This document shows positions 1 to 64,000 of a stretch of 64,000 bases of DNA, in pieces. The notes under the pieces are model-generated. The model searched no databases and was not told the DNA's origin. It worked only from the letters and a program-made list of their open reading frames with translations. Source of the stretch: Gammaproteobacteria bacterium (GTDB lineage Bacteria; Pseudomonadota; Gammaproteobacteria; SZUA-229); NCBI GenBank assembly GCA_026195255.1, contig JAPHSS010000020.1, positions 50,887 to 114,886 on the forward strand, in the 5' to 3' direction. Numbering within the stretch: the stretch's first letter is position 1; every line of letters begins with the position of its first letter. Both the position numbers and the translations under genes were made by a program.

Positions 1-931
1 GACCACGTTCTTCACGAACTTTTTGCATTAACCTTGAGCCAAAACCACTGCCTCCAAACGCATGATTACCCAGATATAACGCATAATAATCCGCATCACC
101 CCTGGCCAGCCCTACCTGCCCCATAAGTACACTACTTTGCCTGGATGGAAAATCAATATGTATAGTTTTAGATTCTGTTAATGCTTTAACCGCAGGTAAT
201 TTTTTTGCCTGCTGACCTGAGGGCAAATCAGCAACCAGATCTGAGGCAATTTTCTCTGCTTCTTCTTTTGTTAATTGCCCAACAATACTAATCACTGCAT
301 TTTTTGCTACATAATACTTTTTATAAAAATCTTTAAGGTGTTCCAGTTTTAACTTTTTCAGACTCTCTTCAGTACCTTCACTTGGTAACGCATAAGGATG
401 ATCACCATAAAGCTCCGCATAAAACCGCAGCGCTCCAATTGTAGATGGTGACTGCTTACCTGCTTTTACAGCAATTTTTAAGCGCTCTAATTCACGACTG
501 AAGGACGCCTTTGAGAATTCAGGTAAGGTTAAAATATTTTTCAAATTAATTAATGCGGGCTGCAGATATCTATCGTTTCGTAAGCTACGCACACTTAACC
601 ACGCCATATCCTTTAAAGAGCCATTGCCAAATGAAGCACCAACCGCTTCAAACTTTTCGGCCAGCACCTGTGCATCATCTCCTGCTGCTCCTTCAGATAA
701 CAGACCATTAGTCATTACGGCTGTACCCGACAAACCTTTACCCATTTCCGCATCACGTGCACTACCCGCATCAAAAACAATGCGCACATCAACCATTGGG
801 ATATCATTAGATGCGACAAAATAAACATCAGCACCATTTTTAGTTTGCCAGTGCTGAATATCCGGAGACGCAACTACCTTCCCCATTACCAGTAAACAAC
901 CTGCAATAATTATACTTTTATTAATGACCAT
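1..931 (-). CDS. M16-family zinc peptidase, second (non-catalytic-type) subunit. The 3' end is truncated by the window edge; the N-terminus is at 931.
   Basis: My own reverse-complement translation from the ATG at 931 is open to position 1. It reads MVINKSIIIAGCLLVMGKVVA (signal peptide) ... SRLMQKVREERG, an M16 C-terminal-type signature, and sits directly downstream of the HxxEH peptidase. The ORF track does not list it because it runs off the window. Confidence 0.7.
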   Translation of the reverse strand, partial: MVINKSIIIAGCLLVMGKVVASPDIQHWQTKNGADVYFVASNDIPMVDVRIVFDAGSARDAEMGKGLSGTAVMTNGLLSEGAAGDDAQVLAEKFEAVGASFGNGSLKDMAWLSVRSLRNDRYLQPALINLKNILTLPEFSKASFSRELERLKIAVKAGKQSPSTIGALRFYAELYGDHPYALPSEGTEESLKKLKLEHLKDFYKKYYVAKNAVISIVGQLTKEEAEKIASDLVADLPSGQQAKKLPAVKALTESKTIHIDFPSRQSSVLMGQVGLARGDADYYALYLGNHAFGGSGFGSRLMQKVREERG

Positions 932-2408
932 GACGACCTCCTGTAAGACGACTGCCTTTGCTTTGTTTATCAGTCTTTGTTGATTGCGGATCCAACACAG
1001 CAACGGTCAGACTATCGTCATTTAAATATTTTTTTGCTACCTGTGTAACTTGTTCAGCAGTGACTTGCTGAATTTTTTCCAGGTATTCATCTTTTTTCTG
1101 CCAGCCCACACCAACTGTTTCTAATGTCCCTAACTGCATAGCCTGATAAAAAACAGAATCTTTTTCATATACAGATGATGCCATCACCTGTGCTTTTACG
1201 CGATCAAGCTCCTGCCGTGATGGCAACTCTTTCTGTATAGTTGTAATTTGTTTTTTAATAGCCGACTCCAGCTCTTTAATTGTATGCCCTTCACGTGGAG
1301 AACCCTCAAACAAAAACAGCGTTTGCTGCCTTGCGTAAGGGTCATAACCTGCGCCAGCTGATGTAGCAATTTCACTCTCACGCACCAGACGCCGGCTTAA
1401 ACGGCTACTATCACCACCGTCAAGCACCCCGGCAAGAACTTCTAATGCATATATATCTTTTTCATCCTGCGCTGTATTCATTACAGGCACTTTATACCCC
1501 ATCAATAAATAGGGCACTTTTGCCGGCACCTTAACGGTGATTCGTCGCTCACCCTTTTGCTCAACTTCACGACGTGGTTTAGGTGGCACAATCTGTGAAG
1601 GCTTTAAAACGCCAAAATATTTTTCTGCCCAGACTCTAATTTCCTCAGGGTCAACATCACCCGCCACCACCAGCGTCGCATTATTCGGTGCATACCAGGT
1701 TTTATACCACTGACTTAAATCTTCAAGGCGCATACTATCCAGGTCTTCCATCCAGCCAATAATGGGCTGCTGGTAACTTGAATTAATAAATGCCGCTGCA
1801 TTAAAACGCTCATAGGTTAATGAAGTAGGTTTATCATCGGTGCGGGAGCGCCTTTCCTCTTTAATCACTTCAATCTCTTTTTTAAACTCATCATCATTTA
1901 ATTGTAAGTGTCGCATGCGGTCTGCTTCGTGCTGCAGGCATAACTCTAAACGGTCACTCGATATGCGCTGAAAATAAGCTGTGTAATCTTTACCGGTAAA
2001 AGCATTTTCACTACCACCATTAGCAGCAATAATTTCTGAAAACTCACCCGCTTTTAAATTTTTCGTACCCTTAAACATCATATGTTCAAGCGCATGCGAA
2101 ACACCGGTTATACCATTGTATTCATAAGAGCCGCCCACTTTGTACCACACCTGGGAGACCGCCACCGGTGAACGGTGATCAGGTTTGACTAACACTTTCA
2201 TACCATTATCTAACATGAAACTGACAACACCCGAGTCACTTAAATTACTAACTTGTTTGGTGTTATCAGGCTGCCCTGAATCTTTTTCAGTTACATGCTG
2301 CGGGTTTGTCTGACAGGCCGATAATCCAAACAAGACGCCAGACAGCACATAAATCACTCTATATTTCTTTAATATCATCCAATTTATCCGATTAATTATG
2401 ATTTTCAC
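921..2408 (-). CDS. M16 (pitrilysin/insulinase) family zinc protease, probably a lipoprotein
   Basis: It carries the HALEHMMFKGT inverted zinc-binding motif (HxxEH) with the EN...E region downstream. A lipobox-like LSAC follows the internal Met (MILKKYRVIYVLSGVLFGLSAC), so the true start may be near 2378. Confidence 0.85.
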   Translation of the reverse strand: MKIIINRINWMILKKYRVIYVLSGVLFGLSACQTNPQHVTEKDSGQPDNTKQVSNLSDSGVVSFMLDNGMKVLVKPDHRSPVAVSQVWYKVGGSYEYNGITGVSHALEHMMFKGTKNLKAGEFSEIIAANGGSENAFTGKDYTAYFQRISSDRLELCLQHEADRMRHLQLNDDEFKKEIEVIKEERRSRTDDKPTSLTYERFNAAAFINSSYQQPIIGWMEDLDSMRLEDLSQWYKTWYAPNNATLVVAGDVDPEEIRVWAEKYFGVLKPSQIVPPKPRREVEQKGERRITVKVPAKVPYLLMGYKVPVMNTAQDEKDIYALEVLAGVLDGGDSSRLSRRLVRESEIATSAGAGYDPYARQQTLFLFEGSPREGHTIKELESAIKKQITTIQKELPSRQELDRVKAQVMASSVYEKDSVFYQAMQLGTLETVGVGWQKKDEYLEKIQQVTAEQVTQVAKKYLNDDSLTVAVLDPQSTKTDKQSKGSRLTGGRHGH

Positions 2409-2493
2409 CTCTTAGAATGACTATGAAGCTTAACCTTAGTTCCACGCGATGATAGGATAAGCCCCTCCTGATATACAAGTTATTTAATAAATT

Positions 2494-3792
2494 ATGTTTG
2501 GTTTTTTACGCCGCACTAAAGAAACAACTGAAAACACTTCCGAGTCTGACAATGAGTCTTCAAACGAACTCATTGATAAACTCAGCGAACCTGTAAGCCA
2601 GCCTTCACAGGCAACTATAAAGTCCGGCGCATCATTTACACCGGGCGGACGGGCCGCTTCGGCCACGCCCCCGGCTGAAACAGCTCAGGCAGATACACAA
2701 GTTACAGATGCTATCGATGAGAACAAAGATGCCCCCTCATCAATAACTAACGCACCTTCAGCTGAGCCGACAATAGATACACCGCAAGCTGCAGAACCAA
2801 CAGCAGTTAAATCCGGGGCTTCCTTCAGCCCGCCGACAGCTGAAGAATGGGCAAAAGCAAAAGAAGAAAGCTCATTCACTTATCTAAAAGACAGTCTTGG
2901 AAAAACCCGTGCTGGTTTAACTGATGGTATGGCTGACCTGTTGCTGGGCAAAAAAACCATTGATGATGAATTACTCGAAGAACTGGAAACACGTTTGCTT
3001 TCCGCCGATGTCGGCATCGAGGCGACCTCACGCATCATCACCGACCTCACAAAACGTGTTTCACGTAATGAACTTAATGATCCAACTGCACTGTTTAATG
3101 CGCTTTGCGATGACATGGTTGAAATTTTACAACCCGTAAGCAAACCACTGCTAATCGAAAATAAAAAATCACCTTTCGTAATTTTAGTTATCGGCATAAA
3201 TGGTGCCGGAAAGACCACCACCATCGGCAAACTGGCTAAACGTTTTCAAAATCAGGGCAAATCCGTAATGCTTGCAGCGGGTGACACCTTCCGCGCAGCC
3301 GCGGTAGAGCAATTACAAACCTGGGGTGAGCGTAATGAAATTGCGGTTGTAGCCCAGGGCACGGGTGCAGATTCAGCTTCCGTTATTTATGATGCAATTG
3401 AATCGGCAAAATCAAAAAATATAGATGTGGTCATTGCTGACACGGCTGGACGTTTACATACTCAAAACAACTTAATGGATGAGTTAATAAAAATTAAAAG
3501 GGTAATGGGTAAACTTGACGACACAGCCCCCCATGAAACCTTACTGGTTATGGATGCGGGTTTTGGACAGAACGGTTTAATTCAGGCCCAACAATTTAAT
3601 GAAGCAATGAATGTAAGCGGATTAGTACTCACCAAACTCGATGGCACAGCTAAAGGTGGGATTTTATTTGCCATTGCCGAGAAACTGTCCATACCTATCC
3701 GTTTTATTGGTGTCGGCGAAGGCATTGAAGACTTACGTGAATTTCATGCAACTGAATTTGTTGACGCATTATTAGATAAAATACCTGATTAA
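2494..3792 (+). CDS. ftsY: Signal recognition particle receptor FtsY
   Basis: Acidic low-complexity N-domain followed by an SRP54-type GTPase with GINGAGKTTTIGKLA, DTAGR and TKLDGTAKGG motifs. It precedes ftsE-ftsX. Confidence 0.9.
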   Translation: MFGFLRRTKETTENTSESDNESSNELIDKLSEPVSQPSQATIKSGASFTPGGRAASATPPAETAQADTQVTDAIDENKDAPSSITNAPSAEPTIDTPQAAEPTAVKSGASFSPPTAEEWAKAKEESSFTYLKDSLGKTRAGLTDGMADLLLGKKTIDDELLEELETRLLSADVGIEATSRIITDLTKRVSRNELNDPTALFNALCDDMVEILQPVSKPLLIENKKSPFVILVIGINGAGKTTTIGKLAKRFQNQGKSVMLAAGDTFRAAAVEQLQTWGERNEIAVVAQGTGADSASVIYDAIESAKSKNIDVVIADTAGRLHTQNNLMDELIKIKRVMGKLDDTAPHETLLVMDAGFGQNGLIQAQQFNEAMNVSGLVLTKLDGTAKGGILFAIAEKLSIPIRFIGVGEGIEDLREFHATEFVDALLDKIPD

Positions 3793-3881
3793 TAACTGGT
3801 ATATAAAACATTCCTTAACAAATACGATTAATAATGAATAACATTCGTAACTAACTGTATATACTTACGATGTAATTTAAA

Positions 3882-4385
3882 ATGCGCAAGGAAACAAAAT
3901 TGAAAGCACTATTGATTATCGCTACATCTCTAATCGTTAGCTCATGCCAGACATTACATACTAATGACCCCACTTCAATTGCTTTTGATATACCTGATGG
4001 TTCCACTTTAAGCTTAAATAAAAACCTCTTCATAGGTGAGGGCAATACTCATACTATTATTCAGTGGGGCAAAATCACCACCGATAAGGAGAAGGACCTT
4101 TACAACATTAGTTGCAGCCTTAAAATGAAAGCCTTTGGTCCGCGCACAGTTCAACCAGACACATTTAAAATTCGCCGCACAGAAGACGGCCAGGAACAGG
4201 CTTCAGGCCCGAACATTATTAATTATTTTACTGAAATTTATTTACACTCAGACCATAACTCAGACATTATAAAACTGGTTTGCTCCGCCTGGGCAGACAA
4301 ACTTGACGGCAATTTTCCTGTTTCAGCGATGCAAAAAACATTAGGTGATTACTTTACCTTTAACTTTGCAGAGCCAAGGCAATAA
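3882..4385 (+). CDS. Hypothetical lipoprotein (167 aa) inserted between ftsY and ftsE
   Basis: Signal peptide with lipobox (LIVSSC). I recognise no similarity to any family. AT-rich flanks. Confidence 0.5.
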   Translation: MRKETKLKALLIIATSLIVSSCQTLHTNDPTSIAFDIPDGSTLSLNKNLFIGEGNTHTIIQWGKITTDKEKDLYNISCSLKMKAFGPRTVQPDTFKIRRTEDGQEQASGPNIINYFTEIYLHSDHNSDIIKLVCSAWADKLDGNFPVSAMQKTLGDYFTFNFAEPRQ

Positions 4386-4455
4386 CAAGCACATTTGCCG
4401 ACTGATTTTGAGCTACTTCTTTTCACCATCAATAACTTAGTGCAAAATAGCTCGC

Positions 4456-5136
4456 ATGATTCGTTTTGATAATGTCAGCAAGCGCTACCCCGGTGGTCAT
4501 GAAGCTTTAAGCAATGTGAGTTTTCACCTGCCGCGTGGAGAAATGGCCTATTTAACCGGGCATTCCGGTGCTGGTAAAAGCACCTTACTCAAACTTATTG
4601 CTTTAATTGAACGCCCGAGTCGTGGAAACCTGGTATTAGATGGGGTCAATTTAAGTAGCGTCAGCAACCGAAAAATCCCTTATATTCGGCGAAATATCGG
4701 TATTATTTTTCAAAACCATCACCTTTTATATGATCGTACCGTTTTTGATAATGTTGCCCTGCCACTTATTATCGCGGGTTACCAGCATAAAGAAATTGGC
4801 AAACGTGTTCGCGCCTCGCTCGATCAGGTTGGCTTACTAAATAAAGAAAAATCTGCACCCATCACATTATCTGGCGGTGAACAACAAAGGGTAGGTATTG
4901 CTCGAGCTATTGTTCACAAACCCGGCTTACTTCTAGCTGATGAGCCTACAGGCAACCTTGATCCTGAGTTATCAAAAGAAATAATGCAGCTTTTTGCACG
5001 TTTTAATGATGTCGGGGTTACCGTGCTTATCGCAAGTCACGATCTAAAACTTATTAAGGAAATGGGCAGCCCGGTAGTGAGCCTGAATAAAGGCCTGCTT
5101 TCTCACAATGACCTGGATCTAACAAACCATGGCTAA
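4456..5136 (+). CDS. ftsE: Cell division ABC transporter ATP-binding protein FtsE
   Basis: Walker A GHSGAGKST, ABC signature LSGGEQQR, Walker B LLLADEPTGNLD. It overlaps the start of ftsX. Confidence 0.9.
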   Translation: MIRFDNVSKRYPGGHEALSNVSFHLPRGEMAYLTGHSGAGKSTLLKLIALIERPSRGNLVLDGVNLSSVSNRKIPYIRRNIGIIFQNHHLLYDRTVFDNVALPLIIAGYQHKEIGKRVRASLDQVGLLNKEKSAPITLSGGEQQRVGIARAIVHKPGLLLADEPTGNLDPELSKEIMQLFARFNDVGVTVLIASHDLKLIKEMGSPVVSLNKGLLSHNDLDLTNHG

Positions 5137-6085
5137 AGCAGATAGCAATCAGTTAGCCAAAAGCAGTCCGTTTAAAGCCTGGGGCATTAATCATCTGCGC
5201 ACCCTCATTGCTAGCCTTGGCGTAATGACTCGCCAACCCGCCTCCTCGTTTATGACCATTGCTGTTATTGCAATCGCCCTGGCTTTACCCGCAGGCATGT
5301 TTGTATTATTAAATAATGCCAGTAACGTTAGTGTTGGCTGGGATAATAGCGCCCAGATATCGGTTTTTCTTAAACATGATGTAACAGAAAACCAGGCAAA
5401 TAAATTAATGGACAAATTACGCCTGTATGAAGATGTTAATAAAATATCCATGATTAACAAGCAACAGGCACTAAAAGAGTTTAAAAAAATATCCGGTTTT
5501 GGTAATGCCATTGAATCACTTGGCGACAACCCCTTGCCTCACGTACTGACTATTCAACCTGTTGTGGATGCAAAACGACCCGATAAAATTCGCCATCTTT
5601 TAAAGCAGCTAAATAAACAGAAACAGGTGGAGCTGGCGCAATTAGATTTACAATGGGTGAAACGTTTATTCGCCATGTTAGAAATCGCTCAACGTGCAAT
5701 CTGGGTGATCGCAAGCTTGCTAGGCATTGCTGTACTACTGGTTGTAGGCAACACAATTCGACTCGATATTCAAAATCGCCGCGAAGAAATTGAGGTAACA
5801 AAACTAATTGGCGGCACAGATGCCTTTATTCGACGCCCCTTTCTCTATACTGGATTATGGTACGGCATAGGCGGTGGTTTATTCGCCTGGCTCCTCACCT
5901 CATTATCAATCGGACTGCTAGATAACTCAGTAGAACACCTGGCCAGTTTATATAACAGCGGCTTCCAGCTTAAAGGTTTAAGTTTTACCGAAGGCCTGAA
6001 TCTGATTGCTTTTAGCTGTTTTCTTGGTCTGTTCGGATCATGGATTGCGGTCGGTCGGCACCTAAGTGAAATAGAGCCAAGCTAA
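5129..6085 (+). CDS. ftsX: Cell division permease-like protein FtsX
   Basis: One TM helix, a large periplasmic loop, then three C-terminal TM helices. Translationally coupled to ftsE. Confidence 0.85.
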   Translation: MAKADSNQLAKSSPFKAWGINHLRTLIASLGVMTRQPASSFMTIAVIAIALALPAGMFVLLNNASNVSVGWDNSAQISVFLKHDVTENQANKLMDKLRLYEDVNKISMINKQQALKEFKKISGFGNAIESLGDNPLPHVLTIQPVVDAKRPDKIRHLLKQLNKQKQVELAQLDLQWVKRLFAMLEIAQRAIWVIASLLGIAVLLVVGNTIRLDIQNRREEIEVTKLIGGTDAFIRRPFLYTGLWYGIGGGLFAWLLTSLSIGLLDNSVEHLASLYNSGFQLKGLSFTEGLNLIAFSCFLGLFGSWIAVGRHLSEIEPS

Positions 6086-6382
6086 ACCCGCACAGGTAAA
6101 TGTTACGGGCTTGCGGGGCTTATTACCCGCCCCAGAATTTAATAAACCTCAATTATTTATAAAACTTTCTTCTCCCTGAAAACCACGCTTACCCCGTTCA
6201 TGTCATAACAAAATTTATTACAACTGCTATATTTAGGACAAGCAGACTTAAACTATCGACTAGATGCCTTACCTGAATAACTAAGTTATGGCACTTTTAG
6301 ACTATCCATTTAAGTATAAAAATTAAAAACATACATACTTCAAGCTCTCAGGCATACAGGGCAGGTAGAGAGTCATAAAATT

Positions 6383-7243
6383 ATGTCATCAGCAGCACAG
6401 CGGGTTCTACTTATCGACCATTCAGGCACCAGTCTGGCTATTATTAGCAAACTGATTGCCAAAAACATTCCCAATGTTATTGTGGATGCAGCCATGAATG
6501 TGGATGAAGCATTTCGCCTGCTAGTTGAACACAAATACGCCTTAATCACCTCTTCCAGAAACCTGCCTGATATCGACTGTCATGAGATGATAAACAAAAT
6601 TCGTACTGACCTGGGTGTAAGAAATACCCCTCTGATTGTTATATCCGGTGAGAAAATGGGTATATATGAAGAAAAAATGGCCTGTAACCTGGTAAATGGT
6701 TACTTTGACAAGAAACTCGGGCAACAAAAGCTGGTCGACTATATTAATTCATTTTTGAATACTGAACCGCCCAGCGCCATGATTACCGGTAATATTTTAT
6801 ATGTTGAAGATAGCGCCACAGTAGCCCTTGCCACAAAAAACCTGCTTAGCAAACATGACTATAACTATCTGCATGCCATAAATGCTGAACAGGCTCTTCA
6901 ACATATTCAACATTCGTTCAGTAAAGACAATATTCAACCCTTTGATCTACTCCTGACAGACATACAACTTGAAGGGCATATGAGCGGAAGAGATCTTATT
7001 CGCGAAATTCGCCATGGTCTCGGACTGGGTTATGAGCAGCTTCCTATACTCGTAACCACTTCGAGTAATTTCGATGCGGACCCTGACGGATTGAACCGAA
7101 TCTTCTCATCCGGGTCTAACGATATTCTTGAGAAACCTGTTGGAGAAGCCATGTTAATCGCCAGGCTTAACAACTTGTTAATGCTGCGAAAACAGTATCT
7201 GGAGATCCATCATCCTGATAATTCTCTGACTATGATCCAGTAA
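6383..7243 (+). CDS. Orphan tandem receiver-domain protein (an N-terminal pseudo-receiver plus a canonical REC domain, with no output domain)
   Basis: Second domain: YVEDS ... LLLTD ... LVTTS ... EKP, i.e. the acid pocket, the phospho-acceptor Asp, the conserved Thr and the conserved Lys. First domain: LIDHS and ALITSS, with the acceptor Asp replaced. Confidence 0.7.
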   Translation: MSSAAQRVLLIDHSGTSLAIISKLIAKNIPNVIVDAAMNVDEAFRLLVEHKYALITSSRNLPDIDCHEMINKIRTDLGVRNTPLIVISGEKMGIYEEKMACNLVNGYFDKKLGQQKLVDYINSFLNTEPPSAMITGNILYVEDSATVALATKNLLSKHDYNYLHAINAEQALQHIQHSFSKDNIQPFDLLLTDIQLEGHMSGRDLIREIRHGLGLGYEQLPILVTTSSNFDADPDGLNRIFSSGSNDILEKPVGEAMLIARLNNLLMLRKQYLEIHHPDNSLTMIQ

Positions 7244-7309
7244 ACCCTTCCCTGGCAACCTCTCAGGCCAGCTTCTCCTTTATAATAAACATCATTCCAT
7301 ACATTAGCT

Positions 7310-7338
7310 GGAACTTATACAGGTATTAGCACTCTAAA
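7310..7338 (+). promoter_or_regulatory. Putative sigma-E (RpoE/AlgU)-type promoter of rpoH: GGAACTT, a 16-nt spacer, then TCTAAA
   Basis: GGAACTT at 7310-7316, a 16-nt spacer, and TCTAAA at 7333-7338, about 40 nt upstream of the rpoH ATG. It resembles E. coli rpoH P3. Confidence 0.4.
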
Positions 7339-7378
7339 CAAAAGAGTGCTAATATAAACACAGAAATTTGGAGTTAAT

Positions 7379-8239
7379 ATGTCAAACGAACTGGTACTTG
7401 CAAATAACCACCTGCCTATTTCGAGCGGCAGTCTGGATCAATATATTCAAAATGCACAAGCTTTTCCTATGCTTACAGCAGAGGAAGAACGTGAGTATGG
7501 CTATCGCCTGTCTAAACATGGCGATCTTGAAGCCGCACAAAAAATGATTATGTCTCATCTTCGATTTGTTATTCGCATCGCCCGTGGTTATCAGGGTTAT
7601 GGTCTACCAATGGCTGACCTGGTCCAGGAAGGTAATGTTGGCCTGATGAAGGCAGTTAAGCGTTTTAGCCCTGATCATAATGTACGACTGGTTTCTTTTG
7701 CAGTTCACTGGATTCGTGCAGAAATTCATGAATATGTACTGAAAAACTGGAGAATCGTTAAAGTAGCCACTACCAAAGCACAACGTAAACTATTTTTTAA
7801 CTTGCGTAGCTCTAAAAAGCGTCTTGGCTGGTTTACACCTGAAGAAGTTGAAGGTGTTGCAAAAGATCTTGGCGTTAAACCAGAAACCGTACTGGAAATG
7901 GAGTCACGTCTAAGTAACTATGATATGGCTTTTGATGCCACTTCAGATGATGACGATGACGCAATGCTTGCTCCATCTACCTATCTTGCAAGCCCGGTTC
8001 ATGATCCAGCCCAACAGTTAGAATCAAATGACTGGCAGGATCAACGAAGTGATGCACTAACTGAATCACTACAGACGTTAGATGAAAGAAGTCGTGATAT
8101 TTTAATGTCTCGCTGGATGAATGATGGCAAAAAAGCAACCCTTCATGAACTGGCTGCAAAATACAATGTTTCTGCTGAACGTATTCGTCAGTTAGAAAAA
8201 AACGCAATGAAAAAACTGCGGAATTGTCTTGAAGCTTAA
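7379..8239 (+). CDS. rpoH: RNA polymerase sigma-32 heat-shock factor RpoH
   Basis: Sigma-70 regions 2 and 4, with the RpoH-box-like QRKLFFNLR and the ftsYEX-rpoH synteny. Confidence 0.9.
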
Positions 8240-8265
8240 AACAAGGCAGGTAAGGTATTAACTTA

Positions 8266-8297
8266 AAAAAAAGGCGCTGTATAAGCGCCTTTTTTTA
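8266..8297 (+). terminator. Rho-independent terminator of rpoH
   Basis: GGCGCTGTATAAGCGCC hairpin followed by a T8 run. Confidence 0.7.
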
Positions 8298-8323
8298 TAT
8301 AAAATAATTATCAGATTAGCTTT

Positions 8324-8896
8324 ATGGAAAAAAACATTTACCAGACACCGCAAGCGGACCTATCAACTGAAAGTAAAACCGCTGCCACTTATTACGTTGT
8401 TTCTATAAGAAAATTCATAACTTTATTTATATCAACACTGGGCATTTATGGCATCTACTGGTTTTATAAAAACTGGTCTTTGCACAAAGCCACAACCAAC
8501 TCAAACGCCTGGCCTGTTATGCGAGGAATATTTTCAATATTTTTCACTCATTCTCTTTTTAGAAATATTAACGAGACTCTGCAGCAAAAAAACATTCTAT
8601 ACAAATGGAATCACAGTCTTATCGCTACCACTTATGTAGTTAGTGCTATCTTTTCAAACGTTAGCGACCAGTTATCTGTCAAAGACATTGGCACGCCCAT
8701 AACAGATTTTGCCGGTTTCATATTTCTGGGACTAATGGCACGGGCTTTATACAAAGCTCAATACGCAATTAATGCCGCCTGTGATGACCCACAAGGTCTA
8801 ACAAATAATTACTTTAGCCCCGCCAATATTGCATGGATTATTTTAGGCATTGCCATATGGGGTTTAATTTTTGCTGGTATGGTCTCATATCTTTAA
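8324..8896 (+). CDS. Hypothetical membrane protein, possibly of the DUF4234 type (GIYGIYWF motif)
   Basis: Several TM segments and a GIY..YWF motif. The family assignment is tentative. Confidence 0.45.
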   Translation: MEKNIYQTPQADLSTESKTAATYYVVSIRKFITLFISTLGIYGIYWFYKNWSLHKATTNSNAWPVMRGIFSIFFTHSLFRNINETLQQKNILYKWNHSLIATTYVVSAIFSNVSDQLSVKDIGTPITDFAGFIFLGLMARALYKAQYAINAACDDPQGLTNNYFSPANIAWIILGIAIWGLIFAGMVSYL

Positions 8897-9000
8897 ATTA
8901 AGCCTGTGGATTCGCTCAAGCAATATTTTTTTGCCCGATAATGTACAAACTTTACAAGTTTTATTAATTACTTAGTAAACTAAAAAATATACCCTCTTTT

Positions 9001-9897
9001 TCAGTTTGATTGTTTTTTTATCTGTTCAATGGCAATGGCAAACTCTCCACTAACACGCCCTTGCTGAGGTTTTTTAGCGTCTCTTTGTTTTGTTTTCCAC
9101 GCATGCCCATAAACCACTTCATAACTTGCCGGTATAACCCCGTTTTTTCTATATTTTTCATAATGGTTTATTACTCTTTTCAACTTACCTGGCGTAACCA
9201 GACCTTTTTCAACAACTTTATTCTGGTTTTTTAAAATAGTATTGGCACCAATAGATTTCAGGTCGAGCATAACCGCTTTCACGTCCTGGTAAGTTAAGGT
9301 AAGCAAATCCATATCCATGACTGGCTCAGCCAGACCGGCCTGAATTAGCTCGTCACCTAAATCATGCATATCAGTGAAATCATTGACATGCGTATTTGAG
9401 TCAACCTGTTGCCAGCTTTTTTTCAACTCTTTTAACGTATCAGGACCAAACGTTGAAAACATTAACAGCCCATCAGGTTTTAAGAGTCGTTTAAATTCTG
9501 CAAATACTTTTTTATAATCGCACCATTGCAACATAAGGCTCGAAAAAATTAAATCAACAGATTCATCTTGCAGGGGTATATCTTCCGCATCAGCACAAAT
9601 TAAGGCTGGCTTTCTCAGCCAGCCTCCCTTGCTTTTAGTTTGCTTTAACATCTCGGGAGACAAGTCTAATGAAAGCACTTTTGCTTTTTTATATTTTTTT
9701 AATAAGTCCTGTGTTCCCCAACCGGTACCACAGCCTACATCCAGAATCACTGATGGTTTTATGTTAGTTAAATCCAGGCGCTGTAATAACTCTTTACATA
9801 CATTACGCTGCAATACGGCCGAAGACTCATAACAAATTGCTTTTGCATCAAAATGTTTCTGAATACGATGTTTCTCTGTTTGACTCATAAGTACCAA
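9001..9897 (-). CDS. bioC: Malonyl-ACP O-methyltransferase BioC, with a roughly 40-aa C-terminal extension
   Basis: SAM-binding motif ILDVGCGTGW, then LQWC and YEVVYGHAWK resembling the E. coli BioC C-region. It sits immediately downstream of bioH. Confidence 0.8.
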   Translation of the reverse strand: MVLMSQTEKHRIQKHFDAKAICYESSAVLQRNVCKELLQRLDLTNIKPSVILDVGCGTGWGTQDLLKKYKKAKVLSLDLSPEMLKQTKSKGGWLRKPALICADAEDIPLQDESVDLIFSSLMLQWCDYKKVFAEFKRLLKPDGLLMFSTFGPDTLKELKKSWQQVDSNTHVNDFTDMHDLGDELIQAGLAEPVMDMDLLTLTYQDVKAVMLDLKSIGANTILKNQNKVVEKGLVTPGKLKRVINHYEKYRKNGVIPASYEVVYGHAWKTKQRDAKKPQQGRVSGEFAIAIEQIKKQSN

Positions 9898-9901
9898 TAG
9901 T

Positions 9902-10672
9902 TTATTTATAAATACATGACAGTGATTTTATCAGCTGTTCAATAAATTCATCTGTATGTGATAAAAAGGCGGCATGCCCTGCATTATTAAATACCATGAC
10001 ATTATCCAGCTCTTCAGCTAACTGTTTTTTCACCAGCCCATCCTGTCCGCCGAGTATCCAGTTAACAGGCAACTTTATTTTTTTTAACTGACTACGTAAA
10101 TCAACCTGTTTTAATATTTCCAGACCCGCATCAAGATTAACCTCATGAGGTCTGGATTGCTGTAATATTTTTTCCCTTAAACCACGTAAAACAAGTCTGC
10201 CTGACTCTGAACCTTTAACCTGCAAAGAAAGAAAGCGCCGAATTGTACCTGAAAAATCCTTTTTTAGTGACTGTGAAAACTGCTCAAAAATACCCGCATC
10301 AATTCCATACTTCCAGTTCGCTTTGTCAACAAAACAGGGGTTGCTACTAACCAGCATTAAGCCATTGATTTCCTGTGGGTGATCCATCGCCAACTGTATA
10401 CACGGTAAACCACCTAATGACCAGCCGATTAAATATAACGGCTGGCCATGGGGGTATTGTGCTTTTGTGTGCCGGCATTGCTCCAGCAAATCCTCAGTCA
10501 GATTTTGCAAATTTGATAAAGACTCATTAACTCTTTGCCCATGCCCGGGCAAATCAATAAGCTGTGCATCAATCCACTCAGGTAATTTATCCACCACGGG
10601 TTCCCAAACACTACTATTCATTGCCCACCCATGAACAAACAGGCAGGTCACTTTAGAATCAGGCCTTTGCAT
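9902..10672 (-). CDS. bioH: Pimeloyl-ACP methyl ester esterase BioH
   Basis: Alpha/beta hydrolase with HGWAMNSSVW, the nucleophile elbow GWSLGG, and LEILKQVDLR matching the BioH pattern. Confidence 0.8.
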   Translation of the reverse strand: MQRPDSKVTCLFVHGWAMNSSVWEPVVDKLPEWIDAQLIDLPGHGQRVNESLSNLQNLTEDLLEQCRHTKAQYPHGQPLYLIGWSLGGLPCIQLAMDHPQEINGLMLVSSNPCFVDKANWKYGIDAGIFEQFSQSLKKDFSGTIRRFLSLQVKGSESGRLVLRGLREKILQQSRPHEVNLDAGLEILKQVDLRSQLKKIKLPVNWILGGQDGLVKKQLAEELDNVMVFNNAGHAAFLSHTDEFIEQLIKSLSCIYK

Positions 10673-10742
10673 AGCATTTCACCGATGTTTCATTTCGTGC
10701 TAAATTGCGCGCTGTATTCATTATTACCTACTGGACTGCTTT

Positions 10743-11360
10743 GTGGATCTATTACAACAACCCATTATACTTATATTTGGCTTTGCGCTGTTCGGCTATT
10801 TACTCGGCTCAGTATCCACTGCCATTGTAACTTGTAAAATAATGGGATTGTCCGATCCTAGAACGGTTGGTTCAAACAACCCCGGCGCTACCAACGTACT
10901 GCGAGAAGGCGGCAAAAAAGCCGCCATCATCACACTTCTTGGGGATATGTTAAAAGGCCTGATTCCCGTTTCGATAGCCGTTGCGCTGGATATGCAGGAT
11001 GAAGTTATTGCTGCAACCGCTGTAGCGGCATTTTTAGGACACCTATATCCTCTTTATTATGGATTTAAAGGTGGTAAAGGCGTAGCAACAATACTAGGTA
11101 CATTACTTGGTATTCACTGGATGTTAGGGCTAGGCACTATCGGTATCTGGTTATTTATGGCGCTATCCTTACGTTATTCTTCACTATCGGCTCTGGTTGC
11201 CGCCGCAGGTTCACCTGTTTTAGCCTGGTTTATTATGCAGTCTACGGTTATAACGGTTTGCGTGGCTTTTATGGCAGCAATGTTGATCTGGCGGCATAAA
11301 AGTAATATCAAAAAGTTACTCGCGGGCGAAGAAGATAAAATCGGCGCAAAGAAAAAATAA
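10743..11360 (+). CDS. plsY: Glycerol-3-phosphate acyltransferase PlsY
   Basis: GSNNPGATNVLR motif and multiple TM helices over about 200 aa. Confidence 0.85.
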   Translation: MDLLQQPIILIFGFALFGYLLGSVSTAIVTCKIMGLSDPRTVGSNNPGATNVLREGGKKAAIITLLGDMLKGLIPVSIAVALDMQDEVIAATAVAAFLGHLYPLYYGFKGGKGVATILGTLLGIHWMLGLGTIGIWLFMALSLRYSSLSALVAAAGSPVLAWFIMQSTVITVCVAFMAAMLIWRHKSNIKKLLAGEEDKIGAKKK

Positions 11361-11383
11361 ACAGCTTGCCCTGCCCTGCCCTG

Positions 11384-11566
11384 GCACATCTCCATCGGGG
11401 AAAGGTCTCGTTTTTTGAGCCCTGTCCCCTAAACCCATACCACCAGAAGCTGACAGTGTAGGGTGTCGACTCCGTAAAACTCTTAGTGGTATGGGTTTAG
11501 GGGACAGAGCGCCAAACAGCGGCGGTCTTTCCCCGATGGAGATGTGCCTGAGCAGTGCAATGAATA
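11384..11566. repeat. Roughly 180-bp structured palindromic intergenic repeat, copy 1 (nested inverted repeats, MITE/REP-like)
   Basis: The outer 22-bp perfect inverted repeat GGCACATCTCCATCGGGGAAAG / CTTTCCCCGATGGAGATGTGCC encloses an inner 21-bp inverted repeat CCTGTCCCCTAAACCCATACC / GGTATGGGTTTAGGGGACAG. A second copy lies at 30100-30280. Confidence 0.8.
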
Positions 11567-11573
11567 GCTCCAC

Positions 11574-12611
11574 TCAATTAATCGCTGCCAACTCACTCAT
11601 CGGCCATCTTGCTCTCACATTAACGGCCAACGGCTCCACTTCTCCTGCCTGAAGTCGCAAAGCGCCTGCATAGGCAATCATCGCACCATTGTCAGTGCAA
11701 AATTCAATTCGCGGATAAAACAGCTCTCCACCTTCTTTTTCCATCATTGCCCGTAATGATGCCCGTAATCGCAGGTTAGCTCCAACCCCGCCAGCTATCA
11801 CCAGTGTTTTGGCGCCTACCTGCTGAATAGCTCTACGACACTTAATCATTAACGTATCAACTACAGCCTCTTCAAAAGCCCGACAAATATTGGCCTGTGT
11901 CTGCTCATTGTCATTACCCAGCTCAACTTCTTTTTGCCATGTATTCAGGCTGAAGGTTTTCAAACCACTAAAACTAAAGTCCAGGCCCGGTCGATCACAC
12001 ATTGGACGTGGAAACTTATAAATGCCCGTCTCGCCCTGCTCAGCTAATTTAGCCAGAACTGGCCCGCCGGGATAACCCAGCCCCAACATTTTTGCAGTTT
12101 TATCAAAAGCCTCTCCCGCGGCATCATCCAGACTCTCACCTAACAGTTCATATTGACCAACGCCTTTAACTTCCGCCAGCAATGTATGCCCTCCAGAAAC
12201 CAGCAGGGCCACAAAAGGAAACGCAGGTGCCTCATTTTCTAACATAGGCGCCAACAAATGCCCTTCCATATGATGCACCGCTACAGCAGGCACTCCTAAC
12301 GCCATTGCCATTGCCCTTCCAGTACAGGCTCCCACCATTAATGCGCCCATCAAACCAGGGCCTGCGGTATATGCAATACCATCCAGTTCTGTTTTTGCTA
12401 TCCCTGCTTTCTGTAAAACCTGCCTGGCTAAAGGCAATAAATATCGCACATGGTCACGCGATGCCAGCTCCGGAACGACACCACCATACTCACCGTGCAA
12501 AGCAATTTGTGAATGTAAAACGTGAGCCAATAGCCCTCGCTCTGTGTCATACACCGCCAATCCTGTTTCATCACAGGAGGATTCAATACCTAAAACGATC
12601 ATTCTTAACAA
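11574..12611 (-). CDS. tsaD: tRNA N6-adenosine threonylcarbamoyltransferase TsaD
   Basis: [23 protein letters not shown]-terminus with the Kae1/YgjD signature. Divergent from rpsU. Confidence 0.9.
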
Positions 12612-12748
12612 TATCCTGCATTTTATTCATATTTAATTTGGAAATTATCGCTCAAGGGGCTATAATCCCGCGGTTCCACGATACCGGATTGGACAAGCAA
12701 TCTGTATCTGTTAATAAATTAAGTTCTATTTTAGAGTGAGAGTTCTGA

Positions 12749-12976
12749 ATGCCACAAGTAAAAGTTAAAGACAACGAGCCGTTTGACGTCGCTCTACGTC
12801 GATTTAAACGTTCATGCGAAAAAGCTGGAATCTTAACCGAGATTCGTCGTCGTGAGTGCTATGAAAAGCCCACTACAGAACGTAAGCGTAAAGCAGCTGC
12901 AGCTGTAAAACGTAACCTGAAGAAATTATCGAAAGAGCGCGAGCGTTTAACTCGTAACCCTCATCGTCGTCGCTAA
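12749..12976 (+). CDS. rpsU: 30S ribosomal protein S21
   Basis: [48 protein letters not shown] is near-identical to the bacterial S21 consensus. Confidence 0.9.
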
Positions 12977-12987
12977 AAAGCTTCGTA

Positions 12988-13440
12988 ATGAGTGACAGTC
13001 TCAAGCAAACTCTGACAGCAGACATGAAAGCCTCCATGAAAGGTGGCGATAAAAAACGTCTGGGTGTCATTCGTCTAGTACTCGCCGCTATCAAACAGAT
13101 AGAAGTTGATGAGCGAATTGAGCTTGATGACGATCGCGTACTTGCTGTGCTCGACAAAATGGTTAAGCAGCGTCGTGAATCCATTAGCCAGTATAAAGAC
13201 GCTGGCAGAGATGATTTGCGGGAACAGGAAGAATACGAAGTTTCAATTTTACAGGACTTTCTGCCTGAAGCACTAAGCGATGAAGAAATAAGCCAGATGA
13301 TCGCCAAAGCCATTGGTGATACCGGTGCCGAGTCAATAAAAGACATGGGCAAGGTAATGGGCATTCTTAAACCCCAGATGCAAGGCCGTGCCGATATGGG
13401 CGCGGTGAGCGGAAAAATAAAAGCTCAATTAAACGCCTAA
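12988..13440 (+). CDS. yqeY: GatB/YqeY-domain protein
   Basis: A 150-aa protein immediately after rpsU, the conserved position, with a GatB_Yqey-like sequence. Confidence 0.75.
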   Translation: MSDSLKQTLTADMKASMKGGDKKRLGVIRLVLAAIKQIEVDERIELDDDRVLAVLDKMVKQRRESISQYKDAGRDDLREQEEYEVSILQDFLPEALSDEEISQMIAKAIGDTGAESIKDMGKVMGILKPQMQGRADMGAVSGKIKAQLNA

Positions 13441-13567
13441 CTTATTCTAAAGTTACATGCATTTATCCTGTCATCCCTGAATGCCTTTGTTGGGGATCCA
13501 GTGTCTATAAGGTCGCTAGATTTCCGACATACGCCATTCGGAAATGACAAAAACAGAAGACTTGAAC

Positions 13568-14635
13568 ATGACAGAACTAAAAAACGATCGTTTTCTTCGC
13601 GCCCTACTAAAACAACCAGTAGACAAAACACCTGTCTGGATAATGCGTCAGGCAGGCAGATACTTACCTGAATATCGCGCAACCCGTGAACAGGCGGGCG
13701 ACTTTATGAGCCTGTGCATGAATCCAGATCTGGCTTGTGAAGTAACCATGCAGCCTTTAAGGCGCTTCGATCTTGATGCGGCTATCTTATTTTCAGATAT
13801 TCTAACCATTCCTGATGCGATGGGCCTGGGTTTATACTTTGAAACCGGTGAAGGCCCCAAGTTTTCGAACCCAATTCGCTCTGCGGCCGACGTTAAAAAT
13901 TTACCCATTCCTGACCCGGAAGGCGAACTTAAATATGTTATGGATGCAGTTCGCACCATACGTCGAGAATTAAACGGCGACGTACCTTTAATTGGTTTTT
14001 CTGGAAGCCCATGGACGCTGGCGACTTATATGATAGAGGGTGGCAGCAGCAAAACCTTTAGCAAATCCAAAACCATGTTATTTGATGACCCTGCTCTGGC
14101 CCACCAACTATTAGGCAAAATTGCAGAGTCAGTAACCAGTTACCTGAATGCACAAATTGCGGCGGGTGCACAGGCCGTGATGATTTTTGATACCTGGGGC
14201 GGCAACCTGAACCCTGAAATGTATCGTTTATTTTCATTAGATTACATGCAAAAAATTGTATCAAACCTGACCCGCGAAGCAGACGGCAGAGAAGTACCCA
14301 TTATTTTATATACCAAGGGCGGCGGCCAATGGTTAAACATCATGGCCGATACTGGATGTAACGCCCTGGGCATAGACTGGAGCACCAGTATTGCTGATGC
14401 AAAAGCTGCCGTCGGTGATCGTGTTGCCATACAGGGCAATATGGACCCTACTACTTTATATGCATCCCCTGAAATTATTCGCGAAGAAGCTGGAAAAATC
14501 CTTAAAGATTTTGGCACCGGCGAAGGCCATGTGTTTAATTTAGGTCACGGCATAACACCTGACATCAATCCAGAGCACGTTAAAGTTCTGGTCGACTCAG
14601 TTCATGAATTAAGTGAGCAGTATCATAAAACATAG
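13568..14635 (+). CDS. hemE: Uroporphyrinogen decarboxylase HemE
   Basis: [35 protein letters not shown] is the HemE signature. The ORF track opens at 13544, but the ATG at 13568 fits the family N-terminus. Confidence 0.9.
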
Positions 14636-14747
14636 TCGTAAGTCATAAGTCATAAGTCAAAGCAGGCCCCCTAAGGTGAGCCTGCTTTTTTTTGTCTTTG
14701 ACTTTGTTTTTTGACTTACGACTTATGACTTACGACTTATTTTTTAG
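14636..14747. terminator. Rho-independent terminator (GCAGGCCCCCTAAGGTGAGCCTGC followed by T8) embedded in a roughly 110-bp palindrome built from TAAGTCA-type heptamer repeats
   Basis: Left arm GTCGTAAGTCATAAGTCATAAGTCAAAG; right arm CTTTGACTT..TTGACTTACGACTTATGACTTACGAC; central GC hairpin plus a poly-T run. Confidence 0.7.
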
Positions 14748-14792
14748 TATGATGCTAAAAAATTAAATATATTATTGTTAAGGATTTCAACC

Positions 14793-15626
14793 ATGATAAC
14801 CAAGTGTCTCTACCCGGTAGCCGGTTACGGTACCCGCTTTCTACCTGCAACAAAATCCATCCCAAAAGAAATGTTACCCGTAGTAGACAAACCTTTAATT
14901 CATTACGCAGTAGAAGAAGCCTTAAATGCTGGTATGGTTCACAACGCCTTTGTTACCGGTAGAGGCAAACATGCTATTGCCGATCACTTTGATATCAGTT
15001 ATGAAGTAGAAAATGAAATATCCGGCACCGGCAAAGAAGAAAAATTAACTGATATTCGTAATCTGTTAGACAACTGCACATTTACCTATACACCTCAAAA
15101 AGAAATGAAAGGTCTTGGTCACGCTGTTCTTGCGGGTAAAAATATGATTGGCGAACAGGCGTTCGGGGTAATCCTCGCAGACGATTTATGCATAACCGAG
15201 CCAGGCGAAGACAGTGTTATGAAACAGATGGTTGCTTTATACAATCAGTTCCGTTGCTCTATTATTGCTATTGAAGAAGTACCAAAAGAAAATATCAGTA
15301 GTTATGGTGTCATCGATGGAGAAATGATTAGCGATAACATCTTTCGTGTAAATGACATGGTTGAAAAGCCAGCTGCTGATAAAGCCCCTAGCAACCTGGC
15401 CGTTATCGGCCGTTATATCTTAACACCGGATATTTTTGATCTATTAAGTAATACAAAACCCGGTGCTGGTGGTGAAATTCAGTTAACCGATGCCATTAAA
15501 GAACAGGCTAAAAACGGCTGCGTTATGGCATACAAATTTAAAGGCCGCCGTTTTGACTGTGGTAGCGTAGAAGGCTTTGTTGAAGCCACCAATTACTGCT
15601 ACGAAAATATATTTAAAAAAAGATGA
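14793..15626 (+). CDS. galU: UTP--glucose-1-phosphate uridylyltransferase GalU
   Basis: PVAGYGTRFLPATKSIPKEMLPVVDKPLI is the GalU N-terminal signature. Start chosen at the ATG at 14793. Confidence 0.85.
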   Translation: MITKCLYPVAGYGTRFLPATKSIPKEMLPVVDKPLIHYAVEEALNAGMVHNAFVTGRGKHAIADHFDISYEVENEISGTGKEEKLTDIRNLLDNCTFTYTPQKEMKGLGHAVLAGKNMIGEQAFGVILADDLCITEPGEDSVMKQMVALYNQFRCSIIAIEEVPKENISSYGVIDGEMISDNIFRVNDMVEKPAADKAPSNLAVIGRYILTPDIFDLLSNTKPGAGGEIQLTDAIKEQAKNGCVMAYKFKGRRFDCGSVEGFVEATNYCYENIFKKR

Positions 15627-15644
15627 GTTAACCAGGCTGCTAAC

Positions 15645-15679
15645 CACTGATAAGGCCTAACTTATCAGTGCGTTTTTTG
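15645..15679 (+). terminator. Rho-independent terminator after galU
   Basis: CACTGATAAG-GCCTAA-CTTATCAGTG hairpin followed by a T6 run. Confidence 0.7.
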
Positions 15680-15867
15680 TGGCTTTTACTCACACTTAAT
15701 CCATTATCATAACCGCTCTACAATTTCTTTGTTTTAGCACTATTTTCCTGTAAAATACCCGACCCCTTGTCCGCGACTCACTCTAGTAACAGTTCCACCC
15801 TGAGTCAAATCCGGACGGCGAAATTCATAAAATACTTGAATAAAATCAAGCATTTAAGAGGCAAGCG

Positions 15868-18800
15868 ATGAGTAACAACGAGATCTTTAACCAATACACC
15901 CGACCAAACAAGCATGGCTTATATGACCCTGCCAATGAAACGGAAAACTGTGGTGTAGGTTTTGTGGCGCATATTAAAGGCCAGGCCAGTCATCAGATCA
16001 TTTTAGATGCTGACCAAATGGCGCGCCGCATGAAACATCGCGGTGCTTGTGGCTGTGAAACCAATACCGGTGACGGTGCGGGCATAATGACAGGTCTGCC
16101 TTATGCTTTTTTAACTCGTGTAGCGAAAGAAAGTTTCGATATCGAACTACCCAAAAAAGGCCAATACGCAGCAGGCAATGTCTTTTTACCCGTGGATGAT
16201 AAAGAACGCGCTCAATGTAAAAAACTGGTTAACGAGTTAATTGAAGCGTCTGGTCAGAAACTGATTGGCTGGCGTGAACTGCCGATTGACCCAATCAAAG
16301 CGGACATAGGCTCTACTGCCCGTCAGGCCATGCCCCACATGGAGCAATTATTTGTTGCCGCCGCTGATGGCGTAACAAACGATGATTTCGAGCGTAAGTT
16401 ATACATCTTACGTAAAGATGCAACTCACACTATTCGTGCTAATCAGAACATCAAACAAGCAGATTTATTCTACTTTTGCTCACTTTCTACCAAAGTTATT
16501 GTATACAAAGGCATGCTGAACCCAAATCAGGTAATGCCATTTTACACCGACCTGAACGCTGAAGATTTCACCTCACATCTGGCAATGGTACATTCACGTT
16601 TTTCTACCAATACTTTCCCTTCATGGGATCGCGCTCAGCCTAAGCGTTTTATGAGTCACAATGGTGAGATCAATACTCGTCTCGGCAATGCGAGCTGGAT
16701 GGCTGCCCGTGAAGGTACCGCAAAAAGTGAATTGTTCGGTGATGATATCAAACGCATATTACCGGTAATTGAACCAGAAGTTTCTGACTCGGGTAGTTTT
16801 GATAACGTTTTAGAGTTTCTGTTAATGGGTGGCCGTAGCCTGCAGGAAGCTGTAATGATGATGGTACCTGAAGCATGGCAAAACGACAGCAGCATGTCGG
16901 AAGAAAAGCGTGCATTCTATGAATATCAATCTGCTTTAATGGAACCATGGGATGGCCCGGCATCTATCGTATTTACCGATGGCCGTTATATTGGTGCAAC
17001 CCTGGATAGAAATGGTTTACGCCCAAGCCGTTATTACCTGACTCACGATGACCGCGTCATTATGGCATCAGAAGTAGGCGTAATACCCGTTGATTCAGAC
17101 AACGTTAAACTAAAAGGCCGTTTACAACCAGGCAAAATGTTCCTGATTGATTTCGACCAGGGTCGTATGATTCCTGATGAAGAGCTCAAGCATGAGTTTG
17201 CATCCAAGCAACCATACCACCAGTGGTTATCAAACCAGCGAATTTCTTTATCTCAGTTAGAGCCGAAGCAGGAGCCACACGGCTTTAGTCAGGACGATTT
17301 ACTACCACGAATGCGCGCATTTGGTTACACCTCTGAAACTATGCAGTTCATGTTATTGCCATTAGTTAAAGAAGGTCGTGATCCGGTTGGTTCAATGGGC
17401 AACGATGCGGCACTGGCCTGCATGTCAGATAAGTCTCGAATGATTTATGACTACTTCAAACAGTTATTTGCCCAGGTAACTAACCCTGCAATTGACTCGA
17501 TTCGTGAAGAAGTCGTTATGTCTTTACAGTGCTACATCGGCCCTGAAAAGAACCTGCTGGAATCTAGCGAAGAGCACGCGCATCGCTTATTAATTCCACA
17601 TCCAATTATCACCAATGAAGAACTGGCCGCATTAAAACATATGAATTTTCGCGGCTGGACTACGCAAACCATTGATATGACTTATGATAAGTCTGAAGGA
17701 GAAGCGGGGCTTGCAAACACACTTAACCGTATTTGTGATGAAGCCACACAAGCGATTGAAGACGGACATAGTTTAGTTATTCTATCTGACCGTAATATCA
17801 GCAAAGATCGCATACCCGTTAGTGCTCTTTTAGTAACTGGTTCAGTTCATCAACATCTGGTTAAAAAACATCTACGTACTCGCATTGGTTTAGTTCTAGA
17901 GTCCGGTGAAGCACGTGAAGTTCATCATCACTGCTTATTAACCGGTTATGGTATTGATGCGATTAACCCATACCTGGCTTTCGAAGCATTATGGGATGCA
18001 CAACGTAAAGGTCTGTTAGATCAGAATATTTACGACACTGACGAAAAAATTGTTGAAAGCTACCGTAAGTCGGTTGGCAAAGGCATGTTTAAAGTGTTTG
18101 CGAAAATGGGTATCTCTACTCTGCAATCTTACAAGGCTGCACAAATTTTCGAAGCGGTTGGTTTAGCAGAGGATGTTATAACACGTTGCTTTGAAGGCAC
18201 TGCAAGTCGTATCCAGGGTGTTAACTTAAATGTACTTGCTGAAGAAGCAATGCGTCGTCACGCATTAGGTTATGACGCGCGTGAGTCTAAAGTAACAGTA
18301 CTGCCAAACCAGGGTGATATGCACTGGCGCGCCAATGGCGACAAACATATGTGGAACCCACAAAGCATCGCATCATTACAGCAAGCAGCACGCAGTGGTG
18401 ACAAGAGCGCATTCGATCGTTTTGTTAAACTCGCAAACGAAGATACTAAAAAATGCACGCTTCGCGGCATGTTAAATTTTAAAACCGATGTAAACCCGGC
18501 GATTGATATTAGTGAAGTTGAAGAAGCCAAAGACATTGTAAAACGCTTTGCAACTGGCGCTATGAGTTTTGGCTCTATTTCACCTGAGTCACATGAATCT
18601 TTAGCCATTGCAATGAATCGCATGGGCGGAAAATCAAACACAGGTGAAGGCGGTGAGGATGATGCTCGTTGGACACCAGAGCCAAACGGTGACTCACGTC
18701 GCTCGGCAATAAAGCAGGTTGCATCAGGTCGTTTTGGTGTAACAATTAATTACCTGACCAACGCTGACGAATTACAAATTAAAGTATCACAGGGTGCAAA

Positions 18801-20430
18801 ACCTGGTGAAGGCGGAGAGTTGCCGGGCACAAAGGTCGATGACCTGATTGCTCGGTTACGTCATTCAACACCAGGTGTCGGTTTAATCAGCCCACCACCT
18901 CATCACGATATTTATTCTATCGAAGATTTAGCACAGCTAATTCACGATTTGAAAAACGCCAATCGTACTGCTCGCATTTCGGTTAAGTTAGTGGCAGAAA
19001 ATGGAGTTGGAACAATTGCATCCGGGGTAACTAAAGCACATGCAGATCACATTGTTATCGCAGGTCATGATGGTGGCACCGGCGCCTCACCCATCACATC
19101 AATCAAACACGCAGGACTACCATGGGAACTAGGTGTAGCTGAAACGCACCAAACCCTGGTTATGAATGATCTACGGTCACGCGTTGTTATTCAAACCGAC
19201 GGTCAGATGAAAACCGGTCGTGATGTTGCCATGGCCGCATTACTGGGCGCCGAAGAATATGGTTTTGCAACTGCGCCATTAATTACCATGGGTTGCATTA
19301 TGATGCGTAAGTGTCATTTAAATACCTGCCCTGTTGGTATTGCGACTCAAGATAAAGAATTGCGTAAGAAATTTAAAGGCAAACCAGAACATGTTGTGAA
19401 TTATCTGTTTATGGTGGCTGAAGACTTACGAAAAATCATGGCCCAATTAGGTTTCCGCACTATCAATGAAATGATTGGTCGTGTTGATTGTTTAGAGCAG
19501 GTTACTGATTCTGAGCACTGGAAACAAACGGGCATTGATTTAAGCATGTTATTAACACCGGCGGAAAAACCACATGCGAATGTTGAAGTCCACCAGACCA
19601 TTAAACAGGATCACGGTTTAGATAAAGCATTAGATAACCAGTTAATCGAACTATCTAAAGACGCTTTAGGCAACGGCACAATCGTTAACATCGACTTACC
19701 GATTATTAATACAAATCGTGTTATAGGAACCATGTTATCGAATGAAGTCGCCAAGAAATATGGTTCAGCCTTATTACCTGACGGCACCATCAATATTAAA
19801 TTGAGCGGTTCTGCGGGCCAGTCATTAGGTGCATTTCTGGCCAGCGGCATCACCATTGAAGTTGAAGGTGATGCTAATGATTATGTAGGCAAAGGCTTAA
19901 GTGGCGGTCGGGTGATTGTGACACCAGCTAAAAATGCAACTTTTGTGGCAGAAGAAAATATTATTGTAGGCAATGTATGTTTGTACGGTGCAACATCTGG
20001 TGAGGCCTATTTCCGCGGTATCGCAGCTGAACGTTTCTGCGTCAGAAACTCTGGTGCAACCGCTGTTGTTGAAGGCATTGGCGACCACGGTTGTGAATAT
20101 ATGACGGGTGGTCGAATTGCAGTCCTCGGCACTATAGGGCGTAACTTTGCTGCAGGCATGAGTGGTGGCATCGCTTATATCTGGGATCATGCAGGCGACC
20201 TGTCAACCAAGTGTAATATGGGCATGGTTGAACTAGAAACTGTTTCTGCAGCTGAAGATATAAACGAACTTAAAACAATGATTGAAAACCATCTTAAATA
20301 TACTGGTTCTGCAGTAGCAGAACGATTATTAAAAGATTGGGACGGAGCGTTAAGTCAGTTTGTTAAAGTAATGCCAACAGATTACAAACGCGTACTTGAA
20401 GAACAGAAAAAGAAAGCGAATGCAGCTTAA
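15868..20430 (+). CDS. gltB: Glutamate synthase (NADPH) large subunit GltB
   Basis: A 1520-aa protein. The N-terminal amidotransferase domain starts with the Cys in CGVGFVAHIKG, followed by the FMN-binding domain and the C-terminal GXGXG domain. Confidence 0.95.
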   Translation: MSNNEIFNQYTRPNKHGLYDPANETENCGVGFVAHIKGQASHQIILDADQMARRMKHRGACGCETNTGDGAGIMTGLPYAFLTRVAKESFDIELPKKGQYAAGNVFLPVDDKERAQCKKLVNELIEASGQKLIGWRELPIDPIKADIGSTARQAMPHMEQLFVAAADGVTNDDFERKLYILRKDATHTIRANQNIKQADLFYFCSLSTKVIVYKGMLNPNQVMPFYTDLNAEDFTSHLAMVHSRFSTNTFPSWDRAQPKRFMSHNGEINTRLGNASWMAAREGTAKSELFGDDIKRILPVIEPEVSDSGSFDNVLEFLLMGGRSLQEAVMMMVPEAWQNDSSMSEEKRAFYEYQSALMEPWDGPASIVFTDGRYIGATLDRNGLRPSRYYLTHDDRVIMASEVGVIPVDSDNVKLKGRLQPGKMFLIDFDQGRMIPDEELKHEFASKQPYHQWLSNQRISLSQLEPKQEPHGFSQDDLLPRMRAFGYTSETMQFMLLPLVKEGRDPVGSMGNDAALACMSDKSRMIYDYFKQLFAQVTNPAIDSIREEVVMSLQCYIGPEKNLLESSEEHAHRLLIPHPIITNEELAALKHMNFRGWTTQTIDMTYDKSEGEAGLANTLNRICDEATQAIEDGHSLVILSDRNISKDRIPVSALLVTGSVHQHLVKKHLRTRIGLVLESGEAREVHHHCLLTGYGIDAINPYLAFEALWDAQRKGLLDQNIYDTDEKIVESYRKSVGKGMFKVFAKMGISTLQSYKAAQIFEAVGLAEDVITRCFEGTASRIQGVNLNVLAEEAMRRHALGYDARESKVTVLPNQGDMHWRANGDKHMWNPQSIASLQQAARSGDKSAFDRFVKLANEDTKKCTLRGMLNFKTDVNPAIDISEVEEAKDIVKRFATGAMSFGSISPESHESLAIAMNRMGGKSNTGEGGEDDARWTPEPNGDSRRSAIKQVASGRFGVTINYLTNADELQIKVSQGAKPGEGGELPGTKVDDLIARLRHSTPGVGLISPPPHHDIYSIEDLAQLIHDLKNANRTARISVKLVAENGVGTIASGVTKAHADHIVIAGHDGGTGASPITSIKHAGLPWELGVAETHQTLVMNDLRSRVVIQTDGQMKTGRDVAMAALLGAEEYGFATAPLITMGCIMMRKCHLNTCPVGIATQDKELRKKFKGKPEHVVNYLFMVAEDLRKIMAQLGFRTINEMIGRVDCLEQVTDSEHWKQTGIDLSMLLTPAEKPHANVEVHQTIKQDHGLDKALDNQLIELSKDALGNGTIVNIDLPIINTNRVIGTMLSNEVAKKYGSALLPDGTINIKLSGSAGQSLGAFLASGITIEVEGDANDYVGKGLSGGRVIVTPAKNATFVAEENIIVGNVCLYGATSGEAYFRGIAAERFCVRNSGATAVVEGIGDHGCEYMTGGRIAVLGTIGRNFAAGMSGGIAYIWDHAGDLSTKCNMGMVELETVSAAEDINELKTMIENHLKYTGSAVAERLLKDWDGALSQFVKVMPTDYKRVLEEQKKKANAA

Positions 20431-20456
20431 TTTATTTTTAAAAATAAAAGAGAAAG

Positions 20457-20652
20457 AAAACGCGAATGAACGCTAATAAACGCAAATGCACGCTAAATTA
20501 ATTTTACGTACATAATAGTGTTGCCATTTCTGGATAATTGCTTCGGAAATCTAACGCCACTTAAAAGAATAAGTCCCCGACGCATTCGGGGAGAACAACA
20601 CGATATATATTGATTTGCGTTTATTTACGGTTATTTGCGTTCATTTGCGTTA
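20457..20652. repeat. Structured gltB-gltD intergenic element: two inverted arrays of four 10-bp direct repeats (consensus yATTTGCGTT) flanking a roughly 115-bp core that contains a GC hairpin
   Basis: Left array, read on the minus strand: ATTTAGCGTG CATTTGCGTT TATTAGCGTT CATTCGCGTT. Right array: GATTTGCGTT TATTTACGGT TATTTGCGTT CATTTGCGTT. Core hairpin GTCCCCGACGCATTCGGGGAG at about 20573-20593. Confidence 0.6.
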
Positions 20653-20685
20653 AATCTTTTATTACAAAAGGTTATAAATAATAGT

Positions 20686-22134
20686 ATGGGTAAGATTACA
20701 GGTTTTAAAGAATTCGAACGCAAGACTGCACCTTATCGTGACGTAACTGAACGTCTGAAAGATTTTGGTGAAATCTATACCGAACATGATAACCAGCACC
20801 TGATTACACAGGGCGCACGTTGCATGGATTGTGGCATTCCTTTCTGTCAGTCAGATGATGGCTGCCCGGTTGATAATCTAATTCCTGAATGGAACGATCT
20901 GGTTTACAACAATCGCTGGCAAGATGCTAACGAACGTTTACATCACACTAATAACTTTCCTGAATTCACTGGCCGTGTCTGTCCCGCGCCCTGTGAAGGC
21001 TCATGTGTATTAGGTATAAACAGTCCTGCCGTAACTATTAAAAACATTGAATGTGCAATTGTAGACCGTGCATTTGATGAAGGATGGATTACCGCTCAAG
21101 CGCCAGCAACTCGTAGCAGTAAAAAAGTAGCCGTTGTAGGCTCTGGCCCTGCAGGTATGGCGGCAGCACAGGAATTAAACCGGGCAGGTCATACGGTTAC
21201 TGTTTATGAACGCGCTGACCGCATTGGCGGCCTGTTAATGTACGGCATACCCAACATGAAACTCGACAAAAGTATTATTGATCGCCGGGTTCAGTTAATG
21301 AAAGACGAAGGCATTGAATTTAAAACAAATGCTGATGTTGGTAACAATATTGATATAAAAGAATTAAAACAAAACACTGATGCCATTTTATTTGCAACGG
21401 GCGCAACCACACCCCGAGATTTACCCGTAGATGGTCGTGATTTAAATGGCGTTCACTTCGCAATGGATTTTCTGACTGCAAACACAAAAAGCCTGTTAGA
21501 TTCAAATCTTCAAGACGATAACTATATTAGCGCTAAAGACAAACATGTTGTTGTTATTGGTGGTGGAGATACCGGTACTGACTGTATCGGCACCTCATTA
21601 CGCCACGGCTGCAAATCTGTTGTTAACTTCGAGTTAATGCCAGTACCGCCTGAGGCTCGTGCTGAAAACAATCCGTGGCCCGCCTGGCCTCACATCTACC
21701 GTGTAGACTATGGCCACGAAGAAGCAAAAAAAGTACAGGGAGAAGACCCTCGCACTTACTGTGTACTGAGCAAAGGTTTTACAGGCACTGACGGAAACGT
21801 TTCTAGCGTTAAAACTATTGAAGTTGAGTGGCATAGCGATGAAGAGACCGGCCAATGGAAAATGCAGGAAGTTGCTGGCTCTGAAAAAGAATGGCCAGCT
21901 GATTTAGTATTACTGGCAATGGGTTTTCTGGGTCCAGAACACTATGTAAGTGATGCGCTAGAAATTGAATATGATGAGCGTTCAAACTACAAAGCTGAAT
22001 ATGGAAAGTACGCCACCAGTATAGAGGGTGTTTATGCAGCAGGTGATTGCCGTCGCGGACAGTCTTTAGTTGTTTGGGGAATCAATGAAGGTCGCCAGGC
22101 AGCTGCCGAAATAGATCAGTTTCTGATCAGCTAA
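20686..22134 (+). CDS. gltD: Glutamate synthase small subunit GltD
   Basis: Fe-S cysteine clusters ([18 protein letters not shown]) and the FAD/NAD(P) dinucleotide fold [14 protein letters not shown]. Start chosen at the ATG at 20686, after an RBS. Confidence 0.9.
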
Positions 22135-22140
22135 ACCTTA

Positions 22141-22186
22141 AAAATAACTGTAGGGTGATCCCGGAATACGCCCTACAGTTATTTTC
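22141..22186. terminator. Bidirectional terminator hairpin between the convergent gltD and substrate-binding-protein genes
   Basis: AACTGTAGGG, a 15-nt loop, then CCCTACAGTT, with A/T runs on both sides. Confidence 0.6.
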
Positions 22187-22210
22187 GATTACTTTAAAGC
22201 TTTAGTTTAC

Positions 22211-23167
22211 CTAAAAGCTTTTAATTTCTAGCTCACTCTCTGTCGCAGGAACGAACGCATAGGATGCATATATTTTTTGCGCATCAGGCGTTGCCAGGTA
22301 TTTTAAAAAAACTTTTGCATTCTCTTTATTTCTAGCTTTATTCATTATACCAATAGCGTATGCAACCTTATCTTGCTTGTTGTAAGGCGCCTTAATTGCC
22401 ACACCATCAATTTTACGTCCCTCAGCTTTTGCATGCGCAACTTCTGAGGTCCAGACTATACCCACATCTGCCTGGTTGTTTTCTATACGATATGGCGTTT
22501 CACGGTGATGACGCTCAGTAAACCAGGTTTTCTGTGGCACCGCCCAGCATTTTTTGCATTTCTTATCTGCCGTTACCTTTTCATAAATACCCAGGTCTTT
22601 TAACATTTCACTACCATAAAATTTAAAAATACCTTCTGTTAAAGGATTTGGGTGTGACTGCACAAGATCATCTCTACCTAAATCTTCGGCGCCCTTTATG
22701 TTTTTGGGGTTACCCTCCGCCACCATTAACTCAAGTTTATTATGTGTATAAATTATATAGTTATTAAGCAAGCCTTTTTTATTTAACTTTTTAAGATGAT
22801 TTATATTTACACTTGCATATAAGTCAGGTGTCATAGATGTTTTTGCTCCATTTATTTTACCCTGCTTTAATAATTGCTTTTTTAAAATCTGTCCCGGCGG
22901 AATTGTTTCAACATAAACTGTTTTAATATTCTGGTTCTTTGATTGGAAGTCCTTTATCAACTCTTCCATAACCATGAACTGATTACCTGCCAGATACATA
23001 ACCAGATCTGAGTCGTATGAATCTTTTATATTGCCATAACCTATATCACCATTAACATTAAAGGTTCTATAGTCATGACCATGACCAGCGTCTTTTGCAC
23101 TAACCATTGACGAAAGCATTAACAACAATAATGTAGTAAACATATTTAATACGGGTTTTTTAATCAT
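22211..23167 (-). CDS. Periplasmic oxyanion-binding protein of the ModA/Sbp (molybdate, tungstate, sulfate/thiosulfate) fold. Orphan: no permease or ATPase gene nearby.
   Basis: Signal peptide. The C-terminal region ADVGIVWTSEV...AKVFLKYLATPDAQKIYASYAFVP resembles the ModA/Sbp/CysP C-lobe. I cannot resolve the subfamily from sequence alone. Confidence 0.55.
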   Translation of the reverse strand: MIKKPVLNMFTTLLLLMLSSMVSAKDAGHGHDYRTFNVNGDIGYGNIKDSYDSDLVMYLAGNQFMVMEELIKDFQSKNQNIKTVYVETIPPGQILKKQLLKQGKINGAKTSMTPDLYASVNINHLKKLNKKGLLNNYIIYTHNKLELMVAEGNPKNIKGAEDLGRDDLVQSHPNPLTEGIFKFYGSEMLKDLGIYEKVTADKKCKKCWAVPQKTWFTERHHRETPYRIENNQADVGIVWTSEVAHAKAEGRKIDGVAIKAPYNKQDKVAYAIGIMNKARNKENAKVFLKYLATPDAQKIYASYAFVPATESELEIKSF

Positions 23168-23327
23168 ATTTAATCTCCAGCTATATTATTTTTAATTTTT
23201 ATTTTCCATATATAGACGTTACAGAATAATTTTTTATTCCATATATTTTTATGCAACTTCATGTTGATATATTTCACGTATGCATATATTTTATATTACG
23301 TGTTTAACCTTAAAAAATGAGAATCTT

Positions 23328-23798
23328 ATGAAAAAACCATTGTCATCTGTTATTACACTTCTAAGTTTATTAACTATTTATACATTTAGTCACGCCGGGC
23401 CTGCAGGCTTGATAAATAAAGCCAGCAATTTTAATACTAATGAGACTATCAACCGACTAGAAGCCGTATTAAAAAAGAAAGGCATTACTGTTGTCACACG
23501 GTGGAACCATAGCGAGCGCGCTAAAGACATAGGCATTACACTCAGACCAACCGAGCTTATTATATTTGGAAATCCTGAATTAGGTAGTCAGTTTTTTACA
23601 TCTCAACAAACTTCAGGTATAGACTTACCTATGAAAGCACTAGCATGGGAAGATGAAACTGGTCAGGTATGGCTAAGTTACAATGATCCTTCATTTATAA
23701 CTTCCCGTCACAACATAAAAGATAGAGAGAATGTTTCAAAAAAAATGAAAAATGCTTTAAACAAACTCACCAATATTGCAACAGGAAGTAAAAATTAA
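23328..23798 (+). CDS. Secreted DUF302-family protein
   Basis: Signal peptide, then a DUF302-like core (…IFGNPELGSQFF…IDLPMKALAWEDETGQVWLSYNDP). It overlaps the stop of the convergent anti-sigma gene by 4 bp. Confidence 0.55.
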   Translation: MKKPLSSVITLLSLLTIYTFSHAGPAGLINKASNFNTNETINRLEAVLKKKGITVVTRWNHSERAKDIGITLRPTELIIFGNPELGSQFFTSQQTSGIDLPMKALAWEDETGQVWLSYNDPSFITSRHNIKDRENVSKKMKNALNKLTNIATGSKN

Positions 23799-24496
23799 AT
23801 TTTAATATATGACCAGCCTTCATGTACACGTTTAACAACCTGCTCAATTGCAGTTACACCATGATGTACTGAGTTGATCATTTTAGGCTCAATGCCTTCT
23901 TTACGTAGACGCTCTACCGCATTACTACAAGCTATGAATTTTATATTTGGATATTCATTGCTCAAGGCTTTTACTCGTTGCGAATAGGGAGATGCGTTTT
24001 CACGAAACAAATCAAGCCCACCTGCATTAGCAATAATTTCTAATTGTATACCCTGATCAATATTTTGATAATTAGCTAATAACATTTCAGCCTGATCAAG
24101 GGTTTGTTTAAATTTTTTATTATCATTTACGCTAATGTGTAAAATATACTTGCCGGGATTTTCAGCAAGCACCTGCATTGCCGGATTAACTGAACTTTCA
24201 TCTGACGTGCCCATGCGATTGCTCAGCATATCACTAGTAAACCAGCCGCCTGTAAATGTAATAATTAAAAGAGCCACTGAAGCCAGCATACGATAGCTAC
24301 TATTTGAAGCCTGTTGTTTAACAGGTGGTTTCACATTCTGGTATGCATGCTGTAACTGTGCTTTTAACGCGTATAAATCATCAAGAGTTTGCTGCAGACT
24401 TGTATCAGTCAATAAGGCTTTTTCAAACTCTGTTTTTTCACCGCCTTGCAGCTCACCATCTGCATAGGCATGTATAATTTCTGTAGAGAATTCCAT
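23795..24496 (-). CDS. Membrane anti-sigma factor whose periplasmic C-terminal domain has a DsrE/YchN-like (sulfur-relay fold) sequence
   Basis: N-terminal anti-sigma domain (IHAYADGEL..EKAL…LDDL) lacking a zinc motif, one TM helix (MLASVALLIITFTGGWF), and a C-terminal roughly 130 aa that is paralogous to the CDS at 25309-25745 and keeps a conserved Cys (ACSN). It is 3 bp downstream of the ECF sigma gene. Confidence 0.65.
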   Translation of the reverse strand: MEFSTEIIHAYADGELQGGEKTEFEKALLTDTSLQQTLDDLYALKAQLQHAYQNVKPPVKQQASNSSYRMLASVALLIITFTGGWFTSDMLSNRMGTSDESSVNPAMQVLAENPGKYILHISVNDNKKFKQTLDQAEMLLANYQNIDQGIQLEIIANAGGLDLFRENASPYSQRVKALSNEYPNIKFIACSNAVERLRKEGIEPKMINSVHHGVTAIEQVVKRVHEGWSYIKI

Positions 24497-24498
24497 TA

Positions 24499-25086
24499 TT
24501 ATTTTACCACTCTCAAAATGTTGTCTGCATTGCTTTCCTGTGCTTTACATGCCACATGTGTTTTATTTTGTTGTTCCAAACGCTTTTTTTTAATGCTCTT
24601 ACCTAAGGCACTTCTTGCCCTGTTTAAGCGACTCATCACTGTACCAATAGGCACCTGTAATACACTTGCCACTTCACTATAACTAAGACCCTCCAGATCA
24701 ACCAGACTAACAACCTGACGCTGGGCATTAGGCAGGCCGGTCATGGCGCTACGCACCATCAGGTCAACCTGATTTACCAGCATTTCATGCTCTGGTGTAT
24801 TATTGTCTGCAATTACAATTCGTTCAATATCTTCACTGGGCCTGCTTTTTCTTAAATAACCCAACCAGACGTTATTTAAAATCGTATAAACCCAGCCATC
24901 AAAAGCCGCCTCGTCTTTCAATTGCTCAATTTTTTGAAGCGCCAACATCTGGGTTTCCTGCACCAGGTCATCAGCCAGCATGGCATCATGCGACCAGGCA
25001 TATGCCATTCGATAAAGCTTTGGACGACTTGACTCTATGCGTCTAACAAGCCCCACCTTACGACAGGCTAGTTTAAATATATTCAC
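24499..25086 (-). CDS. ECF (group 4) sigma-70 family RNA polymerase sigma factor
   Basis: Region 2 (LVQETQMLALQKIEQLKDEAAFDGWVYTILNNVWLGYLRK) and region 4 (SYSEVASVLQVPIGTVMSRLNRAR). Confidence 0.85.
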   Translation of the reverse strand: MNIFKLACRKVGLVRRIESSRPKLYRMAYAWSHDAMLADDLVQETQMLALQKIEQLKDEAAFDGWVYTILNNVWLGYLRKSRPSEDIERIVIADNNTPEHEMLVNQVDLMVRSAMTGLPNAQRQVVSLVDLEGLSYSEVASVLQVPIGTVMSRLNRARSALGKSIKKKRLEQQNKTHVACKAQESNADNILRVVK

Positions 25087-25106
25087 TACACACTCTTAAT
25101 TATCCC

Positions 25107-25240
25107 TTAAACAAATTGGATTACTAAATTAAAGATACATTTGTCCTGGTTTTTATTCCATTTAATTTAAATTAAATCATTAATTAGAAAACAACTAAAT
25201 TAGCACTATCTAATTCATTGATTTAATTAAACAAATTGGA
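25107..25240. promoter_or_regulatory. Divergent promoter region holding two direct copies of TTAAACAAATTGGA exactly 120 bp apart
   Basis: The repeat copies are at 25107-25120 and 25227-25240, in the AT-rich spacer between the ECF sigma gene (minus strand) and the DsrE-like gene (plus strand). Each TTGGA(A/T)TA could serve as an ECF-type -35 element (GGAAT). Confidence 0.35.
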
Positions 25241-25308
25241 ATATTTTTTCCATACGTTTCATCTATTACCTGAATCACAATTAAACCTGAGGAGGTTAAT
25301 AAAAAAAA

Positions 25309-25745
25309 TGAAATCAATAATTCTAATTTTCACGCTACTGCTGTGCATGGCATCAATGACTGCTAATGCAGATAGCACTAGCAAGCCATTCGCTGAAAAG
25401 CGTGTAGTTCTTCAGATAAGCGACCCAAATCCATTTAAACAAACACTGGTTTTAAATGTTGCCGGCAATCTGATCAAGCACTATGGTCAGGATAAGGTTG
25501 ATATTGAAATAGTTGCATTTGGCCCTGGCCTTAGACTATTAATGGCAGGTAATAGTAATCAGTCACGTATTAGCGGCTTGAGCGATTCGGGCATCCAGTT
25601 TTCTGCATGTGAAAATACCATTGCAGCTTTTACTAAAAAATTAGGCCATAAACCCGAACTGGTTTCACAGGCAACACCTGTTAGTGCAGGTATTGTACGA
25701 ATTTTAGATCTAACAGCTCAGGGTTACACTCTGATTAAGCCTTAA
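25309..25745 (+). CDS. Secreted DsrE/YchN-like fold protein, paralogous to the anti-sigma C-domain
   Basis: GAGGAGG RBS and a signal peptide (MKSIILIFTLLLCMASMTANA). VLQISDPNPFKQTL / IEIVAFGPGLRLL / FSACENT align with the anti-sigma motifs ILHISVNDNKKFKQTL / LEIIANAGGLDLF / FIACSNA. Confidence 0.5.
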
Positions 25746-25767
25746 TATGCATCATGAGGAAATATTA

Positions 25768-27078
25768 ATGAATATAAAAAAAATAGCATTATTGACTGGT
25801 TTGTCATTAATTAGCACAGGCACATATGCTGCCAACTGGCTGTCGTTACAGGGAACAGAGAAACCGGGCTCATCAGCACGAGCAAAGGTATGGGGATTTA
25901 TACAACCTGAATACCAGAAAACTGATGGTACAAAATTACCTGCAGGTACCCCTTTTGGCGGACAGAACATGTCTCCAAATATGATCAAACCAGATAACAC
26001 ATCTAATGAATCGTTTAATATTCGTCGTGCACGTGTTGGTGTACGAGGTACAGGCTTCCCTCTTGATGACAATGTTAACTACTTCTTCCTGGCAGAATTT
26101 GGCCACAACGGAATAACCAAGCTGGGTAAAACAGGTGTTTCACTTACTGACGCCAGCATAACTTTAAACCATATCTCTGGCGCACGTATTCGAGTTGGGC
26201 AATTTAAAACACCGACATCTGAAGAAGGTTTACAGGCCATTCACGTATTTAACTATGTGAACTTTACCAGTATGACTGACCAGATGATGCTTGAACGCTT
26301 TACTGATGGTGATGGCATTGCCGCCCCAACTACAAATGCTAATGGACCCAATGGGTCAGTGGGTGCTTTTCGTGATCAGGGTATCCAGGTATTTGATACA
26401 TTCAAGGTAAACGACTGGGAACACAGTTATGCGGTAATGTATGGCAATGGAAATGGCATTAACCGCTCTGATAGTGACAATAACAAAGACACATACCTAT
26501 ACTGGTCGTCTGAACTTGTTTATGGCGGTAAAGGCGCACGTCGTGAAGGCCTTAAAATGTTCGCATGGAACCAGGATGGTACTCGCACCTTAACGACCTC
26601 AGGTGCCGGTGAATATGACCGTACCCGTAATGGTTTGGGCATCACTTTTCTTAAAGGCAAGTATCGCGCAGCAGCCGAATACATGACTGCAGATGGTATG
26701 ATCTTTAATGGTTCTGACGGCGGAGCAGTTCCTGGCTCTAGAAACAATGCTGATACAACCACCGCCACCCTAAATGTGCTCACTGACGATAAATCTGATG
26801 GTTATTACCTGGATTTCGGCTACAAGGTATTACCAAAACTTGAGCTGGATATTCGTTATGACGTATTAAACAGAGCAACTGAAACTGTAAACGGTGAACG
26901 TGTTTTCGATACAGTCACTCTGGGTGCACAATACTTCTTTAACAAGAAGACCCGCGTCACTTTCAACTATGAAATACGCAATCAGGATGCCCCCGGGTTT
27001 ACTGATACTCAGGGTCCAAACCTGATTGCCGATAATCTTGACGACAGATTGTCATTACAGTTATTAGCAATATTCTGA
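25768..27078 (+). CDS. Outer-membrane beta-barrel porin, possibly an OprO/OprP-like anion-selective porin
   Basis: GAGGA RBS, a signal peptide (…TGTYA-ANW), amphipathic beta-strand periodicity over about 440 aa, and a C-terminal aromatic residue (…LAIF). The subfamily is a guess. Confidence 0.5.
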   Translation: MNIKKIALLTGLSLISTGTYAANWLSLQGTEKPGSSARAKVWGFIQPEYQKTDGTKLPAGTPFGGQNMSPNMIKPDNTSNESFNIRRARVGVRGTGFPLDDNVNYFFLAEFGHNGITKLGKTGVSLTDASITLNHISGARIRVGQFKTPTSEEGLQAIHVFNYVNFTSMTDQMMLERFTDGDGIAAPTTNANGPNGSVGAFRDQGIQVFDTFKVNDWEHSYAVMYGNGNGINRSDSDNNKDTYLYWSSELVYGGKGARREGLKMFAWNQDGTRTLTTSGAGEYDRTRNGLGITFLKGKYRAAAEYMTADGMIFNGSDGGAVPGSRNNADTTTATLNVLTDDKSDGYYLDFGYKVLPKLELDIRYDVLNRATETVNGERVFDTVTLGAQYFFNKKTRVTFNYEIRNQDAPGFTDTQGPNLIADNLDDRLSLQLLAIF

Positions 27079-27103
27079 TAGTTATAAATAAACTGGAAAC
27101 GTT

Positions 27104-27131
27104 AACCTCCCTTGCTCTGGGGAGGTTTTAT
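27104..27131 (+). terminator. Rho-independent terminator after the porin gene
   Basis: CCTCCC-TTGCTCTG-GGGAGG hairpin followed by a TTTTA run. Confidence 0.6.
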
Positions 27132-27301
27132 ATTAAAAAAGGAACATTTTAATCTAATTAAGTAACGACTAATACTGACTTTGAATTGCCCATATTGATT
27201 GATTTACTGTATTTATGTGCTATCTTTTATATTCGGAGCTTAATATAAGCGGCGTTGTTGTCTTGCTATTATTAACCTTCACAGTATATCAGGAGTATCC
27301 T

Positions 27302-28198
27302 TTGCGTCATTTCTTTTTACAATTTTCTAGCTGCATCTTCATATTTTATTCAAGCTCACTTTACTCTCAGGAAAATATTCTTAACTGGGTAGGTTGCGGC
27401 ATAAGTAAAAAATCTTATATGACACGCCTTGCCAAAGCATACACCGACTCTAAAAAAATAGATGTAAACTTACAAGGTGGCGGAGCAACACGTGGCATAC
27501 GTGATGTTTCAAAATTAACGGCAGACTTTGGAGGGGCTTGCAGATATTATTTACCAGGAAACCTTCAGGAAGAAAAAGTCGGTTTTGAACCCGTTGCCTG
27601 GGATGCATTAGCCGTTATTACACACCCTGACAACCCCGTCAATAACTTATCTCTTAAGCAGGTTAGGAAAATATATACCGGTGAAATCACAAACTGGAAA
27701 TCCGTTGGCGGTAATGATGCCCCAATAAAATTATTAACCCGAAAAGGTAAAATTTCTGGCGTAGGTTACTCAATACGTTCTTTAATATTTTCTGATACAA
27801 ATATGGAATTCCCACATTCAAAAAAGTTTAAATCGAGTGGCCCAATTGAAAAAGCCGTTGAGTCAGATATTAATGCTCTTGCCATTACAGGTGTGAGTAG
27901 CGCGAGATTAAGACAGGTTAAAATATTGAGCCTGAACAATAAACAACCAAATTATGACACTATCAAAAGTGGTCATTATGTTTTATATAGACCTCTTTAT
28001 ATAACCTTCAATCCACTAGGCCCCCAGGCAAAACAGGTTAAGGATTTTATTCGTTTTGCACACAGCAAAACAGGTAGAAGCATTATGATTAAAAATGGTG
28101 TAGTACCCTACATTGATGCCCTCAGGCTGGTGATGATCCAGTCTAGACAAACTTTAGCATCCCAGTCGAATAGTAAATCTAACTTAACTTACGATTAA
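27302..28198 (+). CDS. PstS-family (phosphate-type) periplasmic oxyanion-binding protein. Orphan: no pstCAB nearby.
   Basis: AKAYTDSKKIDVNLQGGGATRGIRDV...ADFGGACR resembles the PstS N-lobe (…GGGSG.G…SR). The likely start is the TTG at 27302, after an AGGAG; the ORF track gives 27215. Confidence 0.5.
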   Translation: MRHFFLQFSSCIFIFYSSSLYSQENILNWVGCGISKKSYMTRLAKAYTDSKKIDVNLQGGGATRGIRDVSKLTADFGGACRYYLPGNLQEEKVGFEPVAWDALAVITHPDNPVNNLSLKQVRKIYTGEITNWKSVGGNDAPIKLLTRKGKISGVGYSIRSLIFSDTNMEFPHSKKFKSSGPIEKAVESDINALAITGVSSARLRQVKILSLNNKQPNYDTIKSGHYVLYRPLYITFNPLGPQAKQVKDFIRFAHSKTGRSIMIKNGVVPYIDALRLVMIQSRQTLASQSNSKSNLTYD

Positions 28199-28332
28199 CA
28201 GCTCAGCCAGTAATAAATATTATTCGTTAGAAAGCCATAATACAGACACATAATTAAAACATATCAGCTTATTAACCTCCCCTGGTTAACAAAAACTCTG
28301 TGTTATGTTCGCCTCTGTGGCAAAATAGCCAC

Positions 28333-30078
28333 ATGGCTGGCCGTATACCTCAACAATTCATTGACGACCTTATCAATCGTGCTGACATAGTCGACGTTGT
28401 AGACTCACGTGTCGCCTTAAAAAAGCGCGGCAAAGAACATATTGCCTGCTGCCCTTTCCATAATGAAAAAAGCCCTTCTTTTACTGTTAGTCAAAGTAAG
28501 CAGTTTTATCATTGTTTTGGCTGTGGAGCCCATGGCACTGCACTTGGCTTCATAATGGAGTACGAGCGTCTTGACTTTGTAGATGCCATTGAAGTACTTG
28601 CCGCTGAGTACCATATCGACGTACCTCGTGAACAGGGCAGTTTTAACCCCCAGCAAGATGACAAAAAACCACTCTATGAAATTTTAGAAAAAGCCTCTCT
28701 TAATTTCGCAAATGAATTAAAAAAAACACCTCGTGCGGTAGAATATTTAAAACAGCGCGGCTTAAGTGGTGAAATTGCAAAAGACTTTCAAATGGGTTAC
28801 GCACCTGATAGCTGGGATTTCACACTAGGGCAACCAGGCCTGAGTAAAGAAGATAAAACTGCCTGCCTAAAGTCAGGTTTGAGCATCGAAAAAAGCCCTC
28901 AGAAACATTACGACCGTTTTCGTGACCGTATAATGTTTCCTATACGAGACCGACGCGGTCGTACAATTGGCTTTGGTGGCCGCATACTGGATAAGGGAGA
29001 GCCCAAATATTTAAACTCCCCTGAAACCCCGGTATTTCATAAAGGCGAAGAGTTATATGGCTTATATGAAGCAAGGCAATCAGTAAAAGACTTAAAACGG
29101 ATTGTCATTGTTGAAGGTTATATGGACGTTGTTGCACTTGCACAACATGGAATCAAATATGCGGTAGCCACCCTGGGAACGGCTACTTCAGAAACACAGA
29201 TATCCAAACTGTCTCGCATCGTTCCTGAATTAATTTTTTGTTATGATGGTGATGCGGCAGGAAAAAAAGCAGCCTGGCGAGCATTAGAAAATTCACTCTC
29301 TGTATTACGAGATGGTATACAGGCAAGATTTTTATTCTTACCAGATGGAGAAGACCCTGACACCCTGGTCAGGCAAGAAGGGCAACAGGCTTTCGAACAA
29401 CGTTTAAGTAATGCGACACCTCTCTCAGATTTTATGTTGCAACATTTATCAGAAGATCTGGATTTATCTTCTGCCGATGGTTGTGGTCGACTTTCAGAAA
29501 AGGCCAAACCCTTAATTAGTAAAATTGAAGATGGTGTATTTAAAGACCTGTTAGTTAATCAACTTTCAAAAATGATTGGTTTATCCAGTTCCAGCCTGCA
29601 ACAACACATCCCCGAGTCGAAAAACAAAACACAAACTCCGCACTACAATAACAGAGCAGTGTCTGCAAAACACCAGATCAGCATGACCCCTACCCGTCTT
29701 GCCATTGCGCTATTATTACAACACCCGTCACTTGCAAAAGAGTGTGAAATTCCCGAACAACTTTTATCCTCTGATATGCCGGGTTTAAAACTGCTAATAC
29801 AAATACACAAAACAATATTACAAACAGATGCAATCTCACCTTCGGTTTTAGTTGAACGCTGGCGAGACACTATTGACGCACCTGTTATTAATAAACTTAT
29901 GCAACTAGATATACCTGAAGCGAAGAAAGATACGCAACTCGCATCTTTAAAAGATGCTTTTAAGAATCTGCTGCAAAAACACAAAGACGAACGCCTACAG
30001 GAATTACTAAACAAAAGCCGCACATCTGAATTAAGCTCAGATGAAAAAAGTGAATTAAGCCAGCTTTATCAGAGCTAA
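28333..30078 (+). CDS. dnaG: DNA primase DnaG
   Basis: MAGRIPQQFIDDLINRADIVDVV N-terminus, a CHC2 zinc finger (CCPFHNEKSPSF…CFGCGAHG), the TOPRIM domain, and a C-terminal DnaB-interaction domain. Confidence 0.9.
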   Translation: MAGRIPQQFIDDLINRADIVDVVDSRVALKKRGKEHIACCPFHNEKSPSFTVSQSKQFYHCFGCGAHGTALGFIMEYERLDFVDAIEVLAAEYHIDVPREQGSFNPQQDDKKPLYEILEKASLNFANELKKTPRAVEYLKQRGLSGEIAKDFQMGYAPDSWDFTLGQPGLSKEDKTACLKSGLSIEKSPQKHYDRFRDRIMFPIRDRRGRTIGFGGRILDKGEPKYLNSPETPVFHKGEELYGLYEARQSVKDLKRIVIVEGYMDVVALAQHGIKYAVATLGTATSETQISKLSRIVPELIFCYDGDAAGKKAAWRALENSLSVLRDGIQARFLFLPDGEDPDTLVRQEGQQAFEQRLSNATPLSDFMLQHLSEDLDLSSADGCGRLSEKAKPLISKIEDGVFKDLLVNQLSKMIGLSSSSLQQHIPESKNKTQTPHYNNRAVSAKHQISMTPTRLAIALLLQHPSLAKECEIPEQLLSSDMPGLKLLIQIHKTILQTDAISPSVLVERWRDTIDAPVINKLMQLDIPEAKKDTQLASLKDAFKNLLQKHKDERLQELLNKSRTSELSSDEKSELSQLYQS

Positions 30079-30099
30079 TTTAATACTCGCTAACCAATG

Positions 30100-30280
30100 A
30101 ACATCTCCCTCGGGGAAAGGTCGACGTTTTTTTTGCGCCCTGTCCCCTTATTGATGCCATCAAGAGTTTTACGGAGTCGAATCGCTATCCTGTCAGCTCT
30201 TGATGGTATGGGCTTAGGGGACAGGGCTTAAAAAACAAGACCTTTCCCCGAGGGCTGTGCACCTGAACAGTGCAATCTCT
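30100..30280. repeat. Roughly 180-bp structured palindromic intergenic repeat, copy 2, with the central core inverted relative to copy 1
   Basis: ACATCTCCCTCGGGGAAAGGTC … CCCTGTCCCCTT … GGTATGGGCTTAGGGGACAG … GACCTTTCCCCGAGGG … CCTGAACAGTGCAAT. The core AAGAGTTTTACGGAGTCGA…TGTCAGC is the reverse complement of the copy-1 core. Confidence 0.8.
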
Positions 30281-30356
30281 TTCAGCTCATAACAATCTGT
30301 TGTTCGTCTCGTTTACACGGTTCTGCGTGGGAACAAGATGCGGTTAGATAATATAT

Positions 30357-31253
30357 TTATCTGCCTCTCGCCAGAACAGTTACGCCACTAATAACCAGAA
30401 CAATGCCAACTGCATGAAATAATGTAAAAGGCTCATTCAAAAACCATATCGCCAACACAATTGTTACCATGGGGCCTAATGTCCCGATAACTCCCGTTTG
30501 TGCCGGCCCAATTTTTGCTATTGACTCGGCTATCATAAAACTTGGAATAACCGTGCTGAAAACAGCTAGTAATAAAATCCATAACCAGGCTAACCAGCTC
30601 ACGGTTAATGCACTGTAATCTAAAAACAGCGCGTAATAAATTAATACAAATACACTGGAAACAATCATTGCAATACTTGTGAACCACAAACTGCCCACCT
30701 TATGAATCACTTTTTTACCCACTAATACATATATAGAAAAGCTAAGTGCCGCAAAAAAAACAAGTAACGTACCTAATACAACATTTTCACCTGATAAGGA
30801 CGACTCTTGATAAAACACAATCCACACACCGGCATAAGTTATAAGAAGTGCTGTAATAATATTTTTTGTTAACGGTGTTTTAAAAAATATTGCACCGAGT
30901 AAAGCGACTAAAATGGGATAACTGAAAAGCGTTAACCTTTCAAGCTGTGCTGATATGTACTCCAGACCCTTTAAATCTAACCATGAAGACAAGAAGTAAC
31001 CGATAAACCCTAGAAATATAATTTTACCTATATTTTCACCAAGGCACACTGGAAGAGAATCAGATCGTCGAATTAACCATATCAGTATTAATAGATATAT
31101 CGGCAAGGAAATAGCCATGCGTAACATCAATACACTATCTGCATTCAGGCCTTCCAGATAGGCTAGCTTTATGAATATCGATTTGAGAGAAAACAGGGCT
31201 GTTCCCAGAATAGCTAAAAGGAAGCCAGTGGCCCTGGGGGATAGTGATAACAT
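30357..31253 (-). CDS. EamA/DMT-family transporter with 10 TM helices
   Basis: Two EamA-like repeats with multiple hydrophobic helices over 298 aa. Confidence 0.65.
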   Translation of the reverse strand: MLSLSPRATGFLLAILGTALFSLKSIFIKLAYLEGLNADSVLMLRMAISLPIYLLILIWLIRRSDSLPVCLGENIGKIIFLGFIGYFLSSWLDLKGLEYISAQLERLTLFSYPILVALLGAIFFKTPLTKNIITALLITYAGVWIVFYQESSLSGENVVLGTLLVFFAALSFSIYVLVGKKVIHKVGSLWFTSIAMIVSSVFVLIYYALFLDYSALTVSWLAWLWILLLAVFSTVIPSFMIAESIAKIGPAQTGVIGTLGPMVTIVLAIWFLNEPFTLFHAVGIVLVISGVTVLARGR

Positions 31254-31398
31254 ATTTCAGTAATACTTCTATTATTATGCGATGTGCAGACAATCTACAT
31301 ATCAAATCTAAATTTATCAGGCTGAATATCTTACCCTTAACGAGACCTTCATATACCTTAAATTAGCCATTTCTTATTTTTTGCATTATAATCACACT

Positions 31399-31466
31399 CC
31401 GCACTGAGGAGCGCTGCAGCAGATCTCTCTGTCAGGCTTAGTGCATCTTTTTTAAACGGCGCTCAT
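31399..31466 (+). ncRNA. Probable S-adenosylhomocysteine (SAH) riboswitch in the metK leader
   Basis: GCACUGAGGAGCGCUGCAGC … GUCAGGCUUAGUGC … AACGGCGCUCA. A P1 helix (GCACU/AGUGC), the GAGGAGCGCUGC and CAGGCU cores, and a 3' ACGGCGCUC element that could pair with GAGCGC in a pseudoknot all match the SAH-element consensus as I recall it. A TATAAT -10 lies at 31386-31391. Confidence 0.55.
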
Positions 31467-31588
31467 TTATTAGTTTCTAGTTTGGCTAAAAATGAGCACG
31501 GATCTAAAATCGGCATAATCTGCCACTACAAGATTCACTCATATGGCTTTATTAGCGCTGCTAGTATTTGTATCGAGGAATTGTAAAC

Positions 31589-32749
31589 ATGTCAAAAAGT
31601 CACCTATTTACATCTGAATCCGTATCAGAAGGACATCCTGATAAGGTTGCTGATCAGATATCGGACGCTATCCTGGATGGTATTTTTCAACAGGATCCGA
31701 AAGCACGTGTAGCTTGTGAAACACTTATTAACACCGGTATGGTTGTTTTATCAGGCGAGATAACCACTGAAGCATGGGTCGATATGCAGCAAATTGTGCG
31801 CGATACTGTGCGAAATATTGGTTATACCAGCTCCGAAATGGGCTTTGATGCTGATTCCTGTGCAGTTATCACCTCTATCGACAAACAGTCTCCTGATATT
31901 GCTATGGGCGTTAATGAGGGAGAAGACCACGAGCAAGGTGCTGGTGATCAGGGTCTTATGTTTGGTTATGCCTGTAATGAAACAGACGTACTTATGCCTG
32001 CACCGATTACTTATGCGCATAAACTCGTTAGACGTCAGGCAGAAGTGCGTAAAAATGGCACATTAAACTGGTTACGCCCGGATGCTAAAAGTCAGGTTAC
32101 TTTCCGTTATGAAGATGGCGTTCCTGCAGGCATTGAGGCGGTTGTTTTATCAACACAACATTCTCCTGATATCAGCCTGAGCGCACTGCGTGAAGCCGTT
32201 ATGGATGAAATTATTAAGCCAGTATTGCCGGCTGAGCTAATCAGTAAAGACACTAAATATCATATCAACCCAACGGGTAACTTCGTTATTGGTGGCCCTG
32301 TTGGTGACTGTGGTTTAACTGGCCGTAAAATCATTGTTGATACTTACGGCGGTATGGCGCGTCACGGTGGTGGTGCCTTCTCTGGTAAAGACCCCTCAAA
32401 AGTCGATCGCTCTGCTGCTTATGCTGGTCGTTATGTTGCAAAGAATATTGTTGCCGCTGGTCTGGCTGACAAATGTGAAATTCAGGTTTCGTACGCAATC
32501 GGTGTTGCCGAGCCTACCTCTATTTCTATTGAAACATTCGGCACAGGCAAAATTGATGATAGCCGCATTGAAGAACTGGTACGCGAACATTTCAACCTCA
32601 AACCAAAAGGCCTTATTCAAATGCTTGATCTATTGCGCCCAATCTACGCAAATACAGCAGCTTATGGTCATTTTGGCAGAACTGAAGATAACTTTACCTG
32701 GGAACGTACAGATAAAGCAGCAGCACTAAAAGACGCAGCTGGTATTTAA
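31589..32749 (+). CDS. metK: S-adenosylmethionine synthetase MetK
   Basis: [30 protein letters not shown], plus the GAGDQG and GGGAFSGKD motifs. Start chosen at the ATG at 31589. Confidence 0.95.
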
Positions 32750-32839
32750 GTTTTTGTAGTCGCGAACTTTTCGCAAATTAATTACATAACATTCGAAACC
32801 AGTCGACTGGTTAACACAGAATTATTTAGGAATTATACA

Positions 32840-34246
32840 ATGAGTGAATTTACAGATTATAAAGTAGCAGATATGTCTCTGGCTGAATGGGGCCGTAAAG
32901 AGATTTCAATTGCAGAAATTGAAATGCCAGGCCTGATGGCGTTACGTGAAGAATATGCAGGCAAAAAACCATTAGATGGTTGCCGCATTATGGGCAGCAT
33001 TCACATGACAATACAGACGGCTGTGCTAATCGAAACCTTAGTTGATCTGGGTGCCAGTGTACGCTGGGTTTCTTGCAATATTTTCTCTACACAGGATCAT
33101 GCGGCGGCGGCTATCGCTGCGCAGGACATTCCTGTTTTTGCCTGGAAAGGTGAAACTATCGAGGAATACTGGTGGTGTACTGAACAGGCACTATTATGGC
33201 CAAACGGTGAATTACCAAACATGATTCTTGATGATGGTGGTGATGCTACTCTTTTAGTTCACAAAGGTGTTGAGTTTGAAAAAGCAGGCGCTATTCCAGC
33301 AACTAAAGATGATGACAATGAAGAATACAAAGCTATTCTTGATGTACTACGCCGTACCATTGAGCCTGGCTCAAGCACATGGCAAGATATTGCAGCTAGC
33401 GTTAAAGGTGTAACTGAAGAAACAACCACAGGTGTTCACCGTTTATATGAAATGGAGAAAAAAGGTGAGTTACTTTTCCCTGCTATGAACGTGAATGATT
33501 CAGCAACAAAATCTAAATTCGATAATTTATACGGTTGCCGTGAATCACTAATCGACAGTATTAAACGTGCAACTGATGTAATGATTGCCGGTAAGATTTG
33601 TGTTGTTCTAGGATATGGCGATGTTGGCAAGGGTTGCGCTCAGGCTTTCAAAGGCATGGGAGCAACTGTGTGGGTTACAGAGATTGATCCTATATGTGCT
33701 TTACAGGCGGCAATGGAAGGTCACCGTGTTGTAGACATGAATGAAATTGTAGGCCAGGGCGATATCTTTGTTACGACTACTGGTAATGTAAATGTTATAG
33801 ACCATCACCATATGGAAGCAATGAAAAATGAAGCTATCGTATGTAATATTGGTCACTTCGATTCTGAAATTAATATTGCATCACTTGAAAAATACGAGTG
33901 GGAAGAAATCAAACCACAGGTTGATCACGTAATATTCCCGGACGGCAAAAAGATCATCATTCTTGCGAAGGGCCGTTTAGTTAATTTAGGTTGCGCAACT
34001 GGTCACCCAAGCTTTGTTATGTCAGCCTCATTTACTAATCAGGTAATGGCTCAAATTGAGTTCTTTACCAATGCACAGGCATACGAAAATAAGGTTTATA
34101 TTTTGCCTAAGAAACTTGATGAGAAGGTAGCACGTCTGCATTTAACTAAAATCGGTGCACATCTAACTCAACTTAGTGAAACTCAGGCCGAGTACATTAA
34201 TGTGCCTATCGATGGCCCATATAAAGCTGACCATTACCGCTACTAG
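32840..34246 (+). CDS. ahcY: Adenosylhomocysteinase AhcY
   Basis: A 468-aa protein with the NAD-binding motif [10 protein letters not shown] and the [18 protein letters not shown]-terminus. Confidence 0.95.
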
Positions 34247-34325
34247 AAAAAATATCAGTTTGGTAAACACCATAAGCTGATATTTTTTATTACTGCGCTT
34301 GCATAATCATGCGTGCAAGCGCAGT
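34247..34325 (+). terminator. Tandem hairpins (terminators) after ahcY
   Basis: AAAAAATATCAG…CTGATATTTTTT, then GCGCTTGCA…TGCAAGCGC. Confidence 0.55.
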
Positions 34326-34350
34326 GAACTTATACTATTTTGGCTGAACA

Positions 34351-35202
34351 ATGAAAACACAACAAAAACTAGACAAGCAATTTAGCTGTGAATTTTTTCC
34401 TCCTAAAACAGATATAGGAATGGAAAATCTTTTCAATACGGCTGAAACACTAAAAAAAGAAATTAATCCTGAATTTTTTTCTGTTACGTTTGGTGCCGGT
34501 GGCTCAACGCGTGAAACAACATTTAATGCGGTCACTAAAATACAAAAACAAACGGGTTGCAATGTAGCCCCTCATCTATCATGTATAGGTTCTAGCAAGC
34601 AACAGTTACAAAGCATTCTCGATGAATACAGGGCACAGGGAATAAAGCGGATTGTTGCCTTGCGCGGTGACATGCCTTCAGGCACCGTTTCACAAAGCGA
34701 CTTCAACCATGCCAATGAATTAGTTGCTTTTATTCGAGAAAATTTTGGTGATCAATTTCACCTTGAAGTAGCAGCATATCCTGAAGTTCATCCTCAAGCT
34801 GAAAACGCCATTCAAGATATGAAAAACTTCAAAACCAAAGTACTTGCTGGTGCAAATTCAGCTATAACTCAATATTTTTACAATATAGACAGTTATTTTT
34901 ACTTTATCGATAATTGTGAAAAATCGGGGCTCGACCTGCCCATTGTACCTGGCATAATGCCCATCACTAACTACAGCAACCTTGCGCGTTTTTCTGATAT
35001 GTGTGGTGCGGAAATACCTCGCTGGTTAAGACGAAAGCTTGAAGCTTACGCTGATGACACAGATTCAATTAAAGACTTTGGCGCTGATTTTGTTAGCTCA
35101 ATGAGCCAGAAACTATTAGACATGGGCGCGCCCGGCTTACACTTTTATTCCATGAATCAGAGCGAAGCAACACTACGCATATGGAATAACCTCAAATCTT
35201 AG
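34351..35202 (+). CDS. metF: 5,10-methylenetetrahydrofolate reductase MetF
   Basis: FEFFPPKT…FVSVTYGA-like start (SCEFFPPKTD…FFSVTFGAGGS), then APHLSCIG and IVALRGD motifs. Confidence 0.85.
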   Translation: MKTQQKLDKQFSCEFFPPKTDIGMENLFNTAETLKKEINPEFFSVTFGAGGSTRETTFNAVTKIQKQTGCNVAPHLSCIGSSKQQLQSILDEYRAQGIKRIVALRGDMPSGTVSQSDFNHANELVAFIRENFGDQFHLEVAAYPEVHPQAENAIQDMKNFKTKVLAGANSAITQYFYNIDSYFYFIDNCEKSGLDLPIVPGIMPITNYSNLARFSDMCGAEIPRWLRRKLEAYADDTDSIKDFGADFVSSMSQKLLDMGAPGLHFYSMNQSEATLRIWNNLKS

Positions 35203-35225
35203 CTTGAGTTGTTTTATTTATTCTT

Positions 35226-35951
35226 ATGAAATCAGTCAGAATTTACCAGCCCGGACAATTCGAAGCGGGCAAATCTTTTCATCTAGACAAAACTTCTAGC
35301 AATCACCTTATAAAAGTTCTTCGCTTAAAAAACAATTATATTTTTAATTTATTTAATGGTGAAGGAGACGAGTACTCAGCTAAACTCGAGATTTCAGGAA
35401 AGAGCGCAATTGCTCATATAGACACTAGACTTACATCTGATAACGAATCCAGCCTTAAAATACATCTCCTACAGGGAATTTCAAAAGGCGACCGCATGGA
35501 TTTTGCAATTCAAAAATCCATAGAGCTTGGTGTTACCACTATCACGCCTGTTATTACCGAACGAACAGTCGTTAACTTAAAAGATAACCGCGCAGAAAAA
35601 AAACAACAACACTGGCGTTCTGTAGCAATCAGCGCTTGCGAACAATCGGGCCGAAACAAACTTCCCACACTAAATCCAATATGTAATTTATCTGATGTTT
35701 TTATTAAGCAAACTAAAGATTTGAAAATTTTGTTAGACCCATTATCAACAAATAGCTTTCAATCATTATCGCCCTCTAAAAACATACAGATTTTAATTGG
35801 TCCAGAAGGTGGATTATCAGACAGTGAAATCACTGTCGCCAATGAAAACGGATTCGAAGGCATTAAACTCGGACCTAGAATACTACGAACCGAAACCGCT
35901 GCTCTAGCTGCGATCACTTCAGCTCAACTACTGTGGGGAGACCTGACTTAG
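35226..35951 (+). CDS. rsmE: 16S rRNA (uracil1498-N3)-methyltransferase RsmE
   Basis: PUA-like N-domain, then the SPOUT C-domain with ILIGPEGGLSDSE. Confidence 0.8.
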   Translation: MKSVRIYQPGQFEAGKSFHLDKTSSNHLIKVLRLKNNYIFNLFNGEGDEYSAKLEISGKSAIAHIDTRLTSDNESSLKIHLLQGISKGDRMDFAIQKSIELGVTTITPVITERTVVNLKDNRAEKKQQHWRSVAISACEQSGRNKLPTLNPICNLSDVFIKQTKDLKILLDPLSTNSFQSLSPSKNIQILIGPEGGLSDSEITVANENGFEGIKLGPRILRTETAALAAITSAQLLWGDLT

Positions 35952-35994
35952 AGATAACCAGTCACGAAGGATATGTATGCACTCTACATACTTA

Positions 35995-36447
35995 TTACAT
36001 CATTACCTGTTTTACAATTGATTCAAGTTTTTCAATATTAACAATACTATAAGTACCATCAGCCATCATCACTTTGTCTTCAATGGCAGGGTGTGTTATT
36101 TCTTCTTTATTTGAAATAATATCTTCTTCTTTAACATTAACTACTGTCGGTGCATCCTGCATTAAAATTGACATGAACGGTAAGTTACTATCTTCACCAA
36201 TAGAAAACAAAATAGCCGCTTTAACTGAACCAGTAGCAAGACTCGGCATGCGAACATTACCCATTGCTTCAAATGAAATAAGTGGAACTGAATGTCCACG
36301 CCAATCTAAATAACCTAACATCCAGCCAGGTTTATTTGCCACATTAATAATATTTTTAATAGGCACTATTTCAGCTACCGCTGCATTAGGCATTAACAGC
36401 TCATCACCATTAATCTTTAATATTACACATTTAATTTCTTCAGACAT
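35995..36447 (-). CDS. chpC: CheW-like coupling protein ChpC
   Basis: A 150-aa CheW domain immediately downstream of chpA, with a 1-bp overlap. Confidence 0.7.
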   Translation of the reverse strand: MSEEIKCVILKINGDELLMPNAAVAEIVPIKNIINVANKPGWMLGYLDWRGHSVPLISFEAMGNVRMPSLATGSVKAAILFSIGEDSNLPFMSILMQDAPTVVNVKEEDIISNKEEITHPAIEDKVMMADGTYSIVNIEKLESIVKQVMM

Positions 36448-39400
36448 CAGTCAAGTAACTCATGTATATTTTCAAGTAATTCATCTTCCTGGAATGGTTT
36501 ACCCATATATTTGTTTACACCAATTTCCATTGCTTTGTCTTTATGCTTGGCGCCACTACGAGATGTAATCATTATTATAGGCAAATCAACCAGTCGAGGA
36601 TCATTCCTTACGTGCGTAGCTACTTCGTAGCCGTCCATTCTCGGCATCTCAATATCTAACAACATCACATCAGGTTTAATCTCCTGCAACTGTGATACAG
36701 CATCCACACCATCTTTCGCGGTGACAACTTTCATATCATGCCTGGTTAACATACGCTCTGTAACTTTACGAATGGTAATAGAATCATCAACTACCATAAC
36801 GATAGTTTCTCGTTTTTCTTCTGCTACAGGTAATACTTCACCCGCTGGGCTTTCAGTTTCATCTTCAGATTCTGTAATGTGGAATAAAGAATCTCCGAGA
36901 ACCAGGGAGTTCATTTCGAGAATAATGACTACACGGCCATCACCCAATATTGTAGCTCCAGAAATACCACGTACTGTGCTTATTTGTGAGCCAACTGGTT
37001 TAACAACCACTTCACGTCGACCAATTAACTCATCGACATGCAAGGCAACACTCTGCTCGCCAGTTCTGGCTAACAATACAGGGAACAACTGACCTGAACG
37101 TGAATAGTCAGGCTGCTCGCCTGTCAACATCTGTCCTAAATGTTTTAACTCATACGAACTGCCGGCAAACTCATACGTACTCTCGCCACTGTTATAGAAT
37201 TGTTGCAATTCCGGACCAGACAGTCGAACAACACCTTCAATACTATTCAATGGCACTGCGTAAATTTCATCACCCACATTAACAAGTAGTGCATGATTAA
37301 TAGCAAGTGTAAGCGGTAAACGAATTTTGAATGTTGTGCCCTTACCTTGAACAGTATCTATTTCTAAAACACCGCCAAGTTGTTTTATCTCGCTGTCAAC
37401 AACATCCATTCCAACACCACGGCCGGAAATTTGAGTAACTTTTTCAGCTGTACTAAAACCAGCTTCCATAATATATTGCAATACGTCATGATCGCTGATC
37501 TTACTATTGGCATCTAACAGGCCTTTTTCAGTTGCTTTCTTTCGTATTGCATTAACATCTATGCCGCGCCCGTCATCTTTAACAATAATGACAACATCAG
37601 CGCCTTCACGATCAACGACTATTTTAAGCGTACCTGAATCTGGCTTACCTGCAGCCTGACGTTCAGCCACCTTTTCTATGCCATGCGATACCGCATTACG
37701 TAACATATGTTCAAGAGGTGCAACGATTCGGTCTAATACCGTTCGATCAACCTCAGACGTTTCACCAACAATTTCAAGCTCTACTTCTTTATCTAAATCT
37801 CGTGCAGTTTGGCGAACAATTCTTCGTAACCTTGACGCAAGCCCACCAAAGTGAACCATACGCGTACGCATCAAACCTTCCTGTAACTCAGTACTTACTC
37901 GAGATTCCTGTAACAGTAATGTTTCAGAGTCACGAACCTCTTCAGATAAAAGCTCTTTAATACTCTCTATATCACTTACAGTTTCCTGCAAGCTTCGTGA
38001 AATCTGTTGCATAGTTGAGAATCGGTCCATTTCTAATGGATCGAAATCTTCATCATACTGATCTGATTCCTTTTCATAACGTGAAAGAATCTGTGCTTCA
38101 GTCTCAATAGAAAGCTGGCGCAGCTGATCGCGCAAACGAATAACTGTTTGATTCATTTCTGAAAGGTTGAATGAAAAGTTTGATATCTGCTGGCCCATAC
38201 GTGCATGATATACACTAACTTCACCAGCATGATTTACCAGCTCATTTAATAGGTCAGATCGTACACGCACCTGTTCAGTGGCAATACTCTCTTTTTGCTG
38301 AGGGACTATTTTTTCGTGAGATTCATCTGATTTATCAAGAACCAGATCTGATGCGTCATTATTTTTAACGGATAGAGCTTCTACTGGCTCTTCTGAAGTA
38401 AGCTCATCTGTAGCCGGTTCATCTGAAGTTAACTCATCTGTAGTTGTCTCTAATTCTGCCTCTAGCTCGGCATCATCAATTACACTCACAGAAACATTAT
38501 CGACAGATTCAGCTGTTTCTTCGAGCAGTGATTCTGTACTTAATTCAACTTCATAAGTTGCATTTTCATCGAATACGAGCTCTTCTGTGTTAGCGGATTC
38601 GACATTATCTGCATCGTCGGGAATTTCAAAACCAAAGTCATCATCTGACTCTATGACAAGCTCTTCTGATAAAACATCTTCTTCTGACAGCTCAATTGAA
38701 AATGCTTCTGATTCATCAGTGTCTTCTTTTGTTATGCTTTTATCAGCCCCCCGGGGGGGCTCAGGCTCATCAACCTCTTCATTTAATGAAGCTGCCTGGC
38801 CATTATTTAAAGTTTTTTTTCCCTCTCTAATCGCATCAATATGCGAAATCAATGCAACAGCAGATGATAATGGTTTTCTATCTTTTACCTTAGATAACAT
38901 ATCAGACAACTTATCCAGAGCGTCATGGAATGCATTTGATATATCTTTACTGAATGGTAATTTTTTATCGTTTACAGCTATAACTAAAGATTCAAGAGCA
39001 TGTGTCAAGTCTCCTACAGGGCTTAGATCCGCCATCCTTGCACCACCCTTCAGTGTATGCAAATGACGCTGTAAATCTAAAACACTTTCTTCATCTTCAT
39101 TATTCGAATTCCAGCGCTGCAAACTATTTTCACAGTTATCTAGTAACTCTTCCGCCTCTTCCAGGAATATCTCTACTAACTCATCATCAACATCAGAGTA
39201 ACTAACTAACGACTCTTCACTATTTGTTTCATTACTAATTTCATTTACTGCGTCTATATCTTCAGTTTTTATTGATTGACTACGTTTCTCATCAACTAAC
39301 TCTTTGATGCGATTTAACAATGATGTATCGGATGACAGCTGATGATTTTTCTGTTCCAGCGCTTCCAGCATAGCAGAAACTTTATCAGTTACATCCCTAA

Positions 39401-42400
39401 TCAAACTAACGCCTGAGCTTGATATACTTAAGTCATTTCCATCAAGATACAAACGAACATATTTTTCAAGCTCGCCACATAATTCTGCAATCTCATCAAC
39501 TTCGGCAGTTCTGGCACTTCCAAATAATGTATGCAGCGCTCTTAAAAGTTCAGCATTGGCAGTTAACGGCTCAATTGACTGATTATGTAAATCAAGTAAA
39601 CTGTTTATTTTTTTCAGATGGTTTTCGGACTCACCCTTGAATATGTCAAATAATACAGGATCAATGTATATCTGTAACTTGTCTTCTGAAATCGGCTCAA
39701 TTTCTTCAGGTTCTGCTTCTTCTAACTGAATTTCATCTTCTAAAACGAGTTCATCAAAAGAAAAATCGTCTACTTCAACTACTTCTTCGTCAGATGAAGC
39801 AATCTGTAATGCTTCTAACTCTTCAGTTAAATCTATATCAAACTCATCATCAAAATCATTACCCGCTTCTTCTAATTCCAGGTTTGAATTTACTTCGGGA
39901 GCTTCTTCTATAACATCTTCTAAAACCAGCTCATCTTCCGAAATTTCATCCATCAATTCGTCTTCTGAAATTTCAATTACTGCAGACTCATCAACAGTCA
40001 GGGCGGGTTCGTCAGGCTGATTTTCTGACTGCCCTTCTTCTAGCGACTCTGCTTCAGTTGTTTCTATATTTAATTGATCAGCTTCTTCAACAGGGTTCTC
40101 TACTTTAGATTTTTTTATAGCCGAAGCAGGCTTATCAGCTGTCGGCTTTTCCCACTTTCCCAGCGCATCTGTCCTGTCAATTAGCTGGTATATATTGGGA
40201 ATAGGCTCTTTATTGCCTTTTAACTGCTCTATTAACTGAGGTAAGACACCTAATGACTCATGTAATATATCAAACACATCCTGTGTAAGAGGGCGTGATT
40301 TATCAATCACGCGATTAAGCATATTTTCAAAATTCCAGGAAAACTCACCTATAAGTTCCGCACCAATTAAACGCCCACTGCCCTTTAATGTATGAAATGA
40401 ACGACGAATAGTACTTAATGCTTCCTGGTTACCATGATCACGCTCCCAAAGAGGAATTTGCTCATTCAGTGAAGCGAGCTCTTCCATTGCTTCTTCAATA
40501 AAAATTTCTAATATTTCTTCATCTGCATCATCGCCAAGAATGATATAACGCTCTTCTTCTACTGCGGATTTACTTACAACCTCTGGCGCAGCTTCTTCAG
40601 TCTCTACGTCAGGCGGCGCTTCAGCTACAACATTCTGTTCAGGTTCTTCAGGCGATTTTTCCTGAGTGCTGTCTGGCTGAACATCGGCATCACTAACACC
40701 GCTTTCAGCTGCTATAGCTAATAACCTGTCTGCTGCCTCATTACCTGAGGTCATCGACAATTCAAGATCTGGACGACCTTCCAATACCGCCTCAAGATAA
40801 TACTCAATACTGGTAACGACATCCGCAAGATCATTTTGCACCGAGGCTTCTGGTATCTGCCCGGCATTTAACATAACTTTTGAAACATACTCACGAACAG
40901 AAACTGTCTGGTGTTTTAGTTTTTGAATAGGCAACATAAACATTGCACCATCAACTTCATCCAGGCGCTGAATGATTAAATCTAGCAAACTTTTATCAAC
41001 TGGATTTTCAAGATAACTCAGAATAGCCAGTCTTGCGTCATTGAAGTCCTGTAATGCCTCGCGTATTACCGCTGCCAGCACTTCCAGGTATTCGCCTTCA
41101 GGCATATCTGCCAAATCACCAACGCGACGTGCTGGCTCATCTTCACCCGTAGATCGATTAGCAATAAAGCTATTTAACTGAGACTCAACTGCAAGCAGAA
41201 CACCCGCCACATTCATGATAAGTTCATCAGTTGGTTCTTTAGATTTAGAAATCACCTGATTAATTACTTCTTGCTGCTCAATAACCTGCTCTCGAGGCAT
41301 ACCCAGCCCAAGCATTGATAAAGTATCAGCAATTTTTGCAAGTAAGGCCGGTAAGTTATTCAAACGGCCTAAATCCTGTGCCTCACTATGAACAAATATT
41401 TCCAGAGTATCTTTAACTTCTAGTAAATCTTCGCGTATGCCCGCTGAAACAGTTTCTAACAACTCGGAATTCAGGCCACCCATTCCAGAGCGAGCTTCTT
41501 CCAGCTCAGTATCACCAGGTAATAATTCTTCCAGACGGTAAGTGGTTTTTATTTTTTTAACACGGGGTGAATCAGTTGTAATTCGCGCGACATAATAAAG
41601 CAGGTTTTTTAATAAATCAGATGGCGCATTAGCGGCAAAACTTTCTTCATCTGTATCAATCAGTTGCTTTATGCTTCTATCAACCTGACCTAATAACATT
41701 TTGATACTGACGTTACTGTCTATGCCGTCTTTAGTCAGGCCTTCAATTAATGCAGAACTTATAGACCAGATGCGGCGTGTTGAAGGGTTAGCCGACTTTT
41801 TCTCCAACTCACCTAATACCGCAAGGATACGCTTTAAACTGGCAGCAATTTTCTGCCCTTTAAACCAGCCAACCAAACCAATTTGATAATGCGGACGTAG
41901 TTTTTTTGCAGTAGCCACCAGTTGACCTGATTCAATATCAGTCTCAGCTTGCTCTGCATCAGTTTCAACATCAGGGAAAAATAAAACATTTTCAGATAAT
42001 AAACTTGCGTTACGAGAAGCACGCAAATCGTTTAACAACGGTAGCAATACCATGGGCACATCTTTCCTGCCCGACTGCAAGCTTTCCAGATAATCAGGTA
42101 ATTGCAGCATTGATCGCATCAAGACATCATAGGCATCGTCAACTTTTTCGATTTTGCCATTAAGTAACGCTTCGGAAACTTTTTCCATCTCCTCAGCTAA
42201 TTGCGCAGCACCATATAACTCGACCATTTGCAAAGTGCCCTGCACCATATGCAAATGCTCTACCGATTCGCGCAAGCGATCAGTGTCTTCTGTGTCTTCT
42301 ATATAAGCTGACAGTGAAGCCTGAGCTTCCTGTAATATCAGATCAAGTTCTTTTTTGACCCAACGCAGCGAATTATATTCAACAGTATCCTCTGTTTTCA

Positions 42401-42410
42401 TCTCTGACAA
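36447..42410 (-). CDS. chpA: ChpA: giant hybrid CheA-type histidine kinase with several Hpt domains, a kinase core, a CheW-like domain and a C-terminal receiver
   Basis: A 1987-aa protein with repeated HTLKG-type Hpt motifs (FHTLKGSGR, LHTLKGGARM and others), HATPase_c motifs (DDGRGID, GRGVGMDVV), and a C-terminal REC (MVVDDS…LLDIEMPRMDG…KP). It also has long acidic low-complexity linkers. Confidence 0.9.
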   Translation of the reverse strand: MSEMKTEDTVEYNSLRWVKKELDLILQEAQASLSAYIEDTEDTDRLRESVEHLHMVQGTLQMVELYGAAQLAEEMEKVSEALLNGKIEKVDDAYDVLMRSMLQLPDYLESLQSGRKDVPMVLLPLLNDLRASRNASLLSENVLFFPDVETDAEQAETDIESGQLVATAKKLRPHYQIGLVGWFKGQKIAASLKRILAVLGELEKKSANPSTRRIWSISSALIEGLTKDGIDSNVSIKMLLGQVDRSIKQLIDTDEESFAANAPSDLLKNLLYYVARITTDSPRVKKIKTTYRLEELLPGDTELEEARSGMGGLNSELLETVSAGIREDLLEVKDTLEIFVHSEAQDLGRLNNLPALLAKIADTLSMLGLGMPREQVIEQQEVINQVISKSKEPTDELIMNVAGVLLAVESQLNSFIANRSTGEDEPARRVGDLADMPEGEYLEVLAAVIREALQDFNDARLAILSYLENPVDKSLLDLIIQRLDEVDGAMFMLPIQKLKHQTVSVREYVSKVMLNAGQIPEASVQNDLADVVTSIEYYLEAVLEGRPDLELSMTSGNEAADRLLAIAAESGVSDADVQPDSTQEKSPEEPEQNVVAEAPPDVETEEAAPEVVSKSAVEEERYIILGDDADEEILEIFIEEAMEELASLNEQIPLWERDHGNQEALSTIRRSFHTLKGSGRLIGAELIGEFSWNFENMLNRVIDKSRPLTQDVFDILHESLGVLPQLIEQLKGNKEPIPNIYQLIDRTDALGKWEKPTADKPASAIKKSKVENPVEEADQLNIETTEAESLEEGQSENQPDEPALTVDESAVIEISEDELMDEISEDELVLEDVIEEAPEVNSNLELEEAGNDFDDEFDIDLTEELEALQIASSDEEVVEVDDFSFDELVLEDEIQLEEAEPEEIEPISEDKLQIYIDPVLFDIFKGESENHLKKINSLLDLHNQSIEPLTANAELLRALHTLFGSARTAEVDEIAELCGELEKYVRLYLDGNDLSISSSGVSLIRDVTDKVSAMLEALEQKNHQLSSDTSLLNRIKELVDEKRSQSIKTEDIDAVNEISNETNSEESLVSYSDVDDELVEIFLEEAEELLDNCENSLQRWNSNNEDEESVLDLQRHLHTLKGGARMADLSPVGDLTHALESLVIAVNDKKLPFSKDISNAFHDALDKLSDMLSKVKDRKPLSSAVALISHIDAIREGKKTLNNGQAASLNEEVDEPEPPRGADKSITKEDTDESEAFSIELSEEDVLSEELVIESDDDFGFEIPDDADNVESANTEELVFDENATYEVELSTESLLEETAESVDNVSVSVIDDAELEAELETTTDELTSDEPATDELTSEEPVEALSVKNNDASDLVLDKSDESHEKIVPQQKESIATEQVRVRSDLLNELVNHAGEVSVYHARMGQQISNFSFNLSEMNQTVIRLRDQLRQLSIETEAQILSRYEKESDQYDEDFDPLEMDRFSTMQQISRSLQETVSDIESIKELLSEEVRDSETLLLQESRVSTELQEGLMRTRMVHFGGLASRLRRIVRQTARDLDKEVELEIVGETSEVDRTVLDRIVAPLEHMLRNAVSHGIEKVAERQAAGKPDSGTLKIVVDREGADVVIIVKDDGRGIDVNAIRKKATEKGLLDANSKISDHDVLQYIMEAGFSTAEKVTQISGRGVGMDVVDSEIKQLGGVLEIDTVQGKGTTFKIRLPLTLAINHALLVNVGDEIYAVPLNSIEGVVRLSGPELQQFYNSGESTYEFAGSSYELKHLGQMLTGEQPDYSRSGQLFPVLLARTGEQSVALHVDELIGRREVVVKPVGSQISTVRGISGATILGDGRVVIILEMNSLVLGDSLFHITESEDETESPAGEVLPVAEEKRETIVMVVDDSITIRKVTERMLTRHDMKVVTAKDGVDAVSQLQEIKPDVMLLDIEMPRMDGYEVATHVRNDPRLVDLPIIMITSRSGAKHKDKAMEIGVNKYMGKPFQEDELLENIHELLD

Positions 42411-42419
42411 ACTCTAGCC

Positions 42420-44546
42420 TTAACCGTTTAATATTACTGTTTCTACCTGCTCATCGCTGTCTGGCAGCTTAAAGCCGGCAACTGACTTACGTAACTCGTT
42501 CGCCAGAACACTTAGATTACCGATAGAGGCGGATGTTTCTTCTGTACCTTCTGACGTTTGCAGGGTAATTTCCTGAATAACGTTCATGGTATTAGATACA
42601 TCCATCGCAACCGATGCCTGTTTATTTGCAGAGGTTGAAATGCCGGTAATCAATTCCGCCAGCTCATCCGATACATTTTCAATTTCGATCAATGCGTCAC
42701 CCGCATCCTCGGCCATTTTTGCACCGCTTACCACGTTGGTTGTGCTCGCTTCCATTGAGCTAACCGCTTCGTTGGTATCGGACTGGATGGTTTTAACCAG
42801 TGCTTCAATCTGTTTTGTCGCGTTACCGGATCTTTCCGCCAGTCGCTGTACTTCGTCCGCAACAACCGCGAAACCACGACCCGCCTCACCCGCGGTCGAT
42901 GCCTGTATCGCAGCATTCAATGCAAGAATATTCGTCTGATCTGCGATTTCAGTGATCAGCCCAACGATGTCTCCGATTTCCTGTGATGATTCACCCAGTC
43001 GTTTGATACGTTTTGATGTTTCCTGAATCTGCTCACGGATCGTATCCATGCCGGTAATGCTCTTACGTACTATTACCGCACCTTTCTGAGCTATTTCTAG
43101 TGATTTATGTGCTACATCCACCGAGCCTTCCGCGTCTTTGGATACCGCTTTCATCGAATCAGCCATATCTGTTATCGCTGCTGAAGCAGATGCGATTTCA
43201 CGTGCCTGGTGAGCCGAAGCATCGGTTAATCGCGTCGCAGTTGCCTGCGTTTTCTCTGCCGCCGAAGAGACTTCCACCGCGGTTGTATTGATGGTAGCAA
43301 CAAGCGACCTGAGTGCATCAATCGCATAGTTAACCGAATCTGCGATGGCCCCGGTAATTTCTTCTGTTACCGTAGCGTGTACCGTTAAATCACCTTCCGC
43401 GAGGTTTGCCATCTCATCCAGTAATCGCAAAATAGCTCGTTGATTTCGTCTGTTTTGTTCAAGTGCTGCATCCTCACGTTCACTGGAGTCGCGAACCATA
43501 AGAACACCCGCCAGGATAATAACGATTACCGCTAAACCACCAGCACCGATACCAACCCAACGAAAGATATCAAGAAACTTACCGTGCTCAACAATTTCTT
43601 TTTCCAGGCCTTCAGTTTCTTTCAGTAACTGTACACCTAGCCCCTCAATCTCACCGGCTGAGTTTTTAACATCAAATAAATCTGGTGATAATTCTAAAAT
43701 TGCTTCAACATGGTCTGATACTGAACTGAATAACATCGCAACTTCACGTAGTTTTATTCTTACCACTTCATCATTGACTTTTTGAATTCGTAAAGCTTTT
43801 GAGCCTTTTAACATCGCCTCTAATACAGCACCAAATCGTGCCGCATCTCTACCAAAACGGTCAGCAGCCGCCGCCGCACCATCACCGCCTGATAAAACAC
43901 GGTTCATGTTATTTTCTATACGCTGTGTAAGCATCAACTGCCGAGACGCCATAAATACCTGGTGAGGTGTGGCATCGCGTGCCACCAACAAATCCACAAC
44001 TTCTTCAGAGAAAGATAACAGCTGCGGTATGAATTCCTGAATAACCAGTACAAACTCACTAACTTCCGAGATAGCTAATTTACCATCAAGGATATTTCCA
44101 ATATTTGCTCGGTAGGTATTTCCGCTTGTTCCAGACTCATCACCGTACCACACCTCAGTTACAACCTGATATTGTGCGCGTGCCGATTTAGGAAGTGGAG
44201 GCAGCCCCGTAGAAGGATTACCGTTTTTAAAGATATTCAGGGTTTCATCATAACGGTCTCGAAACTGCTCTAACTGAGTAAATGCTGTTTCTCTACCGGT
44301 TGCTGACTCTAAGGATAAAGTAGCTAATCGCTGTGATAATAATTTTTGCTCTGATACTATTTCGATATATTGCTGTTGATAACCTTGCTCACGTGCCGCA
44401 AAAATTAAACTGATCGCCATAGCGATAACAGAAAGAAATAAGAGCACACCCAGAATCAAAATGGGTTTACTAATTTTACCAATAGCAAACGGGTTTCGTT
44501 TTGCTGCACTCATATTATTCTTATCTCCCATGCAATCAAAATGCAC
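42420..44546 (-). CDS. pilJ: PilJ: methyl-accepting chemotaxis protein of the Pil-Chp system
   Basis: N-terminal TM, a periplasmic domain, a second TM, a HAMP domain, and the MCP signalling domain (…[33 protein letters not shown]). Confidence 0.85.
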
Positions 44547-44579
44547 AAACCATTTTGATCTTTATATTCGTTCTGTTTC

Positions 44580-45110
44580 TTACAGCGATGCGTGTAAGAA
44601 ACGTTCATCTTCAACTAGCGCATGCATACTAAACACGGGCCAAAATTCATTGTCTTTCTCAAATGCCTGTTTAATATAAGGTTTTAACTTATTGTTAACA
44701 TCAGGTAATTCAAATGCCTGATCCTCTAATGAAAAGTGCCTCATACCCTGCACTTCTTCAACTATTAAACCGGTATGTAAGCCGTTATGATTCACAACCA
44801 TGACACGGGCGGAGTTCAAGTTACTTATTGACTCCCCGGTTACAAATCGCTTCAAATCCATAAGCGGTAATAAACCACCCCGCACATTTGCAATTCCGAC
44901 TACCCAGGGTTTAACGCCAGGCACTCGAGTAAAAGATGGCGCATCAAGAATCTCAGCTACTTCACCCATATTTGAAAGCAGGTTTATACCGGCAATTTTA
45001 AACCCAATGCCTGTCCAGTCATCTGTAGCACGCTCGACAGACGGCATATCTTTTGCTCTTTCAAGACATTTTTGCTCAATTTCTTTTAGTCTTTGAAAAG
45101 CGTCATACAT
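44580..45110 (-). CDS. pilI: PilI: CheW-like coupling protein
   Basis: A 176-aa CheW domain between pilJ and pilH. Confidence 0.8.
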   Translation of the reverse strand: MYDAFQRLKEIEQKCLERAKDMPSVERATDDWTGIGFKIAGINLLSNMGEVAEILDAPSFTRVPGVKPWVVGIANVRGGLLPLMDLKRFVTGESISNLNSARVMVVNHNGLHTGLIVEEVQGMRHFSLEDQAFELPDVNNKLKPYIKQAFEKDNEFWPVFSMHALVEDERFLHASL

Positions 45111-45119
45111 TTTTTATTA

Positions 45120-45491
45120 TCAGCCCTTACCAGCCAGTGCGGAATTAACACGGGCCATTAAATCGTTTTCTTTTACAGGCTTAACAATATAATCTTTAGC
45201 CCCCTGACGTATTCCCCACACCTTGTCAGTCTCCTGATCTTTGGTGGTTACAATAATCACAGGTATATGGGACGTCTCTTCAATTGTTGCCAGCTGTCTT
45301 GTCGCCTGAAAACCATTAATGCCTGGCATAACTATATCCATTAGCACCAGGTCAGGAATGATCTCTTTGGCTTTGACAATCCCTTCTTCACCTGTTTCAG
45401 AAACATGTACTGTATGACCATTTTTTTCCAGCATGGTCTTAAACACGTGCACCTCAGTAGGCGAGTCATCAATGATCAGGATATTAGCCAT
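45120..45491 (-). CDS. pilH: PilH: single-domain response regulator
   Basis: A 123-aa CheY-like REC (IIDDS…LMDIVMPGINGF…KP). Confidence 0.8.
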   Translation of the reverse strand: MANILIIDDSPTEVHVFKTMLEKNGHTVHVSETGEEGIVKAKEIIPDLVLMDIVMPGINGFQATRQLATIEETSHIPVIIVTTKDQETDKVWGIRQGAKDYIVKPVKENDLMARVNSALAGKG

Positions 45492-45541
45492 TCAATTATT
45501 AAAACCTCTTAAATATTTATTTAATACGGCCTAACGACCAC

Positions 45542-45955
45542 TTAATTTGTCGCATACTCTTTAATCGCACCAAGCAAATCATCTTTTGTGAAAGGTTTGG
45601 TTAAATACTGATCTGAACCGACAATACGCCCACGCGCACGGTCGAAAATGCTGTCTTTACTTGACAACATAATTACAGGCGTGGATTTAAACATACGATT
45701 ATGTTTAATCAGCGCGCACGTTTGATATCCATCAAGGCGTGGCATCATAATATCGACAAAAATTATATCCGGTTTATGTTCAGCAATCTTTGACAAGGCT
45801 TCAAAGCCATCGACAGCGGTCACTACATCACAACCTTCTTTTTTTAGTAAATTTTCTGCAGTGCGACGAATTGTCTTACTATCATCAATCACCATTACTT
45901 TCAGGTTACTAATACCTGCGGAATCTTCTGCCATAGCCGTCCCGTTCTTCCCCAA
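45542..45955 (-). CDS. pilG: PilG: single-domain response regulator
   Basis: CheY-like REC (VIDDSKTIR…FVDIMMPRLDGY…TKP). Divergent from gshB, as in Pseudomonas. Confidence 0.8.
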   Translation of the reverse strand: MGKNGTAMAEDSAGISNLKVMVIDDSKTIRRTAENLLKKEGCDVVTAVDGFEALSKIAEHKPDIIFVDIMMPRLDGYQTCALIKHNRMFKSTPVIMLSSKDSIFDRARGRIVGSDQYLTKPFTKDDLLGAIKEYATN

Positions 45956-46193
45956 TAAAGGTCCACCTGAATCATATATCAGGCTATATTTAGTTCACTC
46001 AATATTTGTGAATGTAGCTCATGTTATTCAGTTTCGCAAATAAAAAATATCCCCCAAATAAACTAGTTACGCCAAAATCTTACATAAAGCCCTAAGGAAT
46101 TACAACTAACACCATGATTTTTAAGCATTTATCAAAATAATGATGTAATATAGATTTATTCACGGTTAAAAAAACATACAGGGGCCACCCAGG

Positions 46194-47141
46194 ATGACAA
46201 TAAACATTGGTATTGTTATGGATCCTATCGAATCCATCACACCCTACAAAGACAGCAGCCTTGCAATGATGCTCGCCGCGCAAAAAAAAGGCTGGCGATT
46301 ACACTACATACAACAAAGCGGCCTGTACCTTGAGGACAATAAAGTCAAAGCAGACTACAGATCCATCAAAGTGTTTGATAATAACGAAAAATGGTTTGAA
46401 GCTGACGCCATTGAAACCATGGACGCGGCAAAATTAGATGTCATTCTGATGCGCATTGATCCACCGTTTGATATGGAATATATCTACACTACCTATTTAC
46501 TGGAAATGGCAGAGCAACTAGGCAGTCTCATCGTTAACAAACCTGCCAGCCTCAGAGATGCAAATGAGAAACTTTTTGCTACTCAGTTTCCTCAATGTTG
46601 CACAGACGTAATGGTAAGTCGAGACCCACAAAAGTTACGCGATTTTGTCATTAAATTTAAAGATGTTATTTTAAAACCTCTGGATGGTATGGGCGGTCAA
46701 TCCATTTTCAGGGTAACTCCAGATGATGTTAATCTTTCAGTAATTCTTGAGACTATGCTCAATTTTGGTCAAAATACGGTAATGGCGCAAAAATTTATTC
46801 CTGAAATTACCGCAGGCGACAAAAGAATATTAATGGTAAACGGAAACGCCATTCCTTACACGCTTGCTCGCATACCCGCCGCGGGAGAGACACGGGGCAA
46901 TATTGCCGCTGGTGGTACTGGCAAAGCTATACCTATCACAGAACGGGAACAATGGATTGCTGATCAGGTAGGCCCCAGCCTTAAAAAAATGGGAATATTA
47001 TTTGCCGGGCTTGATGTTATAGGTGACTATTTAACCGAAATAAATATCACAAGTCCCACCTGTATTCGTGAAATTGATAAACAGTTTAATCTTGATATTG
47101 CAGGACAACTTATGGATTGCATTGAAGAAATTAAATGTTAA
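46194..47141 (+). CDS. gshB: Glutathione synthetase GshB
   Basis: A 315-aa ATP-grasp protein with a prokaryotic GshB-like N-terminus (MDPIESITPYKDSSLAMMLAAQKKGW). Confidence 0.85.
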   Translation: MTINIGIVMDPIESITPYKDSSLAMMLAAQKKGWRLHYIQQSGLYLEDNKVKADYRSIKVFDNNEKWFEADAIETMDAAKLDVILMRIDPPFDMEYIYTTYLLEMAEQLGSLIVNKPASLRDANEKLFATQFPQCCTDVMVSRDPQKLRDFVIKFKDVILKPLDGMGGQSIFRVTPDDVNLSVILETMLNFGQNTVMAQKFIPEITAGDKRILMVNGNAIPYTLARIPAAGETRGNIAAGGTGKAIPITEREQWIADQVGPSLKKMGILFAGLDVIGDYLTEINITSPTCIREIDKQFNLDIAGQLMDCIEEIKC

Positions 47142-48178
47142 AAAAACTTACATTACTTTTATTTTTAAGCCTTACAGTAAGTCTTGCGGCCTGTGAAAAA
47201 ACAGCCGAAGAACATCATCATAGCAGCCTGCACTTTGGTACATTAATAGACATCACATTATATGACGTCAGTGCAGAAGAGGCAGACGCTGCATTTAAAC
47301 AATTAGACGAAGATTTTACCTATATGCATGCAGCCTGGTCTCCCTGGGAATCAGGGTCAATTGCACGCACTAATCTACTTTTAAAAACAGGCGCTGCTTT
47401 TTCATCTGGCCCCGGCGTTTTAGATTTAATAAAAAAATCCAGCATTATTAGCGACAAAACAGAACAATTATTCAACCCCGCTATAGGTGAACTTATTAAT
47501 TTATGGCAAATCCACAAACATAAAGATCCCGACATAAAACCACCTGAAAAACACCTCATTAAAGCATTTCTAAAAAACAAACCTCAGTTAAGCGATATAA
47601 ATATTGATGGCGTTAAAATACAAACAGATAATAGTACTGTTTCTCTGAACTTTGGTGCCTTTGCAAAAGGCCATGCCATAGACATTGAAATGGAAATGCT
47701 AAAAAACAGAGGCATTAAAAACGCCATAATTAACACCGGCGGCGACCTCAAAGCAATTGGCAGCCATGGTACACGCCCCTGGTATATTGCTATAAAACAC
47801 CCCAGGTTAGATACCTGGCTAGCAAAAATAGAAACCCAAAGTGAAGAAAGCGTCTTCACTTCTGGCGACTACGAGCGCTTCTATTTCTATAAGGGAAAAC
47901 GTTATCACCATATATTAGACCCGCGCACAGGTTACCCCGCAGAGGGTGTTCAATCAGTTACCGTATTGCACACAGACTCAGGCCTGGCGGATGCAGCAGC
48001 TACAGCCCTGTTTGTTGCAGGGCCGGAAAAATGGCTTAAAATAGCTAGAAACCTGCAATTAAAACAAGTTATGTTAATTGACGATAAGGGTATAATTCAT
48101 GTTAGCCCGGCAATGAAAAAACGCCTGAAATTTAATTCTCAAATTGAGACTACACTATTGACTACAGCACCTCTATAA
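47135..48178 (+). CDS. apbE: FAD:protein FMN transferase (ApbE family) lipoprotein
   Basis: Lipobox LAAC; ApbE motifs …YHHILDPRTGYP… and DAAATALFV. Confidence 0.8.
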   Translation: MLKKLTLLLFLSLTVSLAACEKTAEEHHHSSLHFGTLIDITLYDVSAEEADAAFKQLDEDFTYMHAAWSPWESGSIARTNLLLKTGAAFSSGPGVLDLIKKSSIISDKTEQLFNPAIGELINLWQIHKHKDPDIKPPEKHLIKAFLKNKPQLSDINIDGVKIQTDNSTVSLNFGAFAKGHAIDIEMEMLKNRGIKNAIINTGGDLKAIGSHGTRPWYIAIKHPRLDTWLAKIETQSEESVFTSGDYERFYFYKGKRYHHILDPRTGYPAEGVQSVTVLHTDSGLADAAATALFVAGPEKWLKIARNLQLKQVMLIDDKGIIHVSPAMKKRLKFNSQIETTLLTTAPL

Positions 48179-48185
48179 TACAAAT

Positions 48186-49064
48186 ATGACAAGCAGACCC
48201 ATAGCTCCGCCTAAGGTCACTTCAAGCGACCGCCTTAGCATGACAATTTTCTTTGCCCTGTTATTTCATGGCATTGTGATTTTAGGTGTAACTTTTGTCT
48301 CAGCGCCATCAGCGAAGCAAAAAATTCCACCATCATTAGACGTCATACTGGTCAATACATCCAACTCAGAAACACCAGATAAAGCCGACTTTCTTGCACA
48401 AACATCTCAGGATGGTGGTGGCAATAGCGAAGAAAAAGTCAGGCGCACTGATTTATTTTCAGCACCCACATTATCACAGCAACCAGGCATGGCTCAGCAA
48501 CAGGCCAGTCAACAACAAAACCCCATAAAAAAACAAAGTGCACAGAAAGCATTTATCACTCAAAACAAATCTACACATAAAAGAGAATCACACAAAAAAC
48601 AAACCAGTAAAGAAGTTCTTGAACAAATAATAAAACCACAACAACAAAACGAACGCGCTGCTCGCATGGCTGAAGAGCTCAGTTTAACGTTGCAGGAATT
48701 TTCTCAAAAACCAAAAGAAAAATTCTTAAACTCTCGCACTAAAGAATACATTGCAGCCAGTTATATGCGGGGCTGGATTGATAAAGTTGAACGCCTTGGC
48801 AATGCCGATTACCCCGATGCAGCGATACGCGAAAAATTAAGTGGCACACTTATACTTGATGTTGTTATTAATTCTGACGGAACTTTAAAAGAAATAAATT
48901 TACGCCGTTCTTCTGGCCATCAAATCTTAGATGATGCAGCAAAAAGAATTGTAAAAATGTCTTCACCATTTGCACCATTTTCAGCCAAATTACAGAAACA
49001 GGCAGACATAATTCACATCACAAGAAGCTGGGAGTTTCAGAGCAACCAACTAAGAAGCTATTAA
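48186..49064 (+). CDS. tonB: TonB-family energy transducer, in the same position as TonB3 of the Pseudomonas pil-chp neighbourhood
   Basis: N-terminal TM, a Q/P/K-rich linker, and a C-terminal TonB domain (…GTLILDVVINSDGTLKEINLRRSSGHQILDDAAKRIV…). Confidence 0.7.
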   Translation: MTSRPIAPPKVTSSDRLSMTIFFALLFHGIVILGVTFVSAPSAKQKIPPSLDVILVNTSNSETPDKADFLAQTSQDGGGNSEEKVRRTDLFSAPTLSQQPGMAQQQASQQQNPIKKQSAQKAFITQNKSTHKRESHKKQTSKEVLEQIIKPQQQNERAARMAEELSLTLQEFSQKPKEKFLNSRTKEYIAASYMRGWIDKVERLGNADYPDAAIREKLSGTLILDVVINSDGTLKEINLRRSSGHQILDDAAKRIVKMSSPFAPFSAKLQKQADIIHITRSWEFQSNQLRSY

Positions 49065-49627
49065 TGACTGAAGAAACTAACTTAACCAACCATTTTTTAA
49101 TTGCCATGCCAAGCCTCGATGATGGCAATTTTTCTCAATCTGTCACCTATATTTGTGAACATGATGACAATGGTGCTCTGGGTATAACAATTAATCGCCC
49201 ATCTGAAATCAGCCTTATTGAAATACTTTCACAATTACATATCACCAGTCATAACAAAGAAATTAATAATCAGATAATCCTAAGTGGCGGCCCGGTGCAA
49301 ATAGACCGTGGTTTTATTCTACACCGCCCTCACGGAAACTGGGATTCAAGTTTAAAAGTCACCCCAAATATTGCCGTCACCACTTCACAGGATATCATCC
49401 AGGCTATCGCTAACAATGAAGGACCTGAACAATCGCTAATCTCTCTAGGTTATGCGGGCTGGGGGCCAGGGCAACTGGAATATGAGATTTCACAAAACAC
49501 ATGGTTAAGCTGCCCGGCAACCGAAGATATCATATTTAATATTCCCATTGAAAAACGCTGGACTGCGGCTGCAATGTTATTAGGAATCGACCTACAGCTA
49601 CTCAGCAACCAGACAGGGCATGCATGA
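49064..49627 (+). CDS. algH: UPF0301 (AlgH/YqgE) family protein
   Basis: NHFLIAMPSLDDGNFSQSVTYICEHDDNGALGITINRP is the DUF179 signature. Confidence 0.75.
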   Translation: MTEETNLTNHFLIAMPSLDDGNFSQSVTYICEHDDNGALGITINRPSEISLIEILSQLHITSHNKEINNQIILSGGPVQIDRGFILHRPHGNWDSSLKVTPNIAVTTSQDIIQAIANNEGPEQSLISLGYAGWGPGQLEYEISQNTWLSCPATEDIIFNIPIEKRWTAAAMLLGIDLQLLSNQTGHA

Positions 49628-50037
49628 GCATTCAACAGGTTCTGGGTTTTGACTACGGAGAAAAGCGCATTGGCATAGCCTCCGGCCAATCTATAACCTG
49701 CAGCTCAAACCCGCTTGCCACTCTCACATCAAAAAACAACAAGCCCGACTGGGCTGCGATAGAAGCACTTATTGATGAATGGAAACCAGACGCACTCATT
49801 GTCGGTTTACCCTATTATCTAGACGGTACAAAAAGCCAGATGACAGAGCGTGCGGAGAAATTTTCAAGGCAACTTGAGGGGCGTTTTCAGCTTCCTGTAC
49901 ACACTCATAATGAAGCTCTCAGCTCATTCGAAGCTGAACAATTTTTACATGATAAAAAAAAGCAGCACAATAAACAGGACATTGATAAGATAGCCGCCGC
50001 AATCATTGTTCAAAGCTGGCTGGAGCAAAATACATGA
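49624..50037 (+). CDS. ruvX: Putative pre-16S rRNA nuclease / Holliday-junction resolvase-like RuvX (YqgF)
   Basis: A 137-aa RNase H-like fold with the LGFDYGEKRIGIA start. Confidence 0.85.
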   Translation: MSIQQVLGFDYGEKRIGIASGQSITCSSNPLATLTSKNNKPDWAAIEALIDEWKPDALIVGLPYYLDGTKSQMTERAEKFSRQLEGRFQLPVHTHNEALSSFEAEQFLHDKKKQHNKQDIDKIAAAIIVQSWLEQNT

Positions 50038-50540
50038 CCCACATTGCCGAACCTGAAAAACTTCTGGAAAAACTGGCGACCGATCTGAAAAATCTCCTGG
50101 AGTTACGCGCCATAGACAAACCGCTTATGGTCGGCATTCACACTGGTGGCGCATGGTTAGCCGAAAAGTTACATAAACAACTCAAACTCGAAGATGATCT
50201 GTCGACTCTTGATATCAGCTTCTATCGGGATGACTTTTCCCGCATTGGCATGAATCCACAGGTCAAAACATCAAACCTTCCACCTCAGGTTGAAGACAGG
50301 CACATTATTTTAGTAGACGATGTTTTGCAAACCGGACGCACTATTCGCGCGGCCATGAATGAAATTTTTGACTATGGTCGTCCAGCATCAATTACCCTGG
50401 CTTGCCTGATTGAAAGAACCGGGCGTGAACTCCCAATACAGGCAGATGTAGTAGGCCAGGTACTAGAACTAGCCGAGAAAGAACAAGTTAAACTAACAGG
50501 GCCTGAACCATTAGCATGGGAAATTAAACGCTCTGACTAA
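50034..50540 (+). CDS. pyrR: Bifunctional pyrimidine operon regulator / uracil phosphoribosyltransferase PyrR
   Basis: PRT-type motif ILVDDVLQTGRTIRAA over 168 aa. Confidence 0.85.
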   Translation: MTHIAEPEKLLEKLATDLKNLLELRAIDKPLMVGIHTGGAWLAEKLHKQLKLEDDLSTLDISFYRDDFSRIGMNPQVKTSNLPPQVEDRHIILVDDVLQTGRTIRAAMNEIFDYGRPASITLACLIERTGRELPIQADVVGQVLELAEKEQVKLTGPEPLAWEIKRSD

Positions 50541-50562
50541 AAACACAGCAAAGAAAACAATA

Positions 50563-50590
50563 ATGAACGCGAACCAACGCAAATTTTATT
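50563..50590. promoter_or_regulatory. Two tandem copies of the AACGCRAAY / yATTTGCGTT motif upstream of pyrB
   Basis: TGAACGCGAACCAACGCAAAT is the same 10-bp unit seen in the gltB-gltD arrays. Confidence 0.4.
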
Positions 50591-50707
50591 TATTTGAAAC
50601 CTTTAACAAACTTATGCTAATGCTGACATATATATCAATATTAAATAGTGTTTTTATTCGCGAGTATTCGCCTTCATTGATGTTTTCTTTTAAAAGGGGT
50701 TTACATA

Positions 50708-51736
50708 ATGGTCAATAAACCCACACGCCGTACTGATGAAATAATCGGCAAAGACCTCTGGAACATTCAGCTTGATGAGCAGGGTCGGTTAAAACATTTC
50801 TTAACCATTGAAGGTCTGGGCACCAATATTCTTAACCAGATACTCGACACAGCAGAAAGTTTTGCCGGCGTTAATGAATCCGTAAAAAAAGTACCTTTAT
50901 TACGCGGAAAAACTATTGTTAATTTATTTTTCGAAGCAAGCACCCGAACGCGCACCACATTTGAATTAGCCGCTAAACGATTATCTGCCGATGTACTCAA
51001 TATGAACATCAGCGCATCTGCAACCAGTAAAGGCGAAACACTACTCGATACCCTGCGCAACCTTGAAGCCATGCAAACCGATATGTTTGTAGTACGTCAT
51101 GCTGACTCCGGCACCGCGCACTTTATTGCTAATCACGTTGCACCCCATATTCGGGTTTTAAATGCTGGTGATGGTCGACACGCGCACCCTACTCAGGCCA
51201 TGTTAGATATGTTTACTATTCGCCGTAACAAAGGCGCTGATTTTGGAAAACTACGCGTGGCTATTGTTGGTGATATTATGCACTCTCGAGTAGCTCGCTC
51301 ACAAATACACGCATTAAATACCTTGAATACTGGTGAAGTTAGAGTAGTCGGCCCTAAAACATTAATACCAAAAGACATTGAATCCATGGGCGTGAGCGTA
51401 TTTCATGACCTGCAAAACGGCATTAAAGATGCGGATGTCGTCATTATGTTACGCCTGCAAAAAGAACGTATGACAGGCGCATCGCTACCTAGTGAACAGG
51501 AATATTATGAACTCTATGGTTTAACCGAAGAACGATTTAAACTTGCCAAACCTGACGCTATTGTTATGCACCCGGGTCCCATTAACCGGGGTGTGGAAAT
51601 CGAGTCCAGTGTGGCCGATGGTGATCGCTCGGTTATTTTAGATCAGGTAACATACGGCATTGCTGTGCGCATGGCCGTCATGTCAATGACGCTAGGCGGT
51701 AATATCAAAAGGCAGGATCAGGAGATAAAATTATGA
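50708..51736 (+). CDS. pyrB: Aspartate carbamoyltransferase catalytic subunit PyrB
   Basis: STRTR carbamoyl-phosphate binding motif, then HPTQ and HPGP motifs. Confidence 0.9.
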
Positions 51737-53010
51737 AAAATATCCTGATAAAAAATGCTCGCATCATTGATCCGAAAAATAATTTTGATGAAACAACCGA
51801 CCTCTACATACGCGACCAGAAAGTCGCCGCTGTTGGCAACGCACCCGAAAAATTTACAGCCGATGAAGTCATCGATGCAAGTAATCTCTGGTTAATTCCC
51901 GGCATCGTTGATATTAGCGCACGTTTGCGTGAACCAGGGCTTGAACAAAAAGCCAATATAGAAACTGAAACATCGGCTGCGGCAAGTGCGGGCATAACGA
52001 CTTTATGCGTACCACCCGATACCGATCCGGTTATTGATGAACCCGCCGTTGTAGAATTAATTTTACGAAAAGCCAAACTCGCCAAAAAAACACATGTGTA
52101 CACCATGGGCGCATTAACTGCCGGTTTAAAAGGAGAACACCTAAGTGAAATGGCCAGCTTGAAACGCGCAGGCTGTGTCGGCGTTAGCAATGCACGTAAT
52201 GCCATCAATAACCCTTTAATTCTACGCCGTGCATTTGAATATGCATCAACACATAACATTACGGTTTTTATTGAAGCTCAGGATAAACATCTAAGTGAAA
52301 ATGGTTGTGCACATGAAGGCGCCATTGCCAGCAGACTGGGTTTAAACGCAATACCCTACGCTGCTGAAACAGCACCTATTGCACAAATTTTAGAGTTGAT
52401 ACGCGACACAGATATTCGCATTCACTTTGGCCGTTTATCCTGCGCAAGAAGCATTGAATTAATTAATGATGCCAAGGCAAATGGTTTAAAGGTAACAGCC
52501 GATGTAGCGGCACATCAGTTACATCTCACTGACATGGATATCAGTAGTTTTAACAGCCTTTACCATGTTATCCCTCCTCTTCGTTCACAACGAGACATGA
52601 ATGCACTACGCCACGGTTTAGCAGAAGGCATTATCAATTGCATTTGCTCTGACCATCAGCCACATGAACCCGATGCAAAACTGGCACCCTTTCCTGCAAC
52701 GGAACCCGGCATTTCAAGCATTGAAACATTATTACCCCTGACCTTAAAACTGGTTGAGAATGGTAGTCTGGAACTAAGTACAGCGATAGCCAGCATTACC
52801 TGTAATCCTGCAAAAATATTAGGACTAAACGCCGGACATCTTTCAGTAGGTCAATTTGCAAATTTATGCTTAATTGATCCGCAAAAAGAATGGGTATTTA
52901 GTATTGACGAAATGTTAAGTCACGGCAAAAACACACCCTTTTCAGGCTGGAACTTCAAAGGAAAAGTAATACAGACTATTATTAAAGGTAATACTGTTTT
53001 TAAACAATAA
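51733..53010 (+). CDS. Dihydroorotase-like protein, aspartate carbamoyltransferase-associated (the PyrC' type)
   Basis: A 425-aa amidohydrolase fold overlapping pyrB, as in the Pseudomonas pyrR-pyrB-pyrC' arrangement. Confidence 0.75.
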
Positions 53011-53064
53011 AAGTATTATTTATAAATCTAAACAGGGTAGCTCCATCACTCACCTAAATATTAA

Positions 53065-55860
53065 TTACAATCTGGACCACTCATTATTATTTTTTTCAAT
53101 GACTACAGTAGGCCAATAATACGTATTCTGTTTAAGGCTGATAACTGATTCCCGATTAATTAAATCCAGCACTTTTAACTGGATAAACTTTTCATCTTTA
53201 TATTTTTCAGTTAACAGCTTAAAACCATCCAGGCTCTCAACCACCTCACCGTTCAACTCAACAATGCGTAACATTGTGCTTAAGCTGCTTCTGTTTGCCG
53301 GGCTACCATGATAAAGATAACTTACATAAACGCCTTCAGGTTTAATACCCCTTTGTAATGAAATCTCTCTATATGGCTCCTGTATTAAGGCACCTGCCCA
53401 TTGAATTACTTTTTTAACACCTGAACCATCAAGTGATCTGGTTTTAACTTGCACCTTAATTTCTTCTCCTAAACGACTTATTGTTAAATCAACATCATCT
53501 TTAATTGAGTACTTTTCAACATCCCTGTAGTTTCGAACAACCTTTCCATCTATAGCCAAAATCAAATCACCCTCTAATAATTTCAATTCAGCATCAGAGC
53601 CAGCAACTCGCCTGGACACAACAATGACCTGCCGCCGTGCATCGCCTGTTTGCAATCGACCTGTCCATTCATCGGAAAGCCCTAATTTTCTGGCCTGAGC
53701 AATTGATAACGTTGAAAGTTCGACCTCCAGTGACTTTATTTCAAACTGCTTACAACATTTCCATTGCTCTAATAGCTCGATTACTATCTCAGCTGGTACG
53801 CCCCATTCATATTGTTTTATTTTATTACCGTTTCCATAAGCAAAACTCAACCAGACGGCAAGCGCCTCACCGTCCTCATTACTAAGCACACCACCTCTGC
53901 TCGTCGGCGGGTTATTCAGGCTAATCGCATCCATATTTGATTCTCTAAACATGGGTATTTTTGGAGGTGGAAAATCCAGTGTATCAATGGCGGATATTTT
54001 TGTTTCTTCCACTAATAATTCCTGGCCATTTTTTAGCGCAACCAACCAGACCTTGTCTCCGGCTTCCAGGTTTTCATTTACAAACTCTACCTCTTTTATT
54101 TCGGTATCACCCAACAACATTGGATCGTATTGAACTATTGATAAATTATGCAGAGGATGCACAAAAACTACTTTTGCAGGTATATCCAGTGCCCCGGCAA
54201 AAACCACCCTGACATCACCTAAACCCATGGGCACTGTATTCCTGTCTACCAGTATTAAACCATCTTTTTTGTTAACAACCAGACCTGCACCGGTATAATG
54301 AGAATCTTCAATACCATTTATGTTATAAGGAATATCAAACTGTACTGACACTATAGAGGATGATAATTTATTTGCTCGTTCATCCTTATATTCAATAAAT
54401 TTAACGTCTGCTTTATCTATTTTTTCAGTCGCATTATTTTTCGCCAGAGTTTCGCAAGGCCATATCCCCTGCTTATCATCCCTATAACATTTTTTCAGAG
54501 CAAACCACCTTCTATCCATGCGCATTATTGATACATGCATACGCTGACTTTCTTTAAATGTAATATATTTTAAGGTTGCCTGCTGACGGTCAGCTAATGA
54601 ATTAAGTATTGTTTCTACATCGTCTATGTTTCTAACTTCGCTATTATTGATTGATAAGATAACTGCACCAGTAGGCACTCCCGCTGTTGCCAGAGCATAT
54701 CCTGGCTGAGAAACATATACCCCTTCAACCGGACGATTTAAGTGACGCGCCTGCTGGTAGGACAAGTTATGAACTATCGACTGCCCAAATGTTAAATATT
54801 TATCTGGTGTTAAAGAGTGTAAGTTATCAACCCTTATTTTTAAATCAACCGCATGCCCATTGCGCTCAACACGTAAATTAATTTCCTTATTCACATTTTC
54901 ATCAAGAAGCGACTCCAACTCATCAAATCGCCTTATCCATTTTAATTTGTCATTAACAGCAGAACCTTTAATTAAAATATCACCTGGGCGTAATAGTGCA
55001 TGCGCGTCTGTTCCCGGCAAACTCCGTCTCACCACCATCAACCCTACCCCGTGATTTACTTTACGTAATCTGGCTTCTATTTTTGGCCTTAAGCCTAAAC
55101 GCCTAACTTCATCATATGGTTTATAATCAAATGTTGTCTGTAAGGTGCCACGACTTACAGGCTCGTTTTGCTGAATTAATTTCAATGCTCTTTTTACGCG
55201 CTGTAATGGCAAAAAATAACTTGAAGATGCTTTAACTGAACCACCTGCATTCAATGCTATAACATTGCCCCTGATATCAATAACTGGAGAACCGGATGAA
55301 CCTCCGGAAACCCCCGATGCAGATTGATAATAAAATGTATTAAAATCATTATATTTACCACGACCATAATAAGGAGCCTGACGATCAGTTCTGGCAAGCG
55401 TGCCCGCAAGAATGGATAGCTGTTCCCCCGCGTCATTTCCCACCACTCTTATTTCACGACCTACAATGGCTTCTTTGGGTCTAATGGGTAAACTTTTGGG
55501 TTTGATAAATTTTAATGCAGACGGCTCATACTGAAAAAAGCCAAAATCATGAACAGGGTCTCGATAAATTGGTTTTAATTCAATTTCTTCACGATTTGCA
55601 AATAATGCTTCTGCAACCACTGGACCCGGCTGAACCACATGGCGATTGGTAAGCACAATACCTCGTTTTGCATCCACTACAAAACCTGTAGCCTGTGCCG
55701 AGCTGCTTCTGGCCGTATCAAAAGAGCGGACCGCATCAACCCTTATTGTTACAATCGAATCGGTTACACTATTAACCACTTTGGACCAGTTTCGATCCTT
55801 GTCGGCAAAAGCATTATTAATTAACAATAAACCACTTAATATCCATACTAGTTTGTACAT
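53065..55860 (-). CDS. Large secreted trypsin-like (S1C/HtrA-type) serine protease with two protease-like modules and PDZ-like domains (931 aa)
   Basis: Signal peptide. Module 1: GFVVDAKRGIVLTNRHVV…GGSSGSPV. Module 2: GAGLVVNKKDGLILVDRNTV…. There are PDZ-like stretches between and after the two modules. Confidence 0.65.
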   Translation of the reverse strand: MYKLVWILSGLLLINNAFADKDRNWSKVVNSVTDSIVTIRVDAVRSFDTARSSSAQATGFVVDAKRGIVLTNRHVVQPGPVVAEALFANREEIELKPIYRDPVHDFGFFQYEPSALKFIKPKSLPIRPKEAIVGREIRVVGNDAGEQLSILAGTLARTDRQAPYYGRGKYNDFNTFYYQSASGVSGGSSGSPVIDIRGNVIALNAGGSVKASSSYFLPLQRVKRALKLIQQNEPVSRGTLQTTFDYKPYDEVRRLGLRPKIEARLRKVNHGVGLMVVRRSLPGTDAHALLRPGDILIKGSAVNDKLKWIRRFDELESLLDENVNKEINLRVERNGHAVDLKIRVDNLHSLTPDKYLTFGQSIVHNLSYQQARHLNRPVEGVYVSQPGYALATAGVPTGAVILSINNSEVRNIDDVETILNSLADRQQATLKYITFKESQRMHVSIMRMDRRWFALKKCYRDDKQGIWPCETLAKNNATEKIDKADVKFIEYKDERANKLSSSIVSVQFDIPYNINGIEDSHYTGAGLVVNKKDGLILVDRNTVPMGLGDVRVVFAGALDIPAKVVFVHPLHNLSIVQYDPMLLGDTEIKEVEFVNENLEAGDKVWLVALKNGQELLVEETKISAIDTLDFPPPKIPMFRESNMDAISLNNPPTSRGGVLSNEDGEALAVWLSFAYGNGNKIKQYEWGVPAEIVIELLEQWKCCKQFEIKSLEVELSTLSIAQARKLGLSDEWTGRLQTGDARRQVIVVSRRVAGSDAELKLLEGDLILAIDGKVVRNYRDVEKYSIKDDVDLTISRLGEEIKVQVKTRSLDGSGVKKVIQWAGALIQEPYREISLQRGIKPEGVYVSYLYHGSPANRSSLSTMLRIVELNGEVVESLDGFKLLTEKYKDEKFIQLKVLDLINRESVISLKQNTYYWPTVVIEKNNNEWSRL

Positions 55861-55908
55861 TTTTTTTAATTACCTTAATATTCATGGCTCATTCGGGATG
55901 ATTTATTA

Positions 55909-56787
55909 ATGCTTAATAAAATCTGGGCAGGCCTAATTATTATAGGACTCCTGTTCGCAGTAGGACAGGATATTCAAGATGAAATTTCTAATACCTATAA
56001 AAATGGTGTTATTCACCAGATACCTTATTCAAATATCGAGAACTCGTCTAATCAACTAAGCCTGACATTTAATAACGCGACGTTAATTGCAACTATTAAA
56101 TCTGACCAGAAAATTCATATCCATCTCGATACAGATAGCCCTGCCTATTTACAGAATATCGCCGATGCAAATGGCAATAAAAATAGACTTATTGGACATA
56201 TTAACTCTAAAAATAACACTCAATTAAATCTTTTACTACCCGAGTTACATTGGAATAAATTACGCAAGGTGACTCAGGCGGCTTTTGATATGGCGAAGTT
56301 TGCCGTAAAACTAGCCATTGGCCTGATAGGTATTATGGCTCTTTGGCTTGGCTTAATGCAGATAGCCGAAAAAAGCGGCTTAATAAAACATGTGGTAAAA
56401 ATTGTACAACCACTACTTTTCTGGCTGTTCCCAAAAATCCCTAAAGACCACCCCGTATTTGGCAGCATCAGCATGAATATGGCCGCTAACATACTGGGGC
56501 TTGGAAATGCAGCAACACCACTCGGTATAAAAGCCATGCAACAACTTCAGTCACTAAACACAAATAAAGATAAAGCCAGCGATGAAATGTGTATGTTTCT
56601 TGCTCTGAATACATCTAGCGTTCAATTACTACCTCCTGTCACTCTAATCGCGCTTATGGGCACACAGGTCTCCGAGTTAATCGTACCCATAATATTAGCC
56701 ACTAGCTGCTCCACTATCACCGCTATTCTGGTTGCAAAGTTATACTCGCGCCACAACGCCAGACAGGATAAAACATGCAGCAATTAA
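55909..56787 (+). CDS. Nucleoside-recognition (Gate) domain membrane protein, SpmA-like
   Basis: Polytopic membrane protein; part of a SpmA/SpmB-like gene pair that overlaps by 13 bp. Confidence 0.5.
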   Translation: MLNKIWAGLIIIGLLFAVGQDIQDEISNTYKNGVIHQIPYSNIENSSNQLSLTFNNATLIATIKSDQKIHIHLDTDSPAYLQNIADANGNKNRLIGHINSKNNTQLNLLLPELHWNKLRKVTQAAFDMAKFAVKLAIGLIGIMALWLGLMQIAEKSGLIKHVVKIVQPLLFWLFPKIPKDHPVFGSISMNMAANILGLGNAATPLGIKAMQQLQSLNTNKDKASDEMCMFLALNTSSVQLLPPVTLIALMGTQVSELIVPIILATSCSTITAILVAKLYSRHNARQDKTCSN

Positions 56788-57296
56788 GCAGCTTAATCAT
56801 ACCTTTACTTATATTATTCATTGTTAGTTATGGACTAATAAAACACATTGCCGTTTATGAAGAATTTGTAGATGGTGCGAAAGAAGGTTTTAATATTGCC
56901 GTTAATATTATTCCCTACCTGGTCGCCATGTTATTTGCTATCGCTATATTTCGAGCTAGCGGGGCGCTGGATTTTATTCTGATTTTATTTTCTCCGCTTG
57001 CTGACTTCTTACACTTTCCCGCTGAAGTAATCTCAATGGGTATTATTCGACCTTTAACGGGCAGTGGCTCTGTTGGCGTATTAGCAGAGCTTATCAATAC
57101 TCACGGTGAAGACTCAATTATTGTAAAAATTGCAGCTGTCATGTTCGGATCAACCGAGACAACGCTTTATGTATTGGCCGTATATTTTGGCGCGGTGAAA
57201 ATCAAAAACACATCATATGCAGTACAGGCCGGTTTAATGGCTGATTTTGCCGGTTTTGTAGCGGCGATTGCTGTCTGCCTGTGGTACTTTTCGTAA
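56775..57296 (+). CDS. Nucleoside-recognition domain membrane protein, SpmB-like
   Basis: A 173-aa protein with 4-5 TM helices, paired with the upstream SpmA-like gene. Confidence 0.5.
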   Translation: MQQLSSLIIPLLILFIVSYGLIKHIAVYEEFVDGAKEGFNIAVNIIPYLVAMLFAIAIFRASGALDFILILFSPLADFLHFPAEVISMGIIRPLTGSGSVGVLAELINTHGEDSIIVKIAAVMFGSTETTLYVLAVYFGAVKIKNTSYAVQAGLMADFAGFVAAIAVCLWYFS

Positions 57297-57551
57297 ATAT
57301 GTACATAGTTACCCTATAATTACGAATATATTATGATTTTAGCTATTTAACAAATACACACATTTAAATTAATAATCGTGGACTTACGCATTGTCTTTCT
57401 ACTTTGCGCAGGTGATATTGAAATCAACAATACTGACCAGGCGTCTTTTCAACTATACCTGGATAAGCAGAAGCAACTTGACATATTTAATGAAAAAACG
57501 CGGACAGGGTGTTTAATGTGAGTTATACAGGTTTCAGTATTGGACTGGCTT

Positions 57552-58394
57552 ATGCTTTCTAAAACTCATATTAAAAATGCATATATATCTTGCCTGTTTG
57601 GTCTGTGTTTCAGCAGCAATGTTTTATCTGATATAGATGAGACATTCAGCATTTCAGTTGGCGCTAATTTAGCAAACTACAATTCCAGGTTAAGTATTAA
57701 TTCACAGGATAAATCTATCAACAAAGGTTTTAGCTTTGAAGATGATCTGGGTTATAACAGTCATGTCAATGCCGGCTGGATTAGTGGCTGGTATAGAGTC
57801 GGCGAATCACATCGACTGCAACTTGCTTACACCCCCATCAATAGATCATCATCAGTACAAAACACAAAAGACATTATTGTAGACAACACAACAATTAAGG
57901 CCAGTGCATCAATTCAATCACAGGCCAGTACCGACATATTCGACTTCAGTTATATATACAGCGTGCATAAAACAAAAACATTAGAAGTTGGCTTTTCTGC
58001 TGGTATTTACTGGTTATCAAATGACACAAATATTTTTGCTGCCGGTGAAATACAGGCCGAAGGAGATGATCGAAGCGATTTTAAATCTGATTATTTTACT
58101 CAAGAAAAAATTATCGCCCCTATGCCTTTATTTGGTTTATCTGCAAGTTATGAATTCTCCAGATCCTGGCGAAGTCATGTTTCATTACGTTACTTAAACG
58201 TTCAAATTGATGAAACTAATGGCAGTATATTTAGTGCTGAAGCCGGCTCCGAATACTATTTTAATGACAACTGGGGTATAGGCACGTCTTTAGCCTATTT
58301 TGATCTGGATATAGAAGTAAAAGACATAACCAGTAAGACTGCGCTAAACTGGAATCATAGTAGCATTCAGCTATATACCGTATTCAAATATTAG
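57552..58394 (+). CDS. Putative outer-membrane beta-barrel protein
   Basis: Signal peptide (MLSKTHIKNAYISCLFGLCFSSNVLS), [11 protein letters not shown] beta-strand pattern, and a C-terminal …YTVFKY. Confidence 0.45.
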   Translation: MLSKTHIKNAYISCLFGLCFSSNVLSDIDETFSISVGANLANYNSRLSINSQDKSINKGFSFEDDLGYNSHVNAGWISGWYRVGESHRLQLAYTPINRSSSVQNTKDIIVDNTTIKASASIQSQASTDIFDFSYIYSVHKTKTLEVGFSAGIYWLSNDTNIFAAGEIQAEGDDRSDFKSDYFTQEKIIAPMPLFGLSASYEFSRSWRSHVSLRYLNVQIDETNGSIFSAEAGSEYYFNDNWGIGTSLAYFDLDIEVKDITSKTALNWNHSSIQLYTVFKY

Positions 58395-58737
58395 AGTTTC
58401 ATCAGAAAACAATATTTTTCAGCGGTTATAGAGTTGACGGCGATCTTGAAAACGCCAATACCAGCTTAAATGCAAGCCTCGACGAATCGGCCAGTTACGG
58501 AATTATTATCGGCCAGGACTCTGCCACTGAACTCATAATGGAATTTTTATATTCCCATCAAAATAGTGGTTTAATCGATAACAACTATTTTTCGAAAACA
58601 AAATTGCCTGAAGTTGATATAGAGTATTTTCAAAATTGTGTGTTAATTTCAGTTTATTTATTTCGATGATTAAAAGCTAAGCATCGTGAGGTATCTCTCA
58701 GTTAAGCACATCCGCCTACCTGGCTCACAAAAGCAGC

Positions 58738-59877
58738 TCACTTAACTTCAGGCAATTCGTCAAGATCCGTTGAGAAATCCAGCTTATCATCCTCTCTTTC
58801 TTTAGCCATTTCTTTCACACCACCACCGAAATTAATTTTCCATTCCAGATTACTTCGTGAGTCAGCATAAGATAATGCCGTTTTAATATCAATTTTGCCG
58901 TCAGAAAACAGCGTATATAATGACTGATCAAATGTTTGCATGCCATCAGCTTCACCTTTTTCCATGATTTCTTTAATTTCATGAAAATCTCCACGCCGAA
59001 TTAACTCGGAGATATAAGGTGAGTTGACTAATATTTCGATAGCCGCAACACGTTTTCCTTTTAACCCTTCAACCAGTCTTTGAGAGACAATGGCCTGTAA
59101 GTTTAAAGAGAGGTCCATGAGAATTTGATTGCGCGCATCGGGCGGGAAAAAACTTAAAATTCGATCTAATGTCTGATTCGCATTTACCGAGTGTAAGGTG
59201 GTTAAACAAAGGTGACCCGTATCTGCATACTGAATAGCTGCCTCCATTGTTTCACGATCACGCACCTCACCAATCATAATAACATCAGGCGCTTCACGCA
59301 TTGCCTCTCTGAGTGCATTTTCATATGAAAGCGTATCAAGCCCTACTTCGCGTTGGCCCACTATCGATTTTTGATGATCAAACATATACTCAATAGGGTC
59401 TTCTATGGTTAATATGTGACCAGGCATATTTAAACTTCGATGATTAATCATTGAAGCCAGAGTGGTGGACTTACCAGAACCCGTAGCACCCACAACTAAC
59501 ACTAGCCCTTTACGATTAAATACAAGGTCTTTTAATTTTGCAGGTAAATTTAATTGATCAAGCGTTGGCACATCCGATTTGATATAGCGAATAACCAGAG
59601 AAACTTCACCACGCTGGGTATAAACATTAATACGAAAACGCCCAATATCTTTTAAAGAAAAGCCTAAGTTCATTTCCATAGTGGCTTCAAAACCCATTTT
59701 CTGGTTTTCATCCATGACGCTGTAAGCAATTTCTTTAGTCATGCCAGGCTCTAATGGCGTTTTACCAATCGAGTGCATTTTGCCTTCAATATTCATACTT
59801 ACCGGCGCGCCGGTTGTAAAGAAAATATCAGAGCCGCCGCGCTCAGCCATTAGTTTTAAGTAGGGTTGCAGATTCAA
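58738..59877 (-). CDS. PilT/PilU-family type IV pilus retraction ATPase, a divergent PilU paralogue
   Basis: Walker A GATGSGKSTT and the His box, with ILTIEDPIEY and GEVRDRETM motifs, and a C-terminal extension as in PilU. Confidence 0.8.
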   Translation of the reverse strand: MNLQPYLKLMAERGGSDIFFTTGAPVSMNIEGKMHSIGKTPLEPGMTKEIAYSVMDENQKMGFEATMEMNLGFSLKDIGRFRINVYTQRGEVSLVIRYIKSDVPTLDQLNLPAKLKDLVFNRKGLVLVVGATGSGKSTTLASMINHRSLNMPGHILTIEDPIEYMFDHQKSIVGQREVGLDTLSYENALREAMREAPDVIMIGEVRDRETMEAAIQYADTGHLCLTTLHSVNANQTLDRILSFFPPDARNQILMDLSLNLQAIVSQRLVEGLKGKRVAAIEILVNSPYISELIRRGDFHEIKEIMEKGEADGMQTFDQSLYTLFSDGKIDIKTALSYADSRSNLEWKINFGGGVKEMAKEREDDKLDFSTDLDELPEVK

Positions 59878-59902
59878 TTTAATTCAACTTTAATTTTATT
59901 GT

Positions 59903-61072
59903 TTAACGTAAACGATGTTTGTTATCTGAGGCATCTTCTTCCATCTTAAGGCCCGAGACTTCTTGCATCAAATCAGTGTTCTTAGCATCCTTTCCTTTTA
60001 GTTTTATACGTAATCTCAGATCATTAATTGAATCAGCATTACGCAAAGCATCTTCATAAGTAACGTAGCCATCTTCATACAGTTCAAATAAAGCCTGGTC
60101 GAAAGTAACCATGCCATATTCGTTTGATTTAGCCATGAGCTCTTTCATTTCATGGACATTACCTTTAAATATTAAATCTGACATTAACGGCGTATTAAGC
60201 ATAATTTCAACCGCCGGCACACGCCCTTCTCCACCTTTTAATGGAATCAAACGTTGTGATATTAGTGATTTTAGATTTAATGATAAATCCATTAATAACT
60301 GTGGGCGTCGCTCTTCAGGGAAAAAGTTAATAATACGGTCAAGTGCCTGATTGGTGCTATTTGCATGCAAGGTGGTTAAACATAAGTGACCTGTTTCAGC
60401 AAATGCTATCGCATATTCCATAGTGTCACGATCACGAACCTCACCAATAAGAATAACATCAGGCGCCTGCCTTAAAGTGTTTTTCAAAGCCACGTCATAA
60501 TTTTCAGTATCTACCCCAACTTCGCGCTGAGTTACAATACAATTTTTATGCTGATGAACAAATTCTATTGGGTCTTCAATGGTTATAATATGCCCAAATG
60601 AATTTTCATTTCGATAACCGATCATCGAAGCAAGCGAACTGGATTTACCAGAGCCGGTAGCACCAACAAATATAACCAGGCCTCTTTTTGTCATTGCAAT
60701 ATCTTGTAAGACAAGCGGTAAACCTAGCTCTTCAAAACTGGGAATTTCAGATCGAATAACACGTAACACCATTCCCATCGAGCCACGTTGTGTAAATGCA
60801 TTAACACGAAAACGAGAGACACCGGGCAAACTGATTGCGAAGTTAACTTCCTGCTCCGCTTCAAATGTCCCTAATTGTTTATCGTTCATTATTGAACGCA
60901 CCAAAGTTTGGGTGTGCGCGGGTGAAAGTGCCTGATTTGATAGCGGTGTCATTTTTCCATCAACTTTCATTGACGGTGCTGCGCCTACTGTTATAAACAA
61001 ATCAGAACCATCTTTTTGCACTAACATGCGCAATAAATCGTGCATGTATCGGATGGCCTTATCTCTATCCAT
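59903..61072 (-). CDS. pilU: Type IV pilus ATPase PilU
   Basis: High similarity to the PilU pattern as I recall it (GSDLFITVGAAPSMKVDG…RGLVIFVGATGSGKSSSLASMIGYRN…IITIEDPIEF…). Confidence 0.85.
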   Translation of the reverse strand: MDRDKAIRYMHDLLRMLVQKDGSDLFITVGAAPSMKVDGKMTPLSNQALSPAHTQTLVRSIMNDKQLGTFEAEQEVNFAISLPGVSRFRVNAFTQRGSMGMVLRVIRSEIPSFEELGLPLVLQDIAMTKRGLVIFVGATGSGKSSSLASMIGYRNENSFGHIITIEDPIEFVHQHKNCIVTQREVGVDTENYDVALKNTLRQAPDVILIGEVRDRDTMEYAIAFAETGHLCLTTLHANSTNQALDRIINFFPEERRPQLLMDLSLNLKSLISQRLIPLKGGEGRVPAVEIMLNTPLMSDLIFKGNVHEMKELMAKSNEYGMVTFDQALFELYEDGYVTYEDALRNADSINDLRLRIKLKGKDAKNTDLMQEVSGLKMEEDASDNKHRLR

Positions 61073-61141
61073 TCCAAACTCCAGTTATTATAATTATATG
61101 ATTTTAACGATCTCTAAAGCCTATCGATTACTTTAAAAATA

Positions 61142-62176
61142 TTACATCGCTTCTTTATTTACTGCTTTATTTTTAGCATCGTCTTTAGTGATAATACCAC
61201 GATCCACCAGTTCCTTTAGATTTTGATCTAAAGTTTGCATTCCGACTGACTGGCCCGTCTGTATAGCTGAGTACATTTGTGCAATTTTATTCTCACGTAT
61301 CAGATTTCTAATTGCCGGTGTGCCTATCATAATTTCGTGCGCCGCGACTCGCCCACCACCAATCTTCTTAAGCAGAGTCTGCGCAATAACTGCGCGTAAT
61401 GATTCTGACATCATGGCTCGCACCATATCTTTTTCAGCCGCAGGAAACACATCAACTATACGATCGACTGTTTTTGCTGCGGAGCTTGTGTGCAATGTAC
61501 CAAATACCAGGTGCCCTGTTTCCGCTGCAGATAGTGCAAGACGAATCGTTTCCAGGTCTCGCATTTCACCTACCAGGATGACATCAGGATCTTCACGTAA
61601 CGCCGAGCGCAATGCTTCGGAGAAGCCCATCGTATCCCTGTGAACCTCACGCTGGTTCATCAGGCATTTTTTACTTTCATGTACAAACTCAATGGGGTCT
61701 TCAATGGTAAGAATATGTCCGTAATCATTTTCATTTACGTGATTAACCATCGCCGCGAGAGTGGTTGATTTACCTGAACCTGTAGGCCCTGTTACCAGAA
61801 CGATGCCACGCGGTGTATTGGATATTTCTTCAAATATCTTCGGCGCACCCAATTCTTCAAGGGTTAATATTTTAGAGGGTATGGTACGAAATACCGCACC
61901 AGCCCCTCTATTATGATTAAAAGCATTTACACGAAAACGTGCCAAACCGGGAATTTCAAACGAAAAATCCACTTCCCAGTACTCTTCAAAGGTTTTACGC
62001 TGTTTATCATTCATGATGTCATACACCATGGCATGTATTTCTTCATGGGGCATAGCATCAATATTGATACGTCGCACATCCCCATCTACACGGATCATAG
62101 GTGGCAATGCTGCCGAAAGGTGTAAATCAGATGCGCCGTTTTTCACACCAAACGCCAATAATTGTGCAATATCCAT
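61142..62176 (-). CDS. pilT: Type IV pilus retraction ATPase PilT
   Basis: A 344-aa protein nearly collinear with the PilT consensus (GASDLHLSAALPPMIRVDGDVRRIN…GPTGSGKSTTLAAM…AHEIMIGTPAIRNLIRE). Confidence 0.9.
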   Translation of the reverse strand: MDIAQLLAFGVKNGASDLHLSAALPPMIRVDGDVRRINIDAMPHEEIHAMVYDIMNDKQRKTFEEYWEVDFSFEIPGLARFRVNAFNHNRGAGAVFRTIPSKILTLEELGAPKIFEEISNTPRGIVLVTGPTGSGKSTTLAAMVNHVNENDYGHILTIEDPIEFVHESKKCLMNQREVHRDTMGFSEALRSALREDPDVILVGEMRDLETIRLALSAAETGHLVFGTLHTSSAAKTVDRIVDVFPAAEKDMVRAMMSESLRAVIAQTLLKKIGGGRVAAHEIMIGTPAIRNLIRENKIAQMYSAIQTGQSVGMQTLDQNLKELVDRGIITKDDAKNKAVNKEAM

Positions 62177-62319
62177 TAAATCTCCCCTTAAATTCCGTAA
62201 TTTTTAAATTCCGGAAATCTCAACCCATGTTTTTAGGTTAAGTATTGTTAATCTGGCTTGTATAAGAAAACTACAATAGTATTCTATTTATAGTCAATAA
62301 ATTAGCAGGCTTCAATCAA

Positions 62320-63036
62320 ATGCCCAAAACCTCTTCCAGGCAGACCAATATTGCAAAGAATTTAATGCAAATCCAGCATAATATTTCTCAATACTGTGAA
62401 AAGTATCATCGTAACCCACAGGATGTGCATTTACTTGCCGTAAGTAAAACAAAACCCACCGAAGATATCAGAACTGCCTTTAAAGCGGGACAGGTCAGTT
62501 TTGGTGAAAACTATCTGCAGGAATCAATCGATAAAATTAATGATTTAGCTGATTTACCGATTGAATGGCATTTTATTGGTGCAATCCAGTCGAATAAAAC
62601 CCGGGAAATTGCTGAAAACTTCGCCTGGGTCCACAGTGTTGACCGACTTAAAATAGCTAAGCGTTTGAGCCAGCAACGAGCAGACTCATTACCGCCTTTG
62701 AATATTTGCTTACAGATCAATATCAGCCATGAAAGCTCTAAGTCTGGCTTTAACATTGATGACACTGAAGCCGCCGTTAATGAAATCATTAAACTACCCA
62801 ATTTAAAACTACGCGGTCTGATGGCTATACCAGCAAAAGCGGATAATTTTCTCGAGCAACGGGCTATTTTTTCACAAATGAAAACATTACTAACAAAGCT
62901 GCAGACTCAGCATACACAATTAGACACCTTATCTATGGGCATGAGCGGAGATATGGAAGCCGCTATTGCAGAAGGTAGTACATTACTGCGTATTGGCACG
63001 GCGATTTTTGGTGAACGAAACGTTGCTGGGTTATAA
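62320..63036 (+). CDS. yggS: PLP-homeostasis protein YggS (alanine racemase N-terminal fold)
   Basis: A 238-aa protein with the VSKTKP motif carrying the PLP lysine. Divergent from pilT, as in Pseudomonas. Confidence 0.85.
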   Translation: MPKTSSRQTNIAKNLMQIQHNISQYCEKYHRNPQDVHLLAVSKTKPTEDIRTAFKAGQVSFGENYLQESIDKINDLADLPIEWHFIGAIQSNKTREIAENFAWVHSVDRLKIAKRLSQQRADSLPPLNICLQINISHESSKSGFNIDDTEAAVNEIIKLPNLKLRGLMAIPAKADNFLEQRAIFSQMKTLLTKLQTQHTQLDTLSMGMSGDMEAAIAEGSTLLRIGTAIFGERNVAGL

Positions 63037-63144
63037 TTAAACGACTCTTAACAGCAGAAGCAGAATTCACGTAAACATGCTGCTGACTTAAAGCAACCTA
63101 TTAACAAATTAAAACTATAACAATTACTAACAGAACCAATATAT

Positions 63145-63969
63145 ATGACAAATCACATCTGTTTTATCGGTGGCGGCAATATGGCAGGCAGCTTAATCAG
63201 CGGCCTGGTTAGTAATCAATATCCGGCCAGTAAAATCACCGTTACCGACCCTGACCAGCAAAAACTGGATCACCTTAAAAATTTACTTTCTATTAACACC
63301 GAAATAGATAACCTTAAAGCTGTAAAAGACTCAGATGTAATCGTACTGGCAGTAAAGCCACAGGTGCTTAAAACCGTTTGTGAGAATATCAGGCAAGTCA
63401 CACTCAAAACTAGACCTCTAATCATCTCTATTGCTGCAGGCATTCGCTCAAAAGACATTGATCGCTGGTTAGGGGGTAACAATGCACTGGTTCGATGCAT
63501 GCCAAACACACCCGCTTTAATTCAGGCAGGTGCCACCGGTTTATTTGCTAATAACTGCACCAGTTCTGAGCAAAAGAATATTGCTGATCAAATTTTAAGC
63601 TCTGCCGGCATTACACTCTGGGTAGATAAAGAAGAACAACTTGATGCTGTAACGGCTGTTTCAGGTTCCGGCCCCGCTTATTTCTTTTTATTCATGGAAG
63701 CCATGCAAAAAGCAGGAAAAGAGCTTGGCCTGGATGAAAATACTGCCGGCCTACTTGCCAGGCAAACTGCTCTAGGCGCTGCTCGCATGGCACTTGAAGG
63801 TGAGGACGATGCTGTTACACTACGCTCTAAAGTAACCTCCAAAGGCGGCACAACAGCTGCTGCAATTGAATCATTTGAAAGCAACAATTTTAGCGGCATT
63901 ATAAGCCAGGCATTAACAGCAGCCCATGATCGTGCGGTTGAACTAGCTGACGAATTAGGAAAAAATTAA
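63145..63969 (+). CDS. proC: Pyrroline-5-carboxylate reductase ProC
   Basis: NADP-binding motif FIGGGNMAG, and the C-terminal dimerisation domain with SKGGTTAAAIE. Confidence 0.9.
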   Translation: MTNHICFIGGGNMAGSLISGLVSNQYPASKITVTDPDQQKLDHLKNLLSINTEIDNLKAVKDSDVIVLAVKPQVLKTVCENIRQVTLKTRPLIISIAAGIRSKDIDRWLGGNNALVRCMPNTPALIQAGATGLFANNCTSSEQKNIADQILSSAGITLWVDKEEQLDAVTAVSGSGPAYFFLFMEAMQKAGKELGLDENTAGLLARQTALGAARMALEGEDDAVTLRSKVTSKGGTTAAAIESFESNNFSGIISQALTAAHDRAVELADELGKN

Positions 63970-64000
63970 CCATGAATCCATTTGTTTTTTTAATAGATAT

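Follow-up and report, generated by a model that had tools for sequence, protein, structure and literature searches.

An ECF sigma/anti-sigma pair with a DsrE-like periplasmic domain as a candidate switch in sulfur-oxidising bacteria

What does an ECF anti-sigma factor sense if its periplasmic domain resembles a secreted protein that is encoded just across a divergent promoter region? This question is raised by a locus within a 64,000-nucleotide stretch of the gammaproteobacterial contig JAPHSS010000020.1 (hereafter the window). An earlier note, made from the sequence alone, had listed three open reading frames here, coding for an anti-sigma factor, an ECF sigma factor and a secreted protein ending at 25745. 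It had proposed that the C-terminal domain of the anti-sigma factor is a DsrE/YchN-like paralogue of the secreted protein and senses persulfide or redox state through a conserved cysteine, with the free protein as a possible ligand or decoy. All three reading frames are present, and the interpretation as a whole is supported, with caveats on the chemistry of the cysteine, the role of the paralogue and the uniqueness of the design.

The sigma factor gene (24499..25086, minus strand) encodes a 195-aa protein that contains sigma-2 and sigma-4 domains only (Sigma70_r2, 2e-12; Sigma70_r4_2, 6.7e-15) and reaches 76.5 bits against a cut-off of 42.9 for TIGR02937. It thereby meets the criteria for an ECF (group IV) sigma factor. 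After a gap of 2 nt follows the gene for the 233-aa anti-sigma factor (23795..24496, minus strand); in two related loci (L027 and L028) the called sigma and anti-sigma genes share a 4-nt overlap. The anti-sigma factor begins with a cytoplasmic helical domain of the anti-sigma type (about residues 1-58), which matches RsiW and MucA in fold. The domain is identified by this fold match, while its binding of the sigma factor is inferred. A single transmembrane segment at residues 69-87 (24236..24292, minus strand; RMLASVALLIITFTGGWFT) stands out as the 19-residue stretch of highest hydrophobicity in the protein (mean Kyte-Doolittle value 1.6). Residues 69-81 are predicted by AlphaFold to be helical, and the hydrophobicity of the segment is kept in our homologue alignments A1 and A3. 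Residues 113-233 (23798..24160, minus strand) constitute the periplasmic sensor domain with its MTH1491/DsrE/YchN fold. No cysteine occurs in residues 1-189, the lone one being located at position 190, and because the cytoplasmic domain is devoid of cysteines, a zinc-binding (ZAS) thiol switch with an H-x3-C-x2-C motif was ruled out. In RsrA/SigR and other ZAS systems, anti-sigma activity is likewise thought to depend on cysteine chemistry; however, their cysteines bind zinc in the cytoplasmic anti-sigma domain, whereas the only cysteine here is periplasmic.

The free paralogue (25308..25745, plus strand) is a 145-aa protein with a Sec signal peptide (cleavage after ANA) and an MTH1491/DsrE-like domain. 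Both DsrE-like proteins of the window are thus predicted to be periplasmic, one by its signal peptide and the other by its membrane topology. Translation of the free paralogue starts at the ATG at 25308, which is preceded by a GAGGAGG ribosome-binding site, and its homologues all have a length of about 145 aa. The 169-aa reading frame with a TTG start at 25236 that had been assumed before did not hold, as this TTG lies upstream of the predicted promoter and the homologues begin at the position of the ATG. We also rejected a lipoprotein, since the cysteine within the signal peptide is outside any lipobox and not conserved. In databases, the family is named ‘Blr3520 protein homolog’ or ‘DsrE family protein’.

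The similarity between the anti-sigma C-terminal domain and the secreted protein is well beyond chance. BLASTP aligned the two proteins with 27% identity over 167 columns (E = 3e-9), and hhalign of 40 anti-sigma against 29 secreted homologues gave a probability of 96.8% (E = 2.2e-10, 111 columns), with ACSN placed opposite ACEN. Each window protein on its own matched the MTH1491 structure (PDB 1L1S; E = 2.5e-6 and 4e-7), and the family profile A3 matched it across the whole chain with E = 3.9e-19 and cysteine opposite cysteine. Both domains therefore meet the criteria for MTH1491-like (COG1416-type) proteins, that is, full-domain similarity together with an (A/G)-C-x-N motif. By fold and sequence comparison, the anti-sigma domain matches MTH1491, YchN and DsrE, and it possesses the three-layer alpha/beta fold of the DsrE/DsrF/DsrH-YchN group with the characteristic order of elements. 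The assignment to the DsrE/YchN fold, which would have been refuted by a lack of significant similarity, thus held for both domains. The threshold of the Pfam DsrE model (PF02635) was not reached by the secreted protein (15.3 versus 22.7 bits), and the anti-sigma factor did not match this model at all; the free paralogues of L027-L029 carry a precomputed PF02635 match. A sequence-level link to E. coli TusD was sought by hhalign and rejected, so that kinship with DsrE/TusD exists at the level of the fold only.

The 27% identity between the two window proteins hardly differs from the 24-29% that each of them shares with archaeal MTH1491, and a neighbour-joining tree, though rough, groups the tethered domains in a clade of their own. 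Judging by tree and identities, we rejected the idea that the sensor domain arose recently by local duplication; the paralogy is old, and the monophyletic sensor clade is consistent with one ancient fusion. Over the same loci, the sensor domain evolves much faster (31-73% identity) than the free paralogue (61-90%).

The conserved cysteine corresponds to Cys190 in the anti-sigma factor (codon 23927-23929, minus strand) and to Cys101 in the free paralogue (codon 25608-25610, plus strand). Every homologue with a residue at that column has it, 345/345 of the fusion type and 130/130 of the free type; the objection that it might vary among homologues was checked and did not hold. Cys190 is the sole cysteine of the whole anti-sigma factor and Cys101 that of the mature secreted protein; with one cysteine per mature protein, an intramolecular disulfide is not possible. 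In the AlphaFold prediction, a strand (residues 185-190) is directly followed by a helix (residues 191-199), which places Cys190 at the strand-to-helix junction at the end of beta3, and Cys101 likewise ends beta3 ahead of a helix. By the order of secondary structure elements, this position is similar to that of TusD Cys78 (LNIC-VAAALRRG); no residue-level superposition supports it. As the Pfam match is below threshold and hhalign with TusD was negative, the equivalence of Cys190 with the active-site cysteine of DsrE/TusD is supported only by the fold and the order of its elements. The assumption that such a cysteine carries sulfane sulfur held in part: it is established for DsrE/TusD. For DsrE3A, carriage of thiosulfonate has been established, with a Cys-S-thiosulfonate being formed with tetrathionate (PMC4175335). 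The window proteins, however, are members of the MTH1491/YchN branch, where neither kind of carriage is established. To our knowledge, neither a function nor a sulfur adduct has been demonstrated for any MTH1491-type protein.

Which genes might the sigma factor control? An ECF-type motif, GGAATA-N16-YRTCT, has three matches in the window versus 0.12 expected, and all three copies are located within 2 kb, correctly oriented upstream of genes. One copy (25133..25159, minus strand; GGAATAAAAACCAGGACAAATGTATCT) is a predicted ECF-dependent promoter of the sigma/anti-sigma operon, and the same motif takes the same place in related loci. The autoregulation this implies is backed by computational evidence only, namely the conservation and enrichment of the motif. 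A second predicted promoter (25238..25264, plus strand; GGAATATTTTTTCCATACGTTTCATCT) faces the operon of the free paralogue and a porin gene (25747..27078, plus strand), whose reading frame begins 1 nt past the stop codon of the paralogue, with Met8 (25768) as its likely start. The product is an outer-membrane anion-type porin (Porin_O_P, PF07396, E = 5.9e-9), and a terminator-like hairpin with a T-run 3' of the gene (27104..27127, plus strand) marks the probable end of the operon. As a side observation, an abundant porin of the Riftia symbiont (PMC7787665) may be a homologue of this porin. The PstS-family gene further downstream (27215..28198, plus strand; PBP_like_2, E = 1.9e-24) was not accepted as an operon member, as it is preceded by the hairpin, lacks an upstream motif and has counterparts in no relatives but the closest two, L001 and L006; it is a lineage-specific neighbour that is not shown to be part of the regulon.

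The third predicted ECF-dependent promoter (23214..23240, minus strand; GGAATAAAAAATTATTCTGTAACGTCT) is separated by 46 nt from the ATG of the downstream gene for an orphan periplasmic oxyanion-binding protein (22211..23167, minus strand; SBP_bac_11, PF13531, E = 2.5e-35) of the molybdate/sulfate/thiosulfate-binding class. CysP and Sbp models match this protein at 1e-9 to 1e-10, and its sole PDB match is the sulfate-binding protein 5UM2 (E = 1e-5). L006 and L007 share the motif and L001 has a close match to it, and judged by the motif the binding protein is likely a lineage-specific member of the regulon. Between the genes for the binding protein and the anti-sigma factor lies one for a secreted DUF302 protein (23280..23798, plus strand; PF03625, E = 4e-17), which is convergent with the anti-sigma gene with a 4-nt overlap of their ends; it also occurs in L001, L006, L007 and L020 and is regarded as an accessory neighbour. 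A 13-nt intergenic direct repeat (TTAAACAAATTGG) was dismissed as the site of a second regulator, being only partly kept in a 96%-identical relative and absent further out. In most related loci, divergent motif pairs are intergenic, as in L026, L028 (facing sox) and L029, and they include the Pandoraea pair that faces soxC; L027 has a single copy, which faces the DsrE-like/porin operon.

The anti-sigma/DsrE-like fusion constitutes a large unnamed family of at least 555 clusters (50% identity) at E <= 1e-10. An ECF sigma gene adjoins the fusion gene in every locus with flanking sequence, in the same order in all 30+ loci. The free paralogue is found beside the fusion in 29 of 32 informative loci from Gamma- and Betaproteobacteria, almost always as the first gene of the neighbouring operon, and is missing near the fusion in L024, L025 and L034. 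The pairing of a tethered sensor with a free paralogue is thus a conserved trait and not an accident of one genome. Its commonest partner is the operon of a DsrE-like protein and Porin_O_P (25 loci, including Sulfuricella denitrificans). In four loci (L025, L026, L028 and L034, Pandoraea terrae among them) a sox operon faces the sigma/anti-sigma pair, and in L029 a DsrE-like gene is accompanied by a YeeE-type transporter (Sulf_transp) beside sHdr-LbpA genes. Carriers are sulfur oxidisers such as Sulfuricella denitrificans, Thiogranum, Thiolapillus, Thiotrichaceae and a siboglinid endosymbiont. The sulfur reading proposed before receives independent support from the sox and DsrE-like/YeeE/sHdr contexts of these relatives. 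Other neighbours are genes for PstS-, PhnD- and ModA-type binding proteins, PPK2 genes and glycogen genes.

Near-contiguous sigma and anti-sigma genes, a periplasmic DsrE-like domain with an invariant cysteine, a free paralogue and a common motif in front of the operons are shown, the promoters as motifs only. On this basis we favour, with moderate confidence and without any experimental evidence, a module in which ECF sigma/anti-sigma signalling with a membrane-tethered, MTH1491-type DsrE-like periplasmic input senses reduced sulfur and drives envelope sulfur genes. At rest, the anti-sigma factor would keep the sigma factor at the membrane. Reduced sulfur in the periplasm (sulfane sulfur/polysulfide, thiosulfate or polythionate) would modify or bind the sensor at Cys190, a modification possibly taking the form of a persulfide or thiosulfonate. 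The altered domain would then cease to stabilise the anti-sigma factor, by a conformational or oligomeric change or by regulated proteolysis, and the freed sigma factor would transcribe its own operon along with genes for sulfur handling in the envelope. In the window these predicted targets are the single-cysteine periplasmic carrier-like protein, the anion-type porin and the sulfate/thiosulfate-class binding protein, and in other lineages they may be the Sox thiosulfate-oxidising system or a YeeE-type importer of sulfur compounds. The free paralogue would mainly be an effector, a periplasmic carrier or binder of sulfur, and the sensor domain, drawn from the same protein family, would recognise the same compound. 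The nature of the signal is inferred from neighbouring genes, and the chemistry of the cysteine and contact between the paralogues are inferences as well; both sensing via the cysteine and a ligand or decoy role of the free paralogue remain hypotheses. Several observations count against this reading: the Porin_O_P partner and the PstS/PhnD/ModA, PPK2 and glycogen neighbours are also compatible with an oxyanion, phosphate-like or not, as the signal, a fast-diverging sensor next to a slowly diverging paralogue is not the simplest prediction of a shared, strictly conserved ligand site, and three loci lack a nearby free paralogue.

In a possible variant, a sulfur relay or partner switch, the free paralogue would be the primary receptor that captures sulfur on its cysteine and either passes it to Cys190 or exchanges in mixed oligomers, so that the anti-sigma factor responds to how far the free carrier is loaded and not to the compound itself. 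As the free paralogue is itself predicted to be sigma-dependent, a feedback loop would be built into such a switch. In its boldest form, which we regard as conceivable and which rests on an inferred interaction, a Cys-to-Cys sulfur relay or mixed trimers would translate the loading state into sigma release, and many Beta- and Gammaproteobacteria, symbionts of animals among them, would rely on the module as the master switch of sulfur oxidation that depends on Sox, porin or YeeE. If true, this would be a sulfur counterpart of a phosphorelay and a first signalling role for the DsrE fold. Against it stands the strong conservation of the paralogue while the sensor diverges fast, which speaks against a tight co-evolving interface. 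Moreover, residues that characterise the MTH1491 archetype (H120, N157, R223, W228 and Y230) are kept in the sensor and replaced in the window-type free paralogue, and the fusion occurs without a nearby free paralogue in L024, L025 and L034.

We consider it unlikely that the domain merely binds, non-covalently, an anion imported by the porin (thiosulfate, sulfate, phosphate, phosphonate or a polyphosphate-like compound). The cysteine would then belong to the binding pocket or have a structural role, and the regulon would serve to acquire anions, not to oxidise sulfur. In favour are Porin_O_P as the commonest partner, the recurrence near the module of orphan PstS-, ModA/Sbp- and PhnD-type binding proteins, of which one follows a copy of the promoter motif, and the PPK2 and glycogen genes in some loci. 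However, a lone periplasmic cysteine that is invariant over more than 470 sequences is hard to explain if non-reactive, sulfur is favoured by the neighbouring sox, sHdr and YeeE genes and by the carriers being confined to sulfur oxidisers, and no phosphate-regulon genes (pstSCAB, phoBR) adjoin the module in any locus listed. An even weaker case can be made for a sensor of thiol or redox stress in the envelope, with Cys190 being oxidised by sulfenylation or to a mixed disulfide via DsbA or oxidants. A single reactive-looking cysteine does sit in an oxidising compartment, and many ECF systems are stress responses. Yet the predicted regulon is small and specific (a carrier-like protein, a porin, a binding protein or Sox) without repair or chaperone genes, and it is not obvious what part the conserved free paralogue would play.

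The favoured module, reduced-sulfur sensing by a tethered DsrE-like domain, has a close functional parallel in ECF26-type systems, of which RpoE1/RpoE4 of Sinorhizobium meliloti and RpoE of Starkeya novella respond to sulfite/thiosulfate (PMC3511301). In both cases an ECF sigma factor is paired with a single-pass anti-sigma factor in one (here predicted) transcript, which in ECF26 is autoregulated and induced by thiosulfate or sulfite-generating compounds, and a neighbouring promoter drives, or is here predicted to drive, a few genes for sulfur oxidation in the periplasm (sorT/sorAB in ECF26). In contrast, the ECF26 anti-sigma factors carry a COG5662-type instead of a DsrE-like domain, there is no free sensor paralogue, and the targets are sulfite dehydrogenases, not DsrE-like/porin or Sox genes as predicted here. 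Among structural relatives, MTH1491 (1L1S), a homotrimer (PMC5495134), and ST0148 (2PD2) are soluble, stand-alone archaeal cytoplasmic proteins of the COG1416 type, whereas the window encodes an exported copy and a second one that forms part of a membrane-tethered anti-sigma factor. DsrEFH/TusBCD and DsrE3A form cytoplasmic hetero-hexamers that feed DsrC or tRNA thiolation and, by the negative hhalign comparison with TusD, share no significant sequence similarity with the window proteins. No DsrF/H-type genes are adjacent to the window module, and no DsrEFH/TusBCD/DsrE3A member is known to have a signalling role. A periplasmic DsrE-like protein within a sox operon has been reported as a ‘Blr3520 homolog’, MHY1_00068 of Methylovirgula thiovorans (PMC9371685); as in L026 and L028, it is secreted and encoded with Sox genes, but it was noted merely as a gene without an assigned function. 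The ‘membrane-bound DsrE-like’ MHY1_00073 of Methylovirgula does not describe the fusion, as it is DsrE2A, a different, cytoplasm-facing protein. In the SigI/RsgI systems of Clostridium thermocellum, the RsgI anti-sigma factors bear an extracellular sensor domain that copies a binding module found in the regulated proteins. The design principle, a sensor copying a module of sigma-controlled proteins, is the same, but those systems are Gram-positive and use carbohydrate-binding modules for a polysaccharide signal without cysteine chemistry. With this precedent, the signal-input design is unusual, as had been proposed, but not unique.

In the literature searched, we found no description of an anti-sigma/DsrE-like fusion with a sigma factor, and the ECF re-classification paper, its supplements aside, does not mention DsrE. 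New are the size of the fusion family, the conserved pairing with the paralogue, the types of partner operons and the ECF-type motif at three sites. As the trio recurs in hundreds of sulfur-oxidising bacteria beside genes for sulfur oxidation or anion uptake, it is probably an undescribed switch for sulfur metabolism. Few regulators of dissimilatory sulfur oxidation are known, among them ArsR-type SoxR/sHdrR repressors and the ECF26 sulfite response. The module is a widespread candidate for extracytoplasmic sensing of reduced sulfur in Beta- and Gammaproteobacterial sulfur oxidisers, including tubeworm symbionts, and comes with a predicted promoter, a predicted regulon of few genes and just one residue as target for mutation; culturable carriers exist with Sulfuricella denitrificans skB26 and Pandoraea terrae. 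It also provides a first functional handle on the MTH1491/COG1416 branch, for which crystal structures have been available since 2002 without an assigned function, and on the ‘Blr3520-like’ periplasmic DsrE-like proteins of sox clusters. Should the cysteine indeed carry sulfur, a sulfur-carrier fold would have been recruited as the input of transmembrane signalling.

The ECF sigma factor and the anti-sigma factor with a DsrE-like domain belong to a compact envelope module that sits between gltD (20635-22134) and dnaG (28300-30078). The sigma factor gene (24499-25086, minus strand) is followed after 2 nt by that of the 233-aa anti-sigma factor (23795-24496, minus strand), located directly 3' of it. 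Across a 221-bp gap lies an operon on the opposite strand, which starts with the gene of a secreted 145-aa DsrE-like protein (25308-25745, plus strand). A gene for a Porin_O_P-family outer-membrane protein (25747-27078, plus strand) begins 1 nt past its stop codon and is followed by a terminator-like hairpin (27104-27127, plus strand). The module is flanked by genes for a PstS-family binding protein (27215-28198, plus strand), a secreted DUF302 protein (23280-23798, plus strand), convergent with the anti-sigma gene, whose last 4 nt it overlaps, and an orphan ModA/Sbp-class binding protein (22211-23167, minus strand). DUF302 neighbors were also found in L001, L006, L007 and the Thiogranum contig L020, which are among the related loci gathered from other genomes. 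The remaining window is of housekeeping character (ftsYEX, rpoH, gltBD, metK, ahcY, metF, a Chp chemosensory cluster and gshB). The chemosensory genes form a Pil-Chp-type setting, in which a CheW gene comes after that of a ChpA-like hybrid histidine kinase of 1987 aa (36447-42410, minus strand) with several Hpt domains, a CheW domain and a receiver domain. The secreted protein is 100% identical to its counterpart from a gammaproteobacterial MAG, and among named relatives the tubeworm endosymbiont of Galathealinum brachiosum is the nearest.

The earlier note had aligned the periplasmic domain of the anti-sigma factor with the secreted protein by eye and had paired a Cys in ACSN with one in ACEN. 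Both claims held. BLASTP aligned the two proteins with 27% identity (E=3e-9), and a profile-profile comparison of 40 homologs of the 233-aa protein with 29 of the secreted protein placed ACSN opposite ACEN (probability 96.8%, E=2.2e-10). The start of the secreted protein had to be corrected to the ATG at 25308, instead of the TTG at 25236. Each protein separately matched the sequence of the MTH1491 crystal structure (1L1S; E=2.5e-6 and 4e-7), as did a profile of 50 diverse fusion proteins, here meaning anti-sigma factors of this architecture (E=3.9e-19). In the AlphaFold models, the C-terminal domain of the 233-aa protein had a pLDDT of about 80-88 and the secreted protein a mean pLDDT of 89.9. 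By structure, the sensor is a member of the MTH1491/COG1416 branch of the DsrE/YchN superfamily, a branch without assigned function.

When all collected homologs were aligned to the family profile, none of the proteins with a residue at the relevant column lacked the Cys (345/345 fusion-type and 130/130 free). No other Cys occurs anywhere in the anti-sigma factor or in the mature secreted protein; therefore, an intramolecular disulfide involving it is ruled out. Both models place it as the final residue of strand beta3, with a helix directly after. From the order of the secondary-structure elements, and not from a residue-level superposition, we infer that this position may correspond to Cys78 of E. 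coli TusD (LNIC-VAAALRRG); hhalign gave no match to TusD at the sequence level.

Scanned in full with HMMER, a set of 1.84 billion cluster representatives yielded 810 relatives of the fusion protein at E<=1e-3, of which 555 also passed E<=1e-10. Among the top 150, about 144 were full-length (~220-256 aa) and matched from residue ~5 to the end, and the fusion is therefore an established family and not a local accident. Neither Pfam nor NCBIfam holds a dedicated family for it, and its source labels read 'hypothetical protein', 'transmembrane anti-sigma factor' or 'intracellular sulfur oxidation DsrE/DsrF family protein'. In a rough neighbor-joining tree, every tethered domain fell into one clade apart from the free proteins, suggesting that the fusion is ancient and of single origin and that the neighboring gene is not its recent parent. 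Among the free proteins, the 'window-type' clade was very tight and the 'sox/Sulfuricella-type' clade looser, and the Pandoraea protein (L028) branched separately. The residues of the archaeal archetype (H120, N157, R165, R223, W228 and Y230) are kept in the tethered domain and replaced in the window-type free protein. Across L001-L033, identity to the window copy amounted to 61-90% for the free paralog, 31-73% for the sensor domain, 44-76% for the sigma factor and 42-84% for the porin. Leaving out the near-identical L006, the free paralog was the most conserved of the four except in two cases, with the sigma factor scoring higher in L002, L003, L012 and L013 and the porin in L008. A constrained free protein and a fast-changing sensor fit an effector with a derived sensor somewhat better than a tight co-evolving complex, and we lean towards the former; a transient contact between the paralogs remains conceivable, as unequal conservation does not exclude it.

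An alignment of the regions 5' of the sigma and free-paralog genes revealed a common motif, TGGAATA-N16-(C/T)(A/G)TCT. The form GGAATA-N16-YRTCT occurs three times in the 64-kb window against 0.12 expected from shuffles, none of which reached three, and all copies lie within 2 kb and are oriented correctly. They correspond to predicted promoters of the sigma operon (25159-25133, minus strand), of the secreted paralog and porin (25238-25264, plus strand) and of the ModA/Sbp-like binding protein (23240-23214, minus strand), the latter ending 46 nt 5' of the ATG. L006 and L007 retain this third site, and L001 nearly matches it; the protein behind it has no transporter genes nearby, and its sole PDB match is a sulfate-binding protein. 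Related loci carry the motif as two divergent copies between the genes, among them the pair facing soxC in Pandoraea and those of L026 and L029. ECF promoters typically combine a GGAA-type -35 with a CGTCT-type -10 element, as seen here, although the prediction rests on motif evidence only, without a mapped transcription start. The divergent intergenic region also carries a 13-nt direct repeat, TTAAACAAATTGG (25107-25119 and 25228-25240, plus strand), of which one copy lies directly next to the -35 of the paralog promoter and the other in the sigma-operon leader. The repeat is only partly retained in a 96%-identical relative and missing in more distant ones.

We compared 34 related loci by tblastn and Pfam. 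Wherever the flank exists, the sigma gene stands 5' of the fusion gene, and a free DsrE-like paralog adjoins the pair in 29 of 32 informative loci, near-duplicates among them. The partner operon consists of the DsrE-like and Porin_O_P genes in 25 loci from at least five unrelated chromosomal neighborhoods; these include the cultured sulfur oxidizer Sulfuricella denitrificans skB26 (L027) and Thiogranum MAGs, where the operon is convergent and not divergent. In four loci the partner is a sox operon, arranged as soxCD-YZ-DsrE-AXB in Pandoraea terrae (L028), DsrE-soxYZA in L026 and soxYZAXB in L025 and L034. L029 pairs a DsrE-like gene with one for a YeeE-type Sulf_transp protein, adjoining an sHdr-LbpA cluster. 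The module is repeatedly paired with sulfur-oxidation genes in sulfur-oxidizing lineages. Two tandem free DsrE-like genes (6375-7302, minus strand), opposite the sigma/anti-sigma pair, replace the DsrE-like and porin genes in L032, and L024 is the sole fully flanked locus without any of these partner genes.

Some neighborhoods showed further features. In S. denitrificans (L027; AP013066) and in L030, a MAG contig of unrelated lineage whose DsrE-like protein is labeled Thiolapillus sp., the four-gene module is set amid a glycogen cluster (glgA, glgB, glgC, glgP, GH57 and GH77), and two PPK2 polyphosphate kinase genes lie nearby in L031. This may be coincidence or may reflect a link to storage metabolism. 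Orphan oxyanion-binding proteins by the module differ with lineage, being of PstS, ModA/Sbp or PhnD type (the window, L001 and L006; 8819-9625 in L033), and no ABC permease genes were found beside any of them. A porin without known function (EGV52132.1), which ranks first in abundance among the proteins of the Riftia endosymbiont (PMC7787665), might be a homolog of the module porin.

These data show the operon of sigma and anti-sigma factor, the domain architecture, topology and fold, the invariant lone Cys, and the conservation of both the neighbor and the promoter motif; everything mechanistic beyond the architecture is inference. DsrE and TusD are known to carry persulfide, and DsrE3A forms a Cys-S-thiosulfonate with tetrathionate (PMC4175335). 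We propose that the periplasmic domain detects reduced sulfur species, probably through its Cys190. Binding or modification would inactivate the anti-sigma factor, either through regulated proteolysis or because its conformation or oligomeric state changes, and the freed sigma factor would transcribe the envelope genes along with its own operon. Import and retention of the sulfur compound may then fall to the secreted single-Cys protein, the anion-type porin and the sulfate/thiosulfate-class binding protein, a role that Sox or a YeeE-type importer would fill in other lineages. It is likely that the pair uses its DsrE-like periplasmic input to control the neighboring operon. That the signal is a sulfur compound is the reading we favor by a modest margin, while Cys chemistry as the sensing step is judged slightly less likely than not.

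A possible variant is a relay or partner switch, in which the free paralog loads first and then passes sulfur to the tethered domain or swaps subunits with it. The free paralog is near-obligate whatever else the partner operon holds, MTH1491 is trimeric (PMC5495134), and DsrEFH and TusBCD are habitually hetero-oligomeric; however, the paralogs are unequally conserved, and the free one is missing from three loci. Non-covalent sensing of an oxyanion, not necessarily sulfur-based, would agree with the module porin belonging to the phosphate-porin family and with the recurrence of PstS-, PhnD- and ModA-type binding proteins, PPK2 and glycogen genes nearby, but appears unlikely given the invariant lone Cys and the sox and sHdr contexts. 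Least probable is a general sensor of periplasmic redox stress, against which the small and specific predicted regulon speaks.

In its workings, the module would resemble other ECF/anti-sigma systems. Functionally, it comes closest to the regulator of Starkeya sorAB and to the sulfite response that the ECF26-type RpoE1/RpoE4 of S. meliloti govern (PMC3511301), but the anti-sigma factors there have another periplasmic domain and no free paralog. The module protein also differs from DsrE/TusD relay subunits in the strict sense: it scores below the Pfam threshold, is located in the periplasm and lacks DsrF/H partners. One earlier study noted a sox operon that includes a gene for a periplasmic DsrE-like protein, without assigning it a function (PMC9371685). 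That study's 'membrane-bound DsrE-like' protein was considered as the present fusion and rejected, as it is DsrE2A. There is precedent, in the RsgI anti-sigma factors, for a sensor domain that is a copy of a module from the proteins under regulation. The open-access literature we searched contained no description of an anti-sigma factor with a DsrE-like domain; the finding is real and conserved, and undescribed within that literature. The module is open to direct testing in cultured strains. With it, ECF signaling gains a new class of input domain, and the DsrE fold a new role.

Follow-up and report, generated by a model that had tools for sequence, protein, structure and literature searches.

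A nested palindromic repeat of uncultured sediment Gammaproteobacteria and the apparent in-place inversion of its interior between lineages

Two copies of the repeat and their gene neighbours

The 64-kb stretch of gammaproteobacterial DNA analysed here (hereafter the window) contains two copies of one nested-palindrome repeat, W1 (copy 1) and W2 (copy 2). According to the ORF annotation of the window, both lie between convergent gene 3′ ends: W1 between plsY and tsaD, and W2 between dnaG and an EamA/DMT gene, where the original prediction had correctly placed copy 2. The features of the two loci are listed below in window coordinates.

10743–11360, + strand: plsY, 3′ end facing W1
11366–11560, + strand: W1, complete ∼195-bp nested-palindrome repeat, in the family 'core frame' orientation
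11397–11404, + strand: W1 outer motif GGGGAAAG, which pairs with CTTTCCCC at 11527–11534
11405–11421, + strand: W1 left spacer GTCTCGTTTTTTGAGCC, 'a' type, a small hairpin by itself
11422–11429 and 11500–11507: W1 inner inverted-repeat pair, CTGTCCCC and GGGGACAG, bounding the inner segment
11430–11499, + strand: W1 inner segment, consisting of the inner stems and the asymmetric core (11449–11484)
11508–11526: W1 right spacer AGCGCCAAACAGCGGCGGT, 'A' type
11574–12611, − strand: tsaD, 3′ end facing W1
28300–30078, + strand: dnaG, 3′ end facing W2
30086–30275, − strand: W2, the same element, ∼190 bp
30086–30111: W2 left terminus, a degenerate terminal-repeat stub in which only AACATCTCCCTC is conserved
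30112–30249, − strand: W2 outer-pair span, from GGGGAAAG (30112–30119) to CTTTCCCC (30242–30249)
30120–30241: W2 interior between the outer motifs, 122 bp (134–138 bp with the motifs counted)
30120–30139 and 30225–30241: W2 spacers
30140–30147 and 30217–30224: W2 inner pair, CTGTCCCC and GGGGACAG
30148–30216, − strand: W2 inner segment, consisting of the inner stems and the core (30162–30197)
30276–30344, + strand: module appended on one side of W2, consisting of a linker and a REP-like hairpin
30276–30299: linker TCTCTTTCAGCTCATAACAATCTG of this module
about 30311–30334: REP-like hairpin of this module, GTTTACACGG TTCT GCGTGGGAAC
30357–31253, − strand: EamA/DMT gene, 3′ end facing W2

The only ORFs that overlap W1 or W2 are spurious. 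Arm complementarity as measured by a repeat finder is 90–91% in W1 and 84% in W2, and the single-strand folds reach −119.8 kcal/mol (z = −11.8) and −97.7 kcal/mol (z = −10.9), respectively. The nearest named relatives of the EamA protein are found in the endosymbiont of Galathealinum brachiosum (79%) and in Thiomicrorhabdus (∼71%).

Orientation of the core and of its flanks

The original prediction held that copy 2 carries its core in the opposite orientation to copy 1, within flanks that keep the same orientation in both copies. The statement about the core is borne out. Each quoted core has one exact occurrence (11449–11484 and 30162–30197, both read on the + strand; chance expectation 0), and the two strings are mutually reverse-complementary except for the middle ∼12 nt, so that the cores run in opposite directions in W1 and W2. 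The core is not palindromic (identity to its own reverse complement of 22/38 and 16/36), and when scored for orientation it gives 31 versus 11 in W1 and 27 versus 8 in W2.

The statement about the flanks does not hold. The motifs that appeared to be co-oriented are the two arms of a palindrome, with CATCTCC.TCGGGGAAAGGTC matching GACCTTTCCCCGA.GGAGATG and CCCTGTCCCCT matching AGGGGACAGGG, and they are left unchanged by reversal of the whole element. Indeed, the quoted left motifs (CATCTCC.TCGGGGAAAGGTC and GCCCTGTCCCCT) are the reverse complements of the quoted right motifs (AGGGGACAG and CTTTCCCCGA). The flanks thus look co-oriented because the arms of the element are palindromic. Global alignment of the whole elements scores 199 (almost gapless) when one copy is reverse-complemented versus 137 when both are read directly; the repeat finder reports W1 and W2 as a 121-nt inverted pair (80%); and with the family profile W1 reaches 210 bits on the + strand versus 119 on the − strand, and W2 reaches 210 bits on the − strand versus 84 on the + strand. 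The matches between single segments of W1 and W2 are as follows.

Left spacer: direct 15/20, gapped; flipped 15/17, ungapped, with a compensatory C-G to T-A change
Right spacer: direct 8/19; flipped 12/20
Left inner stem: direct 11/21; flipped 16/20
Right terminal repeat (CCTGA.CAGTGCAA): 'direct' 22/28; flipped 17/27

Since the asymmetric arm segments (i.e. the spacers and the inner-stem bulge) are reversed along with the core, W2 is a complete element lying on the strand opposite to W1 and not an element with a flipped core. The right terminal repeat seems 'direct' since both copies are close to the family consensus there, and the other terminus of W2 is an old degenerate stub that is common to its orthologues. 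Likewise, the right inner stem of W1 looks 'direct' because the inner stems of W1 are unusually symmetric (P,P), a state found in four copies versus 59 in the usual (P,Q) state. Read in the core frame, W2 has the order a, core, c, as do L203, L153, L129, L173, L172 and L084.

W1 and W2 are therefore paralogues at different loci on opposite strands, and their comparison cannot show inversion. In palindromic repeats of this kind, arms that match in both copies carry no orientation information and the asymmetric positions alone do; inversion is demonstrable from orthologous loci only.

The repeat family: census, anatomy and context

A scan of representative genomes with a loose pattern (CTGTCCCCT N55–85 AGGGGACAG) gave mostly unrelated DNA (Devosia and others) among the matches listed, and at least seven true loci, from two uncultured-Gammaproteobacteria MAGs, N1D-Bin_4 and OB6. 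The N1D-Bin MAGs were recovered from nitrate-amended salt-marsh sediment (bioRxiv 10.1101/2021.08.24.457596). A scan of metagenomes with a specific pattern gave 88 loci. All loci, from the two MAGs and from metagenome contigs of relatives of the window organism, together yielded 94 distinct full-length copies, and the 1.7 Mb of fetched DNA holds about 146 profile-match groups (full, partial or duplicate). L084, an N1D-Bin_4 locus, contains the W2 orthologue; its identity to the window is 92% over 8 kb. The family is a ∼190-bp non-coding, multi-copy intergenic repeat of an uncultured marine-sediment gammaproteobacterium and its relatives.

The element consists of terminal inverted repeats (TTGCACTGTTCAGGCACATCTCC), two small T/A-loop spacers, an imperfect inner stem and an asymmetric ∼35-nt core, and a GGGGA(A/C)AG motif occurs in it four times, as two inverted pairs, one nested inside the other. 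The order in the core frame is as follows.

Left part: terminal repeat TTGCACTGTTCAGGCACATCTCCATC, then GGGGAAAG, left spacer (a T-loop hairpin of several types) and CTGTCCCC
Central part: inner stem TTAACCCATACCACCAAGAG, core CTGACAGTGTAG....CGACTCCGTAAAACTCTT and inner stem GATGGCATCACAACA
Right part: GGGGACAG, right spacer, CTTTCCCC and terminal repeat GATGGAGATGTGCCTGAACAGTGCAA

The terminal inverted repeats, with consensus ends TTRCMCTGTTCAGGCACATCTCC ... GGAGATGTGCCTKAACAGKGYAA, are kept across about 78 copies, and the four GGGGA(A/C)AG motifs are invariant across 40 aligned copies. In this 40-copy alignment, the sequence itself of the motifs and of the 3′ half of the core is conserved, not merely its pairing, which hints at protein binding or another function. 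RNAalifold finds covariation in 1/34 base pairs of the same copies, a value that is uninformative because the stems are nearly invariant in sequence.

The two strands carry similar numbers of copies (37 minus, 34 plus), and the bias to gene 3′ ends is strong: the neighbouring genes are convergent in 27 cases, tandem in 21 and divergent in 2. Besides W2, at least 12 copies have the linker and REP-like hairpin module at one end; the hairpin has the form TCCCACG-N6-CGTGGGA and also occurs as inverted doublets. Insertions persist at orthologous sites over lineages with 78–92% flank identity. Searches of Rfam gave no match at the gathering threshold, with only generic hairpin (miRNA precursor) models below it, and PLSDB plasmids and IMG/VR viral contigs gave no relevant match to the repeat. 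In 28 copies compared with shuffled pairing, there is no excess of 2–9-bp direct repeats, as expected of a target-site duplication, at any end offset; erosion in old insertions could hide such a duplication. In 0.9 Mb of family loci, no solo terminal repeat that might reveal a parent IS was seen beyond the short element, and the metagenome loci include no clean empty site.

Across the family, the asymmetry of the inner stem is locked to the core (59 to 1), and the types of spacers (32 vs 11) and ends (6 vs 4) are not. Because spacer and end types are uncoupled from the core, we compared orthologous loci.

Orientation at orthologous loci

Loci were taken as orthologous when both 900-nt flanks aligned, with the flanks offset by 120 nt and adjacent repeats excluded; flanks of 200 nt were unsuitable for this matching because they are confounded by neighbouring repeats. 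This gave 22 orthologous groups, of which 20 are informative. Mixed orientation was found in 8/20, with both window loci included, and the flanks are collinear. The numbers of pairs at different flank identities are as follows.

Flank identity 98% or more: same orientation 9, flipped 0
Flank identity 83–93%: same orientation 16, flipped 7
Flank identity below 83%: same orientation 2, flipped 5

The nine pairs in the first line are near-identical contigs of independent assemblies. The flipped pairs differ in the layers of the element that are reversed.

Termini direct, spacers and inner segment flipped: L128/L174; L117/L179; the L118/L121/L134/L168 group
Termini and spacers direct, 70-bp inner segment alone flipped: L119/L135; L129/L175; L129/L131
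Nested double event: L127/L138
All layers flipped, termini included: L016/L129 (L129_8324)

The cleanest case is L168, whose 134-bp interior, both spacers included, exactly matches the L118 and L134 interiors when reverse-complemented; the flanks are collinear and ∼92% identical. At L129/L175, the inner 70 bp alone are flipped and the right spacer is unchanged in place; L128 and L174 have rare derived inner variants in common; and the loop of L127 is partly converted to stem. The breakpoints lie at the outer pair in L118/L168 and W2/L206, and at the inner pair in L129/L175 and L119/L135. Flipped interiors in the cleanest cases are reciprocal nearest relatives (ranks 1–4), which together with the collinear termini and the derived variants argues for true in-place inversions there, not new insertions. 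In diverged flipped pairs (i.e. W1/L202, L119/L135 and L016/L129), the partner's inner segment is not the nearest relative, so that paralogue gene conversion or re-insertion is possible at these loci; the nearest-relative ranking of inner segments is noisy beyond about 10% divergence.

Orthologues of the dnaG–EamA locus were obtained through homologues of EamA, and all were turned to the orientation of the window. They carry the following (EamA identities are to the window).

Window and L084: spacer c, inner segment minus, spacer a′
L205 (EamA 91%): A′, minus, c′
L206 (86%) and L210 (84%): a, plus, c′, with the interior reverse-complemented relative to the window
L211 and L212 (84%): right outer stem and terminus only
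L215 (81%): mini-hairpin without inner segment
L217 (80%): stub
L209 (85%): element absent, the REP hairpin alone remaining

L206 and L210 are collinear with the window at the left stub AATGAACATCTCC and, on the right, at the terminal repeat, the linker and the REP hairpin. L211, L215 and L217 keep stubs, which indicates losses and not empty target sites; these loci, with L212, represent deletions at the base of the hairpin.

At the plsY–tsaD locus, W1 and L219 (PlsY 90%) are 'plus', and L220–L222 (89%) and L202 are 'minus'. L220–L222 carry the distinctive core variant of W1, TAGGGTGTCGAC, in the opposite orientation, and the unusual right arm of L219 is found reverse-complemented on the left side of L220–L222. 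L206 and L207, which are two SNPs apart, have the same orientation, as do L220, L221 and L222.

These comparisons indicate that the interior of the element has inverted in place between lineages, slowly and over evolutionary time. The unit that inverts is either the 70-bp segment from CTGTCCCC to GGGGACAG or the ∼134-bp segment from GGGGAAAG to CTTTCCCC, and not the ∼40-bp core that had been proposed. Both orientations of the interior occur at orthologous loci; the argument from the W1/W2 pair is invalid. Recombination between inverted repeats, which the original prediction had offered as a second possibility, gains support from L206 and L210 at dnaG–EamA and from L220–L222 at plsY–tsaD.

Possible mechanism and alternative explanations

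Our preferred reading, to which we assign a probability of roughly 80%, is that W2 reflects reversal of the whole element, and that slow, arm-driven inversion of interiors takes place in a MITE- or REPIN-like palindrome, with no recombinase switch. The interior would be inverted by infrequent recombination between the short inverted-repeat arms of the element itself (14–25 bp); alternatively, replication may switch templates across the arms. A process that corrects or deletes palindromes would also yield symmetrised arms and hairpin-base deletions at the same loci. We infer this recombination or template-switching mechanism from the spectrum of products. Template switching and rearrangement mediated by short inverted repeats are general behaviour of quasipalindromes in E. 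coli. Quasipalindrome template switching predicts (i) inversion between short inverted repeats, as seen here; (ii) arm conversion, as in the symmetric inner stems of W1, and extension of a stem into the loop, as in L127; and (iii) deletion at the hairpin base, as in L211, L215 and L217. It is a mechanism and not a family.

The original prediction had first suggested a site-specific invertible segment, possibly a phase-variable switch. In such a switch, a tyrosine or serine recombinase would flip the core and toggle expression of neighbouring genes. Such a switch would account for the invariant short inverted repeats that bound the interior, for the two orientations at orthologous loci (the window loci included) and for the conservation of GGGGAMAG in sequence, as expected of a protein-binding site. 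We nevertheless regard it as extremely unlikely. The 53 ORFs of the 64-kb window, scanned with Pfam and NCBIfam, include neither a recombinase or transposase nor a RAYT; housekeeping RuvX alone appears. A promoter scan of W1 and W2 found no sigma-70-like sites inside the element, and both copies lie between convergent 3′ ends, with no promoter to switch. Breakpoints occur at two different repeat levels and in nested double events, near-identical contigs from independent assemblies, taken as a proxy for single populations (in which low-frequency orientation variants may occur), all share one orientation, and the direction of the core is unrelated to that of the genes (7 vs 13, p = 0.26). To our knowledge, all known invertase substrates are much longer than 70–134 bp. 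The family reveals no new regulatory switch. A related idea is that the nested GGGGA(A/C)AG repeats are sites for a trans-acting enzyme (the element's own transposase or a RAYT-like one) that actively flips the interiors. This is very unlikely in our judgement; if true, it would imply dispersed, MITE-borne orientation switches at hundreds of 3′-end loci, and an asymmetric conserved core with a strand-specific function, e.g. as a small RNA or as a barrier to transcription or replication in one direction.

Differences in orientation between orthologues could also stem from independent insertions or from replacement by paralogues, that is, ectopic gene conversion via shared arms. The family is multi-copy and lies about equally on both strands, several diverged flipped pairs have inner-segment ranks of 43–70 of 86, L016/L129_8324 is flipped in every layer down to the termini, and the left spacer type of L205 is unlike that of L206 and L210, all of which fit re-insertion or replacement. 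Against this, termini and lineage-specific substitutions are collinear around a reversed interior in L118/L134/L168, L128/L174 and W2/L206, and flipped interiors are either the reciprocal nearest relatives noted above or have rare derived variants (W1 and L220–L222); same-orientation orthologues at similar divergence rank poorly too, so the rank is noisy. Re-insertion or replacement is therefore unlikely as the explanation of these differences. That the flipped interiors are artefacts of metagenome assembly, with a de Bruijn graph unable to orient a segment between inverted repeats, is scarcely credible. The comparison loci are mostly short-read metagenome contigs, and inverted repeats are known to cause mis-orientation if their arms are longer than the k-mer or the reads. 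The perfect arms here are, however, 11–25 bp, far below usual final k-mers and reads, and the JGI, ENA, Logan and NCBI MAG assemblies agree with each other (the 9/9 near-identical pairs, L206/L207, L220/L221/L222 and window/L084); orientation differs only between lineages with 8–20% flank divergence. Slow arm-driven inversion is compatible with a further possibility, which we hold only tentatively, that the element serves mainly as a functional structured nucleic acid whose orientation is functionally neutral, for example as a DNA site bound by protein, or as a bidirectional 3′-end hairpin that blocks transcription or stabilises mRNA. The bias to gene 3′ ends, the maintenance at orthologous sites despite 78–92% flank identity, the very stable hairpins and the invariant motifs would all suit such a role. 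However, a terminator scan gave only weak terminator-like matches with no U-tract after the main hairpin, the repeat has the low covariation and the lack of an Rfam family described above, and it is deleted or reduced in several lineages at the dnaG–EamA locus.

Comparison with known systems

The classical invertible systems (i.e. fimS/FimBE, hin/gin and the Bacteroides invertible promoters) likewise have a segment between short inverted repeats that occurs in both orientations. The window family differs from them in that it (i) has no adjacent recombinase or internal promoter and has multiple breakpoint levels; (ii) has a segment of 70–134 bp, compared with several hundred bp; and (iii) is multi-copy at gene 3′ ends, with no heterogeneity between near-identical genomes. 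ERIC/IRU, YPAL and other enterobacterial repeats resemble it as 127–170-bp imperfect palindromes that occur in transcribed intergenic regions on both strands. These enterobacterial repeats are not known to resemble the window family in sequence, and in-place inversion is not known among their described features.

The Correia elements of Neisseria (CREE/NEMIS) are likewise small (100–200 bp), multi-copy palindromes of intergenic, non-coding DNA that end in ∼25-bp inverted repeats; they form hairpins, fall into subtypes set by different ends and are reported to invert in place. The window family differs in its host lineage, in its unrelated sequence, in having no detected TA duplication or promoter-like sites, and in its two nested inverted-repeat pairs (i.e. 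two inversion units) with four GGGGAMAG motifs; its inversion is seen between lineages only, not within cultures. The 26-bp terminal repeat of Correia elements, which also have an IHF site, is not known to be related in sequence to the ends of the repeat. The resemblance is functional only. In-place inversion of Correia elements is reported in a review (PMC10969869) that cites Elbeyioglu et al. (2017), and the window family extends it to an unrelated lineage.

What emerges is a hairpin repeat, undescribed, abundant and vertically persistent, in sediment Gammaproteobacteria that are uncultured and related to the sulfur cycle. In its nested inverted repeats, a full spectrum of natural palindrome rearrangements can be read (two inversion sizes, arm symmetrisation and hairpin-base deletion), which makes the family a natural data set for rates of rearrangement between short inverted repeats. 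The family looks like a MITE or a REPIN. It has the terminal inverted repeats of MITEs and is small, non-coding and multi-copy, and it could have spread as a MITE whose target duplications were lost or as a REPIN-like element. Because the test for target duplication was negative and the sequence is unrelated to both, the family cannot be filed as a strict Correia element or REPIN; it is a small hairpin-forming intergenic repeat that works like either.

Differences from REPINs are the ∼24-bp terminal inverted repeats outside the REP-like arms, the conserved asymmetric core and the lack of a RAYT (Y1/HUH transposase) gene within the window. The 5′ end tag of REPs, given as GTAG or CGTC in one published account (PMC3733652), is absent from the consensus arms, which start TCGGGGAAAG and CCCTGTCCCC. 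The likeness to REPINs lies in the arms, each of which (GGGGAAAG, spacer and CTGTCCCC) is a REP-like 8-of-9 imperfect palindrome, the two being mutually inverted and forming a long hairpin. It lies also in vertical persistence at orthologous sites and in the true REP-like hairpins and REP doublets that adjoin many copies. Finally, 'long palindromic singlet' derivatives of REPINs arise by loss of the centre (PMC3337134), and L215 is a palindromic derivative of the window family that has likewise lost its centre.

Variants of the 190-bp palindromic element

A conserved end module (consensus about CTCGTATGATTGAGACACTC, adjoining GGGGAAAG) stands in place of one terminal repeat in ∼10–15 copies of the element, and is found on either side of the core (6 vs 4 by strict count). 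A subfamily with unchanged arms is also recognized, in which the core and inner stem differ (TGTGGTAATTCCGATCAGATGGGCAGTGCGATGAATAACTCCGCACAGTTCTTGGTGGCATCAAAACA).

Element variants by locus (L) in related MAGs and metagenome contigs
End module at right end: L124, L072, L129, L146, L164, L193, L170
End module at left end: L127, L138, L149, L160, L164, L185
Subfamily with TGTGGTAATTCCGATCAGATGGGCAGTGCGATGAATAACTCCGCACAGTTCTTGGTGGCATCAAAACA core/inner stem: L118, L121, L134, L168, L152, L160, L178

The copy at L127 1094 has an inner segment of 81 nt, and its loop bears CTGACAG at each end, the two in inverted orientation, which shows that part of the loop has become stem. In the window copy between plsY and tsaD (W1), the right inner stem (window 11486–11499) has undergone a conversion that makes it exactly complementary to the left inner stem, and the asymmetric form is kept in the W1 orthologues L219 and L220. 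Both the L127 stem extension and the W1 stem conversion look like arm-to-arm template-switch corrections.

Adjoining and other repeats

A second repeat family consists of a REP-like hairpin, (T)ATGCAT-TCCCACG-N6-CGTGGGA-ACGAGAT, with frequent REPIN-like inverted doublets ∼70 bp apart. A conserved linker (CAGATTGTTATGAGCTGAAAGAGA) usually connects it with the 190-bp element, at one end only; the element lies ≤250 bp away for 27 of the 33 hairpins.

REP-like hairpin family
Window 30276–30344 (beside W2, the copy between dnaG and the EamA/DMT gene)
L174 8907–9139
L132 6334–6427
L161 556–639
L164 2356–2446
L170 5018–5106
L182 3169–3259

Two other spacers of the window contain pairs of mutually inverted short arrays. 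Between the two heptamer arrays is a terminator-like hairpin (GCAGGCCCCCTAAGGTGAGCCTGC) with a T-run after it, and similar heptamers adjoin the element at L202, an orthologue of the W1 locus.

14623–14659 and 14712–14740: heptamer TAAGTCA/GACTTAC, 5.4 and 3.9 copies, between hemE and an NTP-transferase gene
20458–20496 and 20613–20651: decamer AAACGCTAAT/ATTTGCGTTT, each ∼3.9 copies, spacer between gltB (15868–20430) and a gltD-like gene (20635–22134)

Gene neighbourhoods

At window 28300–31253, dnaG converges on the EamA/DMT gene and is not followed by rpoD; in enterobacteria, rpoD follows dnaG. Because rpsU lies 5' of tsaD, 16 kb away from dnaG (seen in L219–L222), the rpsU-dnaG-rpoD operon is split in this lineage. 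Divergent from the EamA gene that adjoins W2 is a metK-ahcY-metF operon preceded by an SAH riboswitch (RF01057; 58 bits vs a gathering score of 37).

31400–31471 (+): SAH riboswitch
31568–32749: metK
32840–34246: ahcY
34351–35202: metF

The window also contains a Pil-Chp type chemosensory cluster (36447–45955, −) encoding a ChpA-like kinase of 1987 aa with at least four Hpt domains, a PilJ-like MCP, CheW and two receiver proteins; short serine-rich coding repeats with a 15-nt unit occur at 38386–38443. Three tandem PilT/PilU-like ATPase paralogues are located apart from this cluster (58738–62176, −).

Follow-up and report, generated by a model that had tools for sequence, protein, structure and literature searches.

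The characterised S-adenosylhomocysteine (SAH) riboswitches are ON switches, turning their genes on with SAH. To our knowledge, the gene for S-adenosylmethionine (SAM) synthetase, metK, is among those most often placed under riboswitch control, and in nearly every described case it is SAM that turns it off; the evolution of expression platforms is, as far as we know, poorly documented. The discovery paper gave ahcY, metH and metF as the genes of the SAH riboswitch (Weinberg et al. 2007, PMC1950547), and for the class PMC7057144 cites a published Kd of ~32 nM with ~1000-fold selectivity, the study of Wang et al. (2008) and the structure of Edwards et al. (2010; PDB 3NPQ). metK goes unmentioned for this class in a regulon survey of 255 genomes (PMC3766115), and according to a survey of ~200 proteobacterial genomes SAH riboswitches do not control it (PMC4239095). 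It is usually under SAM-responsive OFF control, exerted by SAM-I, SAM-II, SAM/SAH or S(MK) (PMC4239095, PMC2864571), and it belongs to the core regulon of SahR, an SAH-responsive repressor (Leyn et al. 2014, PMC4239095). Our full-text searches, with Wang 2008 and Edwards 2010 lying outside their coverage, returned no report of a riboswitch of this class (Rfam RF01057) ahead of metK.

Such an arrangement is found in the window, by which we mean the whole 64 kb stretch of gammaproteobacterial DNA that was analysed. An aptamer of the SAH class stands there ahead of the operon metK-ahcY-metF-rsmE (Table 1). In our main reading, to which we give a probability of roughly 0.6, an RF01057 aptamer with its promoter at the base of P1 would head the operon and act, through a relay of four RNA strands, as a translational ON switch. 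That metK is activated in an SAH-dependent manner, by whichever route, we regard as very probable.

Table 1. Features of the riboswitch-operon locus (positions are those of the window; apo and holo refer to predicted folds without and with SAH)
Feature	Position	Strand	Details
Sigma-70-type promoter	31364-31392	+	-35 TAGCCA (31364-69), 17-nt spacer, -10 TATAAT (31387-92); 10/12 matches
SAH riboswitch aptamer RF01057	31400-31471	+	Rfam, 58.2 bits against a gathering score of 37
P1	31401-07/31438-44	+	7 bp; sequence read via alignment A3
P4 pseudoknot	31409-15/31458-64	+	7 bp; sequence read via alignment A3
P2	31420-23/31428-31	+	4 bp; sequence read via alignment A3
Hairpin A, P4 competitor	31459-31499	+	Apo fold prediction; present in 23/23 leaders
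Strand 1, GCUCAUUU	31461-68	+	Overlaps P4 3' strand; pairs with strand 2
Hairpin A inner stem	31470-75/31484-89	+	Apo fold
Strand 2, AAAUGAGC	31490-97	+	3' arm of hairpin A
Hairpin B, constant spacer hairpin	31500-31536	+	GGAUCU/AGAUUC, inner GGCA/UGCC; in apo and holo predictions
Strand 3, CUCAUAUGG, predicted anti-SD	31538-46	+	Apo: pairs with the Shine-Dalgarno (SD) region; holo: pairs with AUGAG of strand 2 (31492-96)
Hairpin C, UAUUAGC-GCU-GCUAGUA	31550-31566	+	Inside the 3:4 helix in the apo fold
Strand 4, including SD GAGGAA (31575-80)	31568-31580	+	SD 8 nt before ATG
metK, methionine adenosyltransferase (SAM synthetase), 386 aa	31589-32749	+	TIGR01034, 627.8 bits (cut-off 309.4)
metK-ahcY spacer, 90 nt	32750-32839	+	Without aptamer, without intrinsic terminator
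ahcY, adenosylhomocysteinase, canonical SAH-riboswitch target	32840-34246	+	TIGR00936, 629.4 bits (cut-off 497.6)
metF, methylenetetrahydrofolate reductase	34351-35202	+	TIGR00676, 338.7 bits (cut-off 293.7)
rsmE, SAM-dependent 16S rRNA (uracil1498-N3)-methyltransferase	35226-35951	+	NF008692, 286.9 bits (cut-off 196)

Judged from its sequence, the aptamer is almost certainly a genuine member of the RF01057 class. It covers the full Rfam covariance model (positions 1-78, E=3.9e-8), and its score passes the check that the initial annotation had proposed for its SAH-riboswitch-like element. RF01057 is the sole Rfam family to reach its gathering score within the window, and in a permissive scan of 31250-32900 it alone rose above noise, with no other riboswitch family scoring; our own covariance model R1 gives the window aptamer 73.2 bits. 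The conserved blocks quoted in that annotation, GAGGAGCGCUGC...CAGGCU...ACGGCGCUC, are indeed present, at 31406-31464. They occur only once in the 64 kb, and none of 100 dinucleotide-preserving shuffles contains the pattern. Their location had been given as the 70 nt before metK, which does not hold: 118 nt separate the end of the aptamer from the ATG at 31589.

The P1, P2 and pseudoknot pairings are all present in the leader and are backed by covariation. P4 joins an internal-loop strand, GAGCGCU, to a 3' GGCGCUC tail, as in an LL-type pseudoknot. Helix covariation was judged on alignment A3, made of 26 related aptamers, in which 95% of helix cells hold standard pairs and 11 of the 18 pairs have changed on both sides; none of 500 shuffles pairs equally well, and sliding the partners by 1-3 columns makes pairing fall to 33-47%. 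Both-sided changes are seen at six of the seven P1 pairs and at two of the four P2 pairs. P4 is paired in 99.5% of cells, with compensatory changes at three pairs, and the window's pair A31410-U31463 corresponds to A-U, G-C and G-U pairs across the alignment. All 22 columns that are invariant among 22 copies located ahead of ahcY (hereafter Y-type) are identical in the window, and of the columns with at least 90% conservation only one differs there, C having become U at 31439, which turns a P1 G-C pair into G-U. Taken by itself, the aptamer is unremarkable, a high scorer of an established class. What sets this case apart is the target gene, the relocation throughout the clade, with two-copy intermediates surviving, and the lengthened platform with its predicted relay.

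The operon genes were identified with NCBIfam equivalog models, which bear out the order metK-ahcY-metF of the initial annotation and add a fourth gene, rsmE, that was absent from it. All four are on the forward strand, with metK first and rsmE as the last co-oriented gene. Their spacers measure 90, 104 and 23 nt, no terminator-like sites were found between them, and relatives show the same gene order, rsmE included. Transcription is predicted to start at ~31399-31401, the base of P1, and both promoter hexamers and their spacing are kept in essentially all of the 23 distinct leaders in which the aptamer precedes metK (hereafter K-type). The TATAAT of this promoter had been noticed before; it exists, one nucleotide away from the 31386-31391 first assigned to it, at 31387-31392. 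Downstream of the operon lies a convergent Pil-Chp chemosensory cluster, and upstream are a divergent EamA-family transporter and dnaG, the latter being the conserved upstream neighbour across relatives. A functional tie to the EamA/DMT transporter was rejected, its insertion being confined to the window's subclade.

The position ahead of metK was surveyed in a locus set made of the best 80 metK loci among GTDB species representatives plus the window (1.01 Mb), searched with Rfam, a fuzzy pattern and model R1. The nearest relatives are uncultured Gammaproteobacteria whose MetK is 88-92% identical. This set contains 33 aptamers, 29 of which lie between metK and ahcY, directly ahead of ahcY; the other four lie ahead of metK and belong to the window and to L001, L002 and L003, its closest relatives. 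Scanning metagenomes with a pattern built on the P1 and P2 sequence of the window's lineage gave 26 contigs. In 22 of them metK comes next after the aptamer, and these read metK, ahcY, metF, rsmE as far as the contig extends; the other four end just past the aptamer.

Both copies are present in L002 and in the L103 contig, and the rest of the K clade, the window included, is without the ahcY-proximal one. Covariance-model scans of the window's metK-ahcY spacer gave nothing above 5 bits. With filters off, the best other score in the operon was 4.3 bits, and the idea of a second-aptamer remnant in the spacer or elsewhere in the operon was rejected on this ground. In a neighbour-joining tree of MetK, the K-type genomes form a clade that is sister to the Y-only genomes, with the two-copy genome L002 as its most basal branch; the K arrangement also occurs in L082 and L103, which together make up a lineage of greater divergence. 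The simplest reading of these sequences would be an ancestral order metK-riboswitch-ahcY, from which a copy was duplicated ahead of metK, the original being lost later.

The K leaders, 110-240 nt long from aptamer to ATG, share hairpin A (GCGCUCAUU...AAUGAGC(G)C), a CUCAU-like pyrimidine-rich element, seen in the 23 leaders, and a GAGGAA Shine-Dalgarno sequence. Hairpin A takes up the entire 3' strand of P4, and the changes in its 3' arm across the 23 leaders are mostly wobble-compatible. Strand 3 repeats the CUCAU of strand 1. The repeat extends further, strand 3 together with the 5' arm of hairpin C (CUCAU...UUAUUAGC) repeating strand 1 together with the inner arm of hairpin A (CUCAUUUAUUAGU), and it is this repetition that makes a strand exchange possible. 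In the Y copies of the sister clade, the P4 3' strand continues as GCGCUCAUUUCUU, whose complement, AGGAGAUGAGC, is the ribosome-binding region of ahcY and lies 19-58 nt beyond the aptamer; in the Y copy of L002 the extension pairs with the ahcY start codon, AUGAGCG. In this two-strand arrangement an SAH-stabilised P4 would free the ribosome-binding site. By its sequence, hairpin A looks like the Y-type hairpin minus the Shine-Dalgarno.

The proposed switch would operate as follows. Without SAH, the 3' strand of P4 (GCGCUC plus AUUU, strand 1) would be captured in hairpin A by strand 2, leaving strand 3 free to pair with strand 4, which carries the metK SD GAGGAA, and initiation would be blocked. 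With SAH, P4 would hold strand 1, strand 2 would be released to pair with strand 3 at its CUCAU repeat of strand 1, and the SD would be exposed for translation of metK. In the predicted ligand-bound fold, hairpin B is enclosed by the 2:3 helix, and the 3' arm of hairpin C pairs with 31468-74.

The initial annotation had argued that metK would be SAH-responsive because it heads the operon; this fits the conservation of promoter, aptamer, leader and metK in the 23 leaders as well as the folding predictions. For ahcY, metF and rsmE, control would come from the single 5' switch, the likeliest routes being translation-dependent polarity and mRNA stabilisation, or else from other elements. We propose control by the switch because the ahcY-proximal riboswitch has been lost in the clade; polarity onto ahcY is put forward only tentatively. 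The net logic would be that a build-up of SAH turns on the whole activated-methyl cycle, SAM resynthesis included. The computation establishes the identity, position and conservation of the aptamer and the identities of the genes, and the relay is a folding prediction; that the window's riboswitch binds SAH, that binding turns expression on and that the genes downstream follow, we infer.

The relay was examined by equilibrium folding prediction on the 23 distinct related leaders, as RNAs of ~200-260 nt, a length at which such predictions are noisy. Blocking the aptamer and the P4 3' strand raises the unpaired probability of the SD from a mean of 0.22 to 0.52, and in the window from 0.08 to 0.67 (Wilcoxon p ~1e-5; the Wilcoxon tests given here overstate independence because the 23 leaders are related). 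With dinucleotide-shuffled linkers the mean SD change is -0.01, and in 12 of the 23 leaders none of 40 shuffles reaches the observed value. When strand 2 is also blocked in the holo state, the mean returns from 0.52 to 0.34 and the window value from 0.67 to 0.16 (p=5e-5). The size of the effect is model-dependent: the addition of 60 nt of coding sequence leaves a smaller rise, from 0.24 to 0.40 on average and from 0.18 to 0.52 in the window (p=6e-5); under this setting 13/23 leaders rise by more than 0.1, one falls by more than 0.1 and 10/23 change by less than 0.1. SD opening is absent from the predictions for L082, L087, L090 and L096.

In the minimum free energy (MFE) folds of most leaders, strand 3 or its neighbourhood partners the SD in the apo state and strand 2 in the holo state. 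For the window, the apo MFE structure forms hairpin A (31461-68/31490-97) and pairs strand 3 with UUGUAU-GAG (31568-77), the paired residues of strand 4 being 31568-73 and 31575-77, so that the SD is covered; in the holo MFE structure AUGAG at 31492-96 pairs with CUCAU at 31538-42 and the SD is open. Within the window's subclade six leaders could be aligned; they have 94% of apo and 92% of holo cells paired, and an A to G change in strand 2 can be accommodated by wobble pairing with either partner. Compensated pairs number two in helix 2:3 and none in helix 3:4, in a six-sequence set that holds too little variation. The same apo/holo model applied to the ahcY-position riboswitches gives no consistent SD opening (0.33 to 0.35), and we therefore make no quantitative claim on their mechanism; the folding model may miss how those platforms really work. 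For the metK leaders, the four-strand relay is the best supported mechanism in these predictions, and we rate it modestly above an even chance.

Several other elements of the leader were considered and set aside. The 3' strand of P1 in L002 is the exact complement of the SD region, UGCACCGAG. Across the 23 leaders, SD accessibility is equal with P1 and P2 free or locked, so the P1 3' strand is not a general anti-SD mechanism. A AGCGCUGC repeat at 31553-61, considered as a mimic of the P4 5' strand, is part of the hairpin C loop region and unconserved, the site reading AGUACUGC and AGCGUUGC in close relatives. A leader peptide starting at AUG 31492 (8 codons) was rejected as well, since it is without an SD and neither its length nor its sequence is conserved; this AUG was more probably left over from the start region of ahcY. 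No intrinsic terminator was found in the leader of the window or in any of the 23 leaders, and a mechanism built on one was dropped for that reason.

The aptamer might be real and SAH-responsive and yet have a transcriptional output, through Rho-dependent termination or through leader processing or decay, the SD relay being incidental. The 118-nt leader, which far exceeds the platforms of the ahcY-position copies, would suit this explanation, and so would the loss of the ahcY-proximal riboswitch, which implies control of the whole operon from its 5' end, a direct matter if exerted on transcription; the relay effect is also weaker once coding sequence is added. Against it stand the count of intrinsic terminators (0/23 leaders) and the finding that SD accessibility depends on the P4 strand, more strongly than in shuffles and by way of strand 2. 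A transcriptional output is, moreover, compatible with the relay rather than an exclusive alternative to it, and translational riboswitches can cause Rho polarity. As the explanation of this leader we consider it unlikely. It would be far less likely still that a second promoter, 3' of the aptamer (TTGGCT-17-TAAAAT, 31482-31510), drives most of the metK expression, with little contribution from the riboswitch. This site is a 9/12 promoter-like match, and an essential metK might need SAH-independent basal expression, but 18 such matches exist in 5.6 kb where shuffles give 15.8, its -10 varies among close relatives (TTAACT, TAAACT or absent), and the promoter that is conserved across the 23 leaders is the upstream one.

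Two further explanations concern the aptamer after its relocation. It might have been altered to sense SAM, or SAM and SAH together, or it might work as an OFF switch that restores product feedback on metK. Both would bring it nearer to the SAM-responsive OFF control that is normal for metK (PMC4239095, PMC2864571), and a Marinomonas relative has a borderline SAM-II match ahead of metK. In the window, however, neither the SAM/SAH (RF01727) nor the SAM-II (RF00521) model gives a match in 31250-32900 even at E up to 10, and no SAM or SAM/SAH model scores in the leader at that limit. All the invariant positions of the SAH class are unchanged, the geometry of the competition between P4 and the hairpin is the same as in the ahcY-position ON switches, and folding predicts an opening of the SD, not its closing; an altered behaviour thus seems to us highly improbable. 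Alternatively, the metK-proximal copy might regulate nothing, being a duplicate of the ahcY riboswitch that is neutral or in decay; when it arose, a riboswitch already existed 1.3 kb downstream, and two genomes keep both. But most of the clade lost the ahcY-proximal copy and kept the metK-proximal one, every invariant aptamer position is retained with a score equal to the highest of the relatives, and the promoter and hairpin A are kept across MetK divergence down to 58-74% identity, so we find a copy without function scarcely credible. The reading that we prefer remains an SAH-activated switch at the head of the operon, acting on the metK SD through the four-strand relay.

On this preferred reading, the bacterial group of the window probably switches on its whole methyl-recycling operon as SAH builds up. 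Provided that SAH is an activator here, a rise in SAH would bring up SAM synthetase, SAH hydrolase, the supply of methyl-tetrahydrofolate and an rRNA methyltransferase together, by the same logic as in the SahR regulon, and SAM synthetase would be under SAH feed-forward activation instead of the usual SAM feedback repression. SAH riboswitches serve as biosensors in methyltransferase assays, and a long-range translational ON platform would be a new candidate for biosensor design. Here metK would respond to the by-product SAH, probably in the ON sense, contrary to the survey of ~200 proteobacterial genomes (PMC4239095).

The clade also forms a natural series, with the ahcY copy only, both copies, or the metK copy only, which would show a riboswitch gaining a new target gene while its platform is lengthened by reuse of an old hairpin. 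The history in full would be that the riboswitch was duplicated from ahcY to metK, the hairpin was reused as a relay decoy and the original was lost, placing SAM synthetase under SAH feed-forward and leaving one sensor for the methyl cycle; we hold this to be possible, at slightly less than even odds. Under the duplication reading, hairpin A would be the old SD-sequestering hairpin, and the metK ribosome-binding site that is controlled lies ~120 nt away.

Compared with the RF01057 class as described, the window has the same LL-type pseudoknot aptamer, with P1, P2, P4 and all conserved nucleotides, and the same placement in the sense-strand 5' leader of an ahcY/metF operon. The presence of rsmE in that operon is shared with Moraxellaceae, where rsmE (COG1385) has been reported in such operons (PMC4239095). 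The first gene differs, as metK is not among the described targets (ahcY, metH, metF). The platform differs too: it spans 118 nt in the window and 110-240 nt in the clade, in contrast to 19-58 nt in the ahcY-position copies, and the P4 strand that pairs directly with the ribosome-binding region in the latter is, in the window, the first strand of a predicted four-strand relay. The SahR system, in which SAH derepresses ahcY, metF, metH and metK, has the same logic and regulon; SahR, however, is a protein transcription factor acting on an operator, whereas the sensor in the window is an RNA aptamer acting in cis.

The SAM/SAH (RF01727) and SAM-II (RF00521) riboswitches are, like the window's element, cis-acting RNAs in metK leaders. 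An adenosyl-sulfur metabolite is the ligand of both, as it would be of the element here, and their output is translational, by way of a pseudoknot (PMC2864571, PMC7367207). Their folds are unrelated to that of the SAH class, and they are thought to turn metK off with SAM, which is the opposite logic. The classical 1:2 / 2:3 / 3:4 attenuator leaders consist of four consecutive strands that form mutually exclusive helices. The leader in the window likewise has four consecutive, mutually exclusive strands that would pass a signal along, but its input would be a ligand-stabilised pseudoknot instead of ribosome stalling, and its predicted output is exposure of a Shine-Dalgarno sequence instead of formation of a terminator.

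Within the leader of metK, the motif CUCAU plus UUAUUAG occurs twice as a direct repeat, once where strand 1 (the 3' strand region of P4) continues into the inner arm of hairpin A and once where strand 3 (the anti-SD) continues into the 5' arm of hairpin C. Because of this repetition, the hairpin predicted to sequester the metK SD has the appearance of a duplicate of hairpin A. Strand 2, the partner of strand 1 in hairpin A, contains an AUG that opens an 8-codon ORF (MSTDLKSA*), for which no Shine-Dalgarno sequence is present and of which neither length nor sequence is kept in relatives. In L002, a related locus, the P4 strand of the Y-type aptamer (the type lying between metK and ahcY) is complementary to, and predicted to pair with, ahcY AUGAGCG, and for this reason the short ORF is probably a relic of an ahcY start region.

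Feature coordinates in the window and in related loci
Feature	Sequence	Position	Strand	Remark
Repeat copy 1	window	31462-31474		strand 1 and hairpin A inner arm
Repeat copy 2	window	31538-31556		strand 3 and hairpin C 5' arm
8-codon ORF MSTDLKSA*	window	31492-31518		AUG inside strand 2
EamA/DMT-family transporter gene	window	30357-31253	-	divergent from metK leader
Pil-Chp-type chemosensory cluster	window	35995-44546	-	convergent on metK operon
Two-copy genome	L002	2714-2796		
Two-copy genome	L103	1775-1841		oriented
Aptamer	L082 (Ga0114931_10053440)	2529-2593		
metK	L082 (Ga0114931_10053440)	2737-3873		

Two genomes, L002 and L103, carry within a single operon one SAH riboswitch ahead of metK and another ahead of ahcY. 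In L002 the Y copy has its P1 5' strand and P2 sequence in common with the K copies (those ahead of metK), whereas in L103 it resembles the Y type of the sister clade; this difference may point to gene conversion or to separate histories.

The divergent locus L082 has a K-type aptamer and hairpin A as in the rest of the clade, yet its MetK is just 58% identical to that of the window, the nearest MetK being that of L103 (68% identity). Its DnaG, at 63% identity, falls inside the range of other clade members. Judged by these sequences, L082 is a divergent lineage with the same leader. Its metK appears GC-richer than its leader, and the contig stops 42 nt past metK.

Around the -35 hexamer, ATTAGCCATTTC (window 31362-31373) is kept in most of the 23 distinct K-type leaders, a conservation well above what the weak -35 (TAGCCA) would need, and may be a protein-binding site providing a second layer of control. 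The metK-ahcY spacer contains a perfect palindromic hairpin, AACCAGUCGACUGGUU (window 32797-32812), which is not terminator-like since it has no U-tract, and which may serve in transcript processing or stability.

The EamA/DMT transporter gene is an insertion confined to the subclade of the window (window, L084, L093/L104 and L101). Outside this subclade dnaG directly precedes the leader, in the K clade and in the Y-only sister clade alike, so that dnaG-metK is the conserved synteny, in place of the classical dnaG-rpoD. The chemosensory cluster comprises a CheW-like protein, a PilJ-type MCP and a 1987-aa ChpA-like hybrid kinase with three Hpt domains plus HATPase, CheW and receiver domains.

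Directly upstream of metK in the gammaproteobacterium Marinomonas transparens (NZ_JAEMNX010000001; L012:5847-5922) lies a borderline match to the Rfam SAM_alpha / SAM-II family (RF00521; 36.4 bits versus a gathering score of 36). Relatives may thus place a SAM-sensing RNA before metK, where the window has a predicted SAH-sensing RNA.
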